IMG/VR virus record: IMGVR_UViG_3300025167_000005
Source of the DNA: an uncultured virus (IMG/VR IMGVR_UViG_3300025167_000005)
Taxonomy: Duplodnaviria; Heunggongvirae; Uroviricota; Caudoviricetes
Reading direction: 5' to 3' (one strand)
Length of the DNA: 64,000 bases
The translations under genes and the position numbers were made by a program. The notes below the pieces were generated by a model. That model had not been told where the DNA came from. It ran no database searches and worked only from the letters and a program-made list of their open reading frames with translations. Positions 1 to 64,000 of the stretch are shown piece after piece (position 1 is the stretch's first letter; each line of letters opens with the position of its first letter).

Positions 1-3000
1 AAGTATCCCGCCAGAGACGGTGAGCGCGTTGGCCACAACCCAGTTCGTGCCCATTGTCACTGTTCCGCCTTGGACGGTCATCGCGCTGAACGTGTTGTCC
101 GTGGACAAGAGGGCAATGCTGAACGTGCCATTAAACTGGAACACGCTCGTCGTTCCCTCGGCGAACGTCGAACCTGTTCCCGACGTATCCCAGGCACCGG
201 TAACGGTCCACGTACCAGTCGTTACCACGATGGTTCCAGACGCGCCTCCCGTCATCGTCACGGCGGAAACAGTTACTGCCGATGCGTTGGCGGTAAAAAT
301 GCTTGCGTTACCGGCCACCAAACCACCACCATCCATGGACAGGCCCGCCGTAGCAAGCTCCGTTGTCGATGTCGTATCGCTAACCGTTAGTGTAGTTGCC
401 CACCGGAGTCCGCGGGTTGCGAGAGTCCAGGCTTGAGGGGTCCCAGCAGAAGATTGGAACGTCGCGTTGTTAAAGTGGGCCTCGGATACGAAGTCACACG
501 GAGTAAAACTTGCATCGCCGGTTGCCGAATCAAACGCAATGGTTCCAGTACCCGCTTCCCACGCCGTTGTGTCGGTTGAACTGCAATCGAAGGCGCCGCT
601 CACTGTCCACGTCTCCGAGCCGAAGTCGATTGCCGAACCGGCCGCCGATATATTCAACGCGCCCGTGATGGTCGCACTACCAGAAGTGCTCGTAAGGTCT
701 CCACCGCTCATGGTCAACGCGCCAGCGGCCAGCGTCTGGGTGTTCTTTGCCACCGTTCCACCCGAAATAGTCATCGTATTGGTTACGACCAGATTACTGC
801 CAAGGGTGGCTATCCCCGTCGTCACCGTAAGCGCACTGAACGTGTTGTCCGAGCCCAGAAGAGTGATGGTCGCCGTAGCATCGAACGTGTAAAGAGAAGT
901 CGTTCCCTCGCTAAACGTGGAGCCTGCTCCCGATGTGTTCCAATTCCCAGAGATGGTCCACGAGCCCGTGGTGACCGTGAGAGTGCCCGACGTTCCGCCT
1001 GTCATGGTCACGGTGCTCAAGACCGCCGTAGAAGCGTTCGCAGTAAGAATGCCTCCGTTCCCAATACTCAAATCGGACACATCCACCGAATTGCCAAAGG
1101 CAAGGTCTGAAGTGGCCAACGCCGTGGTAGACGAACCATCTATAATAAAAAGCGTCGTAAGCCACCGGATTCCTCGCGTAGCCATCGTGAACGTCTGCGG
1201 CGTTCCAGCACTCGAATTGAACGTCACGTTGTTGAATTCGGCCTCGCTCAGGTTGATTCCGGCGAAAGTCATCGTCCCGCCCGTGATACCATCAAAGAGA
1301 ACGGTTCCAGTCCCAGCTTCCCACACGGCCCCGTCCGTAGAAGCATTCGTCCAGGTTCCGCTCACGGTCCAATTCTCGCTCCCGAAGTCGATGGCACTCA
1401 ACGCAGACGAGATGTTCACGTTGCCGGTGATGGTCACGTTTCCACTGGTGGATGTGAGGTCTCCCCCGCTCATGGCGAGACTTGCCACAGAGACCGTGAA
1501 AGTGGACTTGGCCAGAGTCCCTCCAGAGATGGTCAGCGCGTTGGTAACCACCATGTTCGTAGCCAACGTAGCCGTCCCTCCCGAAACGGTCAGCGCGGAG
1601 AACGTGTTGTCTGTAGACAGCAAGATAATACTCGCCGTGGTATCGAACGTGTAGAGAGAAGTTGACCCCTCAGTGAAAGTCGAACCTGCACCCGAAGTGT
1701 TCCACGACCCCGAGATGGTCCACGCCCCCGTGGTGCCCGTAACGGTCCCGCTTGTGCCCCCAGTCATGGTCACGCTTGTTACTGCGACGGTAGAAGCATT
1801 CGCGGTTAGAATGCCACCGTTCCCGACGACGAGTGCTGCCGTGGAAAGCCCTAACCCTGCCGTGGCCAATTCGGTAGTAGAAGAACCGTCCGAGACCGTA
1901 AGCGTCCCGCTCCACCGCAGAGCCCGCGTAGCCATCGTGAACGTCTGTGGTGTTCCTGCGGCCGACGTGAACGTCACATTATTGAACTCGGCTTCGCTTA
2001 GGTTAGCTCCAGCGAAAGTCATCGTCCCGGCAGAAGCCGCGTCGAAGGTGGTCGTTCCGGTTCCCGCGTCCCAGCTCGCCGTCGTACTGTTGTTCGTCCA
2101 AGTGCCACCAAAGTTCCAAAGGCCACTGCCGAAGTCGATGAAGGAAGTTGCATCAATAGACACCGCACCGTCAATATCCCCATCACAGGCCGCTACACCG
2201 CAGGAGATGTTCGCGCCTCCGGTCATCGTGAGCGTGCCAGTGGCAGTAAGTCCGTTCGTTGCACTGGCCCCTACCGTAATGGCCAGATTGCTCGTGTCGT
2301 AGATGATGGCACCAGACACAGCAAAGTTGAACGTTCCAATGACCAAAGTGCTGCTCGCATCGTTGAATCCAGTGGTGGTCAACGATGCCATCGCAGCACT
2401 CACATCGACAGTAATCGTGCATGCAGCGACGCAGGAAGCCGCATCAATGGTCACCGAGTTGGAGGCCGTTGGAACGTCGCATCCACTCGCTCCACCGCTC
2501 GAATCCGACCACTGTGCTGTACTGCTCCAGCTTCCGGTCCCGTTGACCCAGAACCGGGCCGCACCACAACCCACCGGAGTCTCGTCGATGGCCATCGCGT
2601 CTCCGGCAGCCCAGCCTGCAACCCTGGAAAGGGTGATTACCGTACCCACGGAGGTCTGAGTATCGACAACGCCTGCGTTCCGCTTGAGGTCGTAAGAAGT
2701 CGATGCCGTGACATCTTCCAGGACGAATTGCCAGGTGTCTCCGGCTACCGAAGGACTGAACGTCCAGCGCACGTCCACATTGGCTCCAGAAGTCCAGGCA
2801 GTCCAAGCAGTAATGTCTATCGTCCCAGACCCCGCGGTCCGTGCAATATACATGTTCGATACGACAATGATATCCATGGTCAGGCTACCGTCAATGTTAA
2901 GCACCGTCAGCCCAACGAAGTCCCCGGTTCCGATGAGAATGATACCGTTTGCCGCACACTCCACATCGTTCGCTTGGAGATTCAAGTTGGCCGTGTCCAG

Positions 3001-6000
3001 GGTAGTCGTAGACGTGGAATCGGTCACCGTGAGCGTACCACCGATACGCAGACTCCGGGTGGCCATCGTAAACGTCTGAGCAGTACCTGCCGATGAATTA
3101 AAGGACAGATGGTTGAATTCTGCCTCGCTCAGATTGACTCCGGCGAAAGTCATGGTCCCTCCCACTACTGACGTGAAAGTCACCGTTCCCGTACCGGCTT
3201 CCCACACAGCCCCGTCCGTGGAAGCATTCGTCCAAGTTCCAGCAACACTCCACGACTCGCTGCCAAAGTCGATGGCACTCAACGCAGACGAGATGTTGAC
3301 ATTCCCAGAGATGGTTACGTTCCCAGAAGTGCTGGTCAGGTCCCCGCCGCTCATTGTCAGGCTTGCCGCGGAGACCGTGAAGGTGGACTTGGCCAGAGTC
3401 CCACCAGAGAGCGTCAGCGCGTTCGTAACCACAACGTTCGTGGCCAGTGTGCGGGTTCCCCCGGAGACAGACAATGCGCTGAACGTATTGTCTGAGGCCA
3501 AGAGAGTGATAGTGGCAGACGCATCAAACGTGTAGACACTCGTCGAGCCCTCGGCAAACGTAGAACCAATCCCCGAAGTGTTCCACGAGCCCGAGATTGT
3601 CCAAACACCAGTGGTGACCGTTAGCGTCCCACTTGCCCCGCCCGCCATCGTCACGCTTGCCACGACAACTGTTGAAGCGTTCGCAGTCAGGATGCCCCCG
3701 TTTCCAACGACAAGCGCCCCTGTGGAAAGCCCCAGACTCACAGTGGCCAGTTCGGTTGTAGAAGAGCCGTCAGAGGCCGACAACGTTCCGGCCCACTGGA
3801 GAGCCCGAGTGGCCATCGTAAACGTCTGCGGCGTTCCGGCACTCGACGTAAACGTCACATTGTTGAATTCCGGCTCACTCAGGTTAGAACCGGCAAAGGT
3901 CACCGTGCCACCAACCACAGAAGAAAAAGTAACCGTACCGGTCCCCGCTTCCCACACCGCGGAATCCGTCGAATCGTTGGTCCAGGTTCCCGATACGCTC
4001 CACGTTTCACTACCGAAATCAATAGCACTCGCGGCCGAAGAGATGCTCACGGCCCCGGTGACGGTGACCGCTCCCGAGGTGCTGGTTAGGTCTCCACCAG
4101 ACATCGTGAGGGCTCCAGCGGCCAGCGTCCGGGTGTTCTTGGCAATCGTCCCCCCCGAAATAGTCGTCGTGTTTGTCACGACCAGGTCGCTTCCGAGGGT
4201 CGCAGTCCCCGCAGACACGGTCAACGCGCTGAACGTGTTATCCGAAGACAAGAGAGTAATACTCGCCGTAGCAGCAAACGTATAGAGGGAAGTCAAGCCC
4301 TCGGTGAACGTGGAGCCTGCTCCCGATGTGTCCCAATTCCCAGAGACAGTCCACGCGCCAGTGGTGAGAGTCAACGTCCCGCTTGCTCCGCCAGTCATCG
4401 TCATACTCGCCACTGCAACAGTAGAAGCGTTTGCGGTCAGGATGCCGCCGTTTCCGATGACAAGAGCCCCCATGGAAAGCCCCAACCCCGCGGTGGCCAG
4501 TTCCGTCGTGGAAGAACCATCAGAAACCGTCAACGTTCCAGCCCACTGAAGGTCTTGGGTCGCCATCGTAAACGTCTGTGGTGTCCCGGCACTCGATGCG
4601 AACGTCACGCTGCTGAACTCGGCTTCCGCCAGATTTAAGCCAGCAAAGGTCATCGTACCGCCAGTCCCGGAAGAAAAGGTAGCCGTACCGGTTCCAGAGT
4701 CCCATCCCGCAGAATCCGTCGAAGCATTCGTCCAAGTCCCGCTCACGCCCCACGACTCGGACCCAAAGTCGATGGCACTTGCCGCGGACGAAATGTTCAC
4801 ATTCCCGGTTATGGTGACTGCCCCTGAAATGCTGGTCAGGTCACCGCCAGACATCGTGAGCGCTCCAATGGCCAACGTCCGGGTGGTCTTCGCAGTCGTT
4901 CCCCCGGAGATTGTCATCGTGTTGGTCACGACCAGGTCGCTTCCGAGGGTTGCAATTCCGGAAGACACCGTGAGGGCGCTGAACGTGTTGTCTGTGGACA
5001 GCAAGGTGATGGTCGTCGTAGCATCGAACGTATAGAGAGAAGTTGACCCCTCGGTAAACGTCGAACCTGCTCCCGATGTGTCCCAATTCCCAGAGACGGT
5101 CCACAAGCCCGTCGTTACTGTGAGAGCACCCGACGTTCCGCCTGTCATGGTCATTGTACTCACCACGACCGCAGAAGCGTTCGCGGTGAGGATACCACCG
5201 TTTCCAACGCTTAAGGCAGGCGTATCAGCAGCGGCTCCCAGAGCAAGCCCGGCAGTAGCCAGCTCGGTCGTTGAAGAACCATCCGTGACCGAGAGCGTGG
5301 TGAGCCAGCGAACCCCCCTCGTAGCCATCGTGAATGTCTGAGCCGTGCCCGCGGCCGACGTGAAGGTCACGCCGTTGAACTCGGCCTCGGCCAGATTCAA
5401 GCCAGCGAAAGTCATCGTGCCGCCTGTGGTAGACGTGAACGTGACCGTCCCCGTACCAGCGTCCCAAGAAGCACTTGTCGTGGAGTTCGTCCAAGTTCCC
5501 GACACGGTCCAGGTCTCGCTTCCAAAGTCAATGTATGCCGTGGCCGTACTGATGGAGACCGTGGTGACTACAACGACGCCAGACGTGGAGGTCAGCCCGG
5601 AAGCCGCTGTCCCGGAAACCGTAAGAGCGCCACCCGTCAACCCCAGCGTAGCCTTGGCCAAGATGGTTCCGCCAGAAGTGTCCGTGACCGTCAGCGTCCC
5701 GCCCCAACGAACTCCACGGGTGGCCAACGTGAACGTCTGCGAGGTCCCCGCGTTGCTGGTGAACGTCACGTTGTTGAACTCGTCCTCGGCCAAGTTGGTG
5801 TCGGCAAAGGTCATCGTACCTCCGGCCGCAGCATCGAAGAGAACCGTCCCAGTCCCAGCGTCCCAAGTTGCATCCGTCGAAGCGTTCGTCCAGGTCCCGC
5901 TCACGGTCCACGATTCACTTCCGAAGTCGATGGCACTCAATGCAGACGAGATGTTCACGTTTCCAGTGACCGATACCGCTCCAGACGTGCTGGTCAGGTC

Positions 6001-7509
6001 CCCGCCGGACATCGTGAGCGCACCTTGGATTGTCAAAGACGCTGTGCCCTTGGCGATAACGCTCCCGCTAAGCGTAAGACTGTCCATGGTGATAGACGCC
6101 GCTCCAGAAGTGGTCAGAGACGCGGACACGGTGGCGGCGCCCACGTCCAGGGTCCCGGTAGAAATGGTAATAGTACCTCCATTATGCGTAAAAGACGCTG
6201 TGTTGGTAAAGCTAAACGAGGCCAGGACAAAGGTGCCGGTGAACCCGGCGGAAGTATAGGTTCCAGTAGTGACAGAGATACCTGCGTCAAGCGTGCCCGT
6301 ACCCGCCCCGCTGAGCGCGTCCATGAAGACCGAGTAGCCAGCGGTTGGCACCCCGGCGCCGCCCGCGCCGCCGGAGGACGATGCCCAACACCCCGCGTCG
6401 GTGCCGAGGGCCGTGACGGTGCATCCGGCATCGCCGAGGACGAGGTAGCGGGTCAGGAGGACCTCCGTGACGGCCACGCAGATTGCGGCGGCGTCGTCGG
6501 CCGTCTGGGTCCACCCGCAGGTGACATCGGTGCCGTTGATGGTGTTGTAGAGGTAGCTGGCGACCCCGTTCGTGCCGATGTCCAGCTCCCAGTTGTTGGT
6601 GGTCCATCCTGTAAGCGGCGTGTAGCCCCCAGGAGCGTTTTGCCCGGAATACAGTACGATGCTGGCGAACGAGGTCCTCCCGGCCAGGCTCAGCGTGACC
6701 GAAGGGCTGGCCTGTGAGGTCGAGTTGATGGTAGCGTCGGAGTCCACCAGCTCCGTGTCCGCAGATGCCGTGAGCGTTGTGACCGTGCAGCCCTTCGACG
6801 TGGCGTCGTTCACGGTGACTACGACGGAGGCAGGGTCATTCGTCGGAACACTTGACCCCAGGAAATAGACGGCGACATTGCCCCCCTCGCCCGCCGCCAA
6901 AACATTGGGAGACCCGGCAATCTCTGACATGGCAGTTCCTGCATAAGTTGCAGCGGTCCAACTATCGGTAGGCTCACCGCTTGCGCACATGACGATGGCA
7001 GCTCGGGGAGTGCCTACTGGATTATGGCTGATAGTGATAGTGCCGGTTCCCGAGCCGGTGGTGAAGGCGTCAAAGGCAACCTGGCCTCTGGCCGATGGAA
7101 GGAAGAAGTTCACCACACCGGAGAAAAAGTCTCCGACCGCCCGGACTATTTGGTCTCCCACGGTGACCATGTCCAACGGCCCAAACACGACAGGCTTTGA
7201 CCTCGCAGGAACGGTCTGCGGAAAGTCCTGCGGGTCCACGTACCTGTACTGCACCGTGGGATGCCCGTCACTCATAGGCAGCCACTGGCCAGTTTCCGGA
7301 GACTTGTCCTGTATCAGGGACTGGAGATATGTCCAGCTCTGGAAAGTCAACGACCCCCCCTTCAGAGTGACTCCGGACTCGGTGAACAGCACCTTGCCGA
7401 CCAGGGACGCTGGCATCCCGGTGACCGGGTTGACCATGGTAGCCACGGCCAGAACGCCGTAGGCGGACGCCACGATGACCAGGAGGACCGCTACGCTGGT
7501 GAGACGCAC
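1..7509 (-). CDS. Giant (>2500 aa, runs off window edge) T/S/G/A-rich repetitive secreted or surface protein, probably beta-solenoid adhesin/fibre
   Basis: GTG at 7509, about 25 nt below TATA aagctttatatac (7533-7545). N-terminus MRLTSVAVLLVIVASAYGVLAVA is signal/TM-like. The same frame reads through at 7170 and at position 30; the ORF track has no minus ORF in this frame, as expected if no stop occurs before the edge. Confidence 0.85.
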   Translation of the reverse strand, partial: MRLTSVAVLLVIVASAYGVLAVATMVNPVTGMPASLVGKVLFTESGVTLKGGSLTFQSWTYLQSLIQDKSPETGQWLPMSDGHPTVQYRYVDPQDFPQTVPARSKPVVFGPLDMVTVGDQIVRAVGDFFSGVVNFFLPSARGQVAFDAFTTGSGTGTITISHNPVGTPRAAIVMCASGEPTDSWTAATYAGTAMSEIAGSPNVLAAGEGGNVAVYFLGSSVPTNDPASVVVTVNDATSKGCTVTTLTASADTELVDSDATINSTSQASPSVTLSLAGRTSFASIVLYSGQNAPGGYTPLTGWTTNNWELDIGTNGVASYLYNTINGTDVTCGWTQTADDAAAICVAVTEVLLTRYLVLGDAGCTVTALGTDAGCWASSSGGAGGAGVPTAGYSVFMDALSGAGTGTLDAGISVTTGTYTSAGFTGTFVLASFSFTNTASFTHNGGTITISTGTLDVGAATVSASLTTSGAASITMDSLTLSGSVIAKGTASLTIQGALTMSGGDLTSTSGAVSVTGNVNISSALSAIDFGSESWTVSGTWTNASTDATWDAGTGTVLFDAAAGGTMTFADTNLAEDEFNNVTFTSNAGTSQTFTLATRGVRWGGTLTVTDTSGGTILAKATLGLTGGALTVSGTAASGLTSTSGVVVVTTVSISTATAYIDFGSETWTVSGTWTNSTTSASWDAGTGTVTFTSTTGGTMTFAGLNLAEAEFNGVTFTSAAGTAQTFTMATRGVRWLTTLSVTDGSSTTELATAGLALGAAADTPALSVGNGGILTANASAVVVSTMTMTGGTSGALTVTTGLWTVSGNWDTSGAGSTFTEGSTSLYTFDATTTITLLSTDNTFSALTVSSGIATLGSDLVVTNTMTISGGTTAKTTRTLAIGALTMSGGDLTSISGAVTITGNVNISSAASAIDFGSESWGVSGTWTNASTDSAGWDSGTGTATFSSGTGGTMTFAGLNLAEAEFSSVTFASSAGTPQTFTMATQDLQWAGTLTVSDGSSTTELATAGLGLSMGALVIGNGGILTANASTVAVASMTMTGGASGTLTLTTGAWTVSGNWDTSGAGSTFTEGLTSLYTFAATASITLLSSDNTFSALTVSAGTATLGSDLVVTNTTTISGGTIAKNTRTLAAGALTMSGGDLTSTSGAVTVTGAVSISSAASAIDFGSETWSVSGTWTNDSTDSAVWEAGTGTVTFSSVVGGTVTFAGSNLSEPEFNNVTFTSSAGTPQTFTMATRALQWAGTLSASDGSSTTELATVSLGLSTGALVVGNGGILTANASTVVVASVTMAGGASGTLTVTTGVWTISGSWNTSGIGSTFAEGSTSVYTFDASATITLLASDNTFSALSVSGGTRTLATNVVVTNALTLSGGTLAKSTFTVSAASLTMSGGDLTSTSGNVTISGNVNISSALSAIDFGSESWSVAGTWTNASTDGAVWEAGTGTVTFTSVVGGTMTFAGVNLSEAEFNHLSFNSSAGTAQTFTMATRSLRIGGTLTVTDSTSTTTLDTANLNLQANDVECAANGIILIGTGDFVGLTVLNIDGSLTMDIIVVSNMYIARTAGSGTIDITAWTAWTSGANVDVRWTFSPSVAGDTWQFVLEDVTASTSYDLKRNAGVVDTQTSVGTVITLSRVAGWAAGDAMAIDETPVGCGAARFWVNGTGSWSSTAQWSDSSGGASGCDVPTASNSVTIDAASCVAACTITVDVSAAMASLTTTGFNDASSTLVIGTFNFAVSGAIIYDTSNLAITVGASATNGLTATGTLTMTGGANISCGVAACDGDIDGAVSIDATSFIDFGSGLWNFGGTWTNNSTTASWDAGTGTTTFDAASAGTMTFAGANLSEAEFNNVTFTSAAGTPQTFTMATRALRWSGTLTVSDGSSTTELATAGLGLSTAALVVGNGGILTANASTVAVTSVTMTGGTSGTVTGTTGAWTISGSWNTSGAGSTFTEGSTSLYTFDTTASIILLSTDNTFSALTVSGGTATLATNMVVTNALTISGGTLAKSTFTVSVASLAMSGGDLTSTSGNVTITGNVNISSALSAIDFGSENWTVSGTWTNASTDGAVWEAGTGTVLFDGITGGTMTFAGINLSEAEFNNVTFNSSAGTPQTFTMATRGIRWLTTLFIIDGSSTTALATSDLAFGNSVDVSDLSIGNGGILTANASTAVLSTVTMTGGTSGTLTVTTGSWTISGNWNTSGAGSTFSEGTTSLYTFDATATITLLGSDNTFSALTVTTGIATLGSNLVVTNTMTISGGTVAKNTQTLAAGALTMSGGDLTSTSGSATITGALNISAAGSAIDFGSETWTVSGAFDCSSTDTTAWEAGTGTIAFDSATGDASFTPCDFVSEAHFNNATFQSSAGTPQAWTLATRGLRWATTLTVSDTTSTTELATAGLSMDGGGLVAGNASIFTANASAVTVSAVTMTGGASGTIVVTTGTWTVTGAWDTSGTGSTFAEGTTSVFQFNGTFSIALLSTDNTFSAMTVQGGTVTMGTNWVVANALTVSGGIL
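120..5960 (-). repeat. ~750-bp (~250 aa) degenerate coding repeats in the giant gene
   Basis: The motif tcgaacgtRtagagagaagt and variants recur at ~881, 1643, 3524, 4274 and 5024 (spacings 762, 750, 750). A different module interrupts at ~2100-3000. Recurring protein motifs include TMTFAGLNLxExEFNNVTF and IDFGSESWTVSGTWTN. Confidence 0.85.
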
Positions 7510-7532
7510 TAAGAAGCTCTGGAGTCTGAGGG

Positions 7533-7566
7533 TATATAAAGCTTGCTGGCGCGACAGGTTTATATG
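7533..7566. promoter_or_regulatory. Divergent archaeal TATA promoters (giant gene on -, ncRNA1 on +)
   Basis: Minus strand aagctttatatac and plus strand aggtttatatg match archaeal BRE-TATA spacing. Confidence 0.7.
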
Positions 7567-7587
7567 GGTCTGCCACCATCTACTAAA

Positions 7588-7691
7588 TGCAGAGGGAATC
7601 TGCATCCTGAGCGTCCGGAGCGCACTCTACCGGCAGCGCCACTCCGCTGGAATATTACACGGGCCGACTTGGGTGGAAGGTCGGCCCTTTT
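7588..7691 (+). ncRNA. Putative structured ncRNA 1 (kissing-loop motif)
   Basis: Has its own TATA. Hairpins tgcaga/tctgca, ccgg/ccgg, cagcg-CCACTC-cgctg and gggccgactt-GGGTGG-aaggtcggccc, followed by TTTT. A 23-bp core is identical to ncRNA2. Confidence 0.6.
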
Positions 7692-7767
7692 GAGACTCGA
7701 TTCTCTTCAATCTCACACTACCTGTTTAAACCACAGGTTCTTATAGGACCGCCGCTATCTATAGATG

Positions 7768-7945
7768 CTTAGCGACCGGAGCGCAACCTCCGGCAGCGCC
7801 ACTCCGCTGGAAAGTGTTACGCTGGCCGCCTCTGAGTGGAGAGGACGGTCCTATGCCTCCGGCGGCATGTAATTCGACCGGCCGTGCTGCCCCACGGGTT
7901 GAATGGGGGGCCATCTCTGGGCAGGGAGATGGTCCATCCCGCGAC
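7768..7945 (+). ncRNA. Putative structured ncRNA 2 (paralogue of ncRNA 1)
   Basis: Promoter ttcttataggaccg at 7738. Hairpins ccggag/ctccgg, cagcg-CCACTC-cgctg and cctct-GAGTGG-agagg, plus further stems (atgcc/ggcat, ccgtg/cacgg, ccatctc/gagatgg). Confidence 0.6.
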
Positions 7946-7983
7946 AAAAGTTCTTATAGGACCGTCGCCATCTATAGGTGTCT

Positions 7984-8210
7984 GGGCTGGCAGCACCATG
8001 CCTAAGTGCGGGGTTCGATTCCCCGGCAACGTTGAGGTGCTTCGGCGTTGCAAGGCCCTAAACTGGAAAATCCGGGCCGTCTTTGGGTAGAGAGAACGGC
8101 CCAATATACATCTCATGCGCTCTTGACAACATCGACCAGTGGCCTATGGTCTGCCTAAACTGGAAAGTGGCAGTTCCTGGTCCGTTTTGGCAAGCAGGTA
8201 ACCGATGGTC
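7984..8210 (+). ncRNA. Putative structured ncRNA 3 with tRNA-like T-arm
   Basis: Second copy of the promoter ttcttataggaccg at 7951. T-arm cgggg-TTCGATT-ccccg; hairpins gcaacg/cgttgc and gggccgt/acggccc; cctaaactggaaa occurs twice. Confidence 0.5.
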
Positions 8211-8214
8211 GGCC

Positions 8215-8439
8215 TCAGGCCACGGCCTCGTTGTAGACCTTCCAGGCGGAAGCCACGGTCTCGTTGTAGGCCTTCTGGGCGAGAGCCTTAGCCTCGACGC
8301 AGGCCCTCTGGGCGGGAGCCGTGACTTCGTCGTAGGTCTTCTGGGCGAACACCCAGGCGTTGGTGAAGGTCTTCCAGGCGGTATCCACAGCCTCGTTGAG
8401 GGTTTCCTGAGCAATCTGTTTCTTGGTCGCGTCAGTCAT
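8215..8439 (-). CDS. Small protein made of 11-aa (A-x-K-A-Y-x-E-A-V-A-S) repeats
   Basis: Leaderless behind TATA aaggtttataag at ~8462; repeats AWKTFTNAWVF/AQKTYDEVTAP/AQKAYNETVAS. Confidence 0.75.
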   Translation of the reverse strand: MTDATKKQIAQETLNEAVDTAWKTFTNAWVFAQKTYDEVTAPAQRACVEAKALAQKAYNETVASAWKVYNEAVA

Positions 8440-8623
8440 ACCCCTACTATGGCCTTCGTCCCTTATAAACCTTTAGCAAGACCAAACAGGTCAGTTACTG
8501 ACGAGTCTTCCGAAAACCAGCCCAAGCACGAAGTCCGCGTAGGTCGGGAGATGGTCCGTTTACGCCAGGGGGCAGGTCCTTCAATGCGCCAAGTATATAA
8601 AGGTCGAACGCCATAGTAAGAGC

Positions 8624-8770
8624 ATGGCATACAACAAGGCGACACGGGCGGCAGGTGTGGCGATTGAGACCGGAGAAGTCCGCATGCTTCTGGAGAACCA
8701 TTTCCCCGGAGTGGTTGCGGAAGTCCTCATGGACTGGCTCGCCAGGGGCCAATCGGAACACAACTACTGA
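8624..8770 (+). CDS. Hypothetical 48-aa protein
   Basis: ATG about 25 nt after tatataaa (~8595); MAYNKATRAAGVAIETGEVRMLLENHF... Confidence 0.4.
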   Translation: MAYNKATRAAGVAIETGEVRMLLENHFPGVVAEVLMDWLARGQSEHNY

Positions 8771-11157
8771 CCCAGATGCGACCGCCGGTCCAGTTCGGCC
8801 ATGACCTCGTCAATGCCAAGCCGGTCACACTCCTTCTTGACCTTGTGGACGTACTGTCGGGTCACCCCGACTTCCCTGGCAATCAGGCTGAGCGACCACC
8901 CCGAGTGGCCTTGGAGCAGCTCAACGATTTGCCGCTTCTTGTGCGACTCCGGGTCGTTTGTAGCACCCTCTTCCCCGCCCTCATCGTCCTCGGCAAGGTC
9001 TTCCGGGTTCACGTCTATGGTCGGTATGGCCCCACGGGCCAGCAGGGCCTGCTGGACCATAGGTGTCGGGTCCTCATGCATGAACTTGTAGAGTAGGGTC
9101 GGATACTGATTGCTCGGATAGATGCCCAGGACTGCCACCAGCTCGTTGAAATTGAACTTCTTGTGAGTAACCGGGTGGATGCCCGAGTCAAACGACGCCG
9201 CGCCCTTGGTGTCAAAGTACATGCTACCGACCTTGCAATCCTCCCTGGAGGTCGCCATTCGCTCTGTCCTCGGCACGAGGACCGGGACAAAATTTAGCCC
9301 GCGCTCGGGCCACTCGACCAGGACCAGGGTACGAATCTCATATCTGGCGCGAAGCAGGTCTGCGGCATACTTCTGCATAAGATGCGGCTCCTTGGCCAGT
9401 CGGATGTCGAGCAGGCCTTCCTCGGACCGCAGCTTCTTAATCATCAGCTCAGGCCGGATGGAAATGAACTCCATGGATGCACCGAACTTCCTGATGAGCG
9501 TGCCCACCTTGACCATTGAACGAGAGAGGAAATCCTGGAACGACGCAGACTCCAGGCTAACGGCGCCTTCGTCAATAATCCACAGCACCTTGGCCTCTGG
9601 GTTCTCGTGAAAAATCTCAGACAGAACGAGAAAGAACTGAGCCAGCGTGGTGACTTTGATGTAGCGAGGAGGATAGCCTTCCTTGTCTCCCCACCGACTT
9701 CCCTCTCCTTTGACGTTGATAAGTACATTGCTCAACACCCACCCATCATGATGAAGGAACCAGTCTGCGAGAACCATGGCAAGATGCGTGTTGTGAGACA
9801 CAATGTCGTTTGCCAGGAAGTTGTGGACTTCTGGAACTGTGATGTCATATACCGGTCCAGAGTATTCCACCGAGCTTGCCGACGTGACCAAATCCCATAA
9901 GATTGGAGCTTTCAGAACCTCCCTGGCAAGCTCGGGGTTGTCAATCCTTAGACACCCCTCATCGAGAATACGCTGAAGCTTTTGCCGGGTCATCCCATAC
10001 TTCGGCCTGAAGGTAGGAGCCGTATGCCGAATACCCCTCCTATATAGAGACTTGTTCTGCTGCTGTATACCAATAGCATCAATAAAGCTCATAGGGATAA
10101 CATTCAAGGTCGAGTTTGCCGTGTGAGCGGTCGTGTCCAGCCTCCGGCTTCTCGCCCCCACAATTCCAATTTCCCTGGAAAACTTTCCGGCTGAATCTCC
10201 ATCGGTTATGTTGACCTGATACGAAATACACGAGGCTCGTGTCTTGGAGTTGGTACACGTCTTCGTGCCCGAAGTAAGCTGACTCAGAATCCCAAATCTC
10301 AAAAGGAGATGCCGAACCTCTTCGACCAGTCGTCTTGACGTGGAAGAGTAAGAAATACGCCCAAGCTTGTTTACATAACCATCTGTAGAAAACAGACACC
10401 TCAAGAACACGGACACATTGCTTCTCGTGGAGGTAAACACGGCCGTTGGAATGAACTTGGTTCTGCTTCTACTTCCATACAGTCCGTGGGTCTCCAAAAA
10501 AGTCATCAGCGGGGACCTGGCCATCGTACCATGCCGTCTATTTCTCTTAACCACGCGATGTGTATACGGCCCATGAGCCACCATGTCCATGGCGACCCCA
10601 CTCTTCTCTCCGAGGGCCTTCAGCGCCCCAGCAAAATCTTCAACAACTTCCCTATCAGCGTTCGTGAATGAGACCTGGGGGCCGCAGTGTCCATCCCCAA
10701 TCATGTAAGCCAGCAGTTTCAACTCCTCGTCTTCCATTTTCTTCGTACCCCAGACATCCAACTCTCTTGGAGTAGCGATAAAGTCCGAACCAGGTAGCAA
10801 CTTAGCAGCAGGAACCCAGCCGAGCGGAGTCAACAGAGGATGCTCCGGTGTAACAAGGATACTCCTCCCAGTTCTCGTCTCGACCCTAACCATTCCGTCC
10901 GAGGGTAACTCATAATGTGCCACGGCAGGCAGCGATACAAATCCATCGCGCCTCAGCCCGACCACGGCGGCCTCTCTGGCCGCCACCACTTGCGACGCAG
11001 CAGGCCAACGACCATCTGGAAGCAAGATGCGGGTATCTGGCCCGACGCACTTACCCCCGCCGCGGTTCCCCGTCACAAGGATAATTCTCCCCTCCCCCAG
11101 CATCTGGGTCAGCGCCTCCTTCATCCGGCGTTTCCTCGACACGTCGGCCTCGTCCAT
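8764..11157 (-). CDS. Zot/FtsK-HerA-like P-loop ATPase with intein and C-terminal HTH
   Basis: Spliced Walker A GNRGGGK|T, Walker B VLWIIDEG, IRKFG arginine motif, C-terminal SLSLIAREVGVTRQYV HTH. Confidence 0.8.
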   Translation of the reverse strand: MDEADVSRKRRMKEALTQMLGEGRIILVTGNRGGGKCVGPDTRILLPDGRWPAASQVVAAREAAVVGLRRDGFVSLPAVAHYELPSDGMVRVETRTGRSILVTPEHPLLTPLGWVPAAKLLPGSDFIATPRELDVWGTKKMEDEELKLLAYMIGDGHCGPQVSFTNADREVVEDFAGALKALGEKSGVAMDMVAHGPYTHRVVKRNRRHGTMARSPLMTFLETHGLYGSRSRTKFIPTAVFTSTRSNVSVFLRCLFSTDGYVNKLGRISYSSTSRRLVEEVRHLLLRFGILSQLTSGTKTCTNSKTRASCISYQVNITDGDSAGKFSREIGIVGARSRRLDTTAHTANSTLNVIPMSFIDAIGIQQQNKSLYRRGIRHTAPTFRPKYGMTRQKLQRILDEGCLRIDNPELAREVLKAPILWDLVTSASSVEYSGPVYDITVPEVHNFLANDIVSHNTHLAMVLADWFLHHDGWVLSNVLINVKGEGSRWGDKEGYPPRYIKVTTLAQFFLVLSEIFHENPEAKVLWIIDEGAVSLESASFQDFLSRSMVKVGTLIRKFGASMEFISIRPELMIKKLRSEEGLLDIRLAKEPHLMQKYAADLLRARYEIRTLVLVEWPERGLNFVPVLVPRTERMATSREDCKVGSMYFDTKGAASFDSGIHPVTHKKFNFNELVAVLGIYPSNQYPTLLYKFMHEDPTPMVQQALLARGAIPTIDVNPEDLAEDDEGGEEGATNDPESHKKRQIVELLQGHSGWSLSLIAREVGVTRQYVHKVKKECDRLGIDEVMAELDRRSHLGQ
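9790..11049 (-). mobile_element. Intein (420 aa) with LAGLIDADG endonuclease in Walker A
   Basis: Starts CVGPDTRIL, block B VTPEHPL, LAGLIDADG motifs LLAYMIGDG and FLRCLFSTDG, ends VYDITV...IVSHN followed by Thr. Confidence 0.95.
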
Positions 11158-11552
11158 CAGAAGGCGTCCTCCAGGGAGGACACCGTGCGCCTGGCAGCCT
11201 TGCGGTGCGCCGTGACCACCTCAACGTACAAGATAGAGTCACGCAGCTTCTCCAGGAGCAGGACCTTCATGTCCACACCGGCATAAGTCACGAACGCCCG
11301 CTTGAATACTCTGGACTCGCTCGGCGAAAACACCCGGTCCCCATGGTCCTTGCAGTAGTCGAGAACCTCCAGAAAAGCCTGAGTCGTTTCCTCCCTGGAC
11401 ATGAGCTTGCTGACGAGGACATACCATTCATCCAGGGGAATGTTCTCATCGGAAACTATCCTCGCTATGGTCTCATCGTAGAACTCGCCGAGCCGCTGGC
11501 CAGCCCGCTGCTTCAGCTCAACTTGGTTCCGGCTGTCCTGGTCCTCCGGCAT
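11157..11552 (-). CDS. Hypothetical protein
   Basis: Overlap-coupled ORF in the ATPase operon. Confidence 0.7.
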   Translation of the reverse strand: MPEDQDSRNQVELKQRAGQRLGEFYDETIARIVSDENIPLDEWYVLVSKLMSREETTQAFLEVLDYCKDHGDRVFSPSESRVFKRAFVTYAGVDMKVLLLEKLRDSILYVEVVTAHRKAARRTVSSLEDAF

Positions 11553-12078
11553 CAACCACCTCCTGAACCTGCCTCCCGGCTACAATCTCCCGGGCACGCT
11601 TTCTGGCCAACTCCCTTCGACTCCCAACGACGAACTCTTGCTGCATGGCCTCGATGAGTTCCGCCGAGAAGTTAGGATTGAACGGGATGTTCGTAAGCAG
11701 GATGCCCAACTGGTCCATCCAGAACTGGTAACGGGACAGTATCCGAAAGTAAAGCGAGAGCAGTTTGGAGTGATACTGAGAATCGTCCGGAATCAACGCC
11801 CCTGCGCTCTCCACGAGGATAGCAATGTCGTAATCGAAATCGTTCTTGGAACCACGCCTCTCGGCCAGCGCTTCCATGCGAAAGTACAAGTCGCCAGTGA
11901 TAAGTGTGTGAGCCCGGTTCAACGTTTCCGCCAGGGACAGTGCATCGAGATTGTTCCAGTCACGGACAACCGAGTTCAGTAGGCGGCGGGCATCCATCAT
12001 CGAGTTCTCCAGATTGATGATGAATTGGACATCCTTCTCCTCGGTTCTTTCAACAGAAGTCTTCGCCTCAGTCGCCAT
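11518..12078 (-). CDS. Hypothetical helical protein
   Basis: RBS gaggagggg before ATG; tightly packed ORF. Confidence 0.7.
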   Translation of the reverse strand: MATEAKTSVERTEEKDVQFIINLENSMMDARRLLNSVVRDWNNLDALSLAETLNRAHTLITGDLYFRMEALAERRGSKNDFDYDIAILVESAGALIPDDSQYHSKLLSLYFRILSRYQFWMDQLGILLTNIPFNPNFSAELIEAMQQEFVVGSRRELARKRAREIVAGRQVQEVVDAGGPGQPEPS

Positions 12079-12691
12079 CAGTCCCCTCCTCGTCACTCAA
12101 ATCGTCCTCTTCGTCCTCTTCACCTTCGCCACCACGAAGGGGCGCCATGATATGGGTGAACGAGACCCCGAGTTCCCTGGGATGCTCCCGGACGATTTTA
12201 CATCTGGCCAACTTCCCCATGACCGCTCCGATAATGGGTGCAAGGACCGTGTTATAGTACATCTCATGCCGCTGGTCTTCAACTGCCCTCAGACCAACCT
12301 GGAGATGCTCCATGGCCACGTCGCTGGAAGATTCCGTGGCGCCTCCCACACTAATTCGATACACGAAAACTCGGTCAGAAGTCTTCACAACGGCCATCCG
12401 GATGCGCGGGGCGCTATAGGCCTTCAGAAATGCCCGCAACTTGTAAGAAGTCTTCTTGTCTTTGTCCTTCACATCAGCCTCGAATTTGGCCAAGGCCGAA
12501 GCCGCAGCACTCAACAGACGGTGTCCGGCACGAACACGCTCGGCCAGCGGGAGGGTGTGGTCCTGAAACGCCTTGAACTCGTCCTCAATGGCATCTGTAG
12601 AGACCGAGATGAACCTCCGCCTCTGCAATGCCTGCATTGACGGCGGAGGCTGTTCCTGATTCTGAGGTTCCTCGGGAAACAATGTAGCCAC
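12068..12691 (-). CDS. Hypothetical protein with acidic tail
   Basis: Tightly packed 207-aa ORF. Confidence 0.7.
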   Translation of the reverse strand: MATLFPEEPQNQEQPPPSMQALQRRRFISVSTDAIEDEFKAFQDHTLPLAERVRAGHRLLSAAASALAKFEADVKDKDKKTSYKLRAFLKAYSAPRIRMAVVKTSDRVFVYRISVGGATESSSDVAMEHLQVGLRAVEDQRHEMYYNTVLAPIIGAVMGKLARCKIVREHPRELGVSFTHIMAPLRGGEGEEDEEDDLSDEEGTDGD

Positions 12692-12694
12692 GGC

Positions 12695-12931
12695 TTAGCC
12701 CTCCATCTCTTCCAGGGTTCTGGCCAGGTTCTCGGCACTGTCGGCGGTATCGTCGGCCGCGGTCCTTCTCTCGGGCTTCTTCTTCCGTTTCAAGATGTCC
12801 AATAGCTTCCTGGGTTTCGTGGGTTCTTCCCTGGGAGGAAGAGATTCCTGCACCGGGATAAGACCATAGCGCACCGGAGGCTTCTCATCGTCCTCTGGCC
12901 GCTTCCGGACGTGCCGTCTAATGACTGGCAT
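12695..12931 (-). CDS. Small basic protein with N-terminal VIRRHVRKR tag
   Basis: Starts MPVIRRHVRKRP and overlaps the end of the upstream gene. Confidence 0.65.
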   Translation of the reverse strand: MPVIRRHVRKRPEDDEKPPVRYGLIPVQESLPPREEPTKPRKLLDILKRKKKPERRTAADDTADSAENLARTLEEMEG

Positions 12932-13265
12932 CTTCCCCCCTACCCCCCAGGAACGTCTCCACGAACCTCTTCCTGGAGAACCCGCGCATCCTCTCCAGGA
13001 ATGACTTTGGCGCAAACCCTTGGACCCCATGCAGGACGAAGTCCTCGACCGTCTCACAGGCCTTGCACTTAACCTGAAGCGTCTGGGACTCCGCCACGTA
13101 GGTCACGACCGTTCTCTGAAAGGACCGACAGACAGGACATAGCAGGCGATGCCCGGTGTTCTTACTGCTTGCCGCGACCGGCCCTGCCGATGCAGTTTTC
13201 TGGACAGTATCAAGATAGGTGTCCAGGATGTCGTCTTCTTCCTCAACCACTTCTTTCTCAGTCAC
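12918..13265 (-). CDS. Zinc-ribbon protein
   Basis: CPVC...CKAC. Confidence 0.7.
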   Translation of the reverse strand: MTEKEVVEEEDDILDTYLDTVQKTASAGPVAASSKNTGHRLLCPVCRSFQRTVVTYVAESQTLQVKCKACETVEDFVLHGVQGFAPKSFLERMRGFSRKRFVETFLGGRGEDASH

Positions 13266-14020
13266 TTTTCAGCCTCCTCAGGAGATATCTTCTGAGGCCC
13301 GGGCTGCTCGATAGGAGTCTCGCGGAAGGTCTTGATGGCGTCGAGCTTGCGCAAGAACTCCTCGGAGAACACGTCCGAGCTGGCCGCGACCTCTCCGCGC
13401 CACTGCTGGAGCAGGCGTGCCATGCCCTCCATTGCAACAATCTCCTTGGGGAACTCGTCCGGGTAAAGAGTCTTGGAGAACAGGACAAAGTAGACTCGTG
13501 CATTTCCAACCTCCCTTCCAAGAGTATCCCGGATTCCGGGCCTGGCCAGAAATGCCGCGGTTTCCCCCGAACTCAGCTCCAGAGGAGTCCCCCGAACAAT
13601 GAAAAACCTGTCTCTGGCCATGCTCTCAATCATGAATGGCGACGCGGTGACCAGGAGAGTGGTCGTCCCAGAACCGCCTACCTTCTCGATGTCTTGCTTG
13701 CTGAGGAACCGCTTCGCAGCATTGTATCCACCAACAAAAACTACTCCGAGATAAGCCCCCCACCCTGGGTCATAGACCACTTCGGCACGAGAATCGAACA
13801 TGGTGAAAATCTCCGTCTCTGTGATGACCATCGGACTGTGAAACTTCACCGTGGTCATGAAAGTCACGAAGATGGCAAAGAAACACAACAGCATGATAAG
13901 GATGAAGTCCAGGACCAGCATCCGGACGGTTATTGCCGCCGTCAAGACCAACACGATGATGCCAATGATGACCATGGCAATAAGTGACAGCTTGTCCTTG
14001 GTCCACCGTTTTTCGGGCAT
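13262..14020 (-). CDS. Membrane protein (two N-terminal TM helices)
   Basis: Hydrophobic residues ~11-55 followed by a soluble domain. Confidence 0.75.
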   Translation of the reverse strand: MPEKRWTKDKLSLIAMVIIGIIVLVLTAAITVRMLVLDFILIMLLCFFAIFVTFMTTVKFHSPMVITETEIFTMFDSRAEVVYDPGWGAYLGVVFVGGYNAAKRFLSKQDIEKVGGSGTTTLLVTASPFMIESMARDRFFIVRGTPLELSSGETAAFLARPGIRDTLGREVGNARVYFVLFSKTLYPDEFPKEIVAMEGMARLLQQWRGEVAASSDVFSEEFLRKLDAIKTFRETPIEQPGPQKISPEEAEK

Positions 14021-14782
14021 CTACTTGATTCGCTCCGCGTCCGCTGCCTTGGTAGTCTCGTCATCTCCAGAAGAAAAGAACAGCTTTTTTGCGGTCTCCT
14101 TGGGAGTGCTCTTCCGCATGGCCGCGGCCAGGACCCGGATTTCCTTGATGAACCTCTCGCCGCCCTGGTGGGCCCAGCGCCGGGTCTCCGCCATAAGCCT
14201 GGCGTACTTGTCCACGATGAACGCCTGCTCCTCGCGCAGGCGCTGCGAGTCCTGCCCGTGAAGGGAATCAAGAAGGGAGAAGTGAAGCAGGCTGTCCCCC
14301 TTGGGAATGAACCCGCTGAACGAGGTCCGCACGGCTTGGTCGTGCTCGTGGGCGGCGAGACCGGCCAGCAACGCACCGGGAATAGGTTGCGTGGGTGAGT
14401 AGATGAGGAGAGCCTTGCGAGCGAACCGTTCCGTGGACGCCTTCGGGACGAAGAGAGCGTCCTTGTCCGAAATGGACGTGCCCCCCCAGGCACCGCCGCC
14501 GACAAGGTAGAGGCTCTGAGGCGGAAACGGGTCTCCGCCGAGGTCGGTCTCCGCAAGGGGCTGAAGCGTGCTTGCGCTCTGCCGCATGGCCGACTCCGTG
14601 ATAACGACCACCGACTTGGCCCGGATGTAGAGCAGGCCATAGTACCCTGCGAACCAGAGGACGGCTGCGCCCATGGCAAGAAGCAACACCAGGGGAACAT
14701 TGGCACTGGTCGAAAGAGGTCTCAATACGAGCAGGAGGACGATGACTCCGGCAAAGAGCAAGTAAGAACGCGAGAGACGCAC
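14021..14782 (-). CDS. Membrane protein (two N-terminal TM helices)
   Basis: Leaderless after TATA aagctttaaatac (~14805); hydrophobic N-terminus. Confidence 0.75.
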   Translation of the reverse strand: MRLSRSYLLFAGVIVLLLVLRPLSTSANVPLVLLLAMGAAVLWFAGYYGLLYIRAKSVVVITESAMRQSASTLQPLAETDLGGDPFPPQSLYLVGGGAWGGTSISDKDALFVPKASTERFARKALLIYSPTQPIPGALLAGLAAHEHDQAVRTSFSGFIPKGDSLLHFSLLDSLHGQDSQRLREEQAFIVDKYARLMAETRRWAHQGGERFIKEIRVLAAAMRKSTPKETAKKLFFSSGDDETTKAADAERIK

Positions 14783-14824
14783 GGTGAGTCTGTTTCCGCG
14801 TGGAGTATTTAAAGCTTGCTCGGC

Positions 14825-16271
14825 CTAAGGCATCCTTTTCTCACGGATGACCAGGAACGAGCGGACCGCAAAGCGGACGATGAGTGGAATTCCGATGAGA
14901 AGGAATATGACCAACTCTGCGTTGGCCTCTCCGAAATTGTCGATGCGCACCCAGACTGCTTTGGCAGGACTCATGTACGCCAGGATGAAGGTGAGAAGAA
15001 AGACCGCATAAATCGCAATCAAGTAAGCGAGACCAGCAACGTCAAGGACCTGCGCAAGAGTGACCGAGTCGCTATTCCGGGGTCGCATTTTCGTCCTCAT
15101 TATAAAATTGGCAAATAGGACAATTCCTGAGTTCTGCTGCGACGGAGGCGTCGTTCATGCGAAGAGAAACTCCCCACACCGACCCGCAGCTTTCGCAAGT
15201 GACATCGAGGAAACGACGTTTTGACATCGACTTACACCTCGTACAGTCTATCGAGATGGTCCAGCTCGTAGACGCGAGCCCTGTCGCCCACTTTGCAGAC
15301 AAGAATGAATAGTTTGATGAGCAGCCAGGCCGTAAGGACCATCACCGCGCCGACAACAGACCAGAGAACCAGAGCCTCAACGCGCAGATAGTCGGCAACC
15401 CTTGTGCTCACGATGGGATGCGTCATATAGTATCTCACCGAGGCCAGAACACCGCTGTCAACGGTCCAGAAAAACATGATGAAGAAATACGTCGTAAGAA
15501 ACCCAAGGAAATTGACCAGCGCCCGGTTGTACAACTTCTTGTCTTCTGGATTCTTCATGCGCTCCTTGGTCATGACCATCGCTACCTTCATCCGGAGGAA
15601 GCCTCCAGTAATGCCACCAACATTCTTTGCCTGGCGCATGGAGAACTGCATTCAATCCTCTTTGGGGTCGGAGATACTTGAAGGTTTCCCCAGCTTGACG
15701 TGCATGCTCTCGTGAAACAGAAAGGCTGCCAAGAGAACGAAAAAGAGTACCTTCACCGATTGTACCGTGAACCCGCTGTAAAGGGCCCCATGGTCAAAGA
15801 AGGCCAGCAAAAGAAGGCCCACCGAGATTGCCAGCAACACGAACTTGATAACGACCCTGGAAACCAGTCCGCCTTGGCAGCGTTCACCAGGAAGTTTCAG
15901 TCTCTTGTGCATCTTGCACCAGATGACCGCAACCGGCCGTGGCTCTACTTTTCCGGCCATATAGGGTCGGCGGTCCTCTCCCGGGTCATCCTTCACTTCG
16001 CGGTCTCCCCGTTTTCCGGTTTCCTATTGGAAAAGAGGGCAATTCCAACCAACAGCAGAATGACCGACAGTGGTCCAGTTCCGAACACGAACCATCGATG
16101 CAAATCCATAGCGGTTCCTACCCACGGGTTCGGACCGGAATAGGGATACAGGGCGGCATACCGGACATCGTAAGGAGTTAGCAACCAGAGAACGAGAAGC
16201 GCAATGATGGTGATGAACATCAGCACGAACCCCGCCATGAACAAGTTGAAAGCTACCCGTTCTCGATTCAC
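14825..16271 (-). other. Run of small membrane and Zn-ribbon ORFs (14825-15100, ~15072-15227, 15232-15651, 15652-15996, 15993-16271)
   Basis: Abutting or overlapping ORFs with two TM segments each, and one CxxC..CxxC protein. Confidence 0.65.
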
Positions 16272-16597
16272 TTTTTCGCCTCCTTGAAGACGACTTCGCG
16301 GGCTTTCAATATCGCCTGGATTGCGGCGAGCTTGCTCTCGGCTCTCTTGACTTTGTCCGCCGAGATGCGGTAAGGATTTTTCCAGGCTTGGACAGCACGC
16401 TTCCAATGCTTGCGACAGTATTCACTGGAATCCAAAGCACACCCGCCCCTGGCACCGGCATCCTCCAGACCACAGTCTACCAGCCTCGCAACTTTTTTGT
16501 ACTTGGCCTTCATCTTCTCGTACTGGTTATAGAAAAAGCATGCCTGCCTGTACAAGCTCTCCGGGCTCTCGAACTCGATGGGCTCTGGATACGACAT
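16268..16597 (-). CDS. Hypothetical protein
   Basis: Tightly packed ORF with C..C..CxxH. Confidence 0.65.
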   Translation of the reverse strand: MSYPEPIEFESPESLYRQACFFYNQYEKMKAKYKKVARLVDCGLEDAGARGGCALDSSEYCRKHWKRAVQAWKNPYRISADKVKRAESKLAAIQAILKAREVVFKEAKK

Positions 16598-16966
16598 TCA
16601 GTACCTCTCCGGAAACTCGAAGTCGCAGCGACATCCCCGACAATGCTGCTCCACAGCGGAGCCTATCCACTCGTCCAGGTCCACCAGAGCCATCCGATTC
16701 GGACTACCGTTCTTCTGAAGCACGACAACGGCGATACGCTTGCCTTCTTCCAAGGCTTCTTTCCTGGCCTTCTCGAAGAATCTCCAGCCAGGAACGCGCT
16801 TCAGCTTCTTGTACTCAACGAACAGGAGCCCGGTCTCCTTGATGTCGGCCTTCGTCCCAGTCGCCCGGGTCATACCGCTGAGCGGGTTGCGATGCGCCTT
16901 CGGGAAGAGAGGCAGCAGGATTTCGGCCAGACGACGCTCTCCGGCCTTCCAGGCTTTATCAGCCAT
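16598..16966 (-). CDS. Hjc-like Holliday junction resolvase (PD-(D/E)xK)
   Basis: MADKAWKAGERRLA...PLSG...ADI...FVEYKK pattern. Confidence 0.75.
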   Translation of the reverse strand: MADKAWKAGERRLAEILLPLFPKAHRNPLSGMTRATGTKADIKETGLLFVEYKKLKRVPGWRFFEKARKEALEEGKRIAVVVLQKNGSPNRMALVDLDEWIGSAVEQHCRGCRCDFEFPERY

Positions 16967-17410
16967 TCCAAGCCTCCCGGAGTTCCTTGTCTGTCCGGCG
17001 CTCGACAGTGATGCGTATCTTCCTATCTGTGATGAAGCCCTCATACATTGCGCTTGCTTCAAGAGCGTAAGGTGTCTCTACCTCGACCTCCAAACTACCG
17101 TCTGGCAGATAGCGAACCGTCACAACGGGGTCCTTGTCTGTCATGCGGTCTTCCTCCGTCGCTGTATCTCGCCACGAAGAAGGACAAGTAACCTCGCGTC
17201 CCGAAGCTGCCTTGCTCCTGCTACGGCAGCTTCATAGCTCTCCAGCGCAATCTTCATCCTTATCTCGGCAAGTGGATTCACACAGGAATCAAGAAATGCG
17301 CCTCTGTACCGCACAAAATCGGCCCCATAAGACGCATCGTACTCCTCCCATATCGCATTGAACTTCTTCGCTGCCATCTTTCTCACAGGCACATCGTAAG
17401 CGTCGCCCAT

Positions 17411-18349
17411 CTACGTCGCTTCCTCCGCCAAGAGCTGCTTCAGCCGCTTCACCACGGCACGCATGACCAGGTCGTACAGCAGCTTCAGGTCGAGCTTGTC
17501 TCTCCGGGTCACGATGTCTCGCCAGTTCTCTTCCCAGCCATCCTCGTAGACGAGCTGGGCCACAACCGGGACCAGCTTCATGGAACGCTCCGAGCCTGCC
17601 CCGACCAGCTCGTGGAACTTCTTGTCGATGCGGGCCTTCGGCCAAAACTCCTCGACCAGGTCGGGCTCCGACGATACGTATTTCTTGACGCCCCAGGCCG
17701 TCTTTAGGGCTTCCTTGAACTCGTCGCGGACAAGTTTCGCATAGAGCTGACGGCTCCACCGGTTGTAGTGGTCATAGGACTTGATGACAATCCCCTCGGG
17801 CATGCCCGGATATATCTGCGAGACCTCCAGGAGCGCCTTCAGGCTTTCATGAGTCCACCGGTCGTTGCCCTGATAGAGAATAGGCACGAAGGACAACCCC
17901 AGACCCTCGAACATCTGCTTGGCCACGTTGGCCGACACGAACCGACCGCGCAGCTCGCCGCCATCGAAGTCCGGCGCATTGGCCCAGGTCCACACGTCGA
18001 TGCCAATGGCCTGAAGCGGAACAGGATACTTGATGGTATGAGCCAAGCCCTCACCGAAGCCTTCCAGGAAGTAGACCGCCTCGGGCTTCAAGTCGTCCGG
18101 CTTCACCCGCTCCAGAATCCACTCGGCGACCTTCCGATGCAGGTGTTTCTTTGGAATCAGGTCGATGGAGCCCAGGACGACGTGATGCGTTCCGAAGACG
18201 ATTTGACCATCGCGCAGAGCAAAGCGAACGTTAGAACCGTCCACCTTCTCACTAATGACCAGGTCGTTGCACTGAAGGATGCCCTCGTTCTCCTCATCGC
18301 CGAGAGTCTTGATTTTCGGGTACTCGCAGAACGGATGAGAAGGCATCAA
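17411..18349 (-). CDS. ATP-dependent RNA ligase (Rnl2-like nucleotidyltransferase)
   Basis: YPKI, motif I EKVDGSN, FLEGFG, EGIVIK, YAKLV. Confidence 0.85.
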   Translation of the reverse strand: MMPSHPFCEYPKIKTLGDEENEGILQCNDLVISEKVDGSNVRFALRDGQIVFGTHHVVLGSIDLIPKKHLHRKVAEWILERVKPDDLKPEAVYFLEGFGEGLAHTIKYPVPLQAIGIDVWTWANAPDFDGGELRGRFVSANVAKQMFEGLGLSFVPILYQGNDRWTHESLKALLEVSQIYPGMPEGIVIKSYDHYNRWSRQLYAKLVRDEFKEALKTAWGVKKYVSSEPDLVEEFWPKARIDKKFHELVGAGSERSMKLVPVVAQLVYEDGWEENWRDIVTRRDKLDLKLLYDLVMRAVVKRLKQLLAEEAT

Positions 18350-18720
18350 CGGTCCCCCACGACAGACTTCACAAGTTCTCTCAGCGCTTCCCGCTTCTTC
18401 TCAGCCTCATCACCGACAACGCCCTCCGGCTTTGTGGTCCTCACCTCGCTGGACTGTGTTTCCTCGAAGACTCCTTTGGAATCGGGCGTCTTTACCTTAG
18501 GCTTGAAAGGATTCCAACTACGTGTCCCGATAGAAACCTCCCCGGTCAGTGCCCTCTTAGACGCAGGCGTCGGCACGTAGAGGATGAACCGGTATACGAC
18601 CGAGCGGCAGATTGGACAGAACACGGACTTCCCATCCTCCAAATGCTCCCGGCAGAACTGGAACGTCTCCTTGCACTTGGGACAAGTCGTCATGACGTAA
18701 GACTCAGGAACATCGCCCAT
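18346..18720 (-). CDS. Zinc-ribbon protein
   Basis: CPKC...CPIC; leaderless after aaccttcaaatac (~18745). Confidence 0.65.
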   Translation of the reverse strand: MGDVPESYVMTTCPKCKETFQFCREHLEDGKSVFCPICRSVVYRFILYVPTPASKRALTGEVSIGTRSWNPFKPKVKTPDSKGVFEETQSSEVRTTKPEGVVGDEAEKKREALRELVKSVVGDR

Positions 18721-18774
18721 GGTCAACTTCATGTGGCAGGAGAGGTATTTGAAGGTTGTCCAGAAAGATGGAAC

Positions 18775-18893
18775 CAAGCACGTCCCACCAGGCCGGTTAA
18801 GGTACGCAGAAACCCTTCAGGAGCAAACCCCGATTCGTCTGCCACCGCACCAGGGCCAGGAATCGAACCTGGCTATCAACCGTACTTGGCGCC
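18775..18893 (-). ncRNA. Putative ~120-nt structured RNA with T-arm (not a canonical tRNA)
   Basis: Promoter aaccttcaaatag at ~18915; gccagg-TTCGATT-cctggc; terminal pairing ccaagtacg/cgtgcttgg; inner stems ggtgcg/cgtacc and gcaga/tctgc. Confidence 0.6.
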
Positions 18894-19130
18894 AAGTGAG
18901 TTTAGGAGGCGGACCTATTTGAAGGTTCTGCTTGAACTATGTTGTTCAAAACCTTTAAATATGGCAAGGCGCTTGAAACTGTCCATGAGAATAACGCCCA
19001 GAACGGTCTTTCTCTTAGTGGCCACGTCTGGGGCCGTCCTCTTGTTTTTTGGAACGAGTTTTATTTTTCAGGTACTTGGCGTCTTCTTCCTTACAGTGGC
19101 AGGCATCCTCGCAGTGCGGAGGCGCTGACC

Positions 19131-19574
19131 ATGCCAACCAAAGTCCGCCGTCATCTCCGAAAGCAACCCGGTCTTCTCTTCGCCCACAGACGCGACGTAG
19201 GTCGAACTCCTCCGCCGTCCGATAGGAACCTGCTCGCGCCCAGGATTGATGCACGCAGGAACGCCCTCAAGAACAAAGTCGGAATAGGCTCCAAAGCCGG
19301 AACTCCATTGACAGATGCAGACATCGAACGGGCCGAAGCCGCTACCCACATCGACTCAGCAGAGCACAATGCTTACCAAAACGTGCAAGCCTGGGGACAT
19401 GCATCGGGTTACATTTCGGAAGCCGAGGCCCAAGTCATCTACATTGCTCTCGGAGACGTGGGGTCACAGGCCAACGGCGGGTGGAGGGCGGGAACTGACC
19501 TGGCCACAAAACTCGTCGTCATACAGGTTATCACCGAGCTGTTCAAAATCAGGCTGGGTCTTGGAGAGCACTAA
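19131..19574 (+). CDS. Hypothetical protein with N-terminal VRRHLRK tag
   Basis: MPTKVRRHLRKQ; follows a small TM ORF at 18985-19128. Confidence 0.7.
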   Translation: MPTKVRRHLRKQPGLLFAHRRDVGRTPPPSDRNLLAPRIDARRNALKNKVGIGSKAGTPLTDADIERAEAATHIDSAEHNAYQNVQAWGHASGYISEAEAQVIYIALGDVGSQANGGWRAGTDLATKLVVIQVITELFKIRLGLGEH

Positions 19575-19576
19575 CC

Positions 19577-20269
19577 ATGCGAAAACAACTCATCGTCTTG
19601 ACAGTCTTGTTCGTCGCCGCAGCGCTCATCGGAGGAAGTCAACTGGCTCTCATTAGCTACAACATCGAGATATACGGATATATCGACAAAGGCAAAACCG
19701 TCCTTTCCTTTACAGGGCCAAGTTCATTTGGATGGTCAGCTATTTACCTGTCATCCAGTATCGGGGTGCCCGTACAGAGAGAAGGGTATATCAATGGCGC
19801 ATCTGTCCACCTGGGAGCGGTAGAAGCTGCAAGCCCACACCCCGGAGTCGTTCCCGACAATAAGATGTTGGTCAAGATTATAATTGCAAGAACATGCGGC
19901 ACCAACGCAAACGTTCCTGTTTCTCCCATAGTGTTTGGGCAAAAAATGGTTACCCTTAGAGGAGGTAGCGGAAATTGGTTCGACTTCACCATGAACCAAG
20001 TTGGCGACCTCCCAACCCGCGTATCCTATAAACTCAGATTGTGTCTCTTCGTCATGGTTGACTTGAACGATGATGGAAAGGGTATGACATTCAGAATGTT
20101 TTATGACCCCTGGGACGCCGAATCTCCCGTTGACCGCTTTGGCATCAAAATACTGGGACAGAACGAGTTTCCCAGACCCGGAACCCCCGGAGGAACGCCT
20201 CCGGGAGGCGGCGGGTGCATCAGGGCAAGCACGCCCTGCCCCGTAGGCTATCCGATAGCTTACGTTTAA
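19577..20269 (+). CDS. Secreted or membrane-anchored beta-rich protein
   Basis: Signal peptide MRKQLIVLTVLFVAAALIGG; Pro/Gly linker and Cys pair at the C-terminus. Confidence 0.75.
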   Translation: MRKQLIVLTVLFVAAALIGGSQLALISYNIEIYGYIDKGKTVLSFTGPSSFGWSAIYLSSSIGVPVQREGYINGASVHLGAVEAASPHPGVVPDNKMLVKIIIARTCGTNANVPVSPIVFGQKMVTLRGGSGNWFDFTMNQVGDLPTRVSYKLRLCLFVMVDLNDDGKGMTFRMFYDPWDAESPVDRFGIKILGQNEFPRPGTPGGTPPGGGGCIRASTPCPVGYPIAYV

Positions 20270-20294
20270 ATAATTGACTGCCCCCTTCCAGCCG

Positions 20295-20504
20295 ATGCCT
20301 CTTGTCCACCGGCACACCCGACGCTGTCCTCCCAAGATGAACCCGATGAACACGCGCAGCAACCGGCAGCTTCTGCTCGGACACAGCCTGACCCACTCGA
20401 AGGGCATCAAGAAGGCCTGGGGCAAAGAGTGTGCCAACGCCGAGCATGAACGCCTGGTCCGCATCATGAAGAAACGCAAGATGAAGCACCGGAGTCCGGT
20501 ATGA
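20295..20504 (+). CDS. Small basic protein with N-terminal VHRHTRR tag
   Basis: ATG about 25 nt after gtttaaata (20264); ATGA overlap with a 59-aa TM ORF at 20501-20680. Confidence 0.6.
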   Translation: MPLVHRHTRRCPPKMNPMNTRSNRQLLLGHSLTHSKGIKKAWGKECANAEHERLVRIMKKRKMKHRSPV

Positions 20505-20727
20505 TACCCATAGACTTCCTCTACGTATTTATCGTCTTCTTCATAGCGATAGCAAGCATCGCAGTAATTAGCAAACTTTGGCCACCAAAGCAGGCTATCG
20601 TTACGTCGGCTCTCATAGCGGCCATGGGTGCTATCGCGCTCTTCATCGGGGCGTTATTCAGCGGGTCTCTGGTTATCTGACCAACCTATCCAACTCAGAA
20701 CCTTTAAATACCTCTCCATCCCTATAC

Positions 20728-20896
20728 TTGCGCAGAAGTCCCTGAACCAGCAAGAGGGGACTCTGACGCCTTGGCGCATCGCGCTGGGGGGAAGGGCGAC
20801 ATAAGTCGTCCGAGACCTCTGATGGGGCCAAGGCAACATACTCCCCAAGGGTCCTGGTCTCCGTCATAGGGACTGGGACCCTTCTCTGACTTTTTA
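20728..20896 (+). ncRNA. Putative ~165-nt structured RNA
   Basis: TATA aacctttaaata at ~20699 with no plus ORF behind it. Stems agtccc/gggact, gccttggc/gccaaggc, gggcgac/gtcgtcc and aagggtcc/ggaccctt, then a T-tract. Confidence 0.6.
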
Positions 20897-20932
20897 CCCT
20901 CTACAAATTCTACCTACGCAGAACGTAGGAAG

Positions 20933-21460
20933 TCACGCCCTCTTTTCTACAAACTTACCGGTTTCGTCCCGAGGACCATCGCATTCCAAAGGAAGGCCGT
21001 TCTTCACGAACTTAGGACGCGCAAGTTCGCGTCTTCCTTTCTGACTCAAAGACGTTATCTCTGCACGAATGTCATCGAGCCTATCGTAATAACTCAGGTC
21101 GGTGTATTGGTTATGAGAGTGGCCAGAAAGAAGCCTCGCTGCCTCAAGCAGAAGTTGACACTGACGCTCCTTAACCGTCAGATGAAGAAGTGGAAGGATG
21201 TATAGGATTCCCTTGGATGTCGTAACGTATTGGTAAACAGGCCGCTTGCCCCAGCGAACCCACTGCCGCTTGCCCACCGTTCCGTATCCAATAATCTCAC
21301 GCACGCGGTTCAACAGCAAGAGGGTTGTAGACGTAATGACAAGCACTGGAGCATAAATGTATCCACGGCGAGCGGTTGGACGTGTTTGTCGCATAAGACA
21401 AAGCGCTCCCTCTCCATCCAGTATCCCTTCGAGCCACCCAAGGTCTCGCTCAGTTGGCAT
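20933..21460 (-). CDS. Free-standing LAGLIDADG homing endonuclease (single motif)
   Basis: DLGWLEGILDGEGAL motif; ILPLLHLTVKERQ C-terminal pattern. Confidence 0.85.
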   Translation of the reverse strand: MPTERDLGWLEGILDGEGALCLMRQTRPTARRGYIYAPVLVITSTTLLLLNRVREIIGYGTVGKRQWVRWGKRPVYQYVTTSKGILYILPLLHLTVKERQCQLLLEAARLLSGHSHNQYTDLSYYDRLDDIRAEITSLSQKGRRELARPKFVKNGLPLECDGPRDETGKFVEKRA

Positions 21461-23228
21461 CCTTTCCTCCCTTAGACAACAGATAGTCTCCAATAATAAG
21501 GTGACGTAGTCGAGACCGAACGAACATGCTTATCGCCTCGGTTGCTCCCCTAACGATAGGCTCTGTATGAATGTTGGCACTCGTATTAATTAAACACCCA
21601 CGCCCGGTCTCCTGCTCGTAGATGCGCAACAGCCTGGCATAGCCCGGGTTCCAGTCCCCGCGCAGAACCTGAGGCCTGGCAGTGAAATCGGCCTGGTGAA
21701 GAGCCGCCATGATGTCCTGACGGTACTTCGGCTTCGTGTCGAACGCCAACGTCATGTAGGGCGCATCGGCCTTCTTCGGGTTGACCAGGTAGTCATCGGC
21801 CCTATAGTCCCAGATGACCGGAGAGTACGGCATGAAAAAATCTCGGCTCTTGATGGCCCGATTGATGGTGCCGATGTTCTCTAACTTAGAGGCATCGCAC
21901 AGGATGGACCTATTGCCAAGAGCCCGCGCGCCAAATTCCATCCTGCCCCGACATCGGGCCACAATCTCACCCTTCAGAATGAGGTCAGCAGCCAGCCCGT
22001 CTACGTCCGAGCTACAGACCGAGTCGTACTTGCCAAACTCTCTCCAGGCCGTCAGCGCGTTGGCAACCTCCTTCCAATCCGACGTAGGGTCGTCGCCAAG
22101 GTACAAGTTCCCGAGAGGCGGAATGAACGACTCGCTGCCCTGTTCATGCATACGCTGCGCGTATACCCACTGAGCAGCTCCGATACTCGTGGTCACGTCC
22201 CCGGCGCTTGGCATCACGTACAGCACATCGACCTCGGGCAAGTTCAGGATGCGCCCGTTCGCCTTGATGTTCATTGCCACGCCGCCAGCCATGGCCACCT
22301 TCCGGATGCCGGTAGCCCGGACGCAGTTCCGGACCCACTCACAGAGGATGTCTTCCGTGAACGCCTGGAGGCCACCCGCGATGTGGTCGAATCGCTTCCG
22401 GGCCAGGTCCCGTTGCAACCGCGGGAAGATGTAGCTGGAGTGCAGTGGCTCCCAGACCTTTCGCTTCCAGACCATACCGTCCAGGCCCACGTAGCTCTTG
22501 AAGACCTCGTAGCTTGGCTTGCAGGCCTCGGGCTTGGCGTAACCGCCAAGCCCGGTAACCTTGAATTCCTCGGAATGCTGCTTCATCCCAAAGTAGCCAG
22601 TGACCGCGGTGTACAGATATCCGAGTGAGTCGGAGTGAATGGACCGGGCAATGCGTCGCAGCGTATCGCCCTCTCCGATGCTCACCGTCGAGCACAGCCC
22701 ATCGCCCGCAGCGTCCTTGGTCAATACGAGAACGCGCTCATCGGGAGTCCATGGCCCAGAAAAGTACGCCGAGGCTGCATGGCTAAGGTGATGGTCTACT
22801 ATGGTCACCGGACCAGCATACCCTAACCTGAGACGTAGTTGCGCCAGGCGGAACATGTTTCGTCTCCGGGTGAATACCCGAAAGAGGTCCGGAGCACGCT
22901 CCTTGATGACGGGCACCGCATCCTCCCAGACGGCGAACAAGGGACGCAGCGAATCCTTGAAGACCTCGCGGACGGACATCGTGGCGGTATGCCCCTCCTG
23001 TCCCTCACTGCGCAGGACATAGTCCGTGGCGAGAGCAATTTCGTCAATATCGCTCGCGTCGAGATGGGCCAGTTCCAGAATGCGCTGAACACTGCGGAAA
23101 GGAAATCCGTTGTGTTCTTTGGTTCCGGAGAATCTCTCTTCCTGAAGGGCATACCGAACGATGCCATCGTCCAGGAGACATGCGCTGGAATCTATGCCAT
23201 CGTGGATTCCCATTACCCGATAAACCAT
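21450..23228 (-). CDS. Carbamoyltransferase (NodU/CmcH/TobZ family); start may extend to 23375
   Basis: GIHDGIDSSACL, EERFSGTK, VDHHLSHAASAY, MAGGVAMNIKAN, GRMEFGARALGNRSI, LINTSANIH. Confidence 0.92.
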   Translation of the reverse strand: MVYRVMGIHDGIDSSACLLDDGIVRYALQEERFSGTKEHNGFPFRSVQRILELAHLDASDIDEIALATDYVLRSEGQEGHTATMSVREVFKDSLRPLFAVWEDAVPVIKERAPDLFRVFTRRRNMFRLAQLRLRLGYAGPVTIVDHHLSHAASAYFSGPWTPDERVLVLTKDAAGDGLCSTVSIGEGDTLRRIARSIHSDSLGYLYTAVTGYFGMKQHSEEFKVTGLGGYAKPEACKPSYEVFKSYVGLDGMVWKRKVWEPLHSSYIFPRLQRDLARKRFDHIAGGLQAFTEDILCEWVRNCVRATGIRKVAMAGGVAMNIKANGRILNLPEVDVLYVMPSAGDVTTSIGAAQWVYAQRMHEQGSESFIPPLGNLYLGDDPTSDWKEVANALTAWREFGKYDSVCSSDVDGLAADLILKGEIVARCRGRMEFGARALGNRSILCDASKLENIGTINRAIKSRDFFMPYSPVIWDYRADDYLVNPKKADAPYMTLAFDTKPKYRQDIMAALHQADFTARPQVLRGDWNPGYARLLRIYEQETGRGCLINTSANIHTEPIVRGATEAISMFVRSRLRHLIIGDYLLSKGGKDAN

Positions 23229-23387
23229 TCTTCTACTCTCTGGTACGCCCATGCTTTCGCATGTGTTGCGAAAAGCATTCTTGCGTGTGAAACAGAAGAC
23301 CATCAGCTCCACAGTACCAACAAAAGCTTGCAGATTCCAGCGATTCGATGAAACGACCACATACCTCGCAGACATCGGGACCGACCC

Positions 23388-24137
23388 TCACGGTCTCACC
23401 GAAGACCGCAAGGCAACAGCACCCAACCCCTCATTGGCCAGCTTCCACCGAGCCAGGGCCTCTCTCGGCCCGGCAACATCCTCACAATATTCGGCGTCCA
23501 CTATTCCCATTACATGGAGGCGATAGTCCAGATACCTATCCTCCACCAGCTCCCTTTTACAAAACCCCGGACCCGCGACGAGGGCCTTGGTGATGCCCAT
23601 GCTCTGGAACAACAACTCGTTGGCCACTCCGGCAACCTTGCGCTGCCACTGTTTGACCTGCTCTCTATGGCCACGCTGGAATCGCGCCTGAGATTGTCCT
23701 CCCATCCGGTGTTTCCCCATCACGCCTGAGAACTCGTGCCACAACGAGACGAAAACCTCCCCTCGCCACCAGGCTATGGCAGCTTCGTTGTTGTCGATGA
23801 GGATAAGTCCGTACTTCTCGCCTTGTGCCAGGTCCCGAAGCGCGTCCAGAGGCTCCCGATAGAAATCCGTGCCACACTTGTACTGGTTCGACATGTTACG
23901 GGTAGGTGGCTCGATGGCCTCGACACCCTCGCTCGATGCGAAGAGGACCAGCCCGTTCGGAGGAATCTCCTTCAGCCCAGCCAGATACGTCAGGATGTTG
24001 CGCCACGCAGCCTGGACCTCGGTTCGGGTCCAGTTGCTCTGCACGTTCCTGGAAGCTATCTGCTCGCGCTTAGCCAGGTTCTTGACGTTCTGGAGCGTAC
24101 TATCCGCGGCGACATAAAGCGATATGCGATTGGTCAC
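23388..24137 (-). CDS. prf1: Truncated archaeal/eukaryotic-type peptide release factor 1 (N and M domains)
   Basis: ISLYV, RNVQS at the NIKS position, PPNGLVLF, YKCGTDF (YxCxxxF), GKHRMGGQSQARFQR, VAGPGFCK; no C-domain. Confidence 0.88.
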   Translation of the reverse strand: MTNRISLYVAADSTLQNVKNLAKREQIASRNVQSNWTRTEVQAAWRNILTYLAGLKEIPPNGLVLFASSEGVEAIEPPTRNMSNQYKCGTDFYREPLDALRDLAQGEKYGLILIDNNEAAIAWWRGEVFVSLWHEFSGVMGKHRMGGQSQARFQRGHREQVKQWQRKVAGVANELLFQSMGITKALVAGPGFCKRELVEDRYLDYRLHVMGIVDAEYCEDVAGPREALARWKLANEGLGAVALRSSVRP

Positions 24138-24307
24138 CAGTGCTTCCTCTCCTTTTTCTTCTCCTCGGCGACCTTGGGCTTGGTGCTGTGAGTCCTATAG
24201 CACGAGCTGGGGACCTTCCCGGTGTGCCCGGACTTGGTGTGCCTCCCGTGGGACCGAACGCGGACATAGCGGTTCCACCGAGGACACCACTCTCTGGTAT
24301 ACTTCAT
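24134..24307 (-). CDS. Small basic protein with VRVRSHGR tag
   Basis: Leaderless after ggttcatatagg; GTGA overlap with aRF1. Confidence 0.6.
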   Translation of the reverse strand: MKYTREWCPRWNRYVRVRSHGRHTKSGHTGKVPSSCYRTHSTKPKVAEEKKKERKHW

Positions 24308-24384
24308 CGGGCGAAGAATGGAAGCAGACCTATATGAACCTACCTGGTCCAGTACCTTTAAGTAGCAGCGGCACCAAAGATGAA

Positions 24385-24810
24385 ATGATGGATAGTCTTC
24401 CGCCCCCACCGCGAAAGAAACCAGGTCTTCTTATCTTCTTCGCGGGTCTCATTATCGCGCTCATATTTTTAGTGCTTGGATTTTCCATCGGGAAGCTCGG
24501 AGTCTCCAGTCCGCAGTCTGTCGAACCGACTACTTACTTGGACGAGGGAGAACTCGGCTACTACTCTTCGGCACAATTTTCTGCGCCCCTGCTCAAAGGA
24601 ACCGTGCTCTGTTACAATGTCATCTTCAACGGTGGAGAAGGCAACGTGGCGATTATCGATGCCCAGCAACACGAGATTGTCGTGGTCTACGCCGAAAATG
24701 CCATTGGATGTTACGCGGTCCCCTTCACCGGGCAGTGGTACTTCTTCGTGGCGAACACGGACTGGAACACACTTCACTACAAGTACGTGCTCAAAATCTA
24801 CGCACCTTAA
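24385..24810 (+). CDS. Membrane-anchored beta-sandwich protein
   Basis: TATA acctttaagta at 24354; single TM followed by a beta-rich domain. Confidence 0.65.
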   Translation: MMDSLPPPPRKKPGLLIFFAGLIIALIFLVLGFSIGKLGVSSPQSVEPTTYLDEGELGYYSSAQFSAPLLKGTVLCYNVIFNGGEGNVAIIDAQQHEIVVVYAENAIGCYAVPFTGQWYFFVANTDWNTLHYKYVLKIYAP

Positions 24811-25421
24811 CCGAGTGGTTCCTGCTTCCCCGACGCAACATCATACAAGAAGCACTTTCCAGACGCCAGGTCCAGTTTGACTACCGACCGCTGAGGAGCC
24901 TGCCCAGAGAACAACGGACTCTCCGCCCTGGCAAACTCCAGAGCAGCGTCCTCGCCCCAGTCCGCAGCCACCATGGTCAAGTCTGCGTATGCCCTGCCCT
25001 GGTCGTCCCGGTATCCGCCTACCCCCCAGGTTCTAACACGAGGAGATGCTTCCAACTCGACGAGGGCGTAAGTGGGCACCATCCTGGGCAACTTTTCCAA
25101 CGCCTCACTCATAGTCAGCGCAGAGTTGTCAGTCAACGCGATGAGCCAGACGTGGTTCCGCACTCCAAGTGCCTTCATCCTGGCCACAAACCGGTCCACG
25201 GACTTCGAGTCCATGCAGTCGAACCCGACCCCATCGTGCAACGCCGTAAAGCCAGTGTGCGTTCGTGCCATGCTCCTGGCCTTCTCAAGGGCCGAAGCCA
25301 GCTTCTGCGTCGCAGGAATCTTGAGGACCATCCACGGTGGGTCTCGGCCGAAGTCGGGGTCCGTCCAATGAGCGTCCTCTGCCCTGCGCCTACGAAGATG
25401 CTTGCGCACGACGACCTTCAT
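24807..25421 (-). CDS. Hypothetical protein with N-terminal VVVRKHLRR tag
   Basis: MKVVVRKHLRRRRA starts 6 nt after the upstream stop. Confidence 0.7.
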   Translation of the reverse strand: MKVVVRKHLRRRRAEDAHWTDPDFGRDPPWMVLKIPATQKLASALEKARSMARTHTGFTALHDGVGFDCMDSKSVDRFVARMKALGVRNHVWLIALTDNSALTMSEALEKLPRMVPTYALVELEASPRVRTWGVGGYRDDQGRAYADLTMVAADWGEDAALEFARAESPLFSGQAPQRSVVKLDLASGKCFLYDVASGKQEPLG

Positions 25422-25426
25422 GGGAC

Positions 25427-26848
25427 TCAACCCAGAAGGAGGATGAATCCCCATACAAGCAGCCCAGCGGCAGCCAGCACGATAAGGCCGCGGACAAGCC
25501 ACCCGTAGAACAGCGGCATGGGAGCCTTCCAGGCGACCAGGAACAAGATAATAGAGATGGCGATGAGGATGAGCCACAACAGGTCACCGCCAACGCGGTC
25601 CGAGTCCGGGGGCGTCCCCTCCTTGATGGTGATGACGTATTCCACCGGGTCGCTCGCGCCACACGCCACCTCAATAGAGACTACGACCTTGTAGAGCCCT
25701 GCAACCGTGGGAAGGAACGTGTGATTGAACTGGGAACTCGCGTCCACGCGCAGAATTTGTGCACCGTTCTCATTCTTCACGACCAGGTTGATGAAAGCGT
25801 CCGTGCGGTCCGTATGCACTGTAATGGTGACCTCCTTGCCTTCCTCCCAAATCCCATCCTCGGCGGAAACATCAATCGTGGGCGGCTCGGGTTTCTCCGT
25901 AAGCTGGAGGTCGATGGTCTTCACATCCGTCCTGTCCTTCAGGAACAGGTCGTTCAGGAGACGCAGCTCCAGACGGTTCTGGCAAGTAGTTCCAATCCTG
26001 AAGTCGTTCGCCGAAACGAGGTAAGAAAGCCTCTGACCTCCACTATCAACGGAGAACGTTCCAGGTCCGCACGGCAAGTCCCAGGTCTTGATAGTCTGCC
26101 CCTGGGCTTGAGAGTACAGTTCGAGCGTATACCCCTGTGTGGCGTTGTCATCGCCGCTGCCTGTCTTTCTCGTGCAGGCAGACCCCAGGTCCACGGTGAT
26201 GTCAATAGTCTGCCCGACCTCGAACACCTGGAGTTCCCTGGGCGTGACAATCGTACCTCGGCCACTTATCAGTCGAGCATCGTCCCGAATCCACGCACTC
26301 TGCTCAGTCTGCCGGTCATTGATTATGTCACCATCGAACACGTTGACTCCAGGAGCCCAAAACTCGGCCCAGAACATCACACGAAGCCATCCGTTGAACT
26401 CGCCCGTAAGGTAGTATAGTGGATTCGGAGGCGGAATAGTTGCCGCAGTTTGAATCGAGATTGGGGGGTAAGCAGGAGTAGACTTGACCAAGTCCCACGA
26501 CCCACCGGCCGAGGTATAGTACCTCCACTCAGCATTCTTCAGGACGCCAAGAGAAAGAGCAATTGATGCCGTAGGAATGATGGCCTCCGAGTTCCCCGTC
26601 TGCTTCCAGGACGTGGCATAAAGTGGACTGTCCAAGAGCTGCGGATGAGATGAGCTGGATGGGTCATTCCAGTATCCCGCAACGAAGACTATAGAACCAC
26701 CCACGAGCGTCTGCCAATATTTCATGATAACCGTGTTCTCATCGTAGTCCGACGGCGGAAGCAACGTGAGAAACCCCCCGAAGTAAGCTCCAAGGATTCC
26801 CGCGCCAAGCAGGAGAAGCACGGGGACTACCCATTTCTTGATAGGCAT
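25427..26848 (-). CDS. Surface or structural membrane protein (N-terminal signal, Ig-like beta domains, two C-terminal TMs)
   Basis: Leaderless after aagctttatatag (26873); hydropathy pattern. Confidence 0.75.
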   Translation of the reverse strand: MPIKKWVVPVLLLLGAGILGAYFGGFLTLLPPSDYDENTVIMKYWQTLVGGSIVFVAGYWNDPSSSSHPQLLDSPLYATSWKQTGNSEAIIPTASIALSLGVLKNAEWRYYTSAGGSWDLVKSTPAYPPISIQTAATIPPPNPLYYLTGEFNGWLRVMFWAEFWAPGVNVFDGDIINDRQTEQSAWIRDDARLISGRGTIVTPRELQVFEVGQTIDITVDLGSACTRKTGSGDDNATQGYTLELYSQAQGQTIKTWDLPCGPGTFSVDSGGQRLSYLVSANDFRIGTTCQNRLELRLLNDLFLKDRTDVKTIDLQLTEKPEPPTIDVSAEDGIWEEGKEVTITVHTDRTDAFINLVVKNENGAQILRVDASSQFNHTFLPTVAGLYKVVVSIEVACGASDPVEYVITIKEGTPPDSDRVGGDLLWLILIAISIILFLVAWKAPMPLFYGWLVRGLIVLAAAGLLVWGFILLLG

Positions 26849-27330
26849 CGCACTACTGACCAAGCGCTGCCCTATATAAAGCTTACCGCCGCGATAGCCG
26901 ATGCAGAATCAGGACCCCAAGGCCAGCCATCGTGACTCCCACAAGCACAGCAGGTAGCCCAAAGAGGCCACCGATGACCATGCTCACACCTGAGACGATA
27001 ACGACGTAGAGGACTGGGTCCTTCTCGTCAGTCATGATGTTCCTCCTTCCCCGAAGTCAAAGTCTTTTGGCCTGTCCTCTGGGTCACAGAAACAGAGCTG
27101 GTCCGCGGCATGGCTGCACTCATAGTGGTTCACCCACGCGATGGCCAGGTCCCGCTCCGCCAGCAACTTACGAATTTTCCGAACGAACTTAAGCATTTCC
27201 CCAGACACGTTAACTGGAGTATCTTTGATGAAAGCACAAAACCATCCGATATCGTCGTAGTCTTCCTTCGAGGGAATGGGCATCAACTCGATAACTGGCT
27301 TCCCCCGCCCAGAATTGCCCTTCTCGTCGG

Positions 27331-27783
27331 TCATGGAAAGATGGTCTCTCCGTCCCACGGACAGTTTTTACACTCACGTCGATGCAACCGGCCCACAGCC
27401 TCGTTGAAGGGAGCCGTGGCCTTGTCGAGGGCCTTCCGGGCGGAAGCCACGGCCTCGTCGTAGGCCTTCCGGGCGGAAGCCCTGGCCTCGTCGAAGACCT
27501 TCCGGGTGGAAGCCCTGGCCTCGATATAGGCCTTCCAGGCGGAAGCCGTGACCTCATTGAAAGTCTTCCCAGCGGAAACCACAGCCTTGTCGTGGTCCTT
27601 TGAGATACGACCCATCGTCGTCTGGTCCCTGACCGGTTTAAGCAGTCGCAGACGAGTCTCAACCTCGCTCTCGGGCTTGTTCTCCTGGATGTACTTACGG
27701 CGGGCAGTCAGCCCGCCCTTGGTCAGCCGTTCGACGAGCTGTTCATGGTGTACATGCCAGGCCCACTTACCGAGGGTAGTCAT
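27331..27783 (-). CDS. 11-aa repeat protein, paralogue of 36581-37075
   Basis: MTTLGKWAWHVHH...repeats...CKNCPWDGETIFP. Confidence 0.8.
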   Translation of the reverse strand: MTTLGKWAWHVHHEQLVERLTKGGLTARRKYIQENKPESEVETRLRLLKPVRDQTTMGRISKDHDKAVVSAGKTFNEVTASAWKAYIEARASTRKVFDEARASARKAYDEAVASARKALDKATAPFNEAVGRLHRRECKNCPWDGETIFP

Positions 27784-28460
27784 CGGTCCTTCTTCGGAAC
27801 ATAGACCCGTCGGTTGTAGTCATCAACCAGGCCTACAACAGGGTTGCCAGAGCCATCCCAGCGTACCGGAACCGAAAGAGAATCCGGTACATCCGCCCAC
27901 AGCACTCCGCGGGTGTACTGAGCGTTCGGAAGTGTAAACTGTTCAACGGGCAGGTATGTCCCGTTGACAAACCACTTGAATTTCACGCCCATTTCCTTCT
28001 CCACGCCTTTTCCCTTCTCCACGATGTCGCGGACGGAATCCTCAACGGAATAACGAGCAGCAACCTGGTAGGACCCGCATCTCCGGTCCACTTTTTCGGG
28101 AATCTCGGAAACGATGCCCACGACCCGAAGCCGCTTGATGAGTTCCGCCTTAGCCTCTGCGGGCCCAGTTACGTTCAGCCCGGACACCATGAACCTGCCA
28201 AAAACCTGAGCTTCCCCAATGTGCTTGAACGGTGCCCTTCCTTCAACAGGCTCAGGTGGCTCGTGAGCCTCCTTCCAGGCTCTCTCGGCGTCCCTGTCAG
28301 GAACCCACCTGGCAACGTAGATGGACTGACCCCAAGACAACGTACCTACGATGCGTTCCGGCATGGCACGATTGACCCCGTGCTGCTTGGCCTCGGCCTC
28401 AAAGGCCTCGACTGAATAGAGACCAGAACCTACGTAGTGAAGAAGCGCTGGCACAGTCAT
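27780..28460 (-). CDS. Hypothetical protein
   Basis: ATGA-coupled at both ends. Confidence 0.7.
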   Translation of the reverse strand: MTVPALLHYVGSGLYSVEAFEAEAKQHGVNRAMPERIVGTLSWGQSIYVARWVPDRDAERAWKEAHEPPEPVEGRAPFKHIGEAQVFGRFMVSGLNVTGPAEAKAELIKRLRVVGIVSEIPEKVDRRCGSYQVAARYSVEDSVRDIVEKGKGVEKEMGVKFKWFVNGTYLPVEQFTLPNAQYTRGVLWADVPDSLSVPVRWDGSGNPVVGLVDDYNRRVYVPKKDR

Positions 28461-28810
28461 ACAGAAACCTCCACAGCCGACCCGCCGCGGTTCTCGTATC
28501 TCTTTACGACGACGCCGCGTTCGTCTACCACCGACGCAGAATAGAGCTTTACCCCGGTTCCAACCCACTCCTTTGCGATGCCAATTGCATCGTTGAAAGT
28601 TCTGGGCCCGCCCGTACTCTCTCCAGGACCATGATGTACCGTGTAACGCATTAGGCTGCGTACTTTTACTTCAAGGTCGCGTACCTTTACTTCGGCATTC
28701 AGCCTCTTCAGACGTTCATCGTTCAACTGCCGACATCTATTGCATCGCCCGGCAGACCCAGCAAAATTGCCACAGTCCGAGCAGTGTCGAGGCTTAGTTC
28801 GTTCGGCCAT
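28457..28810 (-). CDS. Zinc-finger hypothetical protein
   Basis: CSDC...CNRC. Confidence 0.65.
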   Translation of the reverse strand: MAERTKPRHCSDCGNFAGSAGRCNRCRQLNDERLKRLNAEVKVRDLEVKVRSLMRYTVHHGPGESTGGPRTFNDAIGIAKEWVGTGVKLYSASVVDERGVVVKRYENRGGSAVEVSV

Positions 28811-29678
28811 CTTCGGTATCTTCCTGGGGCCGGTCGGCTATAAAGGTTCGGAGACTCGGCAGCCTCTTCCTCAGCGAAACGTCCGTGGTATCACAGACCC
28901 TGGCAACCTCTTCCTGGGCCAGATGAAATCCACACCGCTTGGCGGCCATGTACAGGGCCGCCGCCGCACGAACACGGGCCGGGTGCCCGGTCTGCTCGGA
29001 CATCAAGGCCAAGAGACGCCTGGCCTCCCGGAGGATGTCTCCGCGAACTCTGAGACGTTCCACGGCAAGCGCGAGGACGGTGTCCGGGGCCACCGATGCA
29101 TCGACAACTCCATTCGCCCTCCTGACGATGGCATAAACTCGTCTCACTTGCTTCATCGGCTGCTTCCGGACGATGTTCACTGAGGCCAGCAGGTCCTTTT
29201 GAGCAAGATAGACATTCTTTTCCCTCGCGGCAAGGAGGATGGATGCCGCAACGAGCACGGTGAACTCCTGTCCCCGGAGAAGTCCGGCGTCATACGTTTT
29301 CTTGGCAAACTCCAGAGCCCGGTCACGGACCATGGACGCCACCTGAAGCCGGGAGCAGGCGGCGTAAACCAGCGCACGAAGATGCCGCGTAGCACGCTCT
29401 TTCTGCTTCAGGCCGCGTGAGTCAATCAGTGAAAGGTAGCGCATTCGGTGCTGAGTCTGCCCGTCGAGAAGCTTTCCGGTTCCGTCCACAGCGCCCCCAA
29501 AGTGCGTGGTCATCGAGAAGGTGTTGTTGTCGTGGATAGGAGGTCCACGCCCGTCCGAGGTGACCAGCTCATCCTTGGAAAGCAACAACTCATCCGCAAC
29601 AAGGAAGCACCAGTTACAGAACTTCTCACCACGAACCGGGTCGCTGATTAGGGGGCCACCGCATGTGCAGATTTCCAT
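28794..29678 (-). CDS. tfb: Transcription factor B (TFIIB family)
   Basis: N-terminal Zn ribbon CTCGG...DPVRGEKFCNWC, B-reader GRGPP, two cyclin repeats (LLRGQ..AASILLAAR; AAALYMAA..QEEVARVCDTTDVSLRKR). Confidence 0.92.
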   Translation of the reverse strand: MEICTCGGPLISDPVRGEKFCNWCFLVADELLLSKDELVTSDGRGPPIHDNNTFSMTTHFGGAVDGTGKLLDGQTQHRMRYLSLIDSRGLKQKERATRHLRALVYAACSRLQVASMVRDRALEFAKKTYDAGLLRGQEFTVLVAASILLAAREKNVYLAQKDLLASVNIVRKQPMKQVRRVYAIVRRANGVVDASVAPDTVLALAVERLRVRGDILREARRLLALMSEQTGHPARVRAAAALYMAAKRCGFHLAQEEVARVCDTTDVSLRKRLPSLRTFIADRPQEDTEDGRTN

Positions 29679-29879
29679 CTTAATGCTTCCTCAGAAGACC
29701 GCGAACTTTTCGTTCCCATCGGCAACCGTCGCAAAGTTCTTCTTGTCCACCTTTCTTTCCGCGGTAGAAGTCTCCTGTCTGGTGAACGCCGTCTTCGTCG
29801 AGGTCGTGCTCTGCATCCCCGTTCAACTTGGCGCTGAGAAACGCCCGTAGCTCGGCGTTCTCGGCCCTGGGACCGCTGG

Positions 29880-30347
29880 TCATCCTGACCCCCTCTTGCG
29901 TGGGGGCAGGGGAAACTTCTCGTTGACCTCGCGCTCGACGTAGTCTCCCTCACGGTTGCGCGCGAAATCGGTCTTACCGTACTTCTCAGCGACCCAAGCA
30001 AGGGCCTCGGCGAGAGCCTTGGGTTTGCCCTCCCGGACGCGGCTCCACAAACTGAAGGTCTTATGCTTGCGGTTGTACCAGGCCGCCTTCGCGTCGGTCA
30101 CCAGCTCACGTCCATCCTTGATACGCACAACGGTCCAGCCCGGAACATCAGTGAGTCCGAGTCCTCTTCCACAGTAAATGATGGCGATGCGGTCTCCACC
30201 CGCAGCCTTGAGCTGGTCGTAGGTATTAATAAGCCGCGGTGTTGCGGGGAGTGGCGGGGGAATCACAGCGGCGGCCCGTGCGTCGGAAGGCGGCTCGCAC
30301 GGACCCGTGGGTCTTCCGATTCGCACCGCGTCATCCTTGTCCGTCAC
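29880..30347 (-). CDS. Hypothetical protein
   Basis: Leaderless GTG after cgtttaaatag (30370). Confidence 0.65.
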   Translation of the reverse strand: MTDKDDAVRIGRPTGPCEPPSDARAAAVIPPPLPATPRLINTYDQLKAAGGDRIAIIYCGRGLGLTDVPGWTVVRIKDGRELVTDAKAAWYNRKHKTFSLWSRVREGKPKALAEALAWVAEKYGKTDFARNREGDYVEREVNEKFPLPPRKRGSG

Positions 30348-30442
30348 GAGCAGATATACACCACCGCAGCTATTTAAACGTACCCAGTTTCAAGCCTATC
30401 CTCTGCGCAACCTTTATAAGCGAGAGGTAACCAGTCGTCTCG

Positions 30443-31183
30443 ATGAAGCGGTCGCTTCGCATCGTACTGGTCCTCGGTCTCGTAGCCGCGGTTGCTTTCG
30501 CCTTCCTTGTCGTCCTTCCTTCAGACAGAGCCGTGGACATCGTGTCAACACCGGCCGGGGACACGGCAAACGGAACGCCGAACGACCCCGTGGGAAACGG
30601 GTACGTGGGGAACTCGTCCGTAGTTGGAACGGCTTACGTCGTCATCACCCTGCGGTTCATGGACGGCACCGTCAAGGTACTCACCTCGCAGTTCTCTACG
30701 ATGACCGTCTTCGCCTACGGTAAAGCGGTCAGAGACATTGAATATACAGTCAACGGCAAGTTTGAGGCTGGAGAACCGGGGGCCGAAGTCGTCTTGACGA
30801 ACATCAAGACCGGACTCTTTATCACCCGGGGGGCTGGAACCGGATACTGGGGACAGAACATCCAGAATCTACCAGTACCAGACAAGACCCTAACGATGGG
30901 AGTGACCGGGGGCATCGCATCAACGACGGTGACCGCCCTGACCATTGAATCCTATTTGACCGGATTCGACCAACCAGCCGGTAGTTACACACTGAAGTTC
31001 TTCACTGAGTTCTCCTGGTCATCCATCTCAGCAGACCACCTGGCCAGCATCTCTGGTCCCAACATCCCTGTCAACGTCCAGTACACGACCAGCGGTGACA
31101 ACAACGACCCCATCATCGGGGGAGACAACCCCGAGCCCTGCCCGTTCAGCGTGATTCCGCCCGACCCCTGCTTTAGCATCTGA
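30443..31183 (+). CDS. Membrane-anchored beta-rich protein
   Basis: TATA aacctttataag at 30409; N-terminal TM; Pro/Cys tail. Confidence 0.75.
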   Translation: MKRSLRIVLVLGLVAAVAFAFLVVLPSDRAVDIVSTPAGDTANGTPNDPVGNGYVGNSSVVGTAYVVITLRFMDGTVKVLTSQFSTMTVFAYGKAVRDIEYTVNGKFEAGEPGAEVVLTNIKTGLFITRGAGTGYWGQNIQNLPVPDKTLTMGVTGGIASTTVTALTIESYLTGFDQPAGSYTLKFFTEFSWSSISADHLASISGPNIPVNVQYTTSGDNNDPIIGGDNPEPCPFSVIPPDPCFSI

Positions 31184-31192
31184 GAACGGGAT

Positions 31193-31432
31193 ATGAAACT
31201 GCCCAGCCTCTATTCAATCGTAACCGGCCTGGTCTTCGGAGCCATCATGGCTGGACTCTGGATTGCTTCAAGCCAGCTTGTCGGAGCCATTGTTTCAGGG
31301 TTCGTAATCCTCGGAGCCTTCGTCGGATTCGGTGGGTTCAGGCTCCTGAAGATGGCCAGAATCGCCACCGACATCGGCATCACCAGCCTCCTGTTCGGCA
31401 TGGCCATCGTGCTCTACGCCTTCCCACTTTAA
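31193..31432 (+). CDS. Small 3-TM membrane protein
   Basis: Almost entirely hydrophobic, 79 aa. Confidence 0.65.
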   Translation: MKLPSLYSIVTGLVFGAIMAGLWIASSQLVGAIVSGFVILGAFVGFGGFRLLKMARIATDIGITSLLFGMAIVLYAFPL

Positions 31433-31929
31433 GCTCGACGCCGGACGTGAGCGCGGACCGGAACGTTCCTGGGTCGGCGCAAGAACTCTCGAATGCGGGT
31501 CGGATATAAAACAGAGCCATAGACAATCGGAGGACGGTCTCTCACGTCTTTCAGGTCCACTGCCAAGAGGTTTCCTATGTCGTCCCCGCTCCGGTCCAGG
31601 ACAACCCCTCGAATCTTTCGCACGCGATGAGCGATTGCAACATCCCGGATAACGCCCCAGTGCTTACGAACCGCGGCATCCGTCCCATCGACGAAAAGAA
31701 TGTCTCCGCCCTCCCCCGCGTCATAAGCGACTCCCGCCCGAATCCACCCGGCAACCAACGCCGCGCCCACGATGTTTCTCAAGGTTCTGTTTTTGGGAAG
31801 CCCCTTCCCGTGCTTTGGCTGGAAAGACGCCTCCTTCAACAGCTCCTCGTGGTCCGTTTCGGAGCCACCCTCAACGACACCTCCCTCCGGAGATAACCAC
31901 AGCTTTGCCTTATCGACGCTGGTCGCCAC
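31429..31929 (-). CDS. WxxPxG-family protein with C-terminal VPVRAHVRRRA tag
   Basis: LWLSPEG..H..GWIR; paralogue of the next two genes. Confidence 0.75.
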   Translation of the reverse strand: MATSVDKAKLWLSPEGGVVEGGSETDHEELLKEASFQPKHGKGLPKNRTLRNIVGAALVAGWIRAGVAYDAGEGGDILFVDGTDAAVRKHWGVIRDVAIAHRVRKIRGVVLDRSGDDIGNLLAVDLKDVRDRPPIVYGSVLYPTRIREFLRRPRNVPVRAHVRRRA

Positions 31930-32391
31930 CTACGCTCTCCTCCTGTGCGTCCGGACCCGGACGGCCCGTCGGCGGAACTCTCGAATCCTTGTAGGCGCTG
32001 CCTGGAGCGAGTCCAACCGTTTGACTCCAGCATGCAGGTCTTCCCTTGGGATACTCACCCTCCGAAGTTCGCCACTGGGGTCATCGAGGATATCAAAAAC
32101 GTAGTGTTCGTAAGGAAGCCGGAGAAGTACTAACGCTACTTTGTCCCAGTGCTTTTTCAAAGTACCCAGATTTCCTTCTGCACCATCCAGCGTGACCCGA
32201 ACCCAGTCCTCGCGCAGTGCTCTGGACATCAGTCGGCTCTGCATATCTTCCTGGTCAATATAATCCTCGTCGCCGAACTCATCTGGAAATGCGTTCAAGT
32301 CCATTAAAATTCGGCCATGCGTCACCTCGGTCACTTCATGAACGTCTCCAGTTGGAGTCACCCATGCCCCAAAGTATGGTCCCTGGGTCAT
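31930..32391 (-). CDS. WxxPxG-family protein with C-terminal VRVRTHRRRA tag
   Basis: AWVTPTG..H..DWVR. Confidence 0.75.
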   Translation of the reverse strand: MTQGPYFGAWVTPTGDVHEVTEVTHGRILMDLNAFPDEFGDEDYIDQEDMQSRLMSRALREDWVRVTLDGAEGNLGTLKKHWDKVALVLLRLPYEHYVFDILDDPSGELRRVSIPREDLHAGVKRLDSLQAAPTRIREFRRRAVRVRTHRRRA

Positions 32392-32876
32392 CGCCGTCTC
32401 CTATACGTCCGGACTCGAACGGCCCGTCGGCGAAACTGAAGAAGAGACGATGGCTTGCTGCCTGGCGAGGGAGGCTGCCGAAGGGCAAGAAATGCAGTGA
32501 CAGGCAAGTAGATGGCCTCCTCGGAATGCATGTCGGCCGGAGTCGGGATGGAAATATAGTACACACCCACTTTGCCGGACTCCCACACTCTGGCGTTGTT
32601 GGCCACCAGGTCCTTGATGTGCTCCCAGTTCCTAACGATGGATTCGTACTTGCCCTCGAACACATTAAACACCCGGATGTATCCAGCGCTCATAAGCGCC
32701 CCGTTGATATTATTTGCCAGGTCGTCTTCGTACAGAGTCGCCATCTCCGCCTCGTCAAAGATGCCCGCCGCCTCCGGCCCCATGCGTACAACGGCACTGT
32801 GAGTGCGATGTTCCTCTTTCCCCAAGAGAGGAAAAAACGCTCCTCCCGGAGTAAGCCATCCGTGCAGAGATTTCAT
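32388..32876 (-). CDS. WxxPxG-family protein with C-terminal VRVRTYRRRR tag
   Basis: GWLTPGG..H..GYIR. Confidence 0.75.
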   Translation of the reverse strand: MKSLHGWLTPGGAFFPLLGKEEHRTHSAVVRMGPEAAGIFDEAEMATLYEDDLANNINGALMSAGYIRVFNVFEGKYESIVRNWEHIKDLVANNARVWESGKVGVYYISIPTPADMHSEEAIYLPVTAFLALRQPPSPGSKPSSLLQFRRRAVRVRTYRRRR

Positions 32877-33409
32877 CGCCGTCTCCTGTGCGCATGAACC
32901 CGGACCTCGCGTCGGCGGGGCGCACCAACTCGTGGACTATGAGTCGAGTCCCATATCCGGTTGACCTCCCTACGCACCGCCCGTATCTGCTCAAGCCACT
33001 CCGGCTTTCCGTGCGAAGCCGCTTCTATCTTGCCCAAGGCGCGGTTCATCTGAAAGTAGTCGTGTGCAAGCAGGACCGGATTCCTGGCCAGATGGTCGGT
33101 GATGTCCTTCAACGAGAAGAATGGTTCGGTCTGGTAGGACCTCGACGGCATCGAAGGACGCATCCGGAATGCAGACGCCACAGAAACCTCCAGCATGTCG
33201 GCAACCTCCGGGGCACTGTACCCCCGCTCGAACAGGTCCCTGGCAGCGGCTTCCTGCTCCTCCTTGAGTACCCCTCGCTCCGCCAGGCCACGGCGAACGT
33301 TCAGGACTGTGTTGCCGCCCACGCCAAGCTCACGGGCAATCTCCCGGACAGACTTTCCCTGGTCGAGCATGGCTTGAATGGCGCGGACCTTGGAGGCTTC
33401 AACGACCAT
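32873..33409 (-). CDS. Double HTH protein with C-terminal VRVHAHRRRR tag
   Basis: GKSVREIARELGVGGNTV and GYSAPEVADMLEVSVASA. Confidence 0.8.
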   Translation of the reverse strand: MVVEASKVRAIQAMLDQGKSVREIARELGVGGNTVLNVRRGLAERGVLKEEQEAAARDLFERGYSAPEVADMLEVSVASAFRMRPSMPSRSYQTEPFFSLKDITDHLARNPVLLAHDYFQMNRALGKIEAASHGKPEWLEQIRAVRREVNRIWDSTHSPRVGAPRRREVRVHAHRRRR

Positions 33410-34100
33410 GGACCCTCCTGTATGACCGGACGAACACTCGCCTGCGACCGAACCTGGGCCGCTGGAAGCTCATCTCCTCACGATGCCTCTCAACATCTCG
33501 TTCCGTGGTCACGCGCCCACCTTTCATATCGGCGAGAGCGTCCAGAACGGCTTCCTTGAGCGAGGCCGGGTCTGTAAACTCCAGCCACTGGTCCGTATCC
33601 CGACGATAGACGATGACCCGTCCCGGGAACGGAACGAACAGCGTATTGAGAGCAAGACGGGCCGAAGCATCGTCGAACAGAAGCCTGGCCCAAGCAATCC
33701 TCTCGCCGCGAAACATCCTCTCTCGCTCGGTGGCAATCATGTATGCGTCCTGAATGCTGTACCTCTTCTGATTCTCCTCTTGCGCAGTAAAAGTACGCCG
33801 ATATATCTCCGACATATCTCGGATTCTTGCCGCCTTCGCAACCACCGTAGCATCTTCATACATGACCCACGCTTTCGATTTAGAGTCCCGCAGGTGTTTG
33901 TACGGGTCTGCCATCTTTACATCGAACAGATTCGTGGAATCCGGGACAAGAGACCCGGTTGGCCAGAAAAAGACTACCTCTCCGTCCAGTTTCTGCCACG
34001 CTTCATCTATGACACGACCGTCCGAGCCGCGCAAACTCTTCTTGTCCGGGTCCAGTCCGGGTTCCGGCGGATTCCGGAACGCTTTCGACCAGGAGGTCAT
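33399..34100 (-). CDS. Hypothetical protein with C-terminal VFVRSYRR tag; related to 56731-57609
   Basis: Shares VVxxWP, R-V/I-x-x-YRxDTDxW and RFGRRR..VFV[RK]SY segments. Confidence 0.75.
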   Translation of the reverse strand: MTSWSKAFRNPPEPGLDPDKKSLRGSDGRVIDEAWQKLDGEVVFFWPTGSLVPDSTNLFDVKMADPYKHLRDSKSKAWVMYEDATVVAKAARIRDMSEIYRRTFTAQEENQKRYSIQDAYMIATERERMFRGERIAWARLLFDDASARLALNTLFVPFPGRVIVYRRDTDQWLEFTDPASLKEAVLDALADMKGGRVTTERDVERHREEMSFQRPRFGRRRVFVRSYRRVHGR

Positions 34101-34840
34101 GGTCTCCTCTTCGCCCAGTTCGCCCGAAGCGAATCCTTGTAATCATGCAACAATCTCAAGACGGCTCTGTTCGTCTCGCGCACGGCCGACACTCGTTCCC
34201 TCTTCGGGATTTCCAGATACTGCTCCAAGAACGGAACAATAAGCCGATTCGCCAGGCCCTTGGCCTTCTGCTCCACAACTTTCTTCGGGTCGGTCTCTTC
34301 AATCTCAACCGTATGCATCTTTTTCATCTCCTCTTCCGCGTTGGGATGAAACGTAGGCACGACCCAGTTGTCATACGCGAACCGGGCGGTGTCGCGCAAC
34401 ATCCGGTCGAACTTGGAACTCCTCGGCCCGTTCGTGTAAAGGTCCTCATCGTTCATCACCTGAAGTTCGACCTCCTCCATGACCCACTGCTGGATGCGCA
34501 TACACCCATCAAACGCCCAAACTGGTACAGTGCAACGTCCACGGGCATCGGCGAGGACTTCCTCGGCCGCAATATCATGAGCATGTCTCTTCGTCTCTCC
34601 CTCTTCGACCATCCAGGTTCCCTCGACGACCCGATAAAACACGTCGGGATGTTCCTTGGCCCACGTTGCCGTAGCGTCCTCGGCCACTTCCTTGCTCGCC
34701 CAGTTTGAAGAATGCATTGACCAGTCTGCGGAGCCAACCTTGATTTGAACATGCCAGACCTTGTCAGGAAAATCCTCCCCCCAGGGAAGCTTCTCTCCGG
34801 GGCGAGGCGCCCTGCGGACGTACCGACGGACTCGAATCAT
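34097..34840 (-). CDS. Hypothetical protein with N-terminal IRVRRYVRR tag
   Basis: RBS gaggag before ATG 34840. Confidence 0.75.
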   Translation of the reverse strand: MIRVRRYVRRAPRPGEKLPWGEDFPDKVWHVQIKVGSADWSMHSSNWASKEVAEDATATWAKEHPDVFYRVVEGTWMVEEGETKRHAHDIAAEEVLADARGRCTVPVWAFDGCMRIQQWVMEEVELQVMNDEDLYTNGPRSSKFDRMLRDTARFAYDNWVVPTFHPNAEEEMKKMHTVEIEETDPKKVVEQKAKGLANRLIVPFLEQYLEIPKRERVSAVRETNRAVLRLLHDYKDSLRANWAKRRP

Positions 34841-34917
34841 CGTCTCCTCCTCGGATAGTCGCCGTCCTTCCACGACCCGAAGTCGGCGTCCTGTGGGAGC
34901 TTAGAGGACCAGAGCAT
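34837..34917 (-). pseudogene. 26-codon truncated copy of the 5' end of gene 56731
   Basis: MLWSSKLPQDADFGSWKDGDYPRRRR-stop vs MLWSSKFPQDADFGSWKDDDYPK; near-identical DNA over ~70 bp. Confidence 0.75.
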
Positions 34918-34961
34918 CGAGAAGATTGCCCCAGAAGCGCTATATAAAGCTTGCTTGGCGG

Positions 34962-35267
34962 CTATTGAGGCCGACCAGACATGCGAGCCACAGCCTCATC
35001 GTAGGCCTTCTGAGCAGAAGCTACAGCCTCATCGTAGGCCTTCTGAGCAGAAGCTACAGCCTCATCGTAGGCCTTCTCGGCGAGAGCCTCGCGCGCAGGA
35101 GGAGCCTGTCTTAGGTCGTGCCCTCTATGCTCATCAAGAAACGAGGACTCTACGAAAAGTCCATCGTCTGCACAGTCATAACAAAGATGGGATACTTCGG
35201 GAAGCCGACCAATTCCAGACCGTCCAGGATTGCGTCGTCTGGTATGCCGCCGGACTGAAACCTTCAT
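34962..35267 (-). CDS. Protein with N-terminal VSVRRHTRR tag and C-terminal 11-aa repeats
   Basis: TGATG overlap; 33-bp unit acagcctcatcgtaggccttctgagcagaagct about 3x at 34990-35080. Confidence 0.7.
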   Translation of the reverse strand: MKVSVRRHTRRRNPGRSGIGRLPEVSHLCYDCADDGLFVESSFLDEHRGHDLRQAPPAREALAEKAYDEAVASAQKAYDEAVASAQKAYDEAVARMSGRPQ

Positions 35268-35707
35268 CAGTCGTTTGCTCCCTCGAAAAAGGCAACATCG
35301 GATGGTAGGGCTGGCCATCTGTCAGTAATGACTTTTGGGCGTTCGCCAAGGGTTGTGAACTCTACATTGGCCTCCTGAATCATCTTAACAAGACTGTCCT
35401 TCAACACACGAAAATAGACTTCCCCGTCCGCATTGTAATTGCCATCGTAATCCTCAGGAATCAGCTTAGAAGAAAAGCTTGTCAGGCTCTCACCATCCAT
35501 CCGTTCCACATACTCAAGTATCTTCTGCCTGGCTTCCTCCGGACTCGTTGCTATGGCCACAAACCTTGCTTCACTATGATAGTCAACTGGTGTGTAGATT
35601 GCATACAGAACAGGTCTATCTACCGCTGTCGCCAACGCCACTATTCGCCGTCGTAGATGGTCGCCGACGATATGCCGTCGAAGATGCCGCCGAACCAGAA
35701 CCTTCAT
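35267..35707 (-). CDS. Hypothetical protein with N-terminal VLVRRHLRR tag
   Basis: Leaderless after tctttataag (35731). Confidence 0.75.
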   Translation of the reverse strand: MKVLVRRHLRRHIVGDHLRRRIVALATAVDRPVLYAIYTPVDYHSEARFVAIATSPEEARQKILEYVERMDGESLTSFSSKLIPEDYDGNYNADGEVYFRVLKDSLVKMIQEANVEFTTLGERPKVITDRWPALPSDVAFFEGAND

Positions 35708-35751
35708 GCAGACTGTCAGGACCACGACCCCTTATAAAGATTTCCTGTCAC

Positions 35752-36540
35752 CTATGGCTCCATGAATTCAATATCGCCGCCCGCGGCGAAGTGCTGTGTA
35801 GTCCACTTTCCGGGCATAGCAACCGCATCATCCATGGATAGCCCCAGCCGCAGCCGCCGGTGGTACTCCTTGCGGGACAGGAGGATGGCGCACTTCAGCA
35901 CGTAAGATTCCAGCGTCGTCTTCGTGCCGAACTGTGAGGGAATGCCCAGGGTGCCCAGGCGGTCCTTGAGCATCTGAATCCTGGCACCACGGAAAAACCA
36001 GATGGCCAGGTCACCGCTGTTCGGCTCCAGCACGACGCGGCGGGTCTCCCCGGTCTCGTCCATCCAGCAGTAAAAGGTCCGGTAGTAGAACGACCTCTTC
36101 TTCTCGTAATCCACTGGCACCTTTCCATTCAACGTCCTAAAGGTCTCGCGCCATTTCGGAGTATGACCCTGGTCCGGAGCAATGAGATGGGCCACTTCAT
36201 GAGCCATAGTATCCCCGTTCAGGGCGTGATGGAGGTCGCGGAAGCAAATCCAACCAAAGTACGGCCCTTTGCTGTAGTTGTGAGCATGCGCCAGCCTTCT
36301 CGAACGCGAAGAGAACCCCCGGCCCCCATTCATAACGCATGCCCCCACCATCAGGCGGGGCTTCAAGTGAAAGGCGTTTGCTCTGACGACGACCCGCTCG
36401 AAGAGTCGAACGACCACGTCTGGCGCATTGCCCGGCAAAGTCTTGGCCAGCTCGCTCTGCTCTCTGAACCACAGTTCATACGACAAGCCAGACTTCCAGA
36501 CCTGCTTCCGGAGCCAGGTTCGATACGTCTGCGGAGGCAT
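35752..36540 (-). CDS. SprT/WLM-like zinc metalloprotease-domain protein
   Basis: MAHEVAHLIAPDQGHTPKW (HExxH..H). Confidence 0.7.
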   Translation of the reverse strand: MPPQTYRTWLRKQVWKSGLSYELWFREQSELAKTLPGNAPDVVVRLFERVVVRANAFHLKPRLMVGACVMNGGRGFSSRSRRLAHAHNYSKGPYFGWICFRDLHHALNGDTMAHEVAHLIAPDQGHTPKWRETFRTLNGKVPVDYEKKRSFYYRTFYCWMDETGETRRVVLEPNSGDLAIWFFRGARIQMLKDRLGTLGIPSQFGTKTTLESYVLKCAILLSRKEYHRRLRLGLSMDDAVAMPGKWTTQHFAAGGDIEFMEP

Positions 36541-36580
36541 AGTACTCCTATGGCGTCCGTCGTTTATATACCCTTGGCGT

Positions 36581-37075
36581 TTACGGAAAGATGGTCTCCC
36601 CGTTCCACGGACAGTTCTTGCACTCCTTCTTGTGCAGCCGGTCCACGGCCTCGTCACGGACCTTCCGGATGGGAGCTATAACCTCTCCGTAGGCCTTCTG
36701 GGCAGAAGCCACGGCCTCGTCGAATGCCTTCTCGGCGGAAGCCTCGGCCTCGTAGGCCTTCTGGGCAGAAGCCACGGCCTCGTCGTAGGCCTTCTCAGCG
36801 GAAGCCTCGGCCTCGTCGCGGACCTTCCGGGCGGGAACTATGACCTCGTCGTAGGCCTTCCAGACGGGAACTTCGGCCTCGTCGAAGGCCTTTAAGATGC
36901 GATTCATCGCCTTCTGGTCCTTGACCGGTTTAAGCAATCGCAGACGAGTCTCAATCTCGCTCGCGGGCTTGTTCTCCCGGATGTACTTCCGACGGGCGGG
37001 CAGCCCACCCTCGGTCAGCCGTTCAACAAGGTGTCCATGATGGACATGCCAGGCCCACTTGCCGAGGGTGGTCAT
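36581..37075 (-). CDS. 11-aa repeat protein, paralogue of 27331-27783
   Basis: Near-identical N- and C-termini, different repeat number. Confidence 0.8.
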   Translation of the reverse strand: MTTLGKWAWHVHHGHLVERLTEGGLPARRKYIRENKPASEIETRLRLLKPVKDQKAMNRILKAFDEAEVPVWKAYDEVIVPARKVRDEAEASAEKAYDEAVASAQKAYEAEASAEKAFDEAVASAQKAYGEVIAPIRKVRDEAVDRLHKKECKNCPWNGETIFP

Positions 37076-38239
37076 CGGTCTTCAATCACTGTCCTGTGCC
37101 CTATCTTCATCGCCCATAGCGTCCACTCCCCCGACGACCGTTCCTGCCAGAACCATGCTTATCCCGACCAAATAAAGCACCAGTCCAGCAGCAGAAATCT
37201 TGATGACAAGCATCGCCACTCCAACGACGAGCATCGCCAGTCCGGCAACGAAGAAATGCATGCCAAGCCGTTGTGTATCGTCGTTCATCGAAACCTACGC
37301 ACGGTCTTCATCAAGGGCCGGAGGTATTTGAAGGGTTCCTTTCAACCGCCACTCGACAGCCCACTTCTGATGAAATGAGTCAAGTACGGGCTCGGTCACC
37401 GAGAGGTCTGGGTTGGCCTGCATGGTCTTATACTCCTCGCGGGCCTTCGCCTCGTCCTGGTAATACCGCCGGGGCATCAGTTCGCCTCCTTGGACAGCCA
37501 TCCCTTGCAGAACCGACAGCATCTGAAGCACCACAGGTGCAGGTCGCCCGGTCCGGGAACCGTCCGACCCGCGAGATTCGCATTCTTCCACCGATGGTCT
37601 ATTGCCTGATGGCCACAAGCCGGACATGGCAAGGGACCGGACATGCTCACACCATCTCCACGCTGGCCTGCTCCGGGTCCAGGAAGCGGACCACTTTCAG
37701 TCCCGCTCCCTCAATCCGGTCTGTTGCCCCCTTCTGCGTCTCGGTCTCAACGATGACCGCCACCAGCCACGCCGTCTTCGGAGGCGCCACGCCCCAGCAG
37801 GTTCGCGGGGCTCCCTGGTACATGTAGTGACACACCCGCCACATGGTTCCAGAACCCAGTGGATTGAGCAGTTGGTTGAAGTAGCCTGTCCTGCCGCACT
37901 TGGAGCAAGTACCCTTGCGTCCACCCCCTTTCACATAGACCCAGTGACGGCGGACGTGCGGGCTCACTTGTCCACCCAGTTCCCCTTGGCCATCTCCTGG
38001 CCGAGATACTCCTTGAGCTTGGCAAGCTGCTCGACGTTCGATGCGCCCCACCACGGCCAGAGTTCTCCGCCGTTAAAGTTCGCGCAGGTCCTGTCGCACA
38101 CAAGGCCAGCGGAGGTCGGAATCGGACGGTGACCAAGCCAACCGCCGCATCGACACGGGTCGGTGTAACGGTACTCGTACACCTTGACCTCTCGCGTGTG
38201 GGAAAGGATTCTGGCGACGTACTGGAGGTCGTTCATACT

Positions 38240-38890
38240 TCACATCCCGCAGCCCGTGTAAGCGGAACCGTCTGTCTCCGGACCTGCGCGCACGTTCGGA
38301 TTGACAAACCACTCGCCACACAATACGCACTTCTTCGCGCTCCCGTGTCCGTGCGGCTTGTCTGCGTAAGCGCACCTGGAGACATTCATCGGGCATCGCG
38401 TGCTCGTGTCCCTGTAGAGCCACCCGCACGCCGGGCACTCGTCCCCTTCGACCAGCGGGTCGTTCCGCACAACGTCCGAGCGTTCGAACTGGTCTTCGCG
38501 TATCAGCTTGAATACGCCGAGGAGGTTCCCCTTGCCTCGCGCCAGCCGCGCTGTGGAGAGCGTCCCGCTGTGTACGGGGGTTCCGCCCCAGAAGGCGAGC
38601 ACGACGTTCGCGGCCTTGACCATGGCGCGGTTGCGGGCGTGGTAGCCTTGTGGAAGCTCTCCCTTCGGCGGATACCCGGTGTAGGGGATGCCATTGAAAG
38701 CCGCGTAATCGCGCACCCAGACATCCACCCCCCCTTTCGGGCTCTCTCCGCTCACGACTTCGACCCGACCGTGGTTCTCGCGGACAAGGGGGAGGAACTC
38801 GTTGAGGTAGGCGTAAAGCGCACGCATCGCCTTGTCCGGGTCACTCCAATGCCTCTCCTGGCTGCCGACGATGGCGATGATGAACGTCAC
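38240..38890 (-). CDS. SLOG (YspA/DprA-like) domain protein with Cys-rich tail
   Basis: IAIVGS, VVSGESPKGGVD, ARNRAMV, VLAFW, SGTLST. Confidence 0.75.
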   Translation of the reverse strand: MTFIIAIVGSQERHWSDPDKAMRALYAYLNEFLPLVRENHGRVEVVSGESPKGGVDVWVRDYAAFNGIPYTGYPPKGELPQGYHARNRAMVKAANVVLAFWGGTPVHSGTLSTARLARGKGNLLGVFKLIREDQFERSDVVRNDPLVEGDECPACGWLYRDTSTRCPMNVSRCAYADKPHGHGSAKKCVLCGEWFVNPNVRAGPETDGSAYTGCGM

Positions 38891-41033
38891 GCGCTCGCCT
38901 CTGAGAACACGAGTTCCCCACGCTTCTCGTTCCACTCCTCGCATCCGCATACGCGCCGGTGCCAAAGAATGAGGGCGCGGTCGGCCGCAGCGCAGGCGAC
39001 GATGCGGTCAGCGCGAGCGGCAGCGAACGCGGCGGCGGGGACGGCGGCGGCGCGGATGAAGTTGACAGCACGAGCCTTGACCCAAGCACGTACCTCCGGC
39101 TCCTGCGTCTCCTCATCGGAGAGGACGTGGATGAGACGCATGCGGATAGGGGTCTCCTTCGGCCCCTTGAGGCCGGAACGAATGACCCAGACACGCTCCT
39201 CCGCCTCCTCACGCGAGGCGTAGGTGGACAGAAGGGTGCCGTGGTGGCCGTGGAGGACGTAGGTCTTCACACGCTCGCCTCCTGAAACTTTGGGCATCTC
39301 ACCACCGCCACATGTCCGGACCCGGTTCGTGGTCACGCAGACGGTCCGCTGAGACGGTATAGAGGGCAAGTTCCCTGGACAACTCTTGTCGGGCCTGCTC
39401 GACCTCCGCCCTTGGGCCGCGGATACGAATGCGAGCCGTGTAGACCGCCCACCCATTGTAGGATTTGCCCTCGATACGCACTGGCTTCAAGTGGCTGTAT
39501 TGGACGCCCCGAGGCCAGCCCCTGTAATTATCGAGCGTATCATCCACGTTGCGCTTGTCATCCATCGGTCCGACCTCGACAACGACCTCCGCCATGTTTG
39601 CCTTCTTCTCGGCCTTCTGCGCCGCCAGAAGACGGCTCACGCTGATAGACATGACGATGAAGGGACGCACCGGGTCGTCGTCCTTGAGGGCGCACTCGTC
39701 AAGGCCAGCCTTCACCAAAGCGTCTGAGATGGTGCCCACGGTCACCTGCCCCTTGTAGAGTTTGACCTCCAGGAGAGTGCCGTCCTTCAGAGGGTGGGTA
39801 GCCATCTAATCCACCCCGCAGTCCGGGTTGAAGCAGACGTAAGCCGGACTGTCCGTCTCCGGACCGTTCACACCGTCGTTCCCCATGTAGTCCATAGACT
39901 TGCCACAGACCGGGCACTTCACCGGACCACCTTCCGCGGCGTTGGCGTCGTGCACTTGCCGATGAACACACCGGCGACGTGGGTCCACCGGCCAAGAGCC
40001 TCGTTGTACCGGATGACCTGGCGGCAGTACCGACATCTCACCGGGCCCAACGTGGCCATCTCGCGGCGGAAGCGGACGATGTCCTCGGGCGTGTGTTCGA
40101 TGGTCATGCGCTCGCCTCGGAGCGTTGGCACGAGAGACACATCTCTTCAGATGCCCCGTAGGTGTAATCTCTGGTGACACGCCCAGGTATCGTGAGGCCA
40201 CACAGCGTCGTCCATCCGTCCGCAGTGAGGTGCTGCTTACCTTCGCGCACGAGACCACCGTACTTGTCGTATGTCCCCCATCCAATGAGGCGGTTCACGC
40301 GCTCGCCTCCTCCTCGGCCTTGGCGATGGCGACCGCAGCCCACTTGCAGCCGTCTTGGTCCATGTGCCATCGGTCTCCGGCAACATCATGGCGTGAAATC
40401 TTGACACACCCTCCCCCGCCGAAGGGGTTGCCCACTCCGCAGTAATGCTCGTCCGTCGCGGGTCCGAGGTGCCGTACTCTGGATGGCAATCCTCGGAGAC
40501 GCTCCATCTCGGCGGGCGTGTATTCGCTCACGCGCTCGCCCTCCTCGGCCTTAGCGATGGCGGCGCGGAACCGCTCCAGACTCTTACGCGCCTGTCCATT
40601 ACCGAGTTGCGCGGCACGGTTACCAGAGTAGTAATCCACATACTCCTTCATCGCCGCCAGGAGGTCCAAGCGGTCGCGCTCTATCTTCTGTATGCGATGA
40701 TAGAGCTGACCGCCTACGCACGTCTTATTCTCGCAAGGATGAGCCATGCTCGTCGCGGCGGCGATGAGGCGGGCATCGGCCTCTGCCTCGTCGTACTCTC
40801 CTACGACGGCGAGGATGGGCAGCACGGTCCAGCCATCGCTGTCGTCCAGGTGGACCTTCCACGGCCCCGGGGTGTGGCTCACGCGCTCACTCTCTTCTCC
40901 ACGATGATGGCTGCATTCCTCGGAATGTAGCCCTGTCCACTCTTCGTCGCTTGCTCCATCCGCGCTACCTCGGCCTGGGCCATCGAAGCCACCATGACCC
41001 GCGCCCAGAACTCGCTCTTCTCGGCCATGAACA
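38887..41033 (-). other. Array of small hypothetical genes joined by conserved AGGCGAGCGCGTGA junctions
   Basis: Junction copies at 38887, 39267, 40104, 40295, 40528 and 40879. Confidence 0.75.
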
Positions 41034-41282
41034 TACTAAGGCGTCGGACCTTTATATACTTGTCGTCCTGGCAGCATACACACGATGTTGGGGCGGAGCC
41101 TGGTGGAGCCCAAAAAACTGTACTGGTGGGCATTGAGGTTTCTGTATATTGAGTTCTCCATGAGAATGATGGAAAACGGTGACCGATTTCACAAGGTTTT
41201 ATATTCGAGCATGGAACCGTTCGATAAAAACGCGCAATAGCTGAAAAGTCACCAAAAAGACCACCTGGAAGCAAATAGTCAC

Positions 41283-44165
41283 CTAAGACTGCTGACGAAG
41301 GCGAAGACCTTTGTATATCGAATGCCCGGCGAGGGTCCTGAATGAAAATCTCTGTCGTAGTACACGGGAGAACCTGTTCTGGGTCATCGGGATGCGGATG
41401 TTGTTGACTCCGCACCACAACAGGTAGGCATCGTAGAGGTTCCGGATAGGAGTCTCGTATGTGGGGTCTTGCTCTGCAAAGTCTTCAAGGAACTCGTGGA
41501 GGGGGTATTCTTCGTAACGGTATTGCTCGGTCGTCATGACCACTCTGGCCGGAGCAACCATCCCGTCCCGCTGCCACTTCAGGCATCCCTCAACGGCCCA
41601 GTTCAGGATTCCTGGTAGCTCGGGAAGCAGGGCTTTTTCGGCGTAGTCCTTGACCTCTTCCTCGGCGCTGAACCGGTAGGTCCACTCCACCAGATGTACC
41701 CGGTCCCAGATGGCGTTGTCCGCGTCCCGGATGCGAGGCCGGTTGTTCGTGGCCAGCCAGATTTTGAACTGGGGATAGTAGGTGAAGTCCTCGTGGAAGA
41801 GGAACCGGCATCGAATCTGGTCTCCACCGGCGATGCTCTTCACCATGTTCACGTCCAACTCGAAGTCGTTCCCGGACTCGACAGCGACGACCAGGCGTTT
41901 CCCGACGAGAGAGGCCAGGTCGTTCCGGATTTTTCCGTCCATCTTGACTCCGAACGTGTCGAAGCGGACTGTTGTGGCGTACTCACCGAAGAGTGAGAGC
42001 AGCGTGCGATATAGAGTGCTGTTGTGGGTCGGAATCATTGCCCGTGAGCAAAGATAGGTACTGGAGGGAGAGTTGACTTGGATACAGCGAACTGGCACGC
42101 TCGGGACCAGTTCGCAGGCTATGATTTTTCTGTTCAGTGGCCTTGTCCTGGGGCGACAGATAGAAATCTTTCGTTGAAGACGGAACACGGTAAGTTCCTC
42201 TGTAGTGGTGAAAAGAACCCTATACTTGGGTCCGATTACCCTTCCATAGATGGTTGCCGTTCCTACGTTCAGCGTTGGCCTGAGACCAAGACTTCTGATA
42301 AGTTCAAGAACGCCGCTGGCGATTTGCTCGTTTGTCGATGTGAACTCGCATTGTGCCTGGCGTCTGAGGGTGGAGCCGTCTGTGTCCATCAATCCCTGAA
42401 GCAAGGCCAGCCGTTGTGCAGGCGAAGCACGCAGGTATTTTTCCGGGATGTGCTTGTTGTTGAGAACTCCGAGCGCGCGTAGTCTCTGTCTGAATGAGTC
42501 GGTCCACCTGCTTGCGTGTTCTGGTGTTAGTGAGATTGTAACGCTCCACGCAGAACCGGCTCTCCGTGCCTTGGTATAATAACCGGCGCTTTCTATCTGT
42601 TTTATGAAGTGTTCTACATCTTTCGTTCCGCAGGTCATGCGAGACCCGGAAGAGTCTCCGTCACCAATCCAAGCTCCGAGGACATAAGGGTCGATTGGGA
42701 GTGGAACGTTGGGCAACTCAAGAGGTTTCGCCATCTGTACAGAAAATTGATAGCAACGTGTTGCCGGGTTCCTTCTTTGTTTGAACACGTTTCCTGCTAT
42801 CTCCTCTGTCGTCACCCGTTCGGGCTCACCGAGGACCTTTTTGGCAACCCACTCGTGCTCTCCGTCGGCAATCACGGTTTCTCCATCTGAAAATGTGACT
42901 CTGTAACACGGTCTATCTTGCCACACCTCAGACAGCCCAACAACTTCGCATATACGACCTTTTGCATCGAACACCTTGCTTCCTATCTCCAGTTTTCCTT
43001 GCACAGTCCAGCCGGTGGGCGTAGGTATGGGGGTATCCAGGGCCAGAGCTTTTCCGTTTCTTGCAAGTTGCCCCCAGTCGATACGTAGCTTTCGTTCTCC
43101 GGTCAGCCCGGTAAGCGAGTATCCGACGAACCTCTGAAGGTGCTCGCGGAGATTCTCGTCAGGAAGTACCTTTTCCAGGAAGGCGAGGAAGTTGGGGCAA
43201 TGAGCTTCTGGGTCGTAGACTAATGGAGACAAGAGCATGTTGAGGTCCTCTTTACGGCTTGGAACTAACTTCCCAGTGCGCAGGTCGATAACTCCGTTTG
43301 ACACGTTGAACAACCAGGGGTCCTTGTTCAGGTTGTCAGGTTCAACGCAGTGTGTCCTGGCCAGCTCGACCATGGCGTCCAGGCGGGTCTTGGATTCACT
43401 CCGGATAGCGAACTTGTGGATGTTCTTTCGTTCGTCCTTATCTTCTATCCCCTCGGCCTCGCGTGGGATGAGTCGCACCGTAGACCTGGCCATGAAGGCA
43501 ATATGGGCTCCGTCGTCGAGCCTCCATCTCTGGCCATCCCAGACCATCCACTTGCCCCACTTGTACACATACCAGGCGTATTCACCAAATCGGGTGATAA
43601 GCCGTTCCATGTTTCCGAGGTCTGTAAATGGATGAGACTCGATGTCTTTCTGCATTGATTCGGTAAGCTCCCGGACGTAGGACATGGACTCCGGACTTGC
43701 CGGTGGAGCAACTGGTGCCTTCCTACCAGGTTCTTCTGGTATGGAAACAGTTTCGGCCATCCCCAAGTCTTTCAACTCCTCCAAGATTCTCACCGGCTCC
43801 TCGTCCTCTTGCGCGATGAGGGCGATAGCCTTGGTGATAGTCGGGACATAGTAGGTTGCCGTCCGGGTTCGCTTCGGGTCATCGGCTGGGCGGATGACCA
43901 CCTTCTGGAGCAGGGTGTAGATTTCATCCCGGGTCCATCCCTGCCGTGCCGCGTGCATGGCGAGAGCGAATTCGGCAGCGCTCTGGTCCTCGTTGAAGTG
44001 GGCCCGGGAGTCCTCATCCCATCTGGCGATGGAGGACATGACTCCGGTGAGCGGGAACCTTCCAGAGATGTCTACGACCTTGAGTTCTGCGGTCGAAGCC
44101 TCAGGCCTGGTGACACCAGGGAGAGAATCAGTGAACGCAGCGATAGCGGCGAGGTTGGCGTTCAT
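41283..44165 (-). CDS. D5/P4-type SF3 helicase with N-terminal primase-accessory-like domain and intein
   Basis: DQSAAEFALA, TDLGNMERL, WMVWDGQRW, NVSNGVIDLRTG, Walker A ARNGK|ST, LVGKRLVVAVES, IWLATNNRP. Confidence 0.9.
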   Translation of the reverse strand: MNANLAAIAAFTDSLPGVTRPEASTAELKVVDISGRFPLTGVMSSIARWDEDSRAHFNEDQSAAEFALAMHAARQGWTRDEIYTLLQKVVIRPADDPKRTRTATYYVPTITKAIALIAQEDEEPVRILEELKDLGMAETVSIPEEPGRKAPVAPPASPESMSYVRELTESMQKDIESHPFTDLGNMERLITRFGEYAWYVYKWGKWMVWDGQRWRLDDGAHIAFMARSTVRLIPREAEGIEDKDERKNIHKFAIRSESKTRLDAMVELARTHCVEPDNLNKDPWLFNVSNGVIDLRTGKLVPSRKEDLNMLLSPLVYDPEAHCPNFLAFLEKVLPDENLREHLQRFVGYSLTGLTGERKLRIDWGQLARNGKALALDTPIPTPTGWTVQGKLEIGSKVFDAKGRICEVVGLSEVWQDRPCYRVTFSDGETVIADGEHEWVAKKVLGEPERVTTEEIAGNVFKQRRNPATRCYQFSVQMAKPLELPNVPLPIDPYVLGAWIGDGDSSGSRMTCGTKDVEHFIKQIESAGYYTKARRAGSAWSVTISLTPEHASRWTDSFRQRLRALGVLNNKHIPEKYLRASPAQRLALLQGLMDTDGSTLRRQAQCEFTSTNEQIASGVLELIRSLGLRPTLNVGTATIYGRVIGPKYRVLFTTTEELTVFRLQRKISICRPRTRPLNRKIIACELVPSVPVRCIQVNSPSSTYLCSRAMIPTHNSTLYRTLLSLFGEYATTVRFDTFGVKMDGKIRNDLASLVGKRLVVAVESGNDFELDVNMVKSIAGGDQIRCRFLFHEDFTYYPQFKIWLATNNRPRIRDADNAIWDRVHLVEWTYRFSAEEEVKDYAEKALLPELPGILNWAVEGCLKWQRDGMVAPARVVMTTEQYRYEEYPLHEFLEDFAEQDPTYETPIRNLYDAYLLWCGVNNIRIPMTQNRFSRVLRQRFSFRTLAGHSIYKGLRLRQQS
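42021..43049 (-). mobile_element. Class-3-like intein (343 aa, Ala1) with LAGLIDADG endonuclease
   Basis: Starts ALALDTPIPTPTGW; DGEHEW, VRCIQV and IPTHN|S give the W-C-T triplet; LGAWIGDG and LLQGLMDTDG. Confidence 0.92.
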
Positions 44166-44837
44166 GGCTTTTTCCTCTTGCGGGTCTGTGCCATCCAGGT
44201 CACCAGTTCTCTCATCGTCTTTGGGTCTGTAATCCCTTGGCGGTCCTTCCTGGATATGTAACCGGGTAGATGACCCGTGGACCTGCGGTATTGCTCATGG
44301 ACTTCCTGGCACAACACGCGCGTAGAGTCTTGACTTATCACCATCTTGCCAACCGTTATGAAGCAATGGTTGTCGTTGCAGCGAAGCAATGCGCTCCAAA
44401 GCATGTCTCGGGCCTGCATGACAGAAATTGGATGGGCCAGGTGGAAGACGCATCGGACACTGTGGAACAGCAGGAAGTATTCACCGGCTTTCCGCATCGG
44501 CCAATCTGGCATCTTAAATGTGCTGTTGGTGCTCATGGAGTCCTTCCAAGGAGCCGGAGCCCGGTCTCGTTGATTCGGTAGCGTTCCAATCGCCCGACTT
44601 CTGAATACGGCTCAAGACGGATTGCCATGAGGTGGAGCAAGCTATAGACCATCGCAACAGATGAGCGCTCCAGGCCGAGCCAGACTTCTCCTCTTTCCAT
44701 CACCAGCTCGCCTTCATCATCGTTCCTGTAGTCGGCCATCTGGATTAGAATCTCTTTCTGTCGCCGCGACAACGCCTTCGAGAGAACCTGCAACTGTTCC
44801 TGGGTCCATCCTTTCGGTCCGGGAAGCATTGCAGGTC

Positions 44838-45143
44838 TCACAGCGTCACCTTCCTGAACTTGTGGAACCAGACGCCGTCCTCCCCCTGAAATCCTCGTAT
44901 GGGGTGAAGTGCGTTCCAGACCTGGATGAAGGCTTCTGGAGAATCAACACCCTCTTCAAGGCAGTGCTCGTCGGCCACTTCGACCAGCATCAGCCTGGCT
45001 ACCTCGGTGACCTCGAAGGTCTCTCCGAACGCAACAAACGTGTCTCCCGGGTTGGCCATCCTCTTGGTCCGCGTTGTCGCCGTCTTCGGTCCGTTCTTCA
45101 TCACGTACTCGAAGATGGATAGAAAGGGGATGGAGACTCTCAG
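44838..45143 (-). CDS. ASCH/PUA-like domain protein (probable CTG start)
   Basis: IPF...GPKTATTR..PGD..EHCLEEG..F...W pattern. Confidence 0.7.
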   Translation of the reverse strand: MRVSIPFLSIFEYVMKNGPKTATTRTKRMANPGDTFVAFGETFEVTEVARLMLVEVADEHCLEEGVDSPEAFIQVWNALHPIRGFQGEDGVWFHKFRKVTL

Positions 45144-45802
45144 GATAGGTCACCCCAGTCCAGGACCCGGACGACGCGGTTGGGCCGGTCTCCAGTGTAG
45201 TTGTCCGTCTTGGTGCGCTTGTTCTTCAGCGTTCCAGGCAGGGCAAACACGCGAGGCAGGTCGAACATGCTGTCCACCTTGACCTCGTCGGAGCTGAACT
45301 TCTCCTGGAGGTGCCTGGTGAGCCGTGTAAACCGCTGGTTCCATATAACCCTCGCAGCGTCGTCGAGGATGACCGGGGGGCGAAGCACGGATACGACCTG
45401 GTAGCCGTTTCCCGAGTCCACGAGCATGGGCCTGCCAAGACCATTCTCCCTGAAGAACGCGATGATGCGGAGCGCCGTTGCCAGGATGGGGCCTCGTTCT
45501 GCTTCCGTGGTCGGGCGAATGGGACTCTTGGCATCGAGGTCGATGGGAAATCCCCAGAGGACGGCCACGTCTTTTCCCGTGCCCCGGCTTGGTACGCGCT
45601 TGTCGAGAGGATGCATGACGTTGACTCCATAGTAGAGCTTCCAGCCCTTCTTATTGTACTCCCGGGCCCAGGTCACTGCGTCGGGCCAATGTTCCTTGTC
45701 GAACTGGGCAAAGCGCACGCGGTCCTCGTGGGAGATGGCGACCAGGTTTAGCGGGTCGTGGTCGATGCGTTGAACGAACTCCAAGGTTTCCTCGGGAACC
45801 AT
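45140..45802 (-). CDS. Archaeo-eukaryotic primase (RepB-like AEP catalytic domain)
   Basis: LYYGVN, PIDLD, VDSGNGYQ, FDLPRVFALPGTLKNK; RBS ggagg before ATG 45802. Confidence 0.75.
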   Translation of the reverse strand: MVPEETLEFVQRIDHDPLNLVAISHEDRVRFAQFDKEHWPDAVTWAREYNKKGWKLYYGVNVMHPLDKRVPSRGTGKDVAVLWGFPIDLDAKSPIRPTTEAERGPILATALRIIAFFRENGLGRPMLVDSGNGYQVVSVLRPPVILDDAARVIWNQRFTRLTRHLQEKFSSDEVKVDSMFDLPRVFALPGTLKNKRTKTDNYTGDRPNRVVRVLDWGDLS

Positions 45803-46186
45803 TCCTACCTCCGTTTCTTGTCCAGCAGTATTTGAATCTTCTTCGTGGCGTCCCTGGTCTCGTCCGTTGGATAGTCGTCGCAGGGCTCCGCCTGGAGTTC
45901 CTCCACCGTGGGGAGCCGCTCGTGGGCCTTCTGGAACAAGGCTATCCAGAGGCGGACTGTCTTCCTTGGTGACCTGGGTTCGAACCGCTTTTTCATCGCT
46001 TCCACCGCTTCTTCCGACCTCGGTCAAACCAGCACCAGTGGTCTTCTGCGCCGGGGTCATAACAAGGTTCCTCTCCGTGTTCCGGACAGACGTGCCTCTT
46101 GACCTGCGCACCTTGCGTTGGACCTCTTCGAGGGCGAGGACTTCGTCCCGCAACTCGGGGTACTCGTCCAGTCGTCGTTGCCTCAT

Positions 46187-47350
46187 TCACCCCAACACCT
46201 GTTGGATGAGCGAGAGTAACTTTTCTTCGACGGTGTTCTGGGCGTAGACAACGTACAGTTGGGCCGTTTTCCCAGGCTGGGGTCTCATCAACCTCCCAAC
46301 TCTTTGCACATTTTGTCGGTTGGTCCGAGACCCGGCCGTGATGATGCCGTAAGCGACCTCTGGCGCGTCGAGGCCTTCCTCGCCGACCTTGGCCACAAGG
46401 AGATGGTAGAAGTCCTTCCCCCACCTGGCCAGGAGGTTCTTCCGGACTTCTTTCGGGGTTTCTCCGGACAGGATAGGAGCATCCATCCCATGGCTTTCCA
46501 TCATGGACTGGAGCACCTGAAGGGCAACGATACGTTCGTTCCAGATGAAGACGCGGGCAGTGTCTCCGGCCTCCTTGCGGATGTCTTCCAGGATGCCGAG
46601 CACGGCACCGACCTTGTGGACCGCCGTGGCTACGATGAACCTGCGTTGTGCGATGAACGCCTTGAGTTCTGCGGCGTCCCGGTTCTTCATCTGCATGGCC
46701 TTGGCCAGGGGGACTCCCAGCCGCTTGAACCGGACCGCGATGCTGTGGGTCAGGTCTGCATAGCGTTCGGCTTCATCCGGGGCCAGGGAGACAGGGACTG
46801 GACGCACTTCGACGGGGGCCGCGAACCCTTTCTGTCGTCCTTCTGCGAAATCCATCGTGGCGAGCACGGGGAGGACTCGAAGCAGGATGTGATTGGGGTT
46901 TGTTGGCGGAGTGCTGGTCAACCCGAGCGCGTACTTTGCCTTGAAAGCGGGGACGAGCAGGCGCTGGTAGACGCGACCCTCGGCAAGGTGATGGACCTCG
47001 TCGAAGACGAGGATGGAGAAGCCAGCCCAGAAGCGGTCGTTGAAAGCGAGCTTGCAGGCCCTGGCGTAGGTGATGACCGTGGTGCTGTGGACATTCTGCT
47101 TCTCCAGTTCATCGTTCCACTGGTCGAGGAGGACCAGGGTCGGTACGATGACGAGTGCCAGGACGGACTTTCCAGATGGAGGGCCAAGAGAGGGCTTACC
47201 GGTATCGGGCCCTTCCCGGCGAAAGACTTCGTTGATGGCGGAGCACGCGATGACCGTCTTCCCCGAGCCGGGATGCGTGGCCACAATGCCTTTCCTGACC
47301 TTCAGGAACCGGTTTACGGCGTCCTGTTGGTAGTCACGGAGTTCGACCAT
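46187..47350 (-). CDS. SF2 helicase (XPB/Rad25-like)
   Basis: LRDYQ, HPGSGKT, DEVHH, GLTSTP, EGLDAP, QRVGRLMR. Confidence 0.9.
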   Translation of the reverse strand: MVELRDYQQDAVNRFLKVRKGIVATHPGSGKTVIACSAINEVFRREGPDTGKPSLGPPSGKSVLALVIVPTLVLLDQWNDELEKQNVHSTTVITYARACKLAFNDRFWAGFSILVFDEVHHLAEGRVYQRLLVPAFKAKYALGLTSTPPTNPNHILLRVLPVLATMDFAEGRQKGFAAPVEVRPVPVSLAPDEAERYADLTHSIAVRFKRLGVPLAKAMQMKNRDAAELKAFIAQRRFIVATAVHKVGAVLGILEDIRKEAGDTARVFIWNERIVALQVLQSMMESHGMDAPILSGETPKEVRKNLLARWGKDFYHLLVAKVGEEGLDAPEVAYGIITAGSRTNRQNVQRVGRLMRPQPGKTAQLYVVYAQNTVEEKLLSLIQQVLG

Positions 47351-47376
47351 CGTTTGGCTACATAGGGCGAGAGCGA

Positions 47377-47539
47377 TAAAAAGGTTGTGGCATTCCTCCC
47401 CCTTTAAAGATGGGGGCTTCCTCGTAAAAAGGTTGCCTGCCCATCTCGGTCAATAACCGCGAGGCATCACGAGGACAATGCGGATTGCGAGATGGGCCAA
47501 GCAACCATGTTAAAGCAGCGGAGACTTAAAAAGGTTGCC
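47377..47539 (-). promoter_or_regulatory. Three direct copies of CAACCTTTTTA (BRE-TATA-like) upstream of the replication operon
   Basis: taaaaaggttg on + at 47377, 47425 and 47527. Confidence 0.6.
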
Positions 47540-47591
47540 AGGACCGGGGTGTACGGGTCGGTCCTGGTCGGGCGAGGAGGGTGGTGCAGCG

Positions 47592-48374
47592 TCACCTGGA
47601 CTTGGGGAAGTCTGCAAAGGGCCCGAGAACGACGGCCTGGTGGAAGTCGTTGTCCTTGTACTGGGTCTCCTTCAAGCCGACAAACTTGACGAAGTACACG
47701 AGTCCCTCGACGAGCTTCACGTTGCGTTCCTGGGCGCGTCGGATAGCCCAGCCCGGAAGCTTCAGGTCTTCCGTCTTCACCGGACCGAGCTTCTTGTCCT
47801 CGGAGTAGGTAGCCCACTCCTTGGCAATGACGAGGGGAGTGGCGTAGACGCCCTTGTGGACGCGCTTCAGGCGTACCATAATGGCGTCTCCAACCTCGGG
47901 ATTCCAGGCGTCGGCGGCCTCGAACGTGGTCGCCTCCTTCGTGGCAGCGGGCAGAAGGCTCTCCAGCTCCTGGAGCGTCAGGGGCTGCGGTCCCTCGGGC
48001 TCGTCTTCGTCATCTGGCTCGGGAGTAGGCGTTTGTTCGGCCGCCTTCGCTTTGGCCAGAAGAGCTTCCAAGGTCTTTGTATCCTCTGGGGTCAGGCTTG
48101 GATTGGACTTCCTGGCAGGGGGTGTCTTGACCATGGGTTTGTCACCTCCTGCCTTGGCGGGCGGATTCTTCTTGGAGTTGGCTTTTGCAGTGCGCACGAT
48201 TTGGTCCAGGACGTTTTCCAGCACGACGGGCGCCGTGCCGTGCATGCTGAGAGCTGTCAACAGCATCTTGCCGTCAGGGTTCACAACCTGAATGGCCTCG
48301 GTCTGCTCTTTGGACAGCTCGACTCCAAGGCTGACCGCCTCGGAAAGAAACTTGGCAAGGGCGTCATCGACCAT
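47592..48374 (-). CDS. Possible ssDNA-binding (OB-fold) protein with N-terminal extension
   Basis: AWNPEVGDAI...VKFVGLKET beta pattern; lies next to replication genes. Confidence 0.45.
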   Translation of the reverse strand: MVDDALAKFLSEAVSLGVELSKEQTEAIQVVNPDGKMLLTALSMHGTAPVVLENVLDQIVRTAKANSKKNPPAKAGGDKPMVKTPPARKSNPSLTPEDTKTLEALLAKAKAAEQTPTPEPDDEDEPEGPQPLTLQELESLLPAATKEATTFEAADAWNPEVGDAIMVRLKRVHKGVYATPLVIAKEWATYSEDKKLGPVKTEDLKLPGWAIRRAQERNVKLVEGLVYFVKFVGLKETQYKDNDFHQAVVLGPFADFPKSR

Positions 48375-48602
48375 CGGGCTATATTGGGGCTGGAAGCCTA
48401 TAAAGGTTTCCTACGGGGAATCTTCAAATAGTACCGTCTCCTATTTTGAGACGTGACTCTGGGCGAACGGTTCTACCGATGGATGGAGCGTCGCATAGCT
48501 CGGTGCCCGAAGTGCAAGGCAGGACCGGAGAGCGTGTTGCTCTATCCTGATGGAGGAATCAGATGCAAGAAGTGCGGCTTCGACATCAAGGAGCAAGGAT
48601 AG

Positions 48603-49274
48603 TTGGTGGCGCTCAAGGGCCGGGGCGCAGCGGCGACAGCGGAAACGGGTGACCAGAGAACTACGATGAAGGATAGTGCCTCATCGACTACCTCGCGGAA
48701 TCAGCCCGACGCTAATGTCGCCGTCGTGAAGTCCGGTCGTCCCAATTGCGGACTGTGTGGGGGTAGCGGTCGGATTGGGCCTAATACGGATTGCAGTCGC
48801 TGTGAAGGCTCTGGTCAGGAACGGCCAAAGCCCGGCCCTCCCTCGGAGGCGATGCAGCTATGGAAAGACTACAGGGCGGCGCTACTTGACGGGGAGTCCG
48901 TCCGGGAGGCTGGAGGCGCCGAGGTTACAGAGGCTATCCTCGCCCTGGAGGCCGAGAACGCAAGCCTGAGGGATTCGGCATCAGAGGAGGACCGCCTGCT
49001 TCATGCGAACGCGGCCCTCGAAGCCCGCGTGAAGGAGTATGATAGAGACTATGGGAAGCTCGTCACGCTCCACAATGAGTGGAAGGCCCGTGCGGAGAGG
49101 GCGGAGGTGGCGCTACGACACATTATCTCGCTTGAAGGCCAGAGTGAGATTCCAGGACTTGCCCCGGAGTTCTATGGTCATGCCCGAACGATAGCCGAGA
49201 ACGCTCTTGGAGAGAAGTTGGACCTCTCTGTACCACCGCCACACATCCGCCGCGCTGCCCCGGAGAAGTCATGA
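48603..49274 (+). CDS. Mosaic protein (CxxCxGxG zinc motif, KPGP module, coiled coil); start uncertain
   Basis: CGLCGGSG..CSRCEGSG, KPGPPSEAM. Confidence 0.6.
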   Translation: MVALKGRGAAATAETGDQRTTMKDSASSTTSRNQPDANVAVVKSGRPNCGLCGGSGRIGPNTDCSRCEGSGQERPKPGPPSEAMQLWKDYRAALLDGESVREAGGAEVTEAILALEAENASLRDSASEEDRLLHANAALEARVKEYDRDYGKLVTLHNEWKARAERAEVALRHIISLEGQSEIPGLAPEFYGHARTIAENALGEKLDLSVPPPHIRRAAPEKS

Positions 49275-50710
49275 CCCTCGCCGCGAACATCCTCTGCCTG
49301 ACTGACAGCTACAAGGTGACTCATTGGCCGCAATACCCTCCGGGGACCCAGACCGTCTACTCCTACTTTGAGTCCCGGGGATGCACTCCGGACCGGTTCG
49401 CCGGGGAGACGGTCTTCTTCGGCCTCCAGCACATCCTGAAGCGCTACCTCGCGGGACCGGTCGTGACCCGGGAAAACATCGACTTCGCCAAGGCCTTCTT
49501 CGACCGGCATTTCGGCCGCCCCCTGATGAACGAGCAGGGTTGGGACCACCTCCTGGAGCACCACGGCGGGAAGCTCCCGGTGAGCATCCGGGCGGTTCCG
49601 GAGGGCATGGTGGTCTCCTGTCACAATGTCCTGATGACGGTGGAGAACACTTGCCCGGAACTCTGGTGGCTCCCGAACTACCTGGAGACCCTTCTGGTCC
49701 AGGCCTGGTATCCGACGACCGTGGCTACCCTCGGCCGGGAGATGAAGCGCCTGATTCTCGGGGCCCTGGAGGTCAGCGGGGACACCGCCCTCCTCCCCTA
49801 CAAGCTTCACGATTTCGGGTTCCGCGGGTCCACCTCCGTAGAGAGCGCAGGCATCGGGGGAGCGGCCCACCTCACGAACTTCCAGGGGACGGATAACCTC
49901 CCCGGCATCGTGACCGCGATGGAGGACTACGGCGCCGCCGTGTGCGGGCACTCCATCCCGGCCGCGGAGCACAGCACGATGACCTCCTGGGGACGGGAGG
50001 GCGAGCGGGAAGCGTTCGCCAACATGCTGGACCAGTACGGGGACGGTATCGTAGCCTGCGTCAGCGATTCCTACGACATCTATAACGCCTGCGAGAACGT
50101 CTGGGGCCGGGAACTCCGGGACAAGGTCCTGGCCATGAAGGGCACCCTGGTCATTCGCCCGGACTCCGGACATCCCCCGGTTGTGGTGGGACGGGTCCTG
50201 GATATCCTCGGAGAGCGCTTCGGTTACACCGTGAACGGGAAAGGGTTCAAGGTGCTCCATCCGAAGGTCCGGGTCATCCAGGGGGATGGCATGGACTACG
50301 GGATGCTCCACAAGGTTCTCTGCGAAATCCTGGAACTCGGATGGTCCGCGGACAACGTGACCTTTGGGATGGGCGGTGCCCTCCTTCAGAAGGTGGACCG
50401 GGACACCTTCAAGTTCGCCTTCAAGTGCTCCGCGGTCCAGGTGGACGGCGCCTGGAGGGAGGTCTGGAAGGAACCCGTCACAGACCCCGGGAAGAACTCG
50501 AAGCGTGGCCGCCTGAAGCTCGTCCGTATTGGTTATGACGACTTCAAGACGGTCTTGCAGGGCGAACCTGGGGAGGACGTGCTGGTTGAGGTCTTCCGGG
50601 ATGGGAAACTCCTCCGGGACTGGACTTTCGAGGAAGTCCGGGAGCAGGCGAGGCTCGCGGAAGGCTTCCCGGTCGGGGTCATCGAGGAAGAGGAGCAGCT
50701 CAAGCCATGA
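49271..50710 (+). CDS. nadV: Nicotinamide phosphoribosyltransferase
   Basis: TDSYKVTH, SYFESRG, LHDFGFRG, SIPAAEHS, VSDSYD, IRPDSG, IQGDG, FGMGGALLQ. Confidence 0.95.
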   Translation: MTLAANILCLTDSYKVTHWPQYPPGTQTVYSYFESRGCTPDRFAGETVFFGLQHILKRYLAGPVVTRENIDFAKAFFDRHFGRPLMNEQGWDHLLEHHGGKLPVSIRAVPEGMVVSCHNVLMTVENTCPELWWLPNYLETLLVQAWYPTTVATLGREMKRLILGALEVSGDTALLPYKLHDFGFRGSTSVESAGIGGAAHLTNFQGTDNLPGIVTAMEDYGAAVCGHSIPAAEHSTMTSWGREGEREAFANMLDQYGDGIVACVSDSYDIYNACENVWGRELRDKVLAMKGTLVIRPDSGHPPVVVGRVLDILGERFGYTVNGKGFKVLHPKVRVIQGDGMDYGMLHKVLCEILELGWSADNVTFGMGGALLQKVDRDTFKFAFKCSAVQVDGAWREVWKEPVTDPGKNSKRGRLKLVRIGYDDFKTVLQGEPGEDVLVEVFRDGKLLRDWTFEEVREQARLAEGFPVGVIEEEEQLKP

Positions 50711-50991
50711 CCGCCAAGCCCGGTCCTCCTTCAGAGGCGATGGTTCTCCATAAGAAGTGGCATAAAACATGTTACCACCCATCAGAAGGCCCATGCGAAC
50801 AGGCAGACGCTATCCGCGCTCTCGAAGCTCGTGTGAAAAAGGTGGAGGCGAACTCCAAAAGGTTGCGAGCCTCTCTGAAAAGTGCGTGGATTGCGCTCAA
50901 CCGATTGGTTATGCGAAGAGACATCGTTCCAATATCTTACTACAAAGGACGCGCAGAAGAAATCCGCGCTGTCCTCTGGGGAAAGCCATGA
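50707..50991 (+). CDS. KPGP-module hypothetical protein
   Basis: ATGA-coupled at both ends. Confidence 0.7.
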   Translation: MTAKPGPPSEAMVLHKKWHKTCYHPSEGPCEQADAIRALEARVKKVEANSKRLRASLKSAWIALNRLVMRRDIVPISYYKGRAEEIRAVLWGKP

Positions 50992-52418
50992 CCGCCGCCA
51001 CGAACCCGGTGAAAGTGGCGTGGTATTGGTGCCCGGACTGCGGCAACTTCTCCGACCCGGCCGATATAGAATCCCATGGTGACGGGGAGGTGCGGGTGCT
51101 CATGTGTCCGATGTGCGGCCGTCCGACTCCTGAGCCGCTCTATCGGGCCGATACCCTCCGCGAGCCAGCCCGCTTGGGGGCCGAACCTTTTACCCGAGAA
51201 TATGTTCACGACCTGCTTGATGATGCAAACGCCGAGGTTTGCGCCCTCCGACTCCGTGCGGAGAAAGTAGAGGCTGAACGGGATGCGGTGAGACGTGTTT
51301 TGGCGGCTGCCATCCTCGCCATCGAGGAACATAGCCCTGTCGCTGCTGAGCGTCTGCGGTCCGAGTATCGCCGTACTGTCCCTGGGAGGAAAGAAGCCAT
51401 GACTGCCCAGAAGCCCGGCCCTTCCTCGGGATGGCCTGTCAGTTTGGGTAATCTCTACAAGGCGTTAAAAGAGGACTCGTATCCTGAAAAGGAGTGGGTA
51501 GCTGTCATCGATGCCATTCGCGTTCTCGAAGCCCACGCGAAGGAGCTGAAAGCGGCGCTAAAGGCGCTTTACACGTTCCCAGGAATCCGGGAACTTCTCG
51601 CCCCCAAGGATTCGTTCGGTAGCATCGCAGCTCAAGTTGAAGCCGCCCTCCGGGGGTCCATGACCGCTGACGCGGAACCCGGCCCTGCGCTGCGGCTCCA
51701 TAAGAAGTGGCATAAAACATGTGGCCACTCATCAGAGGGCCCATGCGAGCAGGCAGACGCTATCTACGCCCTCGACACGCAACACAAGGAGGAGCGTGAA
51801 CGCGCCGAGACAGCAATTGCCCTTTTAAACCGCACATGGCCATATCTCGGGTTCGAAACGACTGAAAGGGAAGAGCTGGCCAAGCTGAAAGAGGAAATCT
51901 GCGCGATTGGGCATCCTGTTGGTTGTAGATTTAATCCTGCTGTGAAAGTGGCAGACTTGAATGACAATCCGTTCGCGGGCCAGGGTCCTCTGGACGAGTC
52001 TCCCGGTCTGGAGTATGCCTATTTTGATGGGGAATGTCTCAACAATAACGACCCAGACCCCGGGAAGAGAAAGATGCGCATCGCCGTGGTGCTCCATGGC
52101 GAGACGTACATCGAAACGGTCACTTATCCTGTGGTGAGCAACAACGTGGCCGAGTACCTTGCTTTGCTGAATCTCATGGACCGCCTTGGGATACTTCGGG
52201 ACGCCGGATTCTTGGGCCGTGTGTGTATCCGGGGGGATTCTCAACTTGTTGTGAACCAGGTGACCGGAACTTATGTGGCTCGCCAAGGTCATCTCGAAGG
52301 CCTACTCGGAACTGTCCGTAAGAGGACAAAGATGATAGGCGACCACTTCCTGGAATGGGTCCCCCGCGGACGGAACCTCGCCGGACTGGCTCTCGACTGG
52401 ACCAAAGCAGGCAAGTAG
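50988..52418 (+). CDS. In-frame fusion of Zn ribbon, two PGP modules and C-terminal RNase HI domain
   Basis: RNase HI motifs YFDG, SNNVAEYLAL, RGDSQLVVNQVTG and EWVPRGRN; internal module starts at 51399 and 51660. Confidence 0.8.
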   Translation: MTAATNPVKVAWYWCPDCGNFSDPADIESHGDGEVRVLMCPMCGRPTPEPLYRADTLREPARLGAEPFTREYVHDLLDDANAEVCALRLRAEKVEAERDAVRRVLAAAILAIEEHSPVAAERLRSEYRRTVPGRKEAMTAQKPGPSSGWPVSLGNLYKALKEDSYPEKEWVAVIDAIRVLEAHAKELKAALKALYTFPGIRELLAPKDSFGSIAAQVEAALRGSMTADAEPGPALRLHKKWHKTCGHSSEGPCEQADAIYALDTQHKEERERAETAIALLNRTWPYLGFETTEREELAKLKEEICAIGHPVGCRFNPAVKVADLNDNPFAGQGPLDESPGLEYAYFDGECLNNNDPDPGKRKMRIAVVLHGETYIETVTYPVVSNNVAEYLALLNLMDRLGILRDAGFLGRVCIRGDSQLVVNQVTGTYVARQGHLEGLLGTVRKRTKMIGDHFLEWVPRGRNLAGLALDWTKAGK

Positions 52419-52444
52419 GCTTTATATAGTCGTTCGCTCACCTG

Positions 52445-55219
52445 TTGTTCGTGTCTGCTGTCTTGTCCATCTTGCTCGGACTCGTTCTTCTTGCCCCGGC
52501 AGGCTATTTCGATGCCCGGGCAGCGGTCGATGTGACGGCCTGGCTGGCAGACTCTTACTTGGCATTCTATGACTGGTTCTCTGAAGGTGTGTCATCTTTC
52601 CTGGTCACCATCAACCCCATTGGAACGGCATCCGCCACGAGTTACTATGCCGTGTTGAACGATGTGGCTTGCGACCTTGACGCCTGGTCGGACACGGGAT
52701 GCTGGGCGCTTACTTCTGGAGGTGCCGGAGTCAATGGTCCTCCTGGGTCCACAGACGATGCTTTCTTTGATGGGAACTCGGGGTCCAGTGCCATGGCGCT
52801 TACTTCGGCGACCTCGGTGAGAAATGTAGACCTGACAGGATACGGTGGGACTATCAGTGGCGGAAGCCAGACTTGGTCCATCTATGGGGATGTGACCAAC
52901 CTCCAGGGCAAATATACCTATGGCACGAGTACGGTCCAATTTGCCGGGACCTCTACACAGACCATTTCTCCCGCGTCGGTAACGTTGACCCAGTTCTATC
53001 TTGTCGAGCTGACCGGTGCTGGAGAGAAACGTATCACGGCCAGGGTTGTCATCAACCTAAGACTTACGGCCACGACCAGCGTTCAAGTCAGTGTTTCATC
53101 TGCGGCAAATACCGGCCTTATTCTTACGGCTGGCGGTCAGCTTATTTCTGCGACCTCGGGGAACATCCTGACTTTCCGGTCGCAGACTCCGACTTCGGCA
53201 TGGACGCTCGACAACACGGGAATCACGACTACGTTTTACAGAGTGGACATTCAGGATGCGACGGCAGCGATTACCGCCTACGCAACGGATGTAACCAACA
53301 CAGATTCCGGACGAAATACGCGCATCGTGTTCACTCCGAGGTCCTCCATGATTGAGGACACTGTAGGATATTGGACAGCATCAAGTGTGGACTACGCATC
53401 CCAGATAGTCCGGAACAAGGCAGGCGAATTGGTCGCCGTATATTCGGATGGGACTGGCGTGAACAACGGGAGAATCATGGCTCGCTATAGTACAGACGAC
53501 GGGCAGACCTGGTCATCTCGGGTGATTATCTACTCTCCTACCGCGGCGGGAGACGGCATCGTTGACTCTGTGGCTGGCGGGGGGTGGGAGTTGTACGTCG
53601 TTCTCGACGGCAACGACGTGATGTATGTCACGGGGCACAAACTTCTTGTCGGGGGAACGCATATCTATTTTACCAAGGTCAACATTGCCAGTGCAGCTAA
53701 CGTGGCCATCTGGAGCAATTGGCTAAGCGCATCGGGGTCTCCGGCGCCAAGCTCGGGCGCGGCAGTGGACGGACAGGGCTACGATGACCTGGGCGGGGGG
53801 GCAGACCCTTCTGTGGCCTTTAACCTTAAAGGCGATATTCTCGTTGCATACAACAAGAATTCTGGTGCCGATGGTCCCGCCGTGGTACGCATGTTCACCA
53901 ATGGCGGGTGGTCTTCTCAAGCGACTCTGGACTATAACGGGGGAGCTAACGAGGCCGTGGTCATTGCGGTCACCGATGCCTATGACGATTGGCATCTTCT
54001 TGCCAAACATGTGGAAGATGGAACTAATGATGCCATCGTCTACAAGACGTGTCTTTCCACTGAGGACTGCACTGTGGCTGCGAACTGGATGGGTGCTGAT
54101 GGCGTTGCCAAGTACGATGTTGTGATAACGAGTACGGGGGTTGATTTTGGATTCCCTCACGTTACTGTGGATGCGAACAATATCGTCCATGTGACGGCAG
54201 GGACCAACACCCTCATTGCCGGTTTCAGCCGGATATTTCACAACTATAGGCCTCGCGGGGAATCGTGGGCGTTGGGCGTTGGTCAGGAAATCAACGGGAA
54301 TCAGGCTATTCCGCTTCGGACGCGGGTTGCGGACGGGAATCGGTTCGGGCTTACGGCGGACAGTGCAGGAAATGTGTTTCTCATCTACGCGGAAAAGAAT
54401 CTGGGCTACATCGGCTACCACCAGTGGTCCGAGGTTACTCGTTCCTGGGGGGCGCACACTGCGCTGATGTACGCCGGTAGCACACAGGTATCTACTCTTC
54501 ACTCGGCCTCGGGGAGTGCAACTGTCGAGTATCTCGTTGCGAATGCGGTGGGAAGTACTACTATCATGCCTGGTTTGGTCTATCAGGCAGTCACCGGGTC
54601 TGCGGACATCGCTTGGTGGTCTGCTTCTCCTTCGACTCCGGGCGGCGGAGGCGGCCCCGGCGAAGGCGAGGGCGGGCTTCTCTGGACTTGGCGGCATCTG
54701 GATAGGGACCTCACGGTTCGGTTCTCCGTGGTCGCCCCGCAGTCCGCGGCATCCTACTCCTGGTATTCGGAATCCCGGCTTCTGGGAACCGGTAGCGTCC
54801 TGGACGTGCAGTTCTTGTATTCCGGGACGTATGACGTTGTCCTTAAATCCGGCTCCATCGAGAAGACCGGGCAGGTAGAGGCCAAGTCGGTGTCGTTCCT
54901 CGGAGCCCATCTTCCTTTGCTCCTTCTCGTGGTTGTTGGGGTCTGGTACATGATTCTGGTCTTCTCCGGAATGCTCAAATCGGACTCCGGGAAGCTGGCC
55001 GGGCTGGCCGTGTCCGTGTTCTCTTTCATGGCAGCGTTCCTCGTGATGCAAGGCATCTCATACAGGACCGTCTCGCTTGAGAGCGGACATGCCATCTTGC
55101 TGTACATGGCGACTGCACTATTCTGCATCGGCGGGTCTGTACGCGGTAGTGCGAGGATACTGTTCGTGGTCGGGCTGGGGCTGCTGGCCTACGGGGTCTT
55201 CGGGCTTCTGAACGTTTAA
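52445..55219 (+). CDS. Large surface protein (signal, beta-helix-like, Asp-box propeller, PKD-like, C-terminal TMs)
   Basis: YSTDDGQTWS Asp-box; CWALTSGGAG motif shared with the giant gene; several C-terminal TM helices. Confidence 0.8.
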   Translation: MFVSAVLSILLGLVLLAPAGYFDARAAVDVTAWLADSYLAFYDWFSEGVSSFLVTINPIGTASATSYYAVLNDVACDLDAWSDTGCWALTSGGAGVNGPPGSTDDAFFDGNSGSSAMALTSATSVRNVDLTGYGGTISGGSQTWSIYGDVTNLQGKYTYGTSTVQFAGTSTQTISPASVTLTQFYLVELTGAGEKRITARVVINLRLTATTSVQVSVSSAANTGLILTAGGQLISATSGNILTFRSQTPTSAWTLDNTGITTTFYRVDIQDATAAITAYATDVTNTDSGRNTRIVFTPRSSMIEDTVGYWTASSVDYASQIVRNKAGELVAVYSDGTGVNNGRIMARYSTDDGQTWSSRVIIYSPTAAGDGIVDSVAGGGWELYVVLDGNDVMYVTGHKLLVGGTHIYFTKVNIASAANVAIWSNWLSASGSPAPSSGAAVDGQGYDDLGGGADPSVAFNLKGDILVAYNKNSGADGPAVVRMFTNGGWSSQATLDYNGGANEAVVIAVTDAYDDWHLLAKHVEDGTNDAIVYKTCLSTEDCTVAANWMGADGVAKYDVVITSTGVDFGFPHVTVDANNIVHVTAGTNTLIAGFSRIFHNYRPRGESWALGVGQEINGNQAIPLRTRVADGNRFGLTADSAGNVFLIYAEKNLGYIGYHQWSEVTRSWGAHTALMYAGSTQVSTLHSASGSATVEYLVANAVGSTTIMPGLVYQAVTGSADIAWWSASPSTPGGGGGPGEGEGGLLWTWRHLDRDLTVRFSVVAPQSAASYSWYSESRLLGTGSVLDVQFLYSGTYDVVLKSGSIEKTGQVEAKSVSFLGAHLPLLLLVVVGVWYMILVFSGMLKSDSGKLAGLAVSVFSFMAAFLVMQGISYRTVSLESGHAILLYMATALFCIGGSVRGSARILFVVGLGLLAYGVFGLLNV

Positions 55220-55244
55220 GTAGCTCCGCTCCCTTGAATCGAGC

Positions 55245-55646
55245 ATGGGATACGGAGACCCTCTACCTCAAGAGTGCCCCAAGTGTGGCAGGAACCGGAC
55301 TGTGGTTCGGAACACCGAGGACTACGGGACTCTACAAGAGAAGTCTAAATTGCTGTGCAAGGCGTGTGGCGGTACTTTCGACGTGGAGTCTCTCATGACC
55401 GTCGTGAAGCCCGGCCCTTCACCGGGGAAGTGGCCTGGAAACCTGATGAACCTCTACAAAGCGCTGAAGGAAGCTCGTTATCCCGAGGCGGAATGGTGTG
55501 CGGTTATCGACGAGTTCCGCGTCCTCGAAGCCAGCGTGAAGGAGCTGAAGGAGGAACGGGATGCGCTGAAACGTGTTTTGGCGGCTGCCATTCTCACCAT
55601 CAAGAACCTGGAGGCGGCGCTGGCGGTTGTCAGGGGGCAGAGATGA
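55245..55646 (+). CDS. Zn ribbon fused to KPGP module
   Basis: CPKC..CKAC, then MTVVKPGPSPGKWP. Confidence 0.7.
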   Translation: MGYGDPLPQECPKCGRNRTVVRNTEDYGTLQEKSKLLCKACGGTFDVESLMTVVKPGPSPGKWPGNLMNLYKALKEARYPEAEWCAVIDEFRVLEASVKELKEERDALKRVLAAAILTIKNLEAALAVVRGQR

Positions 55647-56131
55647 AGGCCGTCATTGCCAAGTGGCTGTATCGTATTCAGCTCAGTGAGGGAATCTATG
55701 GTTCTTTGTTCGGTATCCTGACGTTTGTCGGAGTTTTCACCATCCTGTTGGGACAGTACCTTCCGCAGAGTTATGGGTTCGCACTTCTTGTCATCGCCGT
55801 GGGGACTCTTATCGTGAGCACCGGCCTTATCCTGGACAAGCATGTTAGGTTCTGGGAGGCTCAGGTTAAGGTCGGCACGGTGCGCAACCAGTTCCTCGTG
55901 GACCGATTGTACCAGAAGGAAGCGCTTAACATGCGGCATCAACAGCTTCCAACGCTTTATGCAATCCAGGCATTGCTCGTGGCTGCGATTGCCAACCCAA
56001 CCGGGGGGAATCGTCTTGTCTTGCAGGACTCCTTGGACAGGATAGTTGCCGCCATTGACAGGCTTGAGTCCACTCTTGTCGCCAAGAAGTGGTCCATCTC
56101 TCCGGAGGAAGAGGTTTATGGGGATTCTTGA
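55643..56131 (+). CDS. Membrane protein
   Basis: ATGA overlap, two TM helices. Confidence 0.65.
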   Translation: MKAVIAKWLYRIQLSEGIYGSLFGILTFVGVFTILLGQYLPQSYGFALLVIAVGTLIVSTGLILDKHVRFWEAQVKVGTVRNQFLVDRLYQKEALNMRHQQLPTLYAIQALLVAAIANPTGGNRLVLQDSLDRIVAAIDRLESTLVAKKWSISPEEEVYGDS

Positions 56132-56651
56132 GATTCTGTGGCTTGCTGACGACACCGAGCCTTACGAGAGACTTACTACCACGAAAACGACTCTACCCTT
56201 CCGACGAATTTTCTGGCTCCGCTATCGCCTCACAGGGAATTGTCCTTATAGTGGGTGCTTGGAGGCCCATCCATGTCCATATTGTGATGGAGGGCAGGGG
56301 AAGCTGTTGCACGATACCCAGGACTTCTGGTGGGCCCTGGCGATGTTGATGGCGGCTACGTTGTGGCTCGTTATGGTCATGTTCTATCCAATGGCCGGGA
56401 TGTTCTGGTGGGGGCTGATGGAGCTGGACGGCATGGTTCACTTTTCCTCCGCGGTCGCTCTGGTGCTTCTGCTCGGAAGGAAGAGGTGGTGGATTGCCGT
56501 TCTCCTCCTGCTCGTGTGGGAGGCGGTGGAGGGCATCTGGTTTGGCTACAGTCCATTTGAGTCTTTCTGGATGGTCATGGATTCGGCATCAGACATTGTG
56601 ATTGGCGTCTTCGGTATACTGATGGCTTGTCTGCAAGAGCCGCCGGAGTGA
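56118..56651 (+). CDS. Multi-pass membrane protein
   Basis: Four hydrophobic segments with D..H, WE..E and DS..D residues. Confidence 0.65.
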   Translation: MGILEILWLADDTEPYERLTTTKTTLPFRRIFWLRYRLTGNCPYSGCLEAHPCPYCDGGQGKLLHDTQDFWWALAMLMAATLWLVMVMFYPMAGMFWWGLMELDGMVHFSSAVALVLLLGRKRWWIAVLLLLVWEAVEGIWFGYSPFESFWMVMDSASDIVIGVFGILMACLQEPPE

Positions 56652-56730
56652 ATGTTGGCACTTGGCCTGGAGTCTGACGGTCCTATTCCCGTAGAAGGCT
56701 TTAAATAGAGTTTCATCTATCGTTATCTCG

Positions 56731-57609
56731 ATGCTCTGGTCCTCCAAGTTCCCCCAGGACGCCGACTTCGGGTCGTGGAAAGATGATGACTATCCAAAGA
56801 CCCCGGATGGGTGGAACGGACAGAGCCTCGGCACGGTTGTAGTCCTGTGGCCGAAACGCTCCCCGGAGGTTGAACAGCGTGCAAGGAAGGTCCTTGGCAA
56901 GGCCACGGCTTCCGCCCAGAATGTCTTCGACGAGGCATTGACTTCCGCCCGGAAGGTCTACGACGAGGCCGTGGCTTCCGCCGGGAAGGTTCGCGACAAG
57001 GCCACGGCTCCCGCCCGGAAGGTCTACGGCGAGGCCACGGCTCTCGCCTGGAAGGTCTTCAGCGAGGCCAGGACTTCCGCCCGGAAGGCTTACGTCGAGG
57101 CCACGGCTTCCGCTCAGAATGTCTTCGACGAGGCATTGACTTCCGCCCGGAAGGCCTACGTCGAGGCCACGGCTCCCGCTCGGAAGGCCTACGTCGAGGC
57201 CAAGGCTCCCGCCGAGAAGGCCTTCGACAAGGCCGTGGCTCCTGTCCAGAAGGCTCACGAAGAGGCCGAGGCTTCCGCCTGGAAGGCCTACGAAGAGGCC
57301 GTGGCTCTTGCCGGAATCGACTACAACCTCATTCTCGCCGAGAACCTGCCTCTTCTTCTCGACCCTCCACCTTCCCGAATCGTCCTCTATCGTGCCGATA
57401 CCGACAAGTGGGTGGAAACCCCAGACCCGCAGGAAGCTTCCAGGTTTGCGAGCCTGGCAGTATGGGAGCATCAGAAGTTCGTGGAAAAGTTGATTGGGGG
57501 ACAGAAAGAGGTCCGGAAGGCGTTCGAGGGCGGAGAGCCAATGAGATTCGGTCGGCGTCGAAGCGTTTTCGTGAAGTCGTATACAAGACGGCGTCGTGCA
57601 TTGTTTTGA
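56731..57609 (+). CDS. Protein with ~13 internal 11-aa repeats and C-terminal VFVKSYTRRRR tag
   Basis: TATA ggctttaaatag at 56697; 33-bp repeats at ~56880-57310. Confidence 0.8.
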   Translation: MLWSSKFPQDADFGSWKDDDYPKTPDGWNGQSLGTVVVLWPKRSPEVEQRARKVLGKATASAQNVFDEALTSARKVYDEAVASAGKVRDKATAPARKVYGEATALAWKVFSEARTSARKAYVEATASAQNVFDEALTSARKAYVEATAPARKAYVEAKAPAEKAFDKAVAPVQKAHEEAEASAWKAYEEAVALAGIDYNLILAENLPLLLDPPPSRIVLYRADTDKWVETPDPQEASRFASLAVWEHQKFVEKLIGGQKEVRKAFEGGEPMRFGRRRSVFVKSYTRRRRALF

Positions 57610-57671
57610 AGGTCCGGACTTGGATAGCGTTACAGGAACGTTTAAATACTTGCCTACAACGCATTCTTTTT

Positions 57672-58344
57672 GATGCGTCGTCGCCGGTTATTGCGTCCTC
57701 TGGCCATTTTCGTGGCGGCCGGGGTAATCCTTTTTGGCTTCGCCACCGTGGTCAGTTTTGGCAGCGATACCGGACCTATCGGAGCCAGGGCTAACGACCT
57801 TCTTCGTGGCCCGTTCTTTGTCATCGGGTTCGAAATAGACTATCAGCCTGGAGCATCGCCAGACAAGGTCCAAGTTGACCGATTTCTCGACTTCGTCGAG
57901 AGGTATACCGGGAAGGCGACCAGCGTGGGGTATAGGCAACTGCCTCCGGGAGATGATGATGTGGTCACCATGGACGAGGCCAGTGCAATTGCGGTCAAGA
58001 ACCGGGACTCGTTCTCATCGCTCTTTTGGACGCTGTCCGTCCACATCCTCTATCTCGATGCGGCCATTGATGGGAAAGATACTGCGGGGTTCTCGTTCCA
58101 GGCTACCAGCATCGTCATCCTGGGGAAGCAGATTCCCGATGGATTTGTGGAGGCGGCGGTTCTTGCCCATGAGTTCGGTCATCTGATGGGACTGTGTGGT
58201 CTGTACTCCCAGTCGGACCTCTGTGATGGGGATGGCCATGCCGTTGACCCGCAGTCGCTGATGGCGCAGTTTATCAGTCCGTACAGTCAAAATGTAAAAG
58301 ACCTCGTGTTGACCGACCGGGAAGTCGCGCTCTTGTCTCCCTAA
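57672..58344 (+). CDS. Membrane-anchored metzincin-like zinc metalloprotease
   Basis: HEFGHLMGL, downstream His and SLM Met-turn, N-terminal TM. Confidence 0.8.
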
Positions 58345-58376
58345 CCTTCTTATAGACCCGGCTCCAGATAGAAACG

Positions 58377-59276
58377 ATGGAAGGTCATCGAGACGATTGC
58401 GACTGTGCGTTTTGCTTCTTTCCGTCGCTGAATGACAGCCTTGTGGAAGACACGGCACCCATGCGCCTGATGGAGACCTATGTGAACAGCGTCAAGGCGG
58501 ACGAGGAATTCTTTAGGGCGAGTCAGCCAAAGCGGGCGCACTGGGCCAGCGGCTCTTTTTCCAAGTGCGACCGCAAGCTGTGGTTTCAGAACAACGGCAC
58601 GCTGCCAACCGATGTGGGATTCAGTGACGAGAACATGCAGTTGGGGAACGACATTGAGGACCATACTGTGGAACTCTATCGGAATTGGGGGGAGTTCAGC
58701 GGCAAGCGTGTGCTTGTAGGAAGACAGTTTCCCGCGGCTCTTATGGAAGCGAGATTGAAATGGCCTATCACGGGCAAGACGGATTTCTTCATTCTGGAGG
58801 ATGACAAGTGGGTCATCGTCGAGGTAAAGAGTACCAAAGACTTTGGGGGAGATGGCCGATACTGTTCCGGGTGTCGCAAGTACACTCCTGGAGATGCTGA
58901 TGCATGGTATCGATTCAAGCCAAGCAGGGAGCATGTTGCTCAGTTGACCATCTATCTTGCGGCCTATCGGGGAATGGTAATACGGGGTACGCCTGTGGCT
59001 CCCTATGGCTATCTGCATTATCGGAACCGGAACACGGGGGCTCATCTGCGCTATCGTTACACGTTTAACGAGGAGTTCTACGAAGCTATCCTCGATGAAT
59101 ATGCCCGACAGGAGAGAGAGGTCCTGTCTCTCAAGGTCGCCCCCAGCGTTCTTTCCACGGGGCTTAAGTCTGACCGCTATCCTTGCCAGTGGACCGCTGG
59201 CGACGAGACCGTGCGGTGCTCTTTCTGGAGTCTCTGTTGGGCTTCTCGACAGAAGCCTCAAGTCCCTTCTTCTTGA
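58377..59276 (+). CDS. Cas4-like PD-(D/E)xK exonuclease (stand-alone)
   Basis: CDRKLWF, GKTD, VEVKS, QLTIY, C-terminal C..C..C. Confidence 0.8.
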   Translation: MEGHRDDCDCAFCFFPSLNDSLVEDTAPMRLMETYVNSVKADEEFFRASQPKRAHWASGSFSKCDRKLWFQNNGTLPTDVGFSDENMQLGNDIEDHTVELYRNWGEFSGKRVLVGRQFPAALMEARLKWPITGKTDFFILEDDKWVIVEVKSTKDFGGDGRYCSGCRKYTPGDADAWYRFKPSREHVAQLTIYLAAYRGMVIRGTPVAPYGYLHYRNRNTGAHLRYRYTFNEEFYEAILDEYARQEREVLSLKVAPSVLSTGLKSDRYPCQWTAGDETVRCSFWSLCWASRQKPQVPSS

Positions 59277-59661
59277 GCAGGTCAGTCAGGCTTATCATCT
59301 TGTGGTGGTCTCTGGAATAGGCTCCAACGACCCGGGGAAACGGGACTCGGATGGGCTTGAGATTCTCACGGACTTCTCGGGTTTCGATGGGGGCGTTTGA
59401 TGTCGGGTCTCGTTTCGTCACCTTTCTGACCAGTCTCCACGTCTTGGGCTTTCCGTCTGCTCCAAGGAGGGCAGGCTGTACTACCACGAACCCCCTGGTC
59501 TTGGTTTGCTCCGTGTAGTGTCCTGCGGGAGTCAGACGGCCTCCTGTCTTGGCCCAGGTAATGTTTGACTTGGTCTTGGTAATCTTGGTGGTTGGGTCGA
59601 TACGGATGAGTCGCATGGTCCGCGTCCTTCCTTCTTCATCGAAGAACTCTATCCAGGTCAT
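59164..59661 (-). CDS. Basic K/R/T-rich hypothetical protein
   Basis: Leaderless after aagtttatatag (59683); overlaps the 3' end of the Cas4-like gene. Confidence 0.6.
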   Translation of the reverse strand: MTWIEFFDEEGRTRTMRLIRIDPTTKITKTKSNITWAKTGGRLTPAGHYTEQTKTRGFVVVQPALLGADGKPKTWRLVRKVTKRDPTSNAPIETREVRENLKPIRVPFPRVVGAYSRDHHKMISLTDLLKKKGLEASVEKPNRDSRKSTARSRRQRSTGKDSGQT

Positions 59662-59757
59662 CGCTTTAGATAGGCCGTGGGACTATATAAACTTGGCTGT
59701 CTGCCCAAGAGAAGTCCGGCCGGAACCTTCATATAGATATGCCTCCAGAAGGATGTC

Positions 59758-62700
59758 GTGCCTATCTTTGACAAGGCAATGCCAACCACCGATGGCTTGA
59801 AGCAGATGGAGGAAGTCATTGCCAAGGACATGGAGGCACGACAGGTCAAGTTTGACCTGTCTGGGGACTTCTTTATCCGGATACAGTGCCTCCCCCAGGG
59901 GTGTGAGTCCACGTTCTTCTTTGACAGGGATGCGGACAATACATCCGAGTGTCCGACTTGTCATGGCTCTGTTTGGAAGACTTACGGGAAGAAGTGGGTT
60001 TTCGCTCACGCCAGCGACTTCTGGACCGAGTTGAAGAGCACGAATGACATCAAGGTCCCTACCAAGTTCCGAGACTGGCTTGTCGGGCAGGAGATGGCCT
60101 TGCGTCGCAGTCGTCTGGAAATGCTTCGATGGGTCGAGAAGGTCAGGTCCATCCAGGATGCGAGGAAGAAGGGAATAGACCCGTCTGGGATGCTGAAGGA
60201 ACGACCCGGTCCCTATGTCCTCTACATTTCCGAGCCCGGGTGCGGAAAAAGCCTACTTTTGAAAATTCTTGCCGAAGAGATGGAGGAACTCTACAAGAAC
60301 GCTGGAATCGAGTTAAGCGATGTCCTGTGCATCGAAAACAAGATGGACCGCTATCGCCCCCTGATTCGCTACGTGCCCGCCGGGGTTGGTCAGCGCGTGG
60401 TGAAACAAGTTGAGAGAGCCGAACTTAACGAGCAGAAGGGAAAGCAGCAGTTGCTTTTCACCTTCCTGACTGTTATCATGGTAATAGGCGGAGCACTGGT
60501 GGTCACGGCGCTGTTTATCCTTGGAATGCTCGTGATGCAATTTGGCCTTGTGGGCGGGTGGCTCAGCAGTATTGGACTCGTTCTTCCTATCTTGATTGCG
60601 GGAATGGTCCTCATGGTGTTCCCCATGATGATTTTTGTCCTCAGAGGCGGGGCCATGTTCGGAGTAAACCAGCGTGAGTTGCTCAACGTGCCTGTTGTCC
60701 TCGTGGACAACGGACCGGGAAGGAAGCTCGTCGTGAATGCCACGGTCACCAATCTTCCGACATTACTTGGAGATATTAAATGGAATGCATATGGGGACTG
60801 CGGTATAAAAATGTACACTGGTGTAGGAAGACCAACATTAATTTCTGCATACGCTCACGAACAAACCATGAAGACGGCCCAGGCTATGGCAGTTGGAAGA
60901 CGAGGACAGGTCCAGCGTGTTGAGAAGTTTGAGCCACAGCTTTGGTCTGGCACGGCCTACCGCGTGAAGGGTAAATATCTTCCGGCTGTGGAGACTACTG
61001 ACAAACATCCATTTTATGTACTACAAAGAGCTGGCCAAGCACTGTCACATGACAAAGTTTTATTGGCTTCTCTGCGAGTATGGAAACGAGCAGAGCAGAT
61101 TTGTTCGTCTACGGACTATCTGATAGTGCCAAAGCCAAGGCTACAGACTGCTGGTTATCCCGTTCTGAAGCTGGACTATTTCAGACCGCAAGTGTCCAAG
61201 GCCGGGAAGGTATTACGATTCAACACAAGACCGTCTCCGGTTCCAGATGAGGTTGTTCTCGATGAAGACGTTGCACGGTTTTTGGGTTGGTATGCAGCAG
61301 AGGGATGGACGACTCAAACCAATCCGAAGTTTTCTCATGAAACCATAGGGCTTACCATGCATCAGGACGAGATGCCCATTGCAGAGGAATTGGTTGCCAT
61401 TTTGGCCAAGGCGTTTCGTATCAAAGCCAGGGTGATAGCGCGAAGGAGATATGTAAGCGGCAGTAAGACGATTGATGTACTGTGTAAGTCTCGCAAACTG
61501 GCGAGTTGGCTTCGGCAACACATTGGCACGGAAGCAACCGATAAACGGATTCCCGAAGAAGTCTTCGAGGCTCCGATTTCCGTTCGAGAAGCGTTCTTGC
61601 GCGGCTATCTACAGGGAGACGGAAATCCTTTATCAACTCAGACTGGAACCTTGACGGTGAAAACCGTAAGCGAGGCGCTGCATTATGATACATTTTTCCT
61701 TGCGTTGTCCTGCAACATGTTGGCGTCGTCCGGGCATGCAGATGGGGGGACCTACCTGCTTACTTTGAGTCCAAAATATGTTGCTCGTCTCTTTAGTCTT
61801 GGTGTTTCCGGAGCGACCTCAGAGCAGGGCCAGGCGTTTCTCGAAGACTCTGACAACTTCTATGTTCCCATCGAATCCATCGAGACCTTCCCTTACGAGG
61901 GCATCATCTACAACCTCGTAACCGAGGACCACACGTTCACTGCGCCCATGCTGACGCACAACACTCCGGGGTTGACTCCTCCACTCCATACCCGAGTTGT
62001 TGCCGGAGACCTCCACCGTGGCAACTTCAAGCTGGTGTTCATCGATGAAATCCGCAACCTTCCGTCGCACATCGCCGTGGAGATGCTGACCGCCATGGAG
62101 GACGGTGAGACGCCTATCAAGGCACACAGCGGCGGGGGCATGGGGAACACAGAGTCGTCCTCCATCCTTGCCGTGGCCACCCAGGACCCCGTGGAGTGCA
62201 ACGTGTTGCTTATCGCCGCTGGAAACATGGACTTGCTGACCTCGCCAGAGTCCGTGCTGCGTCGGGTTCCTGCGTTCCGGGACAGGTTCCAGTACGGAGA
62301 CATCATCTACTTCGACACCCACATGGACGCGACGCCGATGAACGAGGTCAAGATTGCTCAGGTGGTGACCGACGAAATCTATCGGTTTGGTCTCCGTCCA
62401 ATGACCAAGGACGGATTGCGTCGGCTCGTGGAGTACATGCGTTCGAGGGCTGCGAACAACCAGCGGTTCCGGGTCATGTGGCGGTTTGCCATCAAAGCTA
62501 TCATCAAGGCGCACGAGCTTGCCCTGGAGAACGGAAGTCCCATGATTGGTGTAGAAGAGATGGACCAGGCCATCAACGTGTTCTGTCGGTCCATCGAGCA
62601 GCAGGCACTGGAGGAATACCTGATAAACAGGCGGCCTTTCAGCATTGTTCCGTCCGTGGACCATCCCGAGGTAGGTGTGGTCAAGGGCCTCGCGGTCATC

Positions 62701-63393
62701 GGTTCTGTGAACAACGAGCCTGGTGCCGGGGTGATGGGGGTTGTTGTGGCCAATACGTACCCCGTAGACGACCTCAAGTTGGGTGACTTCGTGGTCACTG
62801 GGGTCACCAAGGCACAGGAATCCTGGGTCCAGGACAGCATTCGCACCGTGCGAACGGCAATCCGACGGCTCTACGGCGTGGATATCGCCAAGCAGTATTA
62901 CACCCAAATCCAGTTCGCCCAGACCAAGGATGTCGAGGGGCCGAGTGCTGGGGTCACGATGACGCTGGCCTTGATGTCGTTGCTTGGGGACCCGAGACTG
63001 TCCAAAGAACGGAGGAAGCCGATTCCCATCCGTCAGGACGTTGCGGTGACGGGGACCATAGAGCTGATTCCTTCTGCCGACTCTGAGAAGAGTGGAGACA
63101 TCCGCGTTGGAGCCATCGGAGGCGTTGCGGAGAAGGTGCAGGGAGCCGCAGACGCGGGATGCAGATTTGTCGTTGTCCCGATGGAGAACTTCGAGCACTC
63201 TCTCACTCAGGAGAGATATCCTGCTCGCGTTTTTGGCGCTGACAGCGTGCTCGGATACTTTGACCTCGTCCGCGACGATAACAAGCTCATCGAGGGGCTT
63301 CTCTCCACTGGAACAGATGGAGGGATGACGGAAGAGGACGTGAGGATATGGGCCGAACGGGCTGAGAGGAGGAAGGGCGATGCCAGACTTTGA
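59758..63393 (+). CDS. lonB: Archaeal LonB-type ATP-dependent protease with TM insert and intein
   Basis: LVGQE, EPGCGKS, two TM helices, LLGDI, FIDEI, catalytic EGPSAG and GGVAEKV. Confidence 0.92.
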   Translation: MPIFDKAMPTTDGLKQMEEVIAKDMEARQVKFDLSGDFFIRIQCLPQGCESTFFFDRDADNTSECPTCHGSVWKTYGKKWVFAHASDFWTELKSTNDIKVPTKFRDWLVGQEMALRRSRLEMLRWVEKVRSIQDARKKGIDPSGMLKERPGPYVLYISEPGCGKSLLLKILAEEMEELYKNAGIELSDVLCIENKMDRYRPLIRYVPAGVGQRVVKQVERAELNEQKGKQQLLFTFLTVIMVIGGALVVTALFILGMLVMQFGLVGGWLSSIGLVLPILIAGMVLMVFPMMIFVLRGGAMFGVNQRELLNVPVVLVDNGPGRKLVVNATVTNLPTLLGDIKWNAYGDCGIKMYTGVGRPTLISAYAHEQTMKTAQAMAVGRRGQVQRVEKFEPQLWSGTAYRVKGKYLPAVETTDKHPFYVLQRAGQALSHDKVLLASLRVWKRAEQICSSTDYLIVPKPRLQTAGYPVLKLDYFRPQVSKAGKVLRFNTRPSPVPDEVVLDEDVARFLGWYAAEGWTTQTNPKFSHETIGLTMHQDEMPIAEELVAILAKAFRIKARVIARRRYVSGSKTIDVLCKSRKLASWLRQHIGTEATDKRIPEEVFEAPISVREAFLRGYLQGDGNPLSTQTGTLTVKTVSEALHYDTFFLALSCNMLASSGHADGGTYLLTLSPKYVARLFSLGVSGATSEQGQAFLEDSDNFYVPIESIETFPYEGIIYNLVTEDHTFTAPMLTHNTPGLTPPLHTRVVAGDLHRGNFKLVFIDEIRNLPSHIAVEMLTAMEDGETPIKAHSGGGMGNTESSSILAVATQDPVECNVLLIAAGNMDLLTSPESVLRRVPAFRDRFQYGDIIYFDTHMDATPMNEVKIAQVVTDEIYRFGLRPMTKDGLRRLVEYMRSRAANNQRFRVMWRFAIKAIIKAHELALENGSPMIGVEEMDQAINVFCRSIEQQALEEYLINRRPFSIVPSVDHPEVGVVKGLAVIGSVNNEPGAGVMGVVVANTYPVDDLKLGDFVVTGVTKAQESWVQDSIRTVRTAIRRLYGVDIAKQYYTQIQFAQTKDVEGPSAGVTMTLALMSLLGDPRLSKERRKPIPIRQDVAVTGTIELIPSADSEKSGDIRVGAIGGVAEKVQGAADAGCRFVVVPMENFEHSLTQERYPARVFGADSVLGYFDLVRDDNKLIEGLLSTGTDGGMTEEDVRIWAERAERRKGDARL
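60799..61962 (+). mobile_element. Intein (388 aa) with LAGLIDADG endonuclease in LonB
   Basis: Cys start, TTDKHPF, FLGWYAAEG and FLRGYLQGDG, IYNLVT...LTHN|T. Confidence 0.9.
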
Positions 63394-63658
63394 GATATTC
63401 GCGTTTTTCATCTTCCTTGTCTTGTCGTTTCTTGTCGTTTCGGTCATCGTCTTCATTCTGAGAAAGGCCAAGAAGTTCATCCAGCACGTCATTTGGATGC
63501 GTCGCCGGGCCGGTGGCACCCTGGCCGAGGATGCCGAGGCGCATGCCTGGGCTAAGCTTATTGACAGGCCGGACTATCGTCCGGTCTGGAGATGGTACTA
63601 CGCGGAAAAGTGGAAAGACAAGTGGCCACCGCAGGGCGGGCAAGATGGCCCATCGTAA
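63380..63658 (+). CDS. Small membrane protein
   Basis: N-terminal TM. Confidence 0.65.
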   Translation: MPDFEIFAFFIFLVLSFLVVSVIVFILRKAKKFIQHVIWMRRRAGGTLAEDAEAHAWAKLIDRPDYRPVWRWYYAEKWKDKWPPQGGQDGPS

Positions 63659-64000
63659 GCCTCGCCGCGAGGAAAGGGCCTCTGCGGGGGTTGGCGCGAG
63701 GAAACGGTATCGCGCACCGATAGCTTTCTCTGCACTGACTGCGGCCATCGTGGTGTTTTCAGCTATCGCGTTCCAGGCGCCCCCAGTCTACGTGGCCTGC
63801 ATTGAGACGCCGTTCCAGAAGGTCCAGGACATCAGTTGGCAGTTGTATATCCAGGTCGGTGAGAGGAGCGGCCAGCTCAATATCTCGTTCATCCGGCTTC
63901 CTGAGGGGTTGGGCGTCAAGGCATCTTGTCGATGGCCCATCTACGTAACGGGGAACCCGGGGGACCGGGGGGCATATTACACCATGGTACAGGTAGAATC
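63645..64000 (+). CDS. Membrane-anchored protein, partial
   Basis: MAHRKPRR..., TM segment, open to the window end. Confidence 0.55.
   Translation, partial: MAHRKPRREERASAGVGARKRYRAPIAFSALTAAIVVFSAIAFQAPPVYVACIETPFQKVQDISWQLYIQVGERSGQLNISFIRLPEGLGVKASCRWPIYVTGNPGDRGAYYTMVQVE

Follow-up and report, generated by a model that had tools for sequence, protein, structure and literature searches.

Three small RNA genes appear to lie in an intergenic island of an archaeal virus-like soil element and to be made from a two-hairpin unit that recurs among them. The element is the uncultured virus record IMGVR_UViG_3300025167_000005 of IMG/VR, and the 64,000-nucleotide stretch that was analysed is referred to here as the window. 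The island, at 7550-8110, can be read as three tandem small non-coding RNA genes (U1, U2 and U3) on the + strand, each of which would have its own TATA-type promoter (Table 1). A short hairpin (H2) and a longer one (H3) make up each module, and the loops of the two hairpins would pair in cis, forming a loop-loop helix of 6 bp that stacks between the stems and makes the fold rigid, compact and resistant to nucleases. With CCACUC/GAGUGG in one and CUGCCC/GGGCAG in the other, the loop pairs of the two U2 modules would be orthogonal and unable to mis-pair within one transcript. In U3, a long hairpin would substitute for H2 and a tRNA T-arm would be added. Such a family may consist of stable structured RNAs that act as shape, as a protein scaffold or decoy or possibly as a mimic of tRNA shape, rather than as antisense RNAs or messages. 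We place the probability of this whole reading, cis pairing included, at about 45%; the presence of some such RNA structure under selection is highly probable.

Table 1. Features of the RNA island and its surroundings, in window positions
Feature	Positions	Strand	Details
Giant gene, >2,500 aa, runs off window	1..7509	-	GTG start predicted at 7509, 31 nt after TATA
Promoter-like repeat 1	7553..7588	+	octamer TTTATATG at 7559-7566; U1 start predicted at ~7587-7590; 64% to reference copy
Predicted RNA U1, ~105 nt	7588..7692	+	predicted ends
U1, 5' hairpin	7588..7604	+	
U1, H1	7615..7633	+	
U1, H2	7634..7649	+	loop CCACUC at 7639-7644
U1, linker	7650..7660	+	
U1, H3	7661..7687	+	loop GGGUGGA at 7671-7677
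U1, UUUU	7688..7691	+	
Promoter-like repeat 2 (reference copy)	7732..7767	+	CTTATAGG at 7740-7747; U2 start predicted at ~7765-7772
Predicted RNA U2, two modules	7768..7945	+	
U2, module M2, H1	7776..7793	+	
U2, module M2, H2	7794..7809	+	loop CCACUC
U2, module M2, linker	7810..7823	+	
U2, module M2, H3	7824..7850	+	loop GAGUGG; bulged A at 7845
U2, hairpin after M2	7852..7869	+	
U2, module M3, H2b	7882..7897	+	stem CCGUG/CACGG, loop CUGCCC
U2, module M3, linker	7898..7907	+	
U2, module M3, H3b	7908..7935	+	loop contains GGGCAG
Promoter-like repeat 3	7945..7980	+	CTTATAGG at 7953-7960; U3 start predicted at ~7978-7984; 86%
Predicted RNA U3	7978..8106	+	
U3, small hairpin	7989..8002	+	
U3, T-arm-like hairpin	8009..8025	+	CGGGG UUCGAUU CCCCG
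U3, 11-bp hairpin	8026..8051	+	in the place of H2
U3, H3-type hairpin	8074..8102	+	loop GGGUAG
74-aa gene of 11-residue repeats	8215..8439	-	promoter subtype as RNA units (TATA ... CCATAGTA ... ATG)
Partial inverted copy of M3 5' half	8546..8575	-	CUGCCCC ... GGACCAUCUCCC; ~26-55 nt past TATA at 8601-8594
'ATPase', P-loop NTPase	8764..11157	-	LAGLIDADG intein splits Walker A; C-terminal HTH

An earlier note, made from the letters alone, had described two units with a shared 23-mer, a CCACUC hairpin within it and a complementary downstream loop in each, and all of these features were confirmed. The 23-mer (CCGGCAGCGCCACTCCGCTGGAA) is present exactly at 7630-7652 and 7790-7812, its only two occurrences in the whole window. 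Both copies, which belong to modules M1 and M2, hold a 5-bp hairpin (CAGCG/CGCTG, loop CCACTC), and 3' of each there is a 10-bp hairpin, with loop GGGTGGA in the first unit and GAGTGG in the second. Six loop nucleotides are complementary, with one G-U in unit 1 and Watson-Crick pairing throughout in unit 2. The likeness of U1 and U2 reaches further 5' (7604-7624 and 7765-7785, 86%). A third module, M3 (7882-7935), has the same design in different letters, namely a 5-bp hairpin (H2), a linker of 10-14 nt, a 10-11-bp hairpin (H3) and 6 complementary loop bases. In all three modules the complementarity of the loops ends exactly at the 6 bases; the distance between the complementary 6-mers is 30, 33 and 32 bp, and the linkers of M1, M2 and M3 are 11, 14 and 10 nt long. 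The earlier note had overlooked this module, as well as promoter and unit 3 (7945-8106) and the archaeal character of the promoters.

A script searched the whole window for neighbouring hairpins whose loops share 6 or more complementary bases. Seven distinct pairs were found on the + strand in 64 kb, and three of them, including M3 (7882-7897 plus 7908-7935), lie inside the ~300 nt from 7634 to 7935; in 20 Markov-resampled sequences of 64 kb the mean was 1.5 pairs per strand and the maximum 4. Covariance model R1 scores 78.6 bits on U1 (7626-7692), and 81.4 bits (7786-7855) and 74.1 bits (7874-7940) on U2.

Across the three modules, the proposed pairs all form (H2, 15/15 cells; loop-loop helix, 18/18; H3, 42/42), and the pairing of the loops falls from 18/18 to 5-9/18 when the loop partner is slid by 1-3 nt. 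Both-sided, compensatory changes are seen at 2 of 5 positions in H2, 3 of 6 in the loop-loop helix and 2 of 11 in H3, although M1 and M2 hardly differ in H2 or in the H2 loop, which leaves M1/M2 with M3 as essentially the only independent comparison. Pair counting on alignment A7 finds a both-sided change in 7 of 22 pairs, a number reached in none of 500 shuffles and compared with at most 2 in slid controls; the source is three to four paralogues from one locus, and the structure was derived from the same sequences as were scored, so the apparent covariation support is inflated. The contention that stems differ while pairing is kept, and that this points to structural selection on a non-coding sequence, is strengthened once M3 is added, with covariation in both stems and in the loop-loop helix.

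Strand and frame also bear on the nature of the signal. Read on the minus strand, H2, the loop-loop helix and H3 contain 0, 1 and 5 non-pairs, as against none on the + strand. G-T pairs become A-C mismatches on the opposite strand, which favours RNA over duplex DNA. The alignment of U1 with U2 has indels of 1, 2 and 1 nt, so the two units have no common reading frame. The stability of U1 and U2 is not above that of shuffled sequence, the fold z-scores being -1.66 and -1.01 (unit 1) and +0.67 and -1.20 (unit 2). The plain minimum free energy (MFE) fold of U2 is without H2, and folds constrained to H2 and H3 lie 0-1.3 kcal/mol from the free MFE; in a simple duplex model, the loop duplexes contribute -7.1, -8.0 and -10.1 kcal/mol.

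Archaeal promoters are of the BRE/TATA type, with the start ~25-30 nt downstream. There are 39 TATA-like octamers in the window, and 19 of them have the start codon of an ORF (at least 40 aa) at +27 to +34; random positions put through the same test give a mean of 6.0/39 and a maximum of 13/39. The boxes of U1-U3 (7559, 7740 and 7953) fit the spacing of the element's own archaeal TATA/leaderless promoters, and a downstream CCATCTA-type element is common to the three units and two neighbouring small genes. The promoter pattern shared by repeats 2 and 3 has two matches where none are expected, and repeat 1 stands back to back with the TATA of the giant gene (7540-7533, minus strand). We infer that the three units are separately promoted, by promoters of archaeal type. 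The units had been called separately promoted before, and this stands as far as the upstream repeats are concerned, all three of which match the element's TATA-plus-~30-nt design; transcription itself is predicted from their resemblance to promoters. A minus-strand promoter reading of the CTATAG element was rejected, with a weaker TATA and no gene-like spacing. The sequence between the U2 modules and promoter repeat 3 has no T-run. Among the runs listed as carrying the element, 8 are of soil or sediment DNA and none is of RNA. Contigs from four runs, compared with 7300-8700, have identical letters wherever they cover the RNA region, with 7770-7910 uncovered.

The third unit is more divergent. 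Model R1 scores 25.1 bits on it (8020-8106, E 7e-5), the next best score in the window being 12.3 bits (E 0.2), and we count U3 as a fourth, incomplete version of the module. The pairs of its H3-type hairpin form as they do in the modules. Its fold has several arms and a z-score of -3.04, and 1 of 200 shuffles folds equally well. The T-arm pattern (5-bp stem, UUCRAnn loop) has an exact and single match, GGGGTTCGATTCCCC, at 8010-8024. The best weak Rfam match of U3 is to the tRNA-like mascRNA (18.8 bits, E 0.97; gathering score 42.5), and the only match in the Rfam tRNA clan is tRNA-Sec (15.7 bits, E 7.5). ARAGORN found no tRNA gene in the whole window, and U3 lacks a 7-nt anticodon loop, matching acceptor strands and CCA. 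A tRNA or split-tRNA reading of U1-U3 was rejected, since a cloverleaf could not be built by hand and ARAGORN with lowered thresholds gave implausible calls only. U3 is thus like mascRNA and tRNAs in its perfect T-arm and multi-arm fold, and unlike them in its sub-gathering scores and lack of a cloverleaf.

The giant gene is divergent from U1, and its product has a hydrophobic N-terminal segment. The partial inverted copy at 8546..8575 may mark a fifth small transcript, made from the minus strand; it contains a 12-mer complement of the H3b 3' strand. The ATPase gene does end about 800 bp away, as had been stated (819 nt from 7945). Its intein-free relatives give sub-threshold generic AAA matches plus an HTH and look like an AAA+ P-loop protein; their best PHROG matches are to a family of unknown function (2.3e-10) and, weakly, to a DnaA-like one (4e-5), and among solved structures McrB comes closest, at E 0.11. 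Neither portal nor terminase was recognised among 69 products compared with Pfam and 20 compared with PHROGs, although most products are ORFans and their absence is therefore unproven. No integrase was found among the 69 ORF products (19 + 50) compared with Pfam. The element encodes a TFB homologue, an intein-bearing D5 primase-helicase, Lon and an ATPase, an RNA ligase and an eRF1-like protein, and its GC skew turns near 42-44 kb, away from the RNA island. No close relative was found in the virus, phage and plasmid collections searched. The element is probably a novel archaeal virus or plasmid from soil, with archaeal-type transcription.

Relatives of the RNA were sought in several ways. Among viral contigs, the 23-mer has no match and a 16-mer core has 15 loci, none with similar flanks; a scan of 185,579 prokaryote species, each represented by a single genome, gave exact matches to a 19-mer core at 28 loci. 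None of these 28 loci has shared flanks or an array, and these exact matches lend no support to a viral CRISPR-repeat mimic (RNA anti-CRISPR or solitary repeat unit), the sequence of which would be close to a host CRISPR repeat. A blastn search of the region against phages and plasmids gave no match. In Rfam, no family reaches the gathering score anywhere in the window, in agreement with the earlier note, which recognised no known riboswitch or ribozyme in it, and in 7400-8800 pRNA goes unmatched even at E up to 10. Five relatives share 57-61% identity with the C-terminal part of the ATPase. None of seven metagenome loci resembles 7401-8800 in nucleotide sequence (E up to 1), and other genes occupy their downstream regions; no module is found in them, the covariance model giving at best 10.2 bits (E 0.28) and the hairpin-pair scan two background matches in 24,281 bases. 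The ATPase, the 74-aa protein and alignment A1 have no match in viral contigs, and tblastn searches with the ATPase and TFB found none in phages. The N-terminus of the giant protein matches one IMG/VR locus (L008), with 46% over a domain, and that locus is densely coding and non-syntenic. Within the scope of these searches, the putative structured RNA family is new and an orphan.

Covariation cannot discriminate between pairing of the loops within one molecule and pairing between molecules. In favour of cis pairing, 10-14-nt linkers would by a geometric estimate be about the minimum to span a 21-22-bp coaxial stack, and the loop pairs are orthogonal only in the unit that would place two modules on a single transcript. 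Against it, the linkers of M1 and M3 would have to be stretched almost to their full length. It is rather unlikely, but conceivable, that the H2 loop of one RNA pairs instead with the H3 loop of another, giving dimers or larger RNA-only or RNA-protein assemblies, in which U1 and the first U2 module, having the same specificity, could co-assemble while the second U2 module would supply an orthogonal valency. Linkers of 10-11 nt would strain cis pairing, and the M3 linker can itself pair, lengthening both stems, which would favour trans pairing: H2b and H3b would then be two long helices from one junction with no linker left free, an arrangement that seems to fit a symmetric dimer better. Both complementary loops in one molecule also constitute the pRNA design as PMC4201828 describes it, and the kissing loops of ROOL and GOLLD, deduced from covariation, proved to be intermolecular in the account of PMC12286853. 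Identical H2 loops are kept by M1 and M2 in what would be two separate transcripts; however, this identity may reflect only recent duplication or gene conversion. The three-way-junction scaffold of the pRNA type is also absent, Rfam gives no match to pRNA, ROOL or GOLLD, and no portal, terminase or packaging ATPase was recognised beside the RNAs. The suggestion that the loops might build a phi29-like packaging RNA accordingly finds no backing, with no pRNA match, no three-way junction and a neighbouring ATPase that is of AAA+/HTH type and not a recognisable packaging ATPase. That U1 and U2 are connectors which self-assemble and co-assemble in trans, using two orthogonal kissing-loop specificities to build RNA-only or RNA-protein multimers, is distinctly unlikely. 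If true, it would make them the first pRNA- or ROOL-like quaternary RNA of an archaeal mobile element, with a minimal two-hairpin unit of ~55 nt.

Trans-acting regulatory sRNAs, with the exposed loops or the 23-mer as mRNA seeds and the internal complementarity masking or tuning the seed, would account for a 23-mer that is 100% kept between two otherwise diverged units. Candidate targets are an 8-bp contiguous complement of CCACUCCG in the neighbouring 48-aa gene (8700-8714) and the 12-nt perfect complement of the H3b 3' strand at 8546-8557, in a possible minus-strand transcript. However, both matches are near chance, the first belonging to a set of 18 such inverted pairs within 1.4 kb and the second having a blast E of 2.1, and loops that target other RNAs would have no reason to change together, as the H2 and H3 loops do in M3 (3/6 positions compensatory). 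Such a role is improbable. Leaderless micro-ORFs read from the predicted start sites (U2, 35 aa; U3, 27 aa) are suggested by the habit of the element, in which the start codon is normally at the transcription start (19/39 TATA boxes fit): an ATG at 7765 opens 35 codons in U2 and a GTG at 7978 opens 27 in U3. In U1, however, the ATG opens 7 codons only, and its frame stops before the conserved blocks; the 1-, 2- and 1-nt indels mean that the sequence shared by U1 and U2 is not in one frame; and substitutions between modules are compensatory pairwise in helices, not codon-wise. A 99-aa minus-strand ORF (7817-8116) and a + strand ORF (8083-8616) have no Pfam match. Micro-ORFs are a very improbable explanation of the island, and a dual role as peptide and structured RNA might still exist. 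An element acting at the DNA level (origin, partition site or operators), a remnant of attachment at a tRNA gene, or neutral local duplication or chance would suit an intergenic, repeat-rich region that adjoins an AAA+/HTH protein with a weak DnaA-like match and contains ATAGGACCGYC three times, once inverted. Attachment sites often carry parts of tRNAs, and U3 has a T-arm. Against this, the G-T pairs would leave 0, 1 and 5 A-C mismatches (H2, loop-loop, H3) on the other strand, the spacing of the 6-mers varies (30, 33 and 32 bp) unlike that of a dimer site, and covariation between loops has no rationale in DNA. Three modules per 300 nt, compared with a null of 1.5 per 64 kb, also speak against chance, no integrase was found among the scanned products, and the GC skew turns far from the island. 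Such origins are scarcely probable. Readings as C/D-box or H/ACA RNAs or as terminators were rejected, there being no C box and no pocket, and a T-run after M1 only.

To our knowledge, very few structured non-coding RNAs from archaeal viruses or plasmids are known, and the papers searched describe no kissing-loop RNA for either. The locus is a compact, repeated and easily mutated module with built-in compensatory evidence and two natural orthogonal loop pairs. Cis pairing of its loops would make this a minimal fold, new among stable viral RNAs; trans pairing would make it a naturally self-assembling RNA from the third domain of life, as well as an orthogonal connector set for RNA nanostructures.

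Several known RNAs resemble parts of this arrangement. In purine riboswitches (L2-L3) and guanidine-II/mini-ykkC riboswitches, the contact of adjacent hairpin loops defines the fold. These are bacterial 5' leaders, with a P1 closing helix (purine) or ACGR loops (guanidine-II), a few Watson-Crick loop pairs and a ligand, whereas the loops here make six pairs, all Watson-Crick or G-U, no gene follows on the + strand and Rfam gives no match. A guanidine-II riboswitch was rejected, the loops here (CCACUC, GRGUGG, CUGCCC and GGGCAG) not being ACGR and no + strand gene following. The loop helix of phi29 pRNA is 4 bp long. Its two mutually complementary loops pair between molecules to form a ring, and the kissing hairpins are carried on a three-way junction, as set out in PMC4201828. 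Like phi29 pRNA (RF00044), the units here would be small RNAs of a virus-type element with two complementary loops per molecule (6 nt in M1-M3); they differ in the 6-bp loop helix, in hairpins set on a single-stranded linker, in archaeal-type promoters and in the three paralogous units. The modules share no conserved closing helix around H2 and H3, a weak one occurring in U2 only. The phage-borne ROOL and GOLLD are described in PMC12286853 as mobile-element RNAs of unknown function, often beside tRNA genes, whose kissing loops were first seen as covariation. The present RNAs resemble them as putative mobile-element RNAs with kissing loops and a tRNA-like unit in the cluster, but ROOL and GOLLD are ornate bacterial RNAs of 500-800 nt or longer, whereas those predicted here are ~105-180 nt long and consist of a simple repeated module behind archaeal-type promoters.

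The two RNA units described in an earlier note within 7588..7945 are present. An exact 23-mer occurs at 7630-7652 and 7790-7812 and contains a 5-bp hairpin (H2) with the loop CCACUC. The 10-bp hairpin that follows (H3) complements this loop over 6 nt, with GGGUGGA in unit 1 (U1), where one of the loop-loop pairs is G-U, and GAGUGG in unit 2 (U2). The similarity between the units starts further 5' (7604-7624 vs 7765-7785, 86%) and includes an extra hairpin, H1.

A window-wide scan for neighbouring hairpins whose loops are complementary over 6 or more bases recovered a third module, M3, which lies within the coordinates of the earlier note and had been overlooked there. Its architecture (H2b, linker and H3b) matches that of M1, the module in U1, and M2, in U2, with different letters. 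Both M2 and M3 are predicted to lie in U2; M3 lacks its own TATA box. Seven distinct complementary-loop pairs were found on the + strand, three of them inside one 300-nt stretch, and three on the minus strand, including two mirror images of modules; in 20 runs of a Markov-resampled control the mean was 1.5 per strand and the highest count 4.

A third promoter-like repeat (7945-7980), 86% identical to repeat 2 and likewise overlooked, heads a further unit, U3. Its fold is significantly better than that of shuffled sequence (z = -3.04; 1/200 shuffles as good), and a perfect tRNA T-arm lies inside it. R1, a covariance model trained on M1, M2 and M3, matches U3 at 8020-8106 with 25.1 bits (E 7e-5), while the next-best match in the window reaches 12.3 bits (E 0.2). 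U3 is a predicted partial fourth member of the module family. An 11-bp hairpin at 8026-8051 stands in place of H2, and the loop of the H3-type hairpin (8074-8102) is GGGUAG, whose complementarity to CCACUC is no longer full, which fits the loss of the H2 partner.

Coordinates of RNA features and selected genes in the window
Feature	Position	Strand	Detail
H1, unit 1	7615-7633	+	extra hairpin in the extended similarity
H1, unit 2	7776-7793	+	extra hairpin in the extended similarity
M3 H2b	7882-7897	+	stem CCGUG/CACGG, loop CUGCCC
M3 linker		+	10 nt, joins H2b and H3b
M3 H3b	7908-7935	+	stem GGGCCAUCUC/GAGAUGGUCC, GGGCAG within loop
P-loop ATPase gene	8764-11157	minus	LAGLIDADG-type intein
RNA ligase (PF09414)	17411-18349	minus	
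eRF1-domain-2 / VLRF1-like protein	23388-24137	minus	
TFIIB/TFB homologue	28794-29678	minus	
D5 primase-helicase gene	41283-44165		LAGLIDADG-type intein
Lon-like protease gene	59758-63393		LAGLIDADG-type intein

The suggestion that structure is under selection is upheld, as pairing is kept across modules through both-sided changes in H2, the loop-loop helix and H3. In explicit pair lists from three to four paralogues of one locus, with M1 and M2 nearly identical in H2 and with a structure derived from the very sequences counted, all cells hold standard pairs (H2 15/15, loop-loop 18/18, H3 42/42 over four hairpins). Both sides change at 2/5 positions of H2 (A-U to C-G; C-G to U-A), at 3/6 of the loop-loop helix (C-G to U-A; A-U to G-C; U-A/U-G to C-G) and at 2/11 of H3, where A-U, C-G and U-A all occur at one position. 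When the loop partner is moved out of register by 1-3 nt, only 5-9 of 18 cells still pair, and in each of the three modules the complementarity stops after exactly 6 nt. In A7, a model-fitted module alignment, 93.8% of cells are paired and 7/22 pairs show both-sided change, a level reached by 0/500 shuffles, with slid controls at <=2. Four cells are unpaired. They all belong to the M2 row, in the outer H3 helix, and are an alignment effect of a bulged A that shifts the register relative to the other two rows. On the opposite strand, where G-U turns into A-C, the same pairs give 0 (H2), 1 (loop-loop) and 5 (H3) non-pairs, and the RNA is therefore assigned to the + strand. A fold forced to include H2 and H3 lies 0-1.3 kcal/mol above the free MFE, and a simple duplex model assigns the loop duplexes -7.1 to -10.1 kcal/mol. 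The sequence comparison establishes a two-hairpin module whose loops appear to be selected to pair. DNA contigs of four of the runs showed no variants in the parts of the RNA region that they cover (depth 0-6, bins 7300-8192).

A coding reading of the region is very unlikely. Indels of 1, 2 and 1 nt in the alignment of U1 with U2 keep the conserved blocks from sharing a single frame; the reading frames that open with ATG or GTG at the predicted starts run for 7 codons (U1), 35 (U2) and 27 (U3); and larger ORFs across the region have neither a promoter at gene-like spacing nor a family. The proposal that the units are separately promoted gains support from promoter resemblance: TATA-like boxes at 7559 and 7740, and at 7953 for U3, have the spacing found at the element's genes. 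Transcription is a prediction, with RNA starts expected near 7588, 7770 and 7982. The predicted unit promoters have a common downstream element, CCAT[C/A][T/G]..A, also found at the promoters of two small neighbour genes (8439-8215, minus strand; 8624-8770, + strand). A T-run follows only U1 (7688-7691), and U2 transcription may read on into U3.

Several other features surround the RNA cluster. The minus-strand neighbour gene encodes 74 aa with five 33-nt (11-residue) repeats. Soil-run contigs over it are many and diverged, with depth up to 129 vs 0-6 at the RNA-cluster bins, and a family of 11-residue-repeat genes is therefore seemingly abundant in those soils. ACAACATCGACCAGTGGCCTATGG occurs once in the window (8126-8149), and a close variant continues contigs of two runs past position 8480; related elements thus have it beside their copies of the repeat-protein gene, and it may be a 3' UTR or intergenic signal. 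The TATA box at 8594-8601 is palindromic and may fire both ways, towards the 48-aa + strand neighbour gene and a possible minus-strand small RNA of ~55 nt. This candidate RNA would contain a partial M3 copy (8546-8575), including a 12-mer complementary to the H3b 3' strand. CCTAAACTGGAAA occurs at 8057-8069 and 8154-8166; each copy could be a hairpin loop on a different stem (GGCCC/GGGCC and CUGCC/GGCAG), and it may represent an additional small conserved hairpin. CUGGAA also comes after H2 in U1 and U2.

The stretch that carries these RNAs is also present in 8 DNA runs from soil or sediment, and G+C in the window is ~57%. The element encodes a TFIIB/TFB homologue whose structural neighbours are mostly archaeal, commonly Nitrososphaerota, a weak hint about the host. 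Over the whole window, 39 TATA-like octamers (TTTATATA, TTTAAATA and similar) were counted. In 19 cases an ORF of at least 40 aa has its start codon at +27 to +34, against 6.0 on average and at most 13/39 for random positions. This spacing characterises archaeal leaderless messages driven by BRE/TATA promoters. The transcription signals of the element are, by all appearances, archaeal in type. Searches of phage and archaeal-virus records, of IMG/VR contigs and of plasmids returned no close relative. LAGLIDADG-type inteins interrupt the genes for a D5-type primase-helicase, a Lon-like protease and a P-loop ATPase, in the last immediately after the Walker A lysine. Other products include an RNA ligase, an eRF1-domain protein, NAMPT and a carbamoyltransferase. 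The product of 58377-59276 (+ strand) has Cas4-domain exonuclease-like PHROG matches (phrog_1706, 1.2e-11; phrog_1990, 9e-06), and most remaining window products received no family assignment. A gene of >2,500 aa at 1-7509 (minus strand) extends past the window edge; it has a hydrophobic N-terminal segment and a sub-threshold pentapeptide-repeat match, and it and U1 have back-to-back promoters with TATA boxes ~20 bp apart.

The loops of one module may pair in cis, within one RNA, a reading to which we give a probability of about 0.45. In its favour, linker lengths of 11, 14 and 10 nt are by estimate just about enough to bridge a 21-22-bp coaxial stack, and orthogonal loop pairs occur exactly where one transcript has two modules. 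The same linkers would be taut in cis, and that of M3 is able to pair instead, making H2b and H3b two long helices from one junction. These points speak for pairing in trans, between RNAs, as does the single loop specificity kept by M1 and M2 in two transcripts. There is also precedent in ROOL and GOLLD, whose covariation-supported kissing loops proved intermolecular (PMC12286853). Assembly in trans is an attractive possibility, if a rather unlikely one. One reading of function is a stable shaped RNA serving as scaffold, decoy or tRNA-shape mimic, the only grounds being the U3 T-arm, a lack of targets, and genes for RNA repair and translation-related functions in other parts of the element. 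The RNA ligase and the eRF1-like protein share the element with the tRNA-like unit and could conceivably link it to RNA repair or a translation conflict.

The earlier note had speculated that loop pairing between RNAs could build multimers as in phi29 pRNA, and pointed to the nearby ATPase gene. The modules resemble pRNA (PMC4201828) in being small viral RNAs with two mutually complementary loops; they differ in lacking a pRNA model match, a three-way junction and a recognisable packaging context among the products scanned, and a pRNA-like packaging role is unsupported. CRISPR-repeat mimicry was without support at the level of exact matches. Searches of the accessible literature turned up nothing pertinent on non-coding RNAs of archaeal viruses that are tRNA-like or have kissing loops, and a 2026 preprint on short self-assembling RNAs concerns, in its accessible part, other motifs. 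The units had not been recognised as a known riboswitch or ribozyme, and in agreement no Rfam family reaches its own threshold on the RNA region, the best match being the tRNA-like mascRNA model on U3 (18.8 bits vs a threshold of 42.5). The initial observation is confirmed and extended: set beside known RNAs, the modules are, on sequence grounds, a real orphan structured family, of predicted expression, in a novel archaeal-type mobile element.
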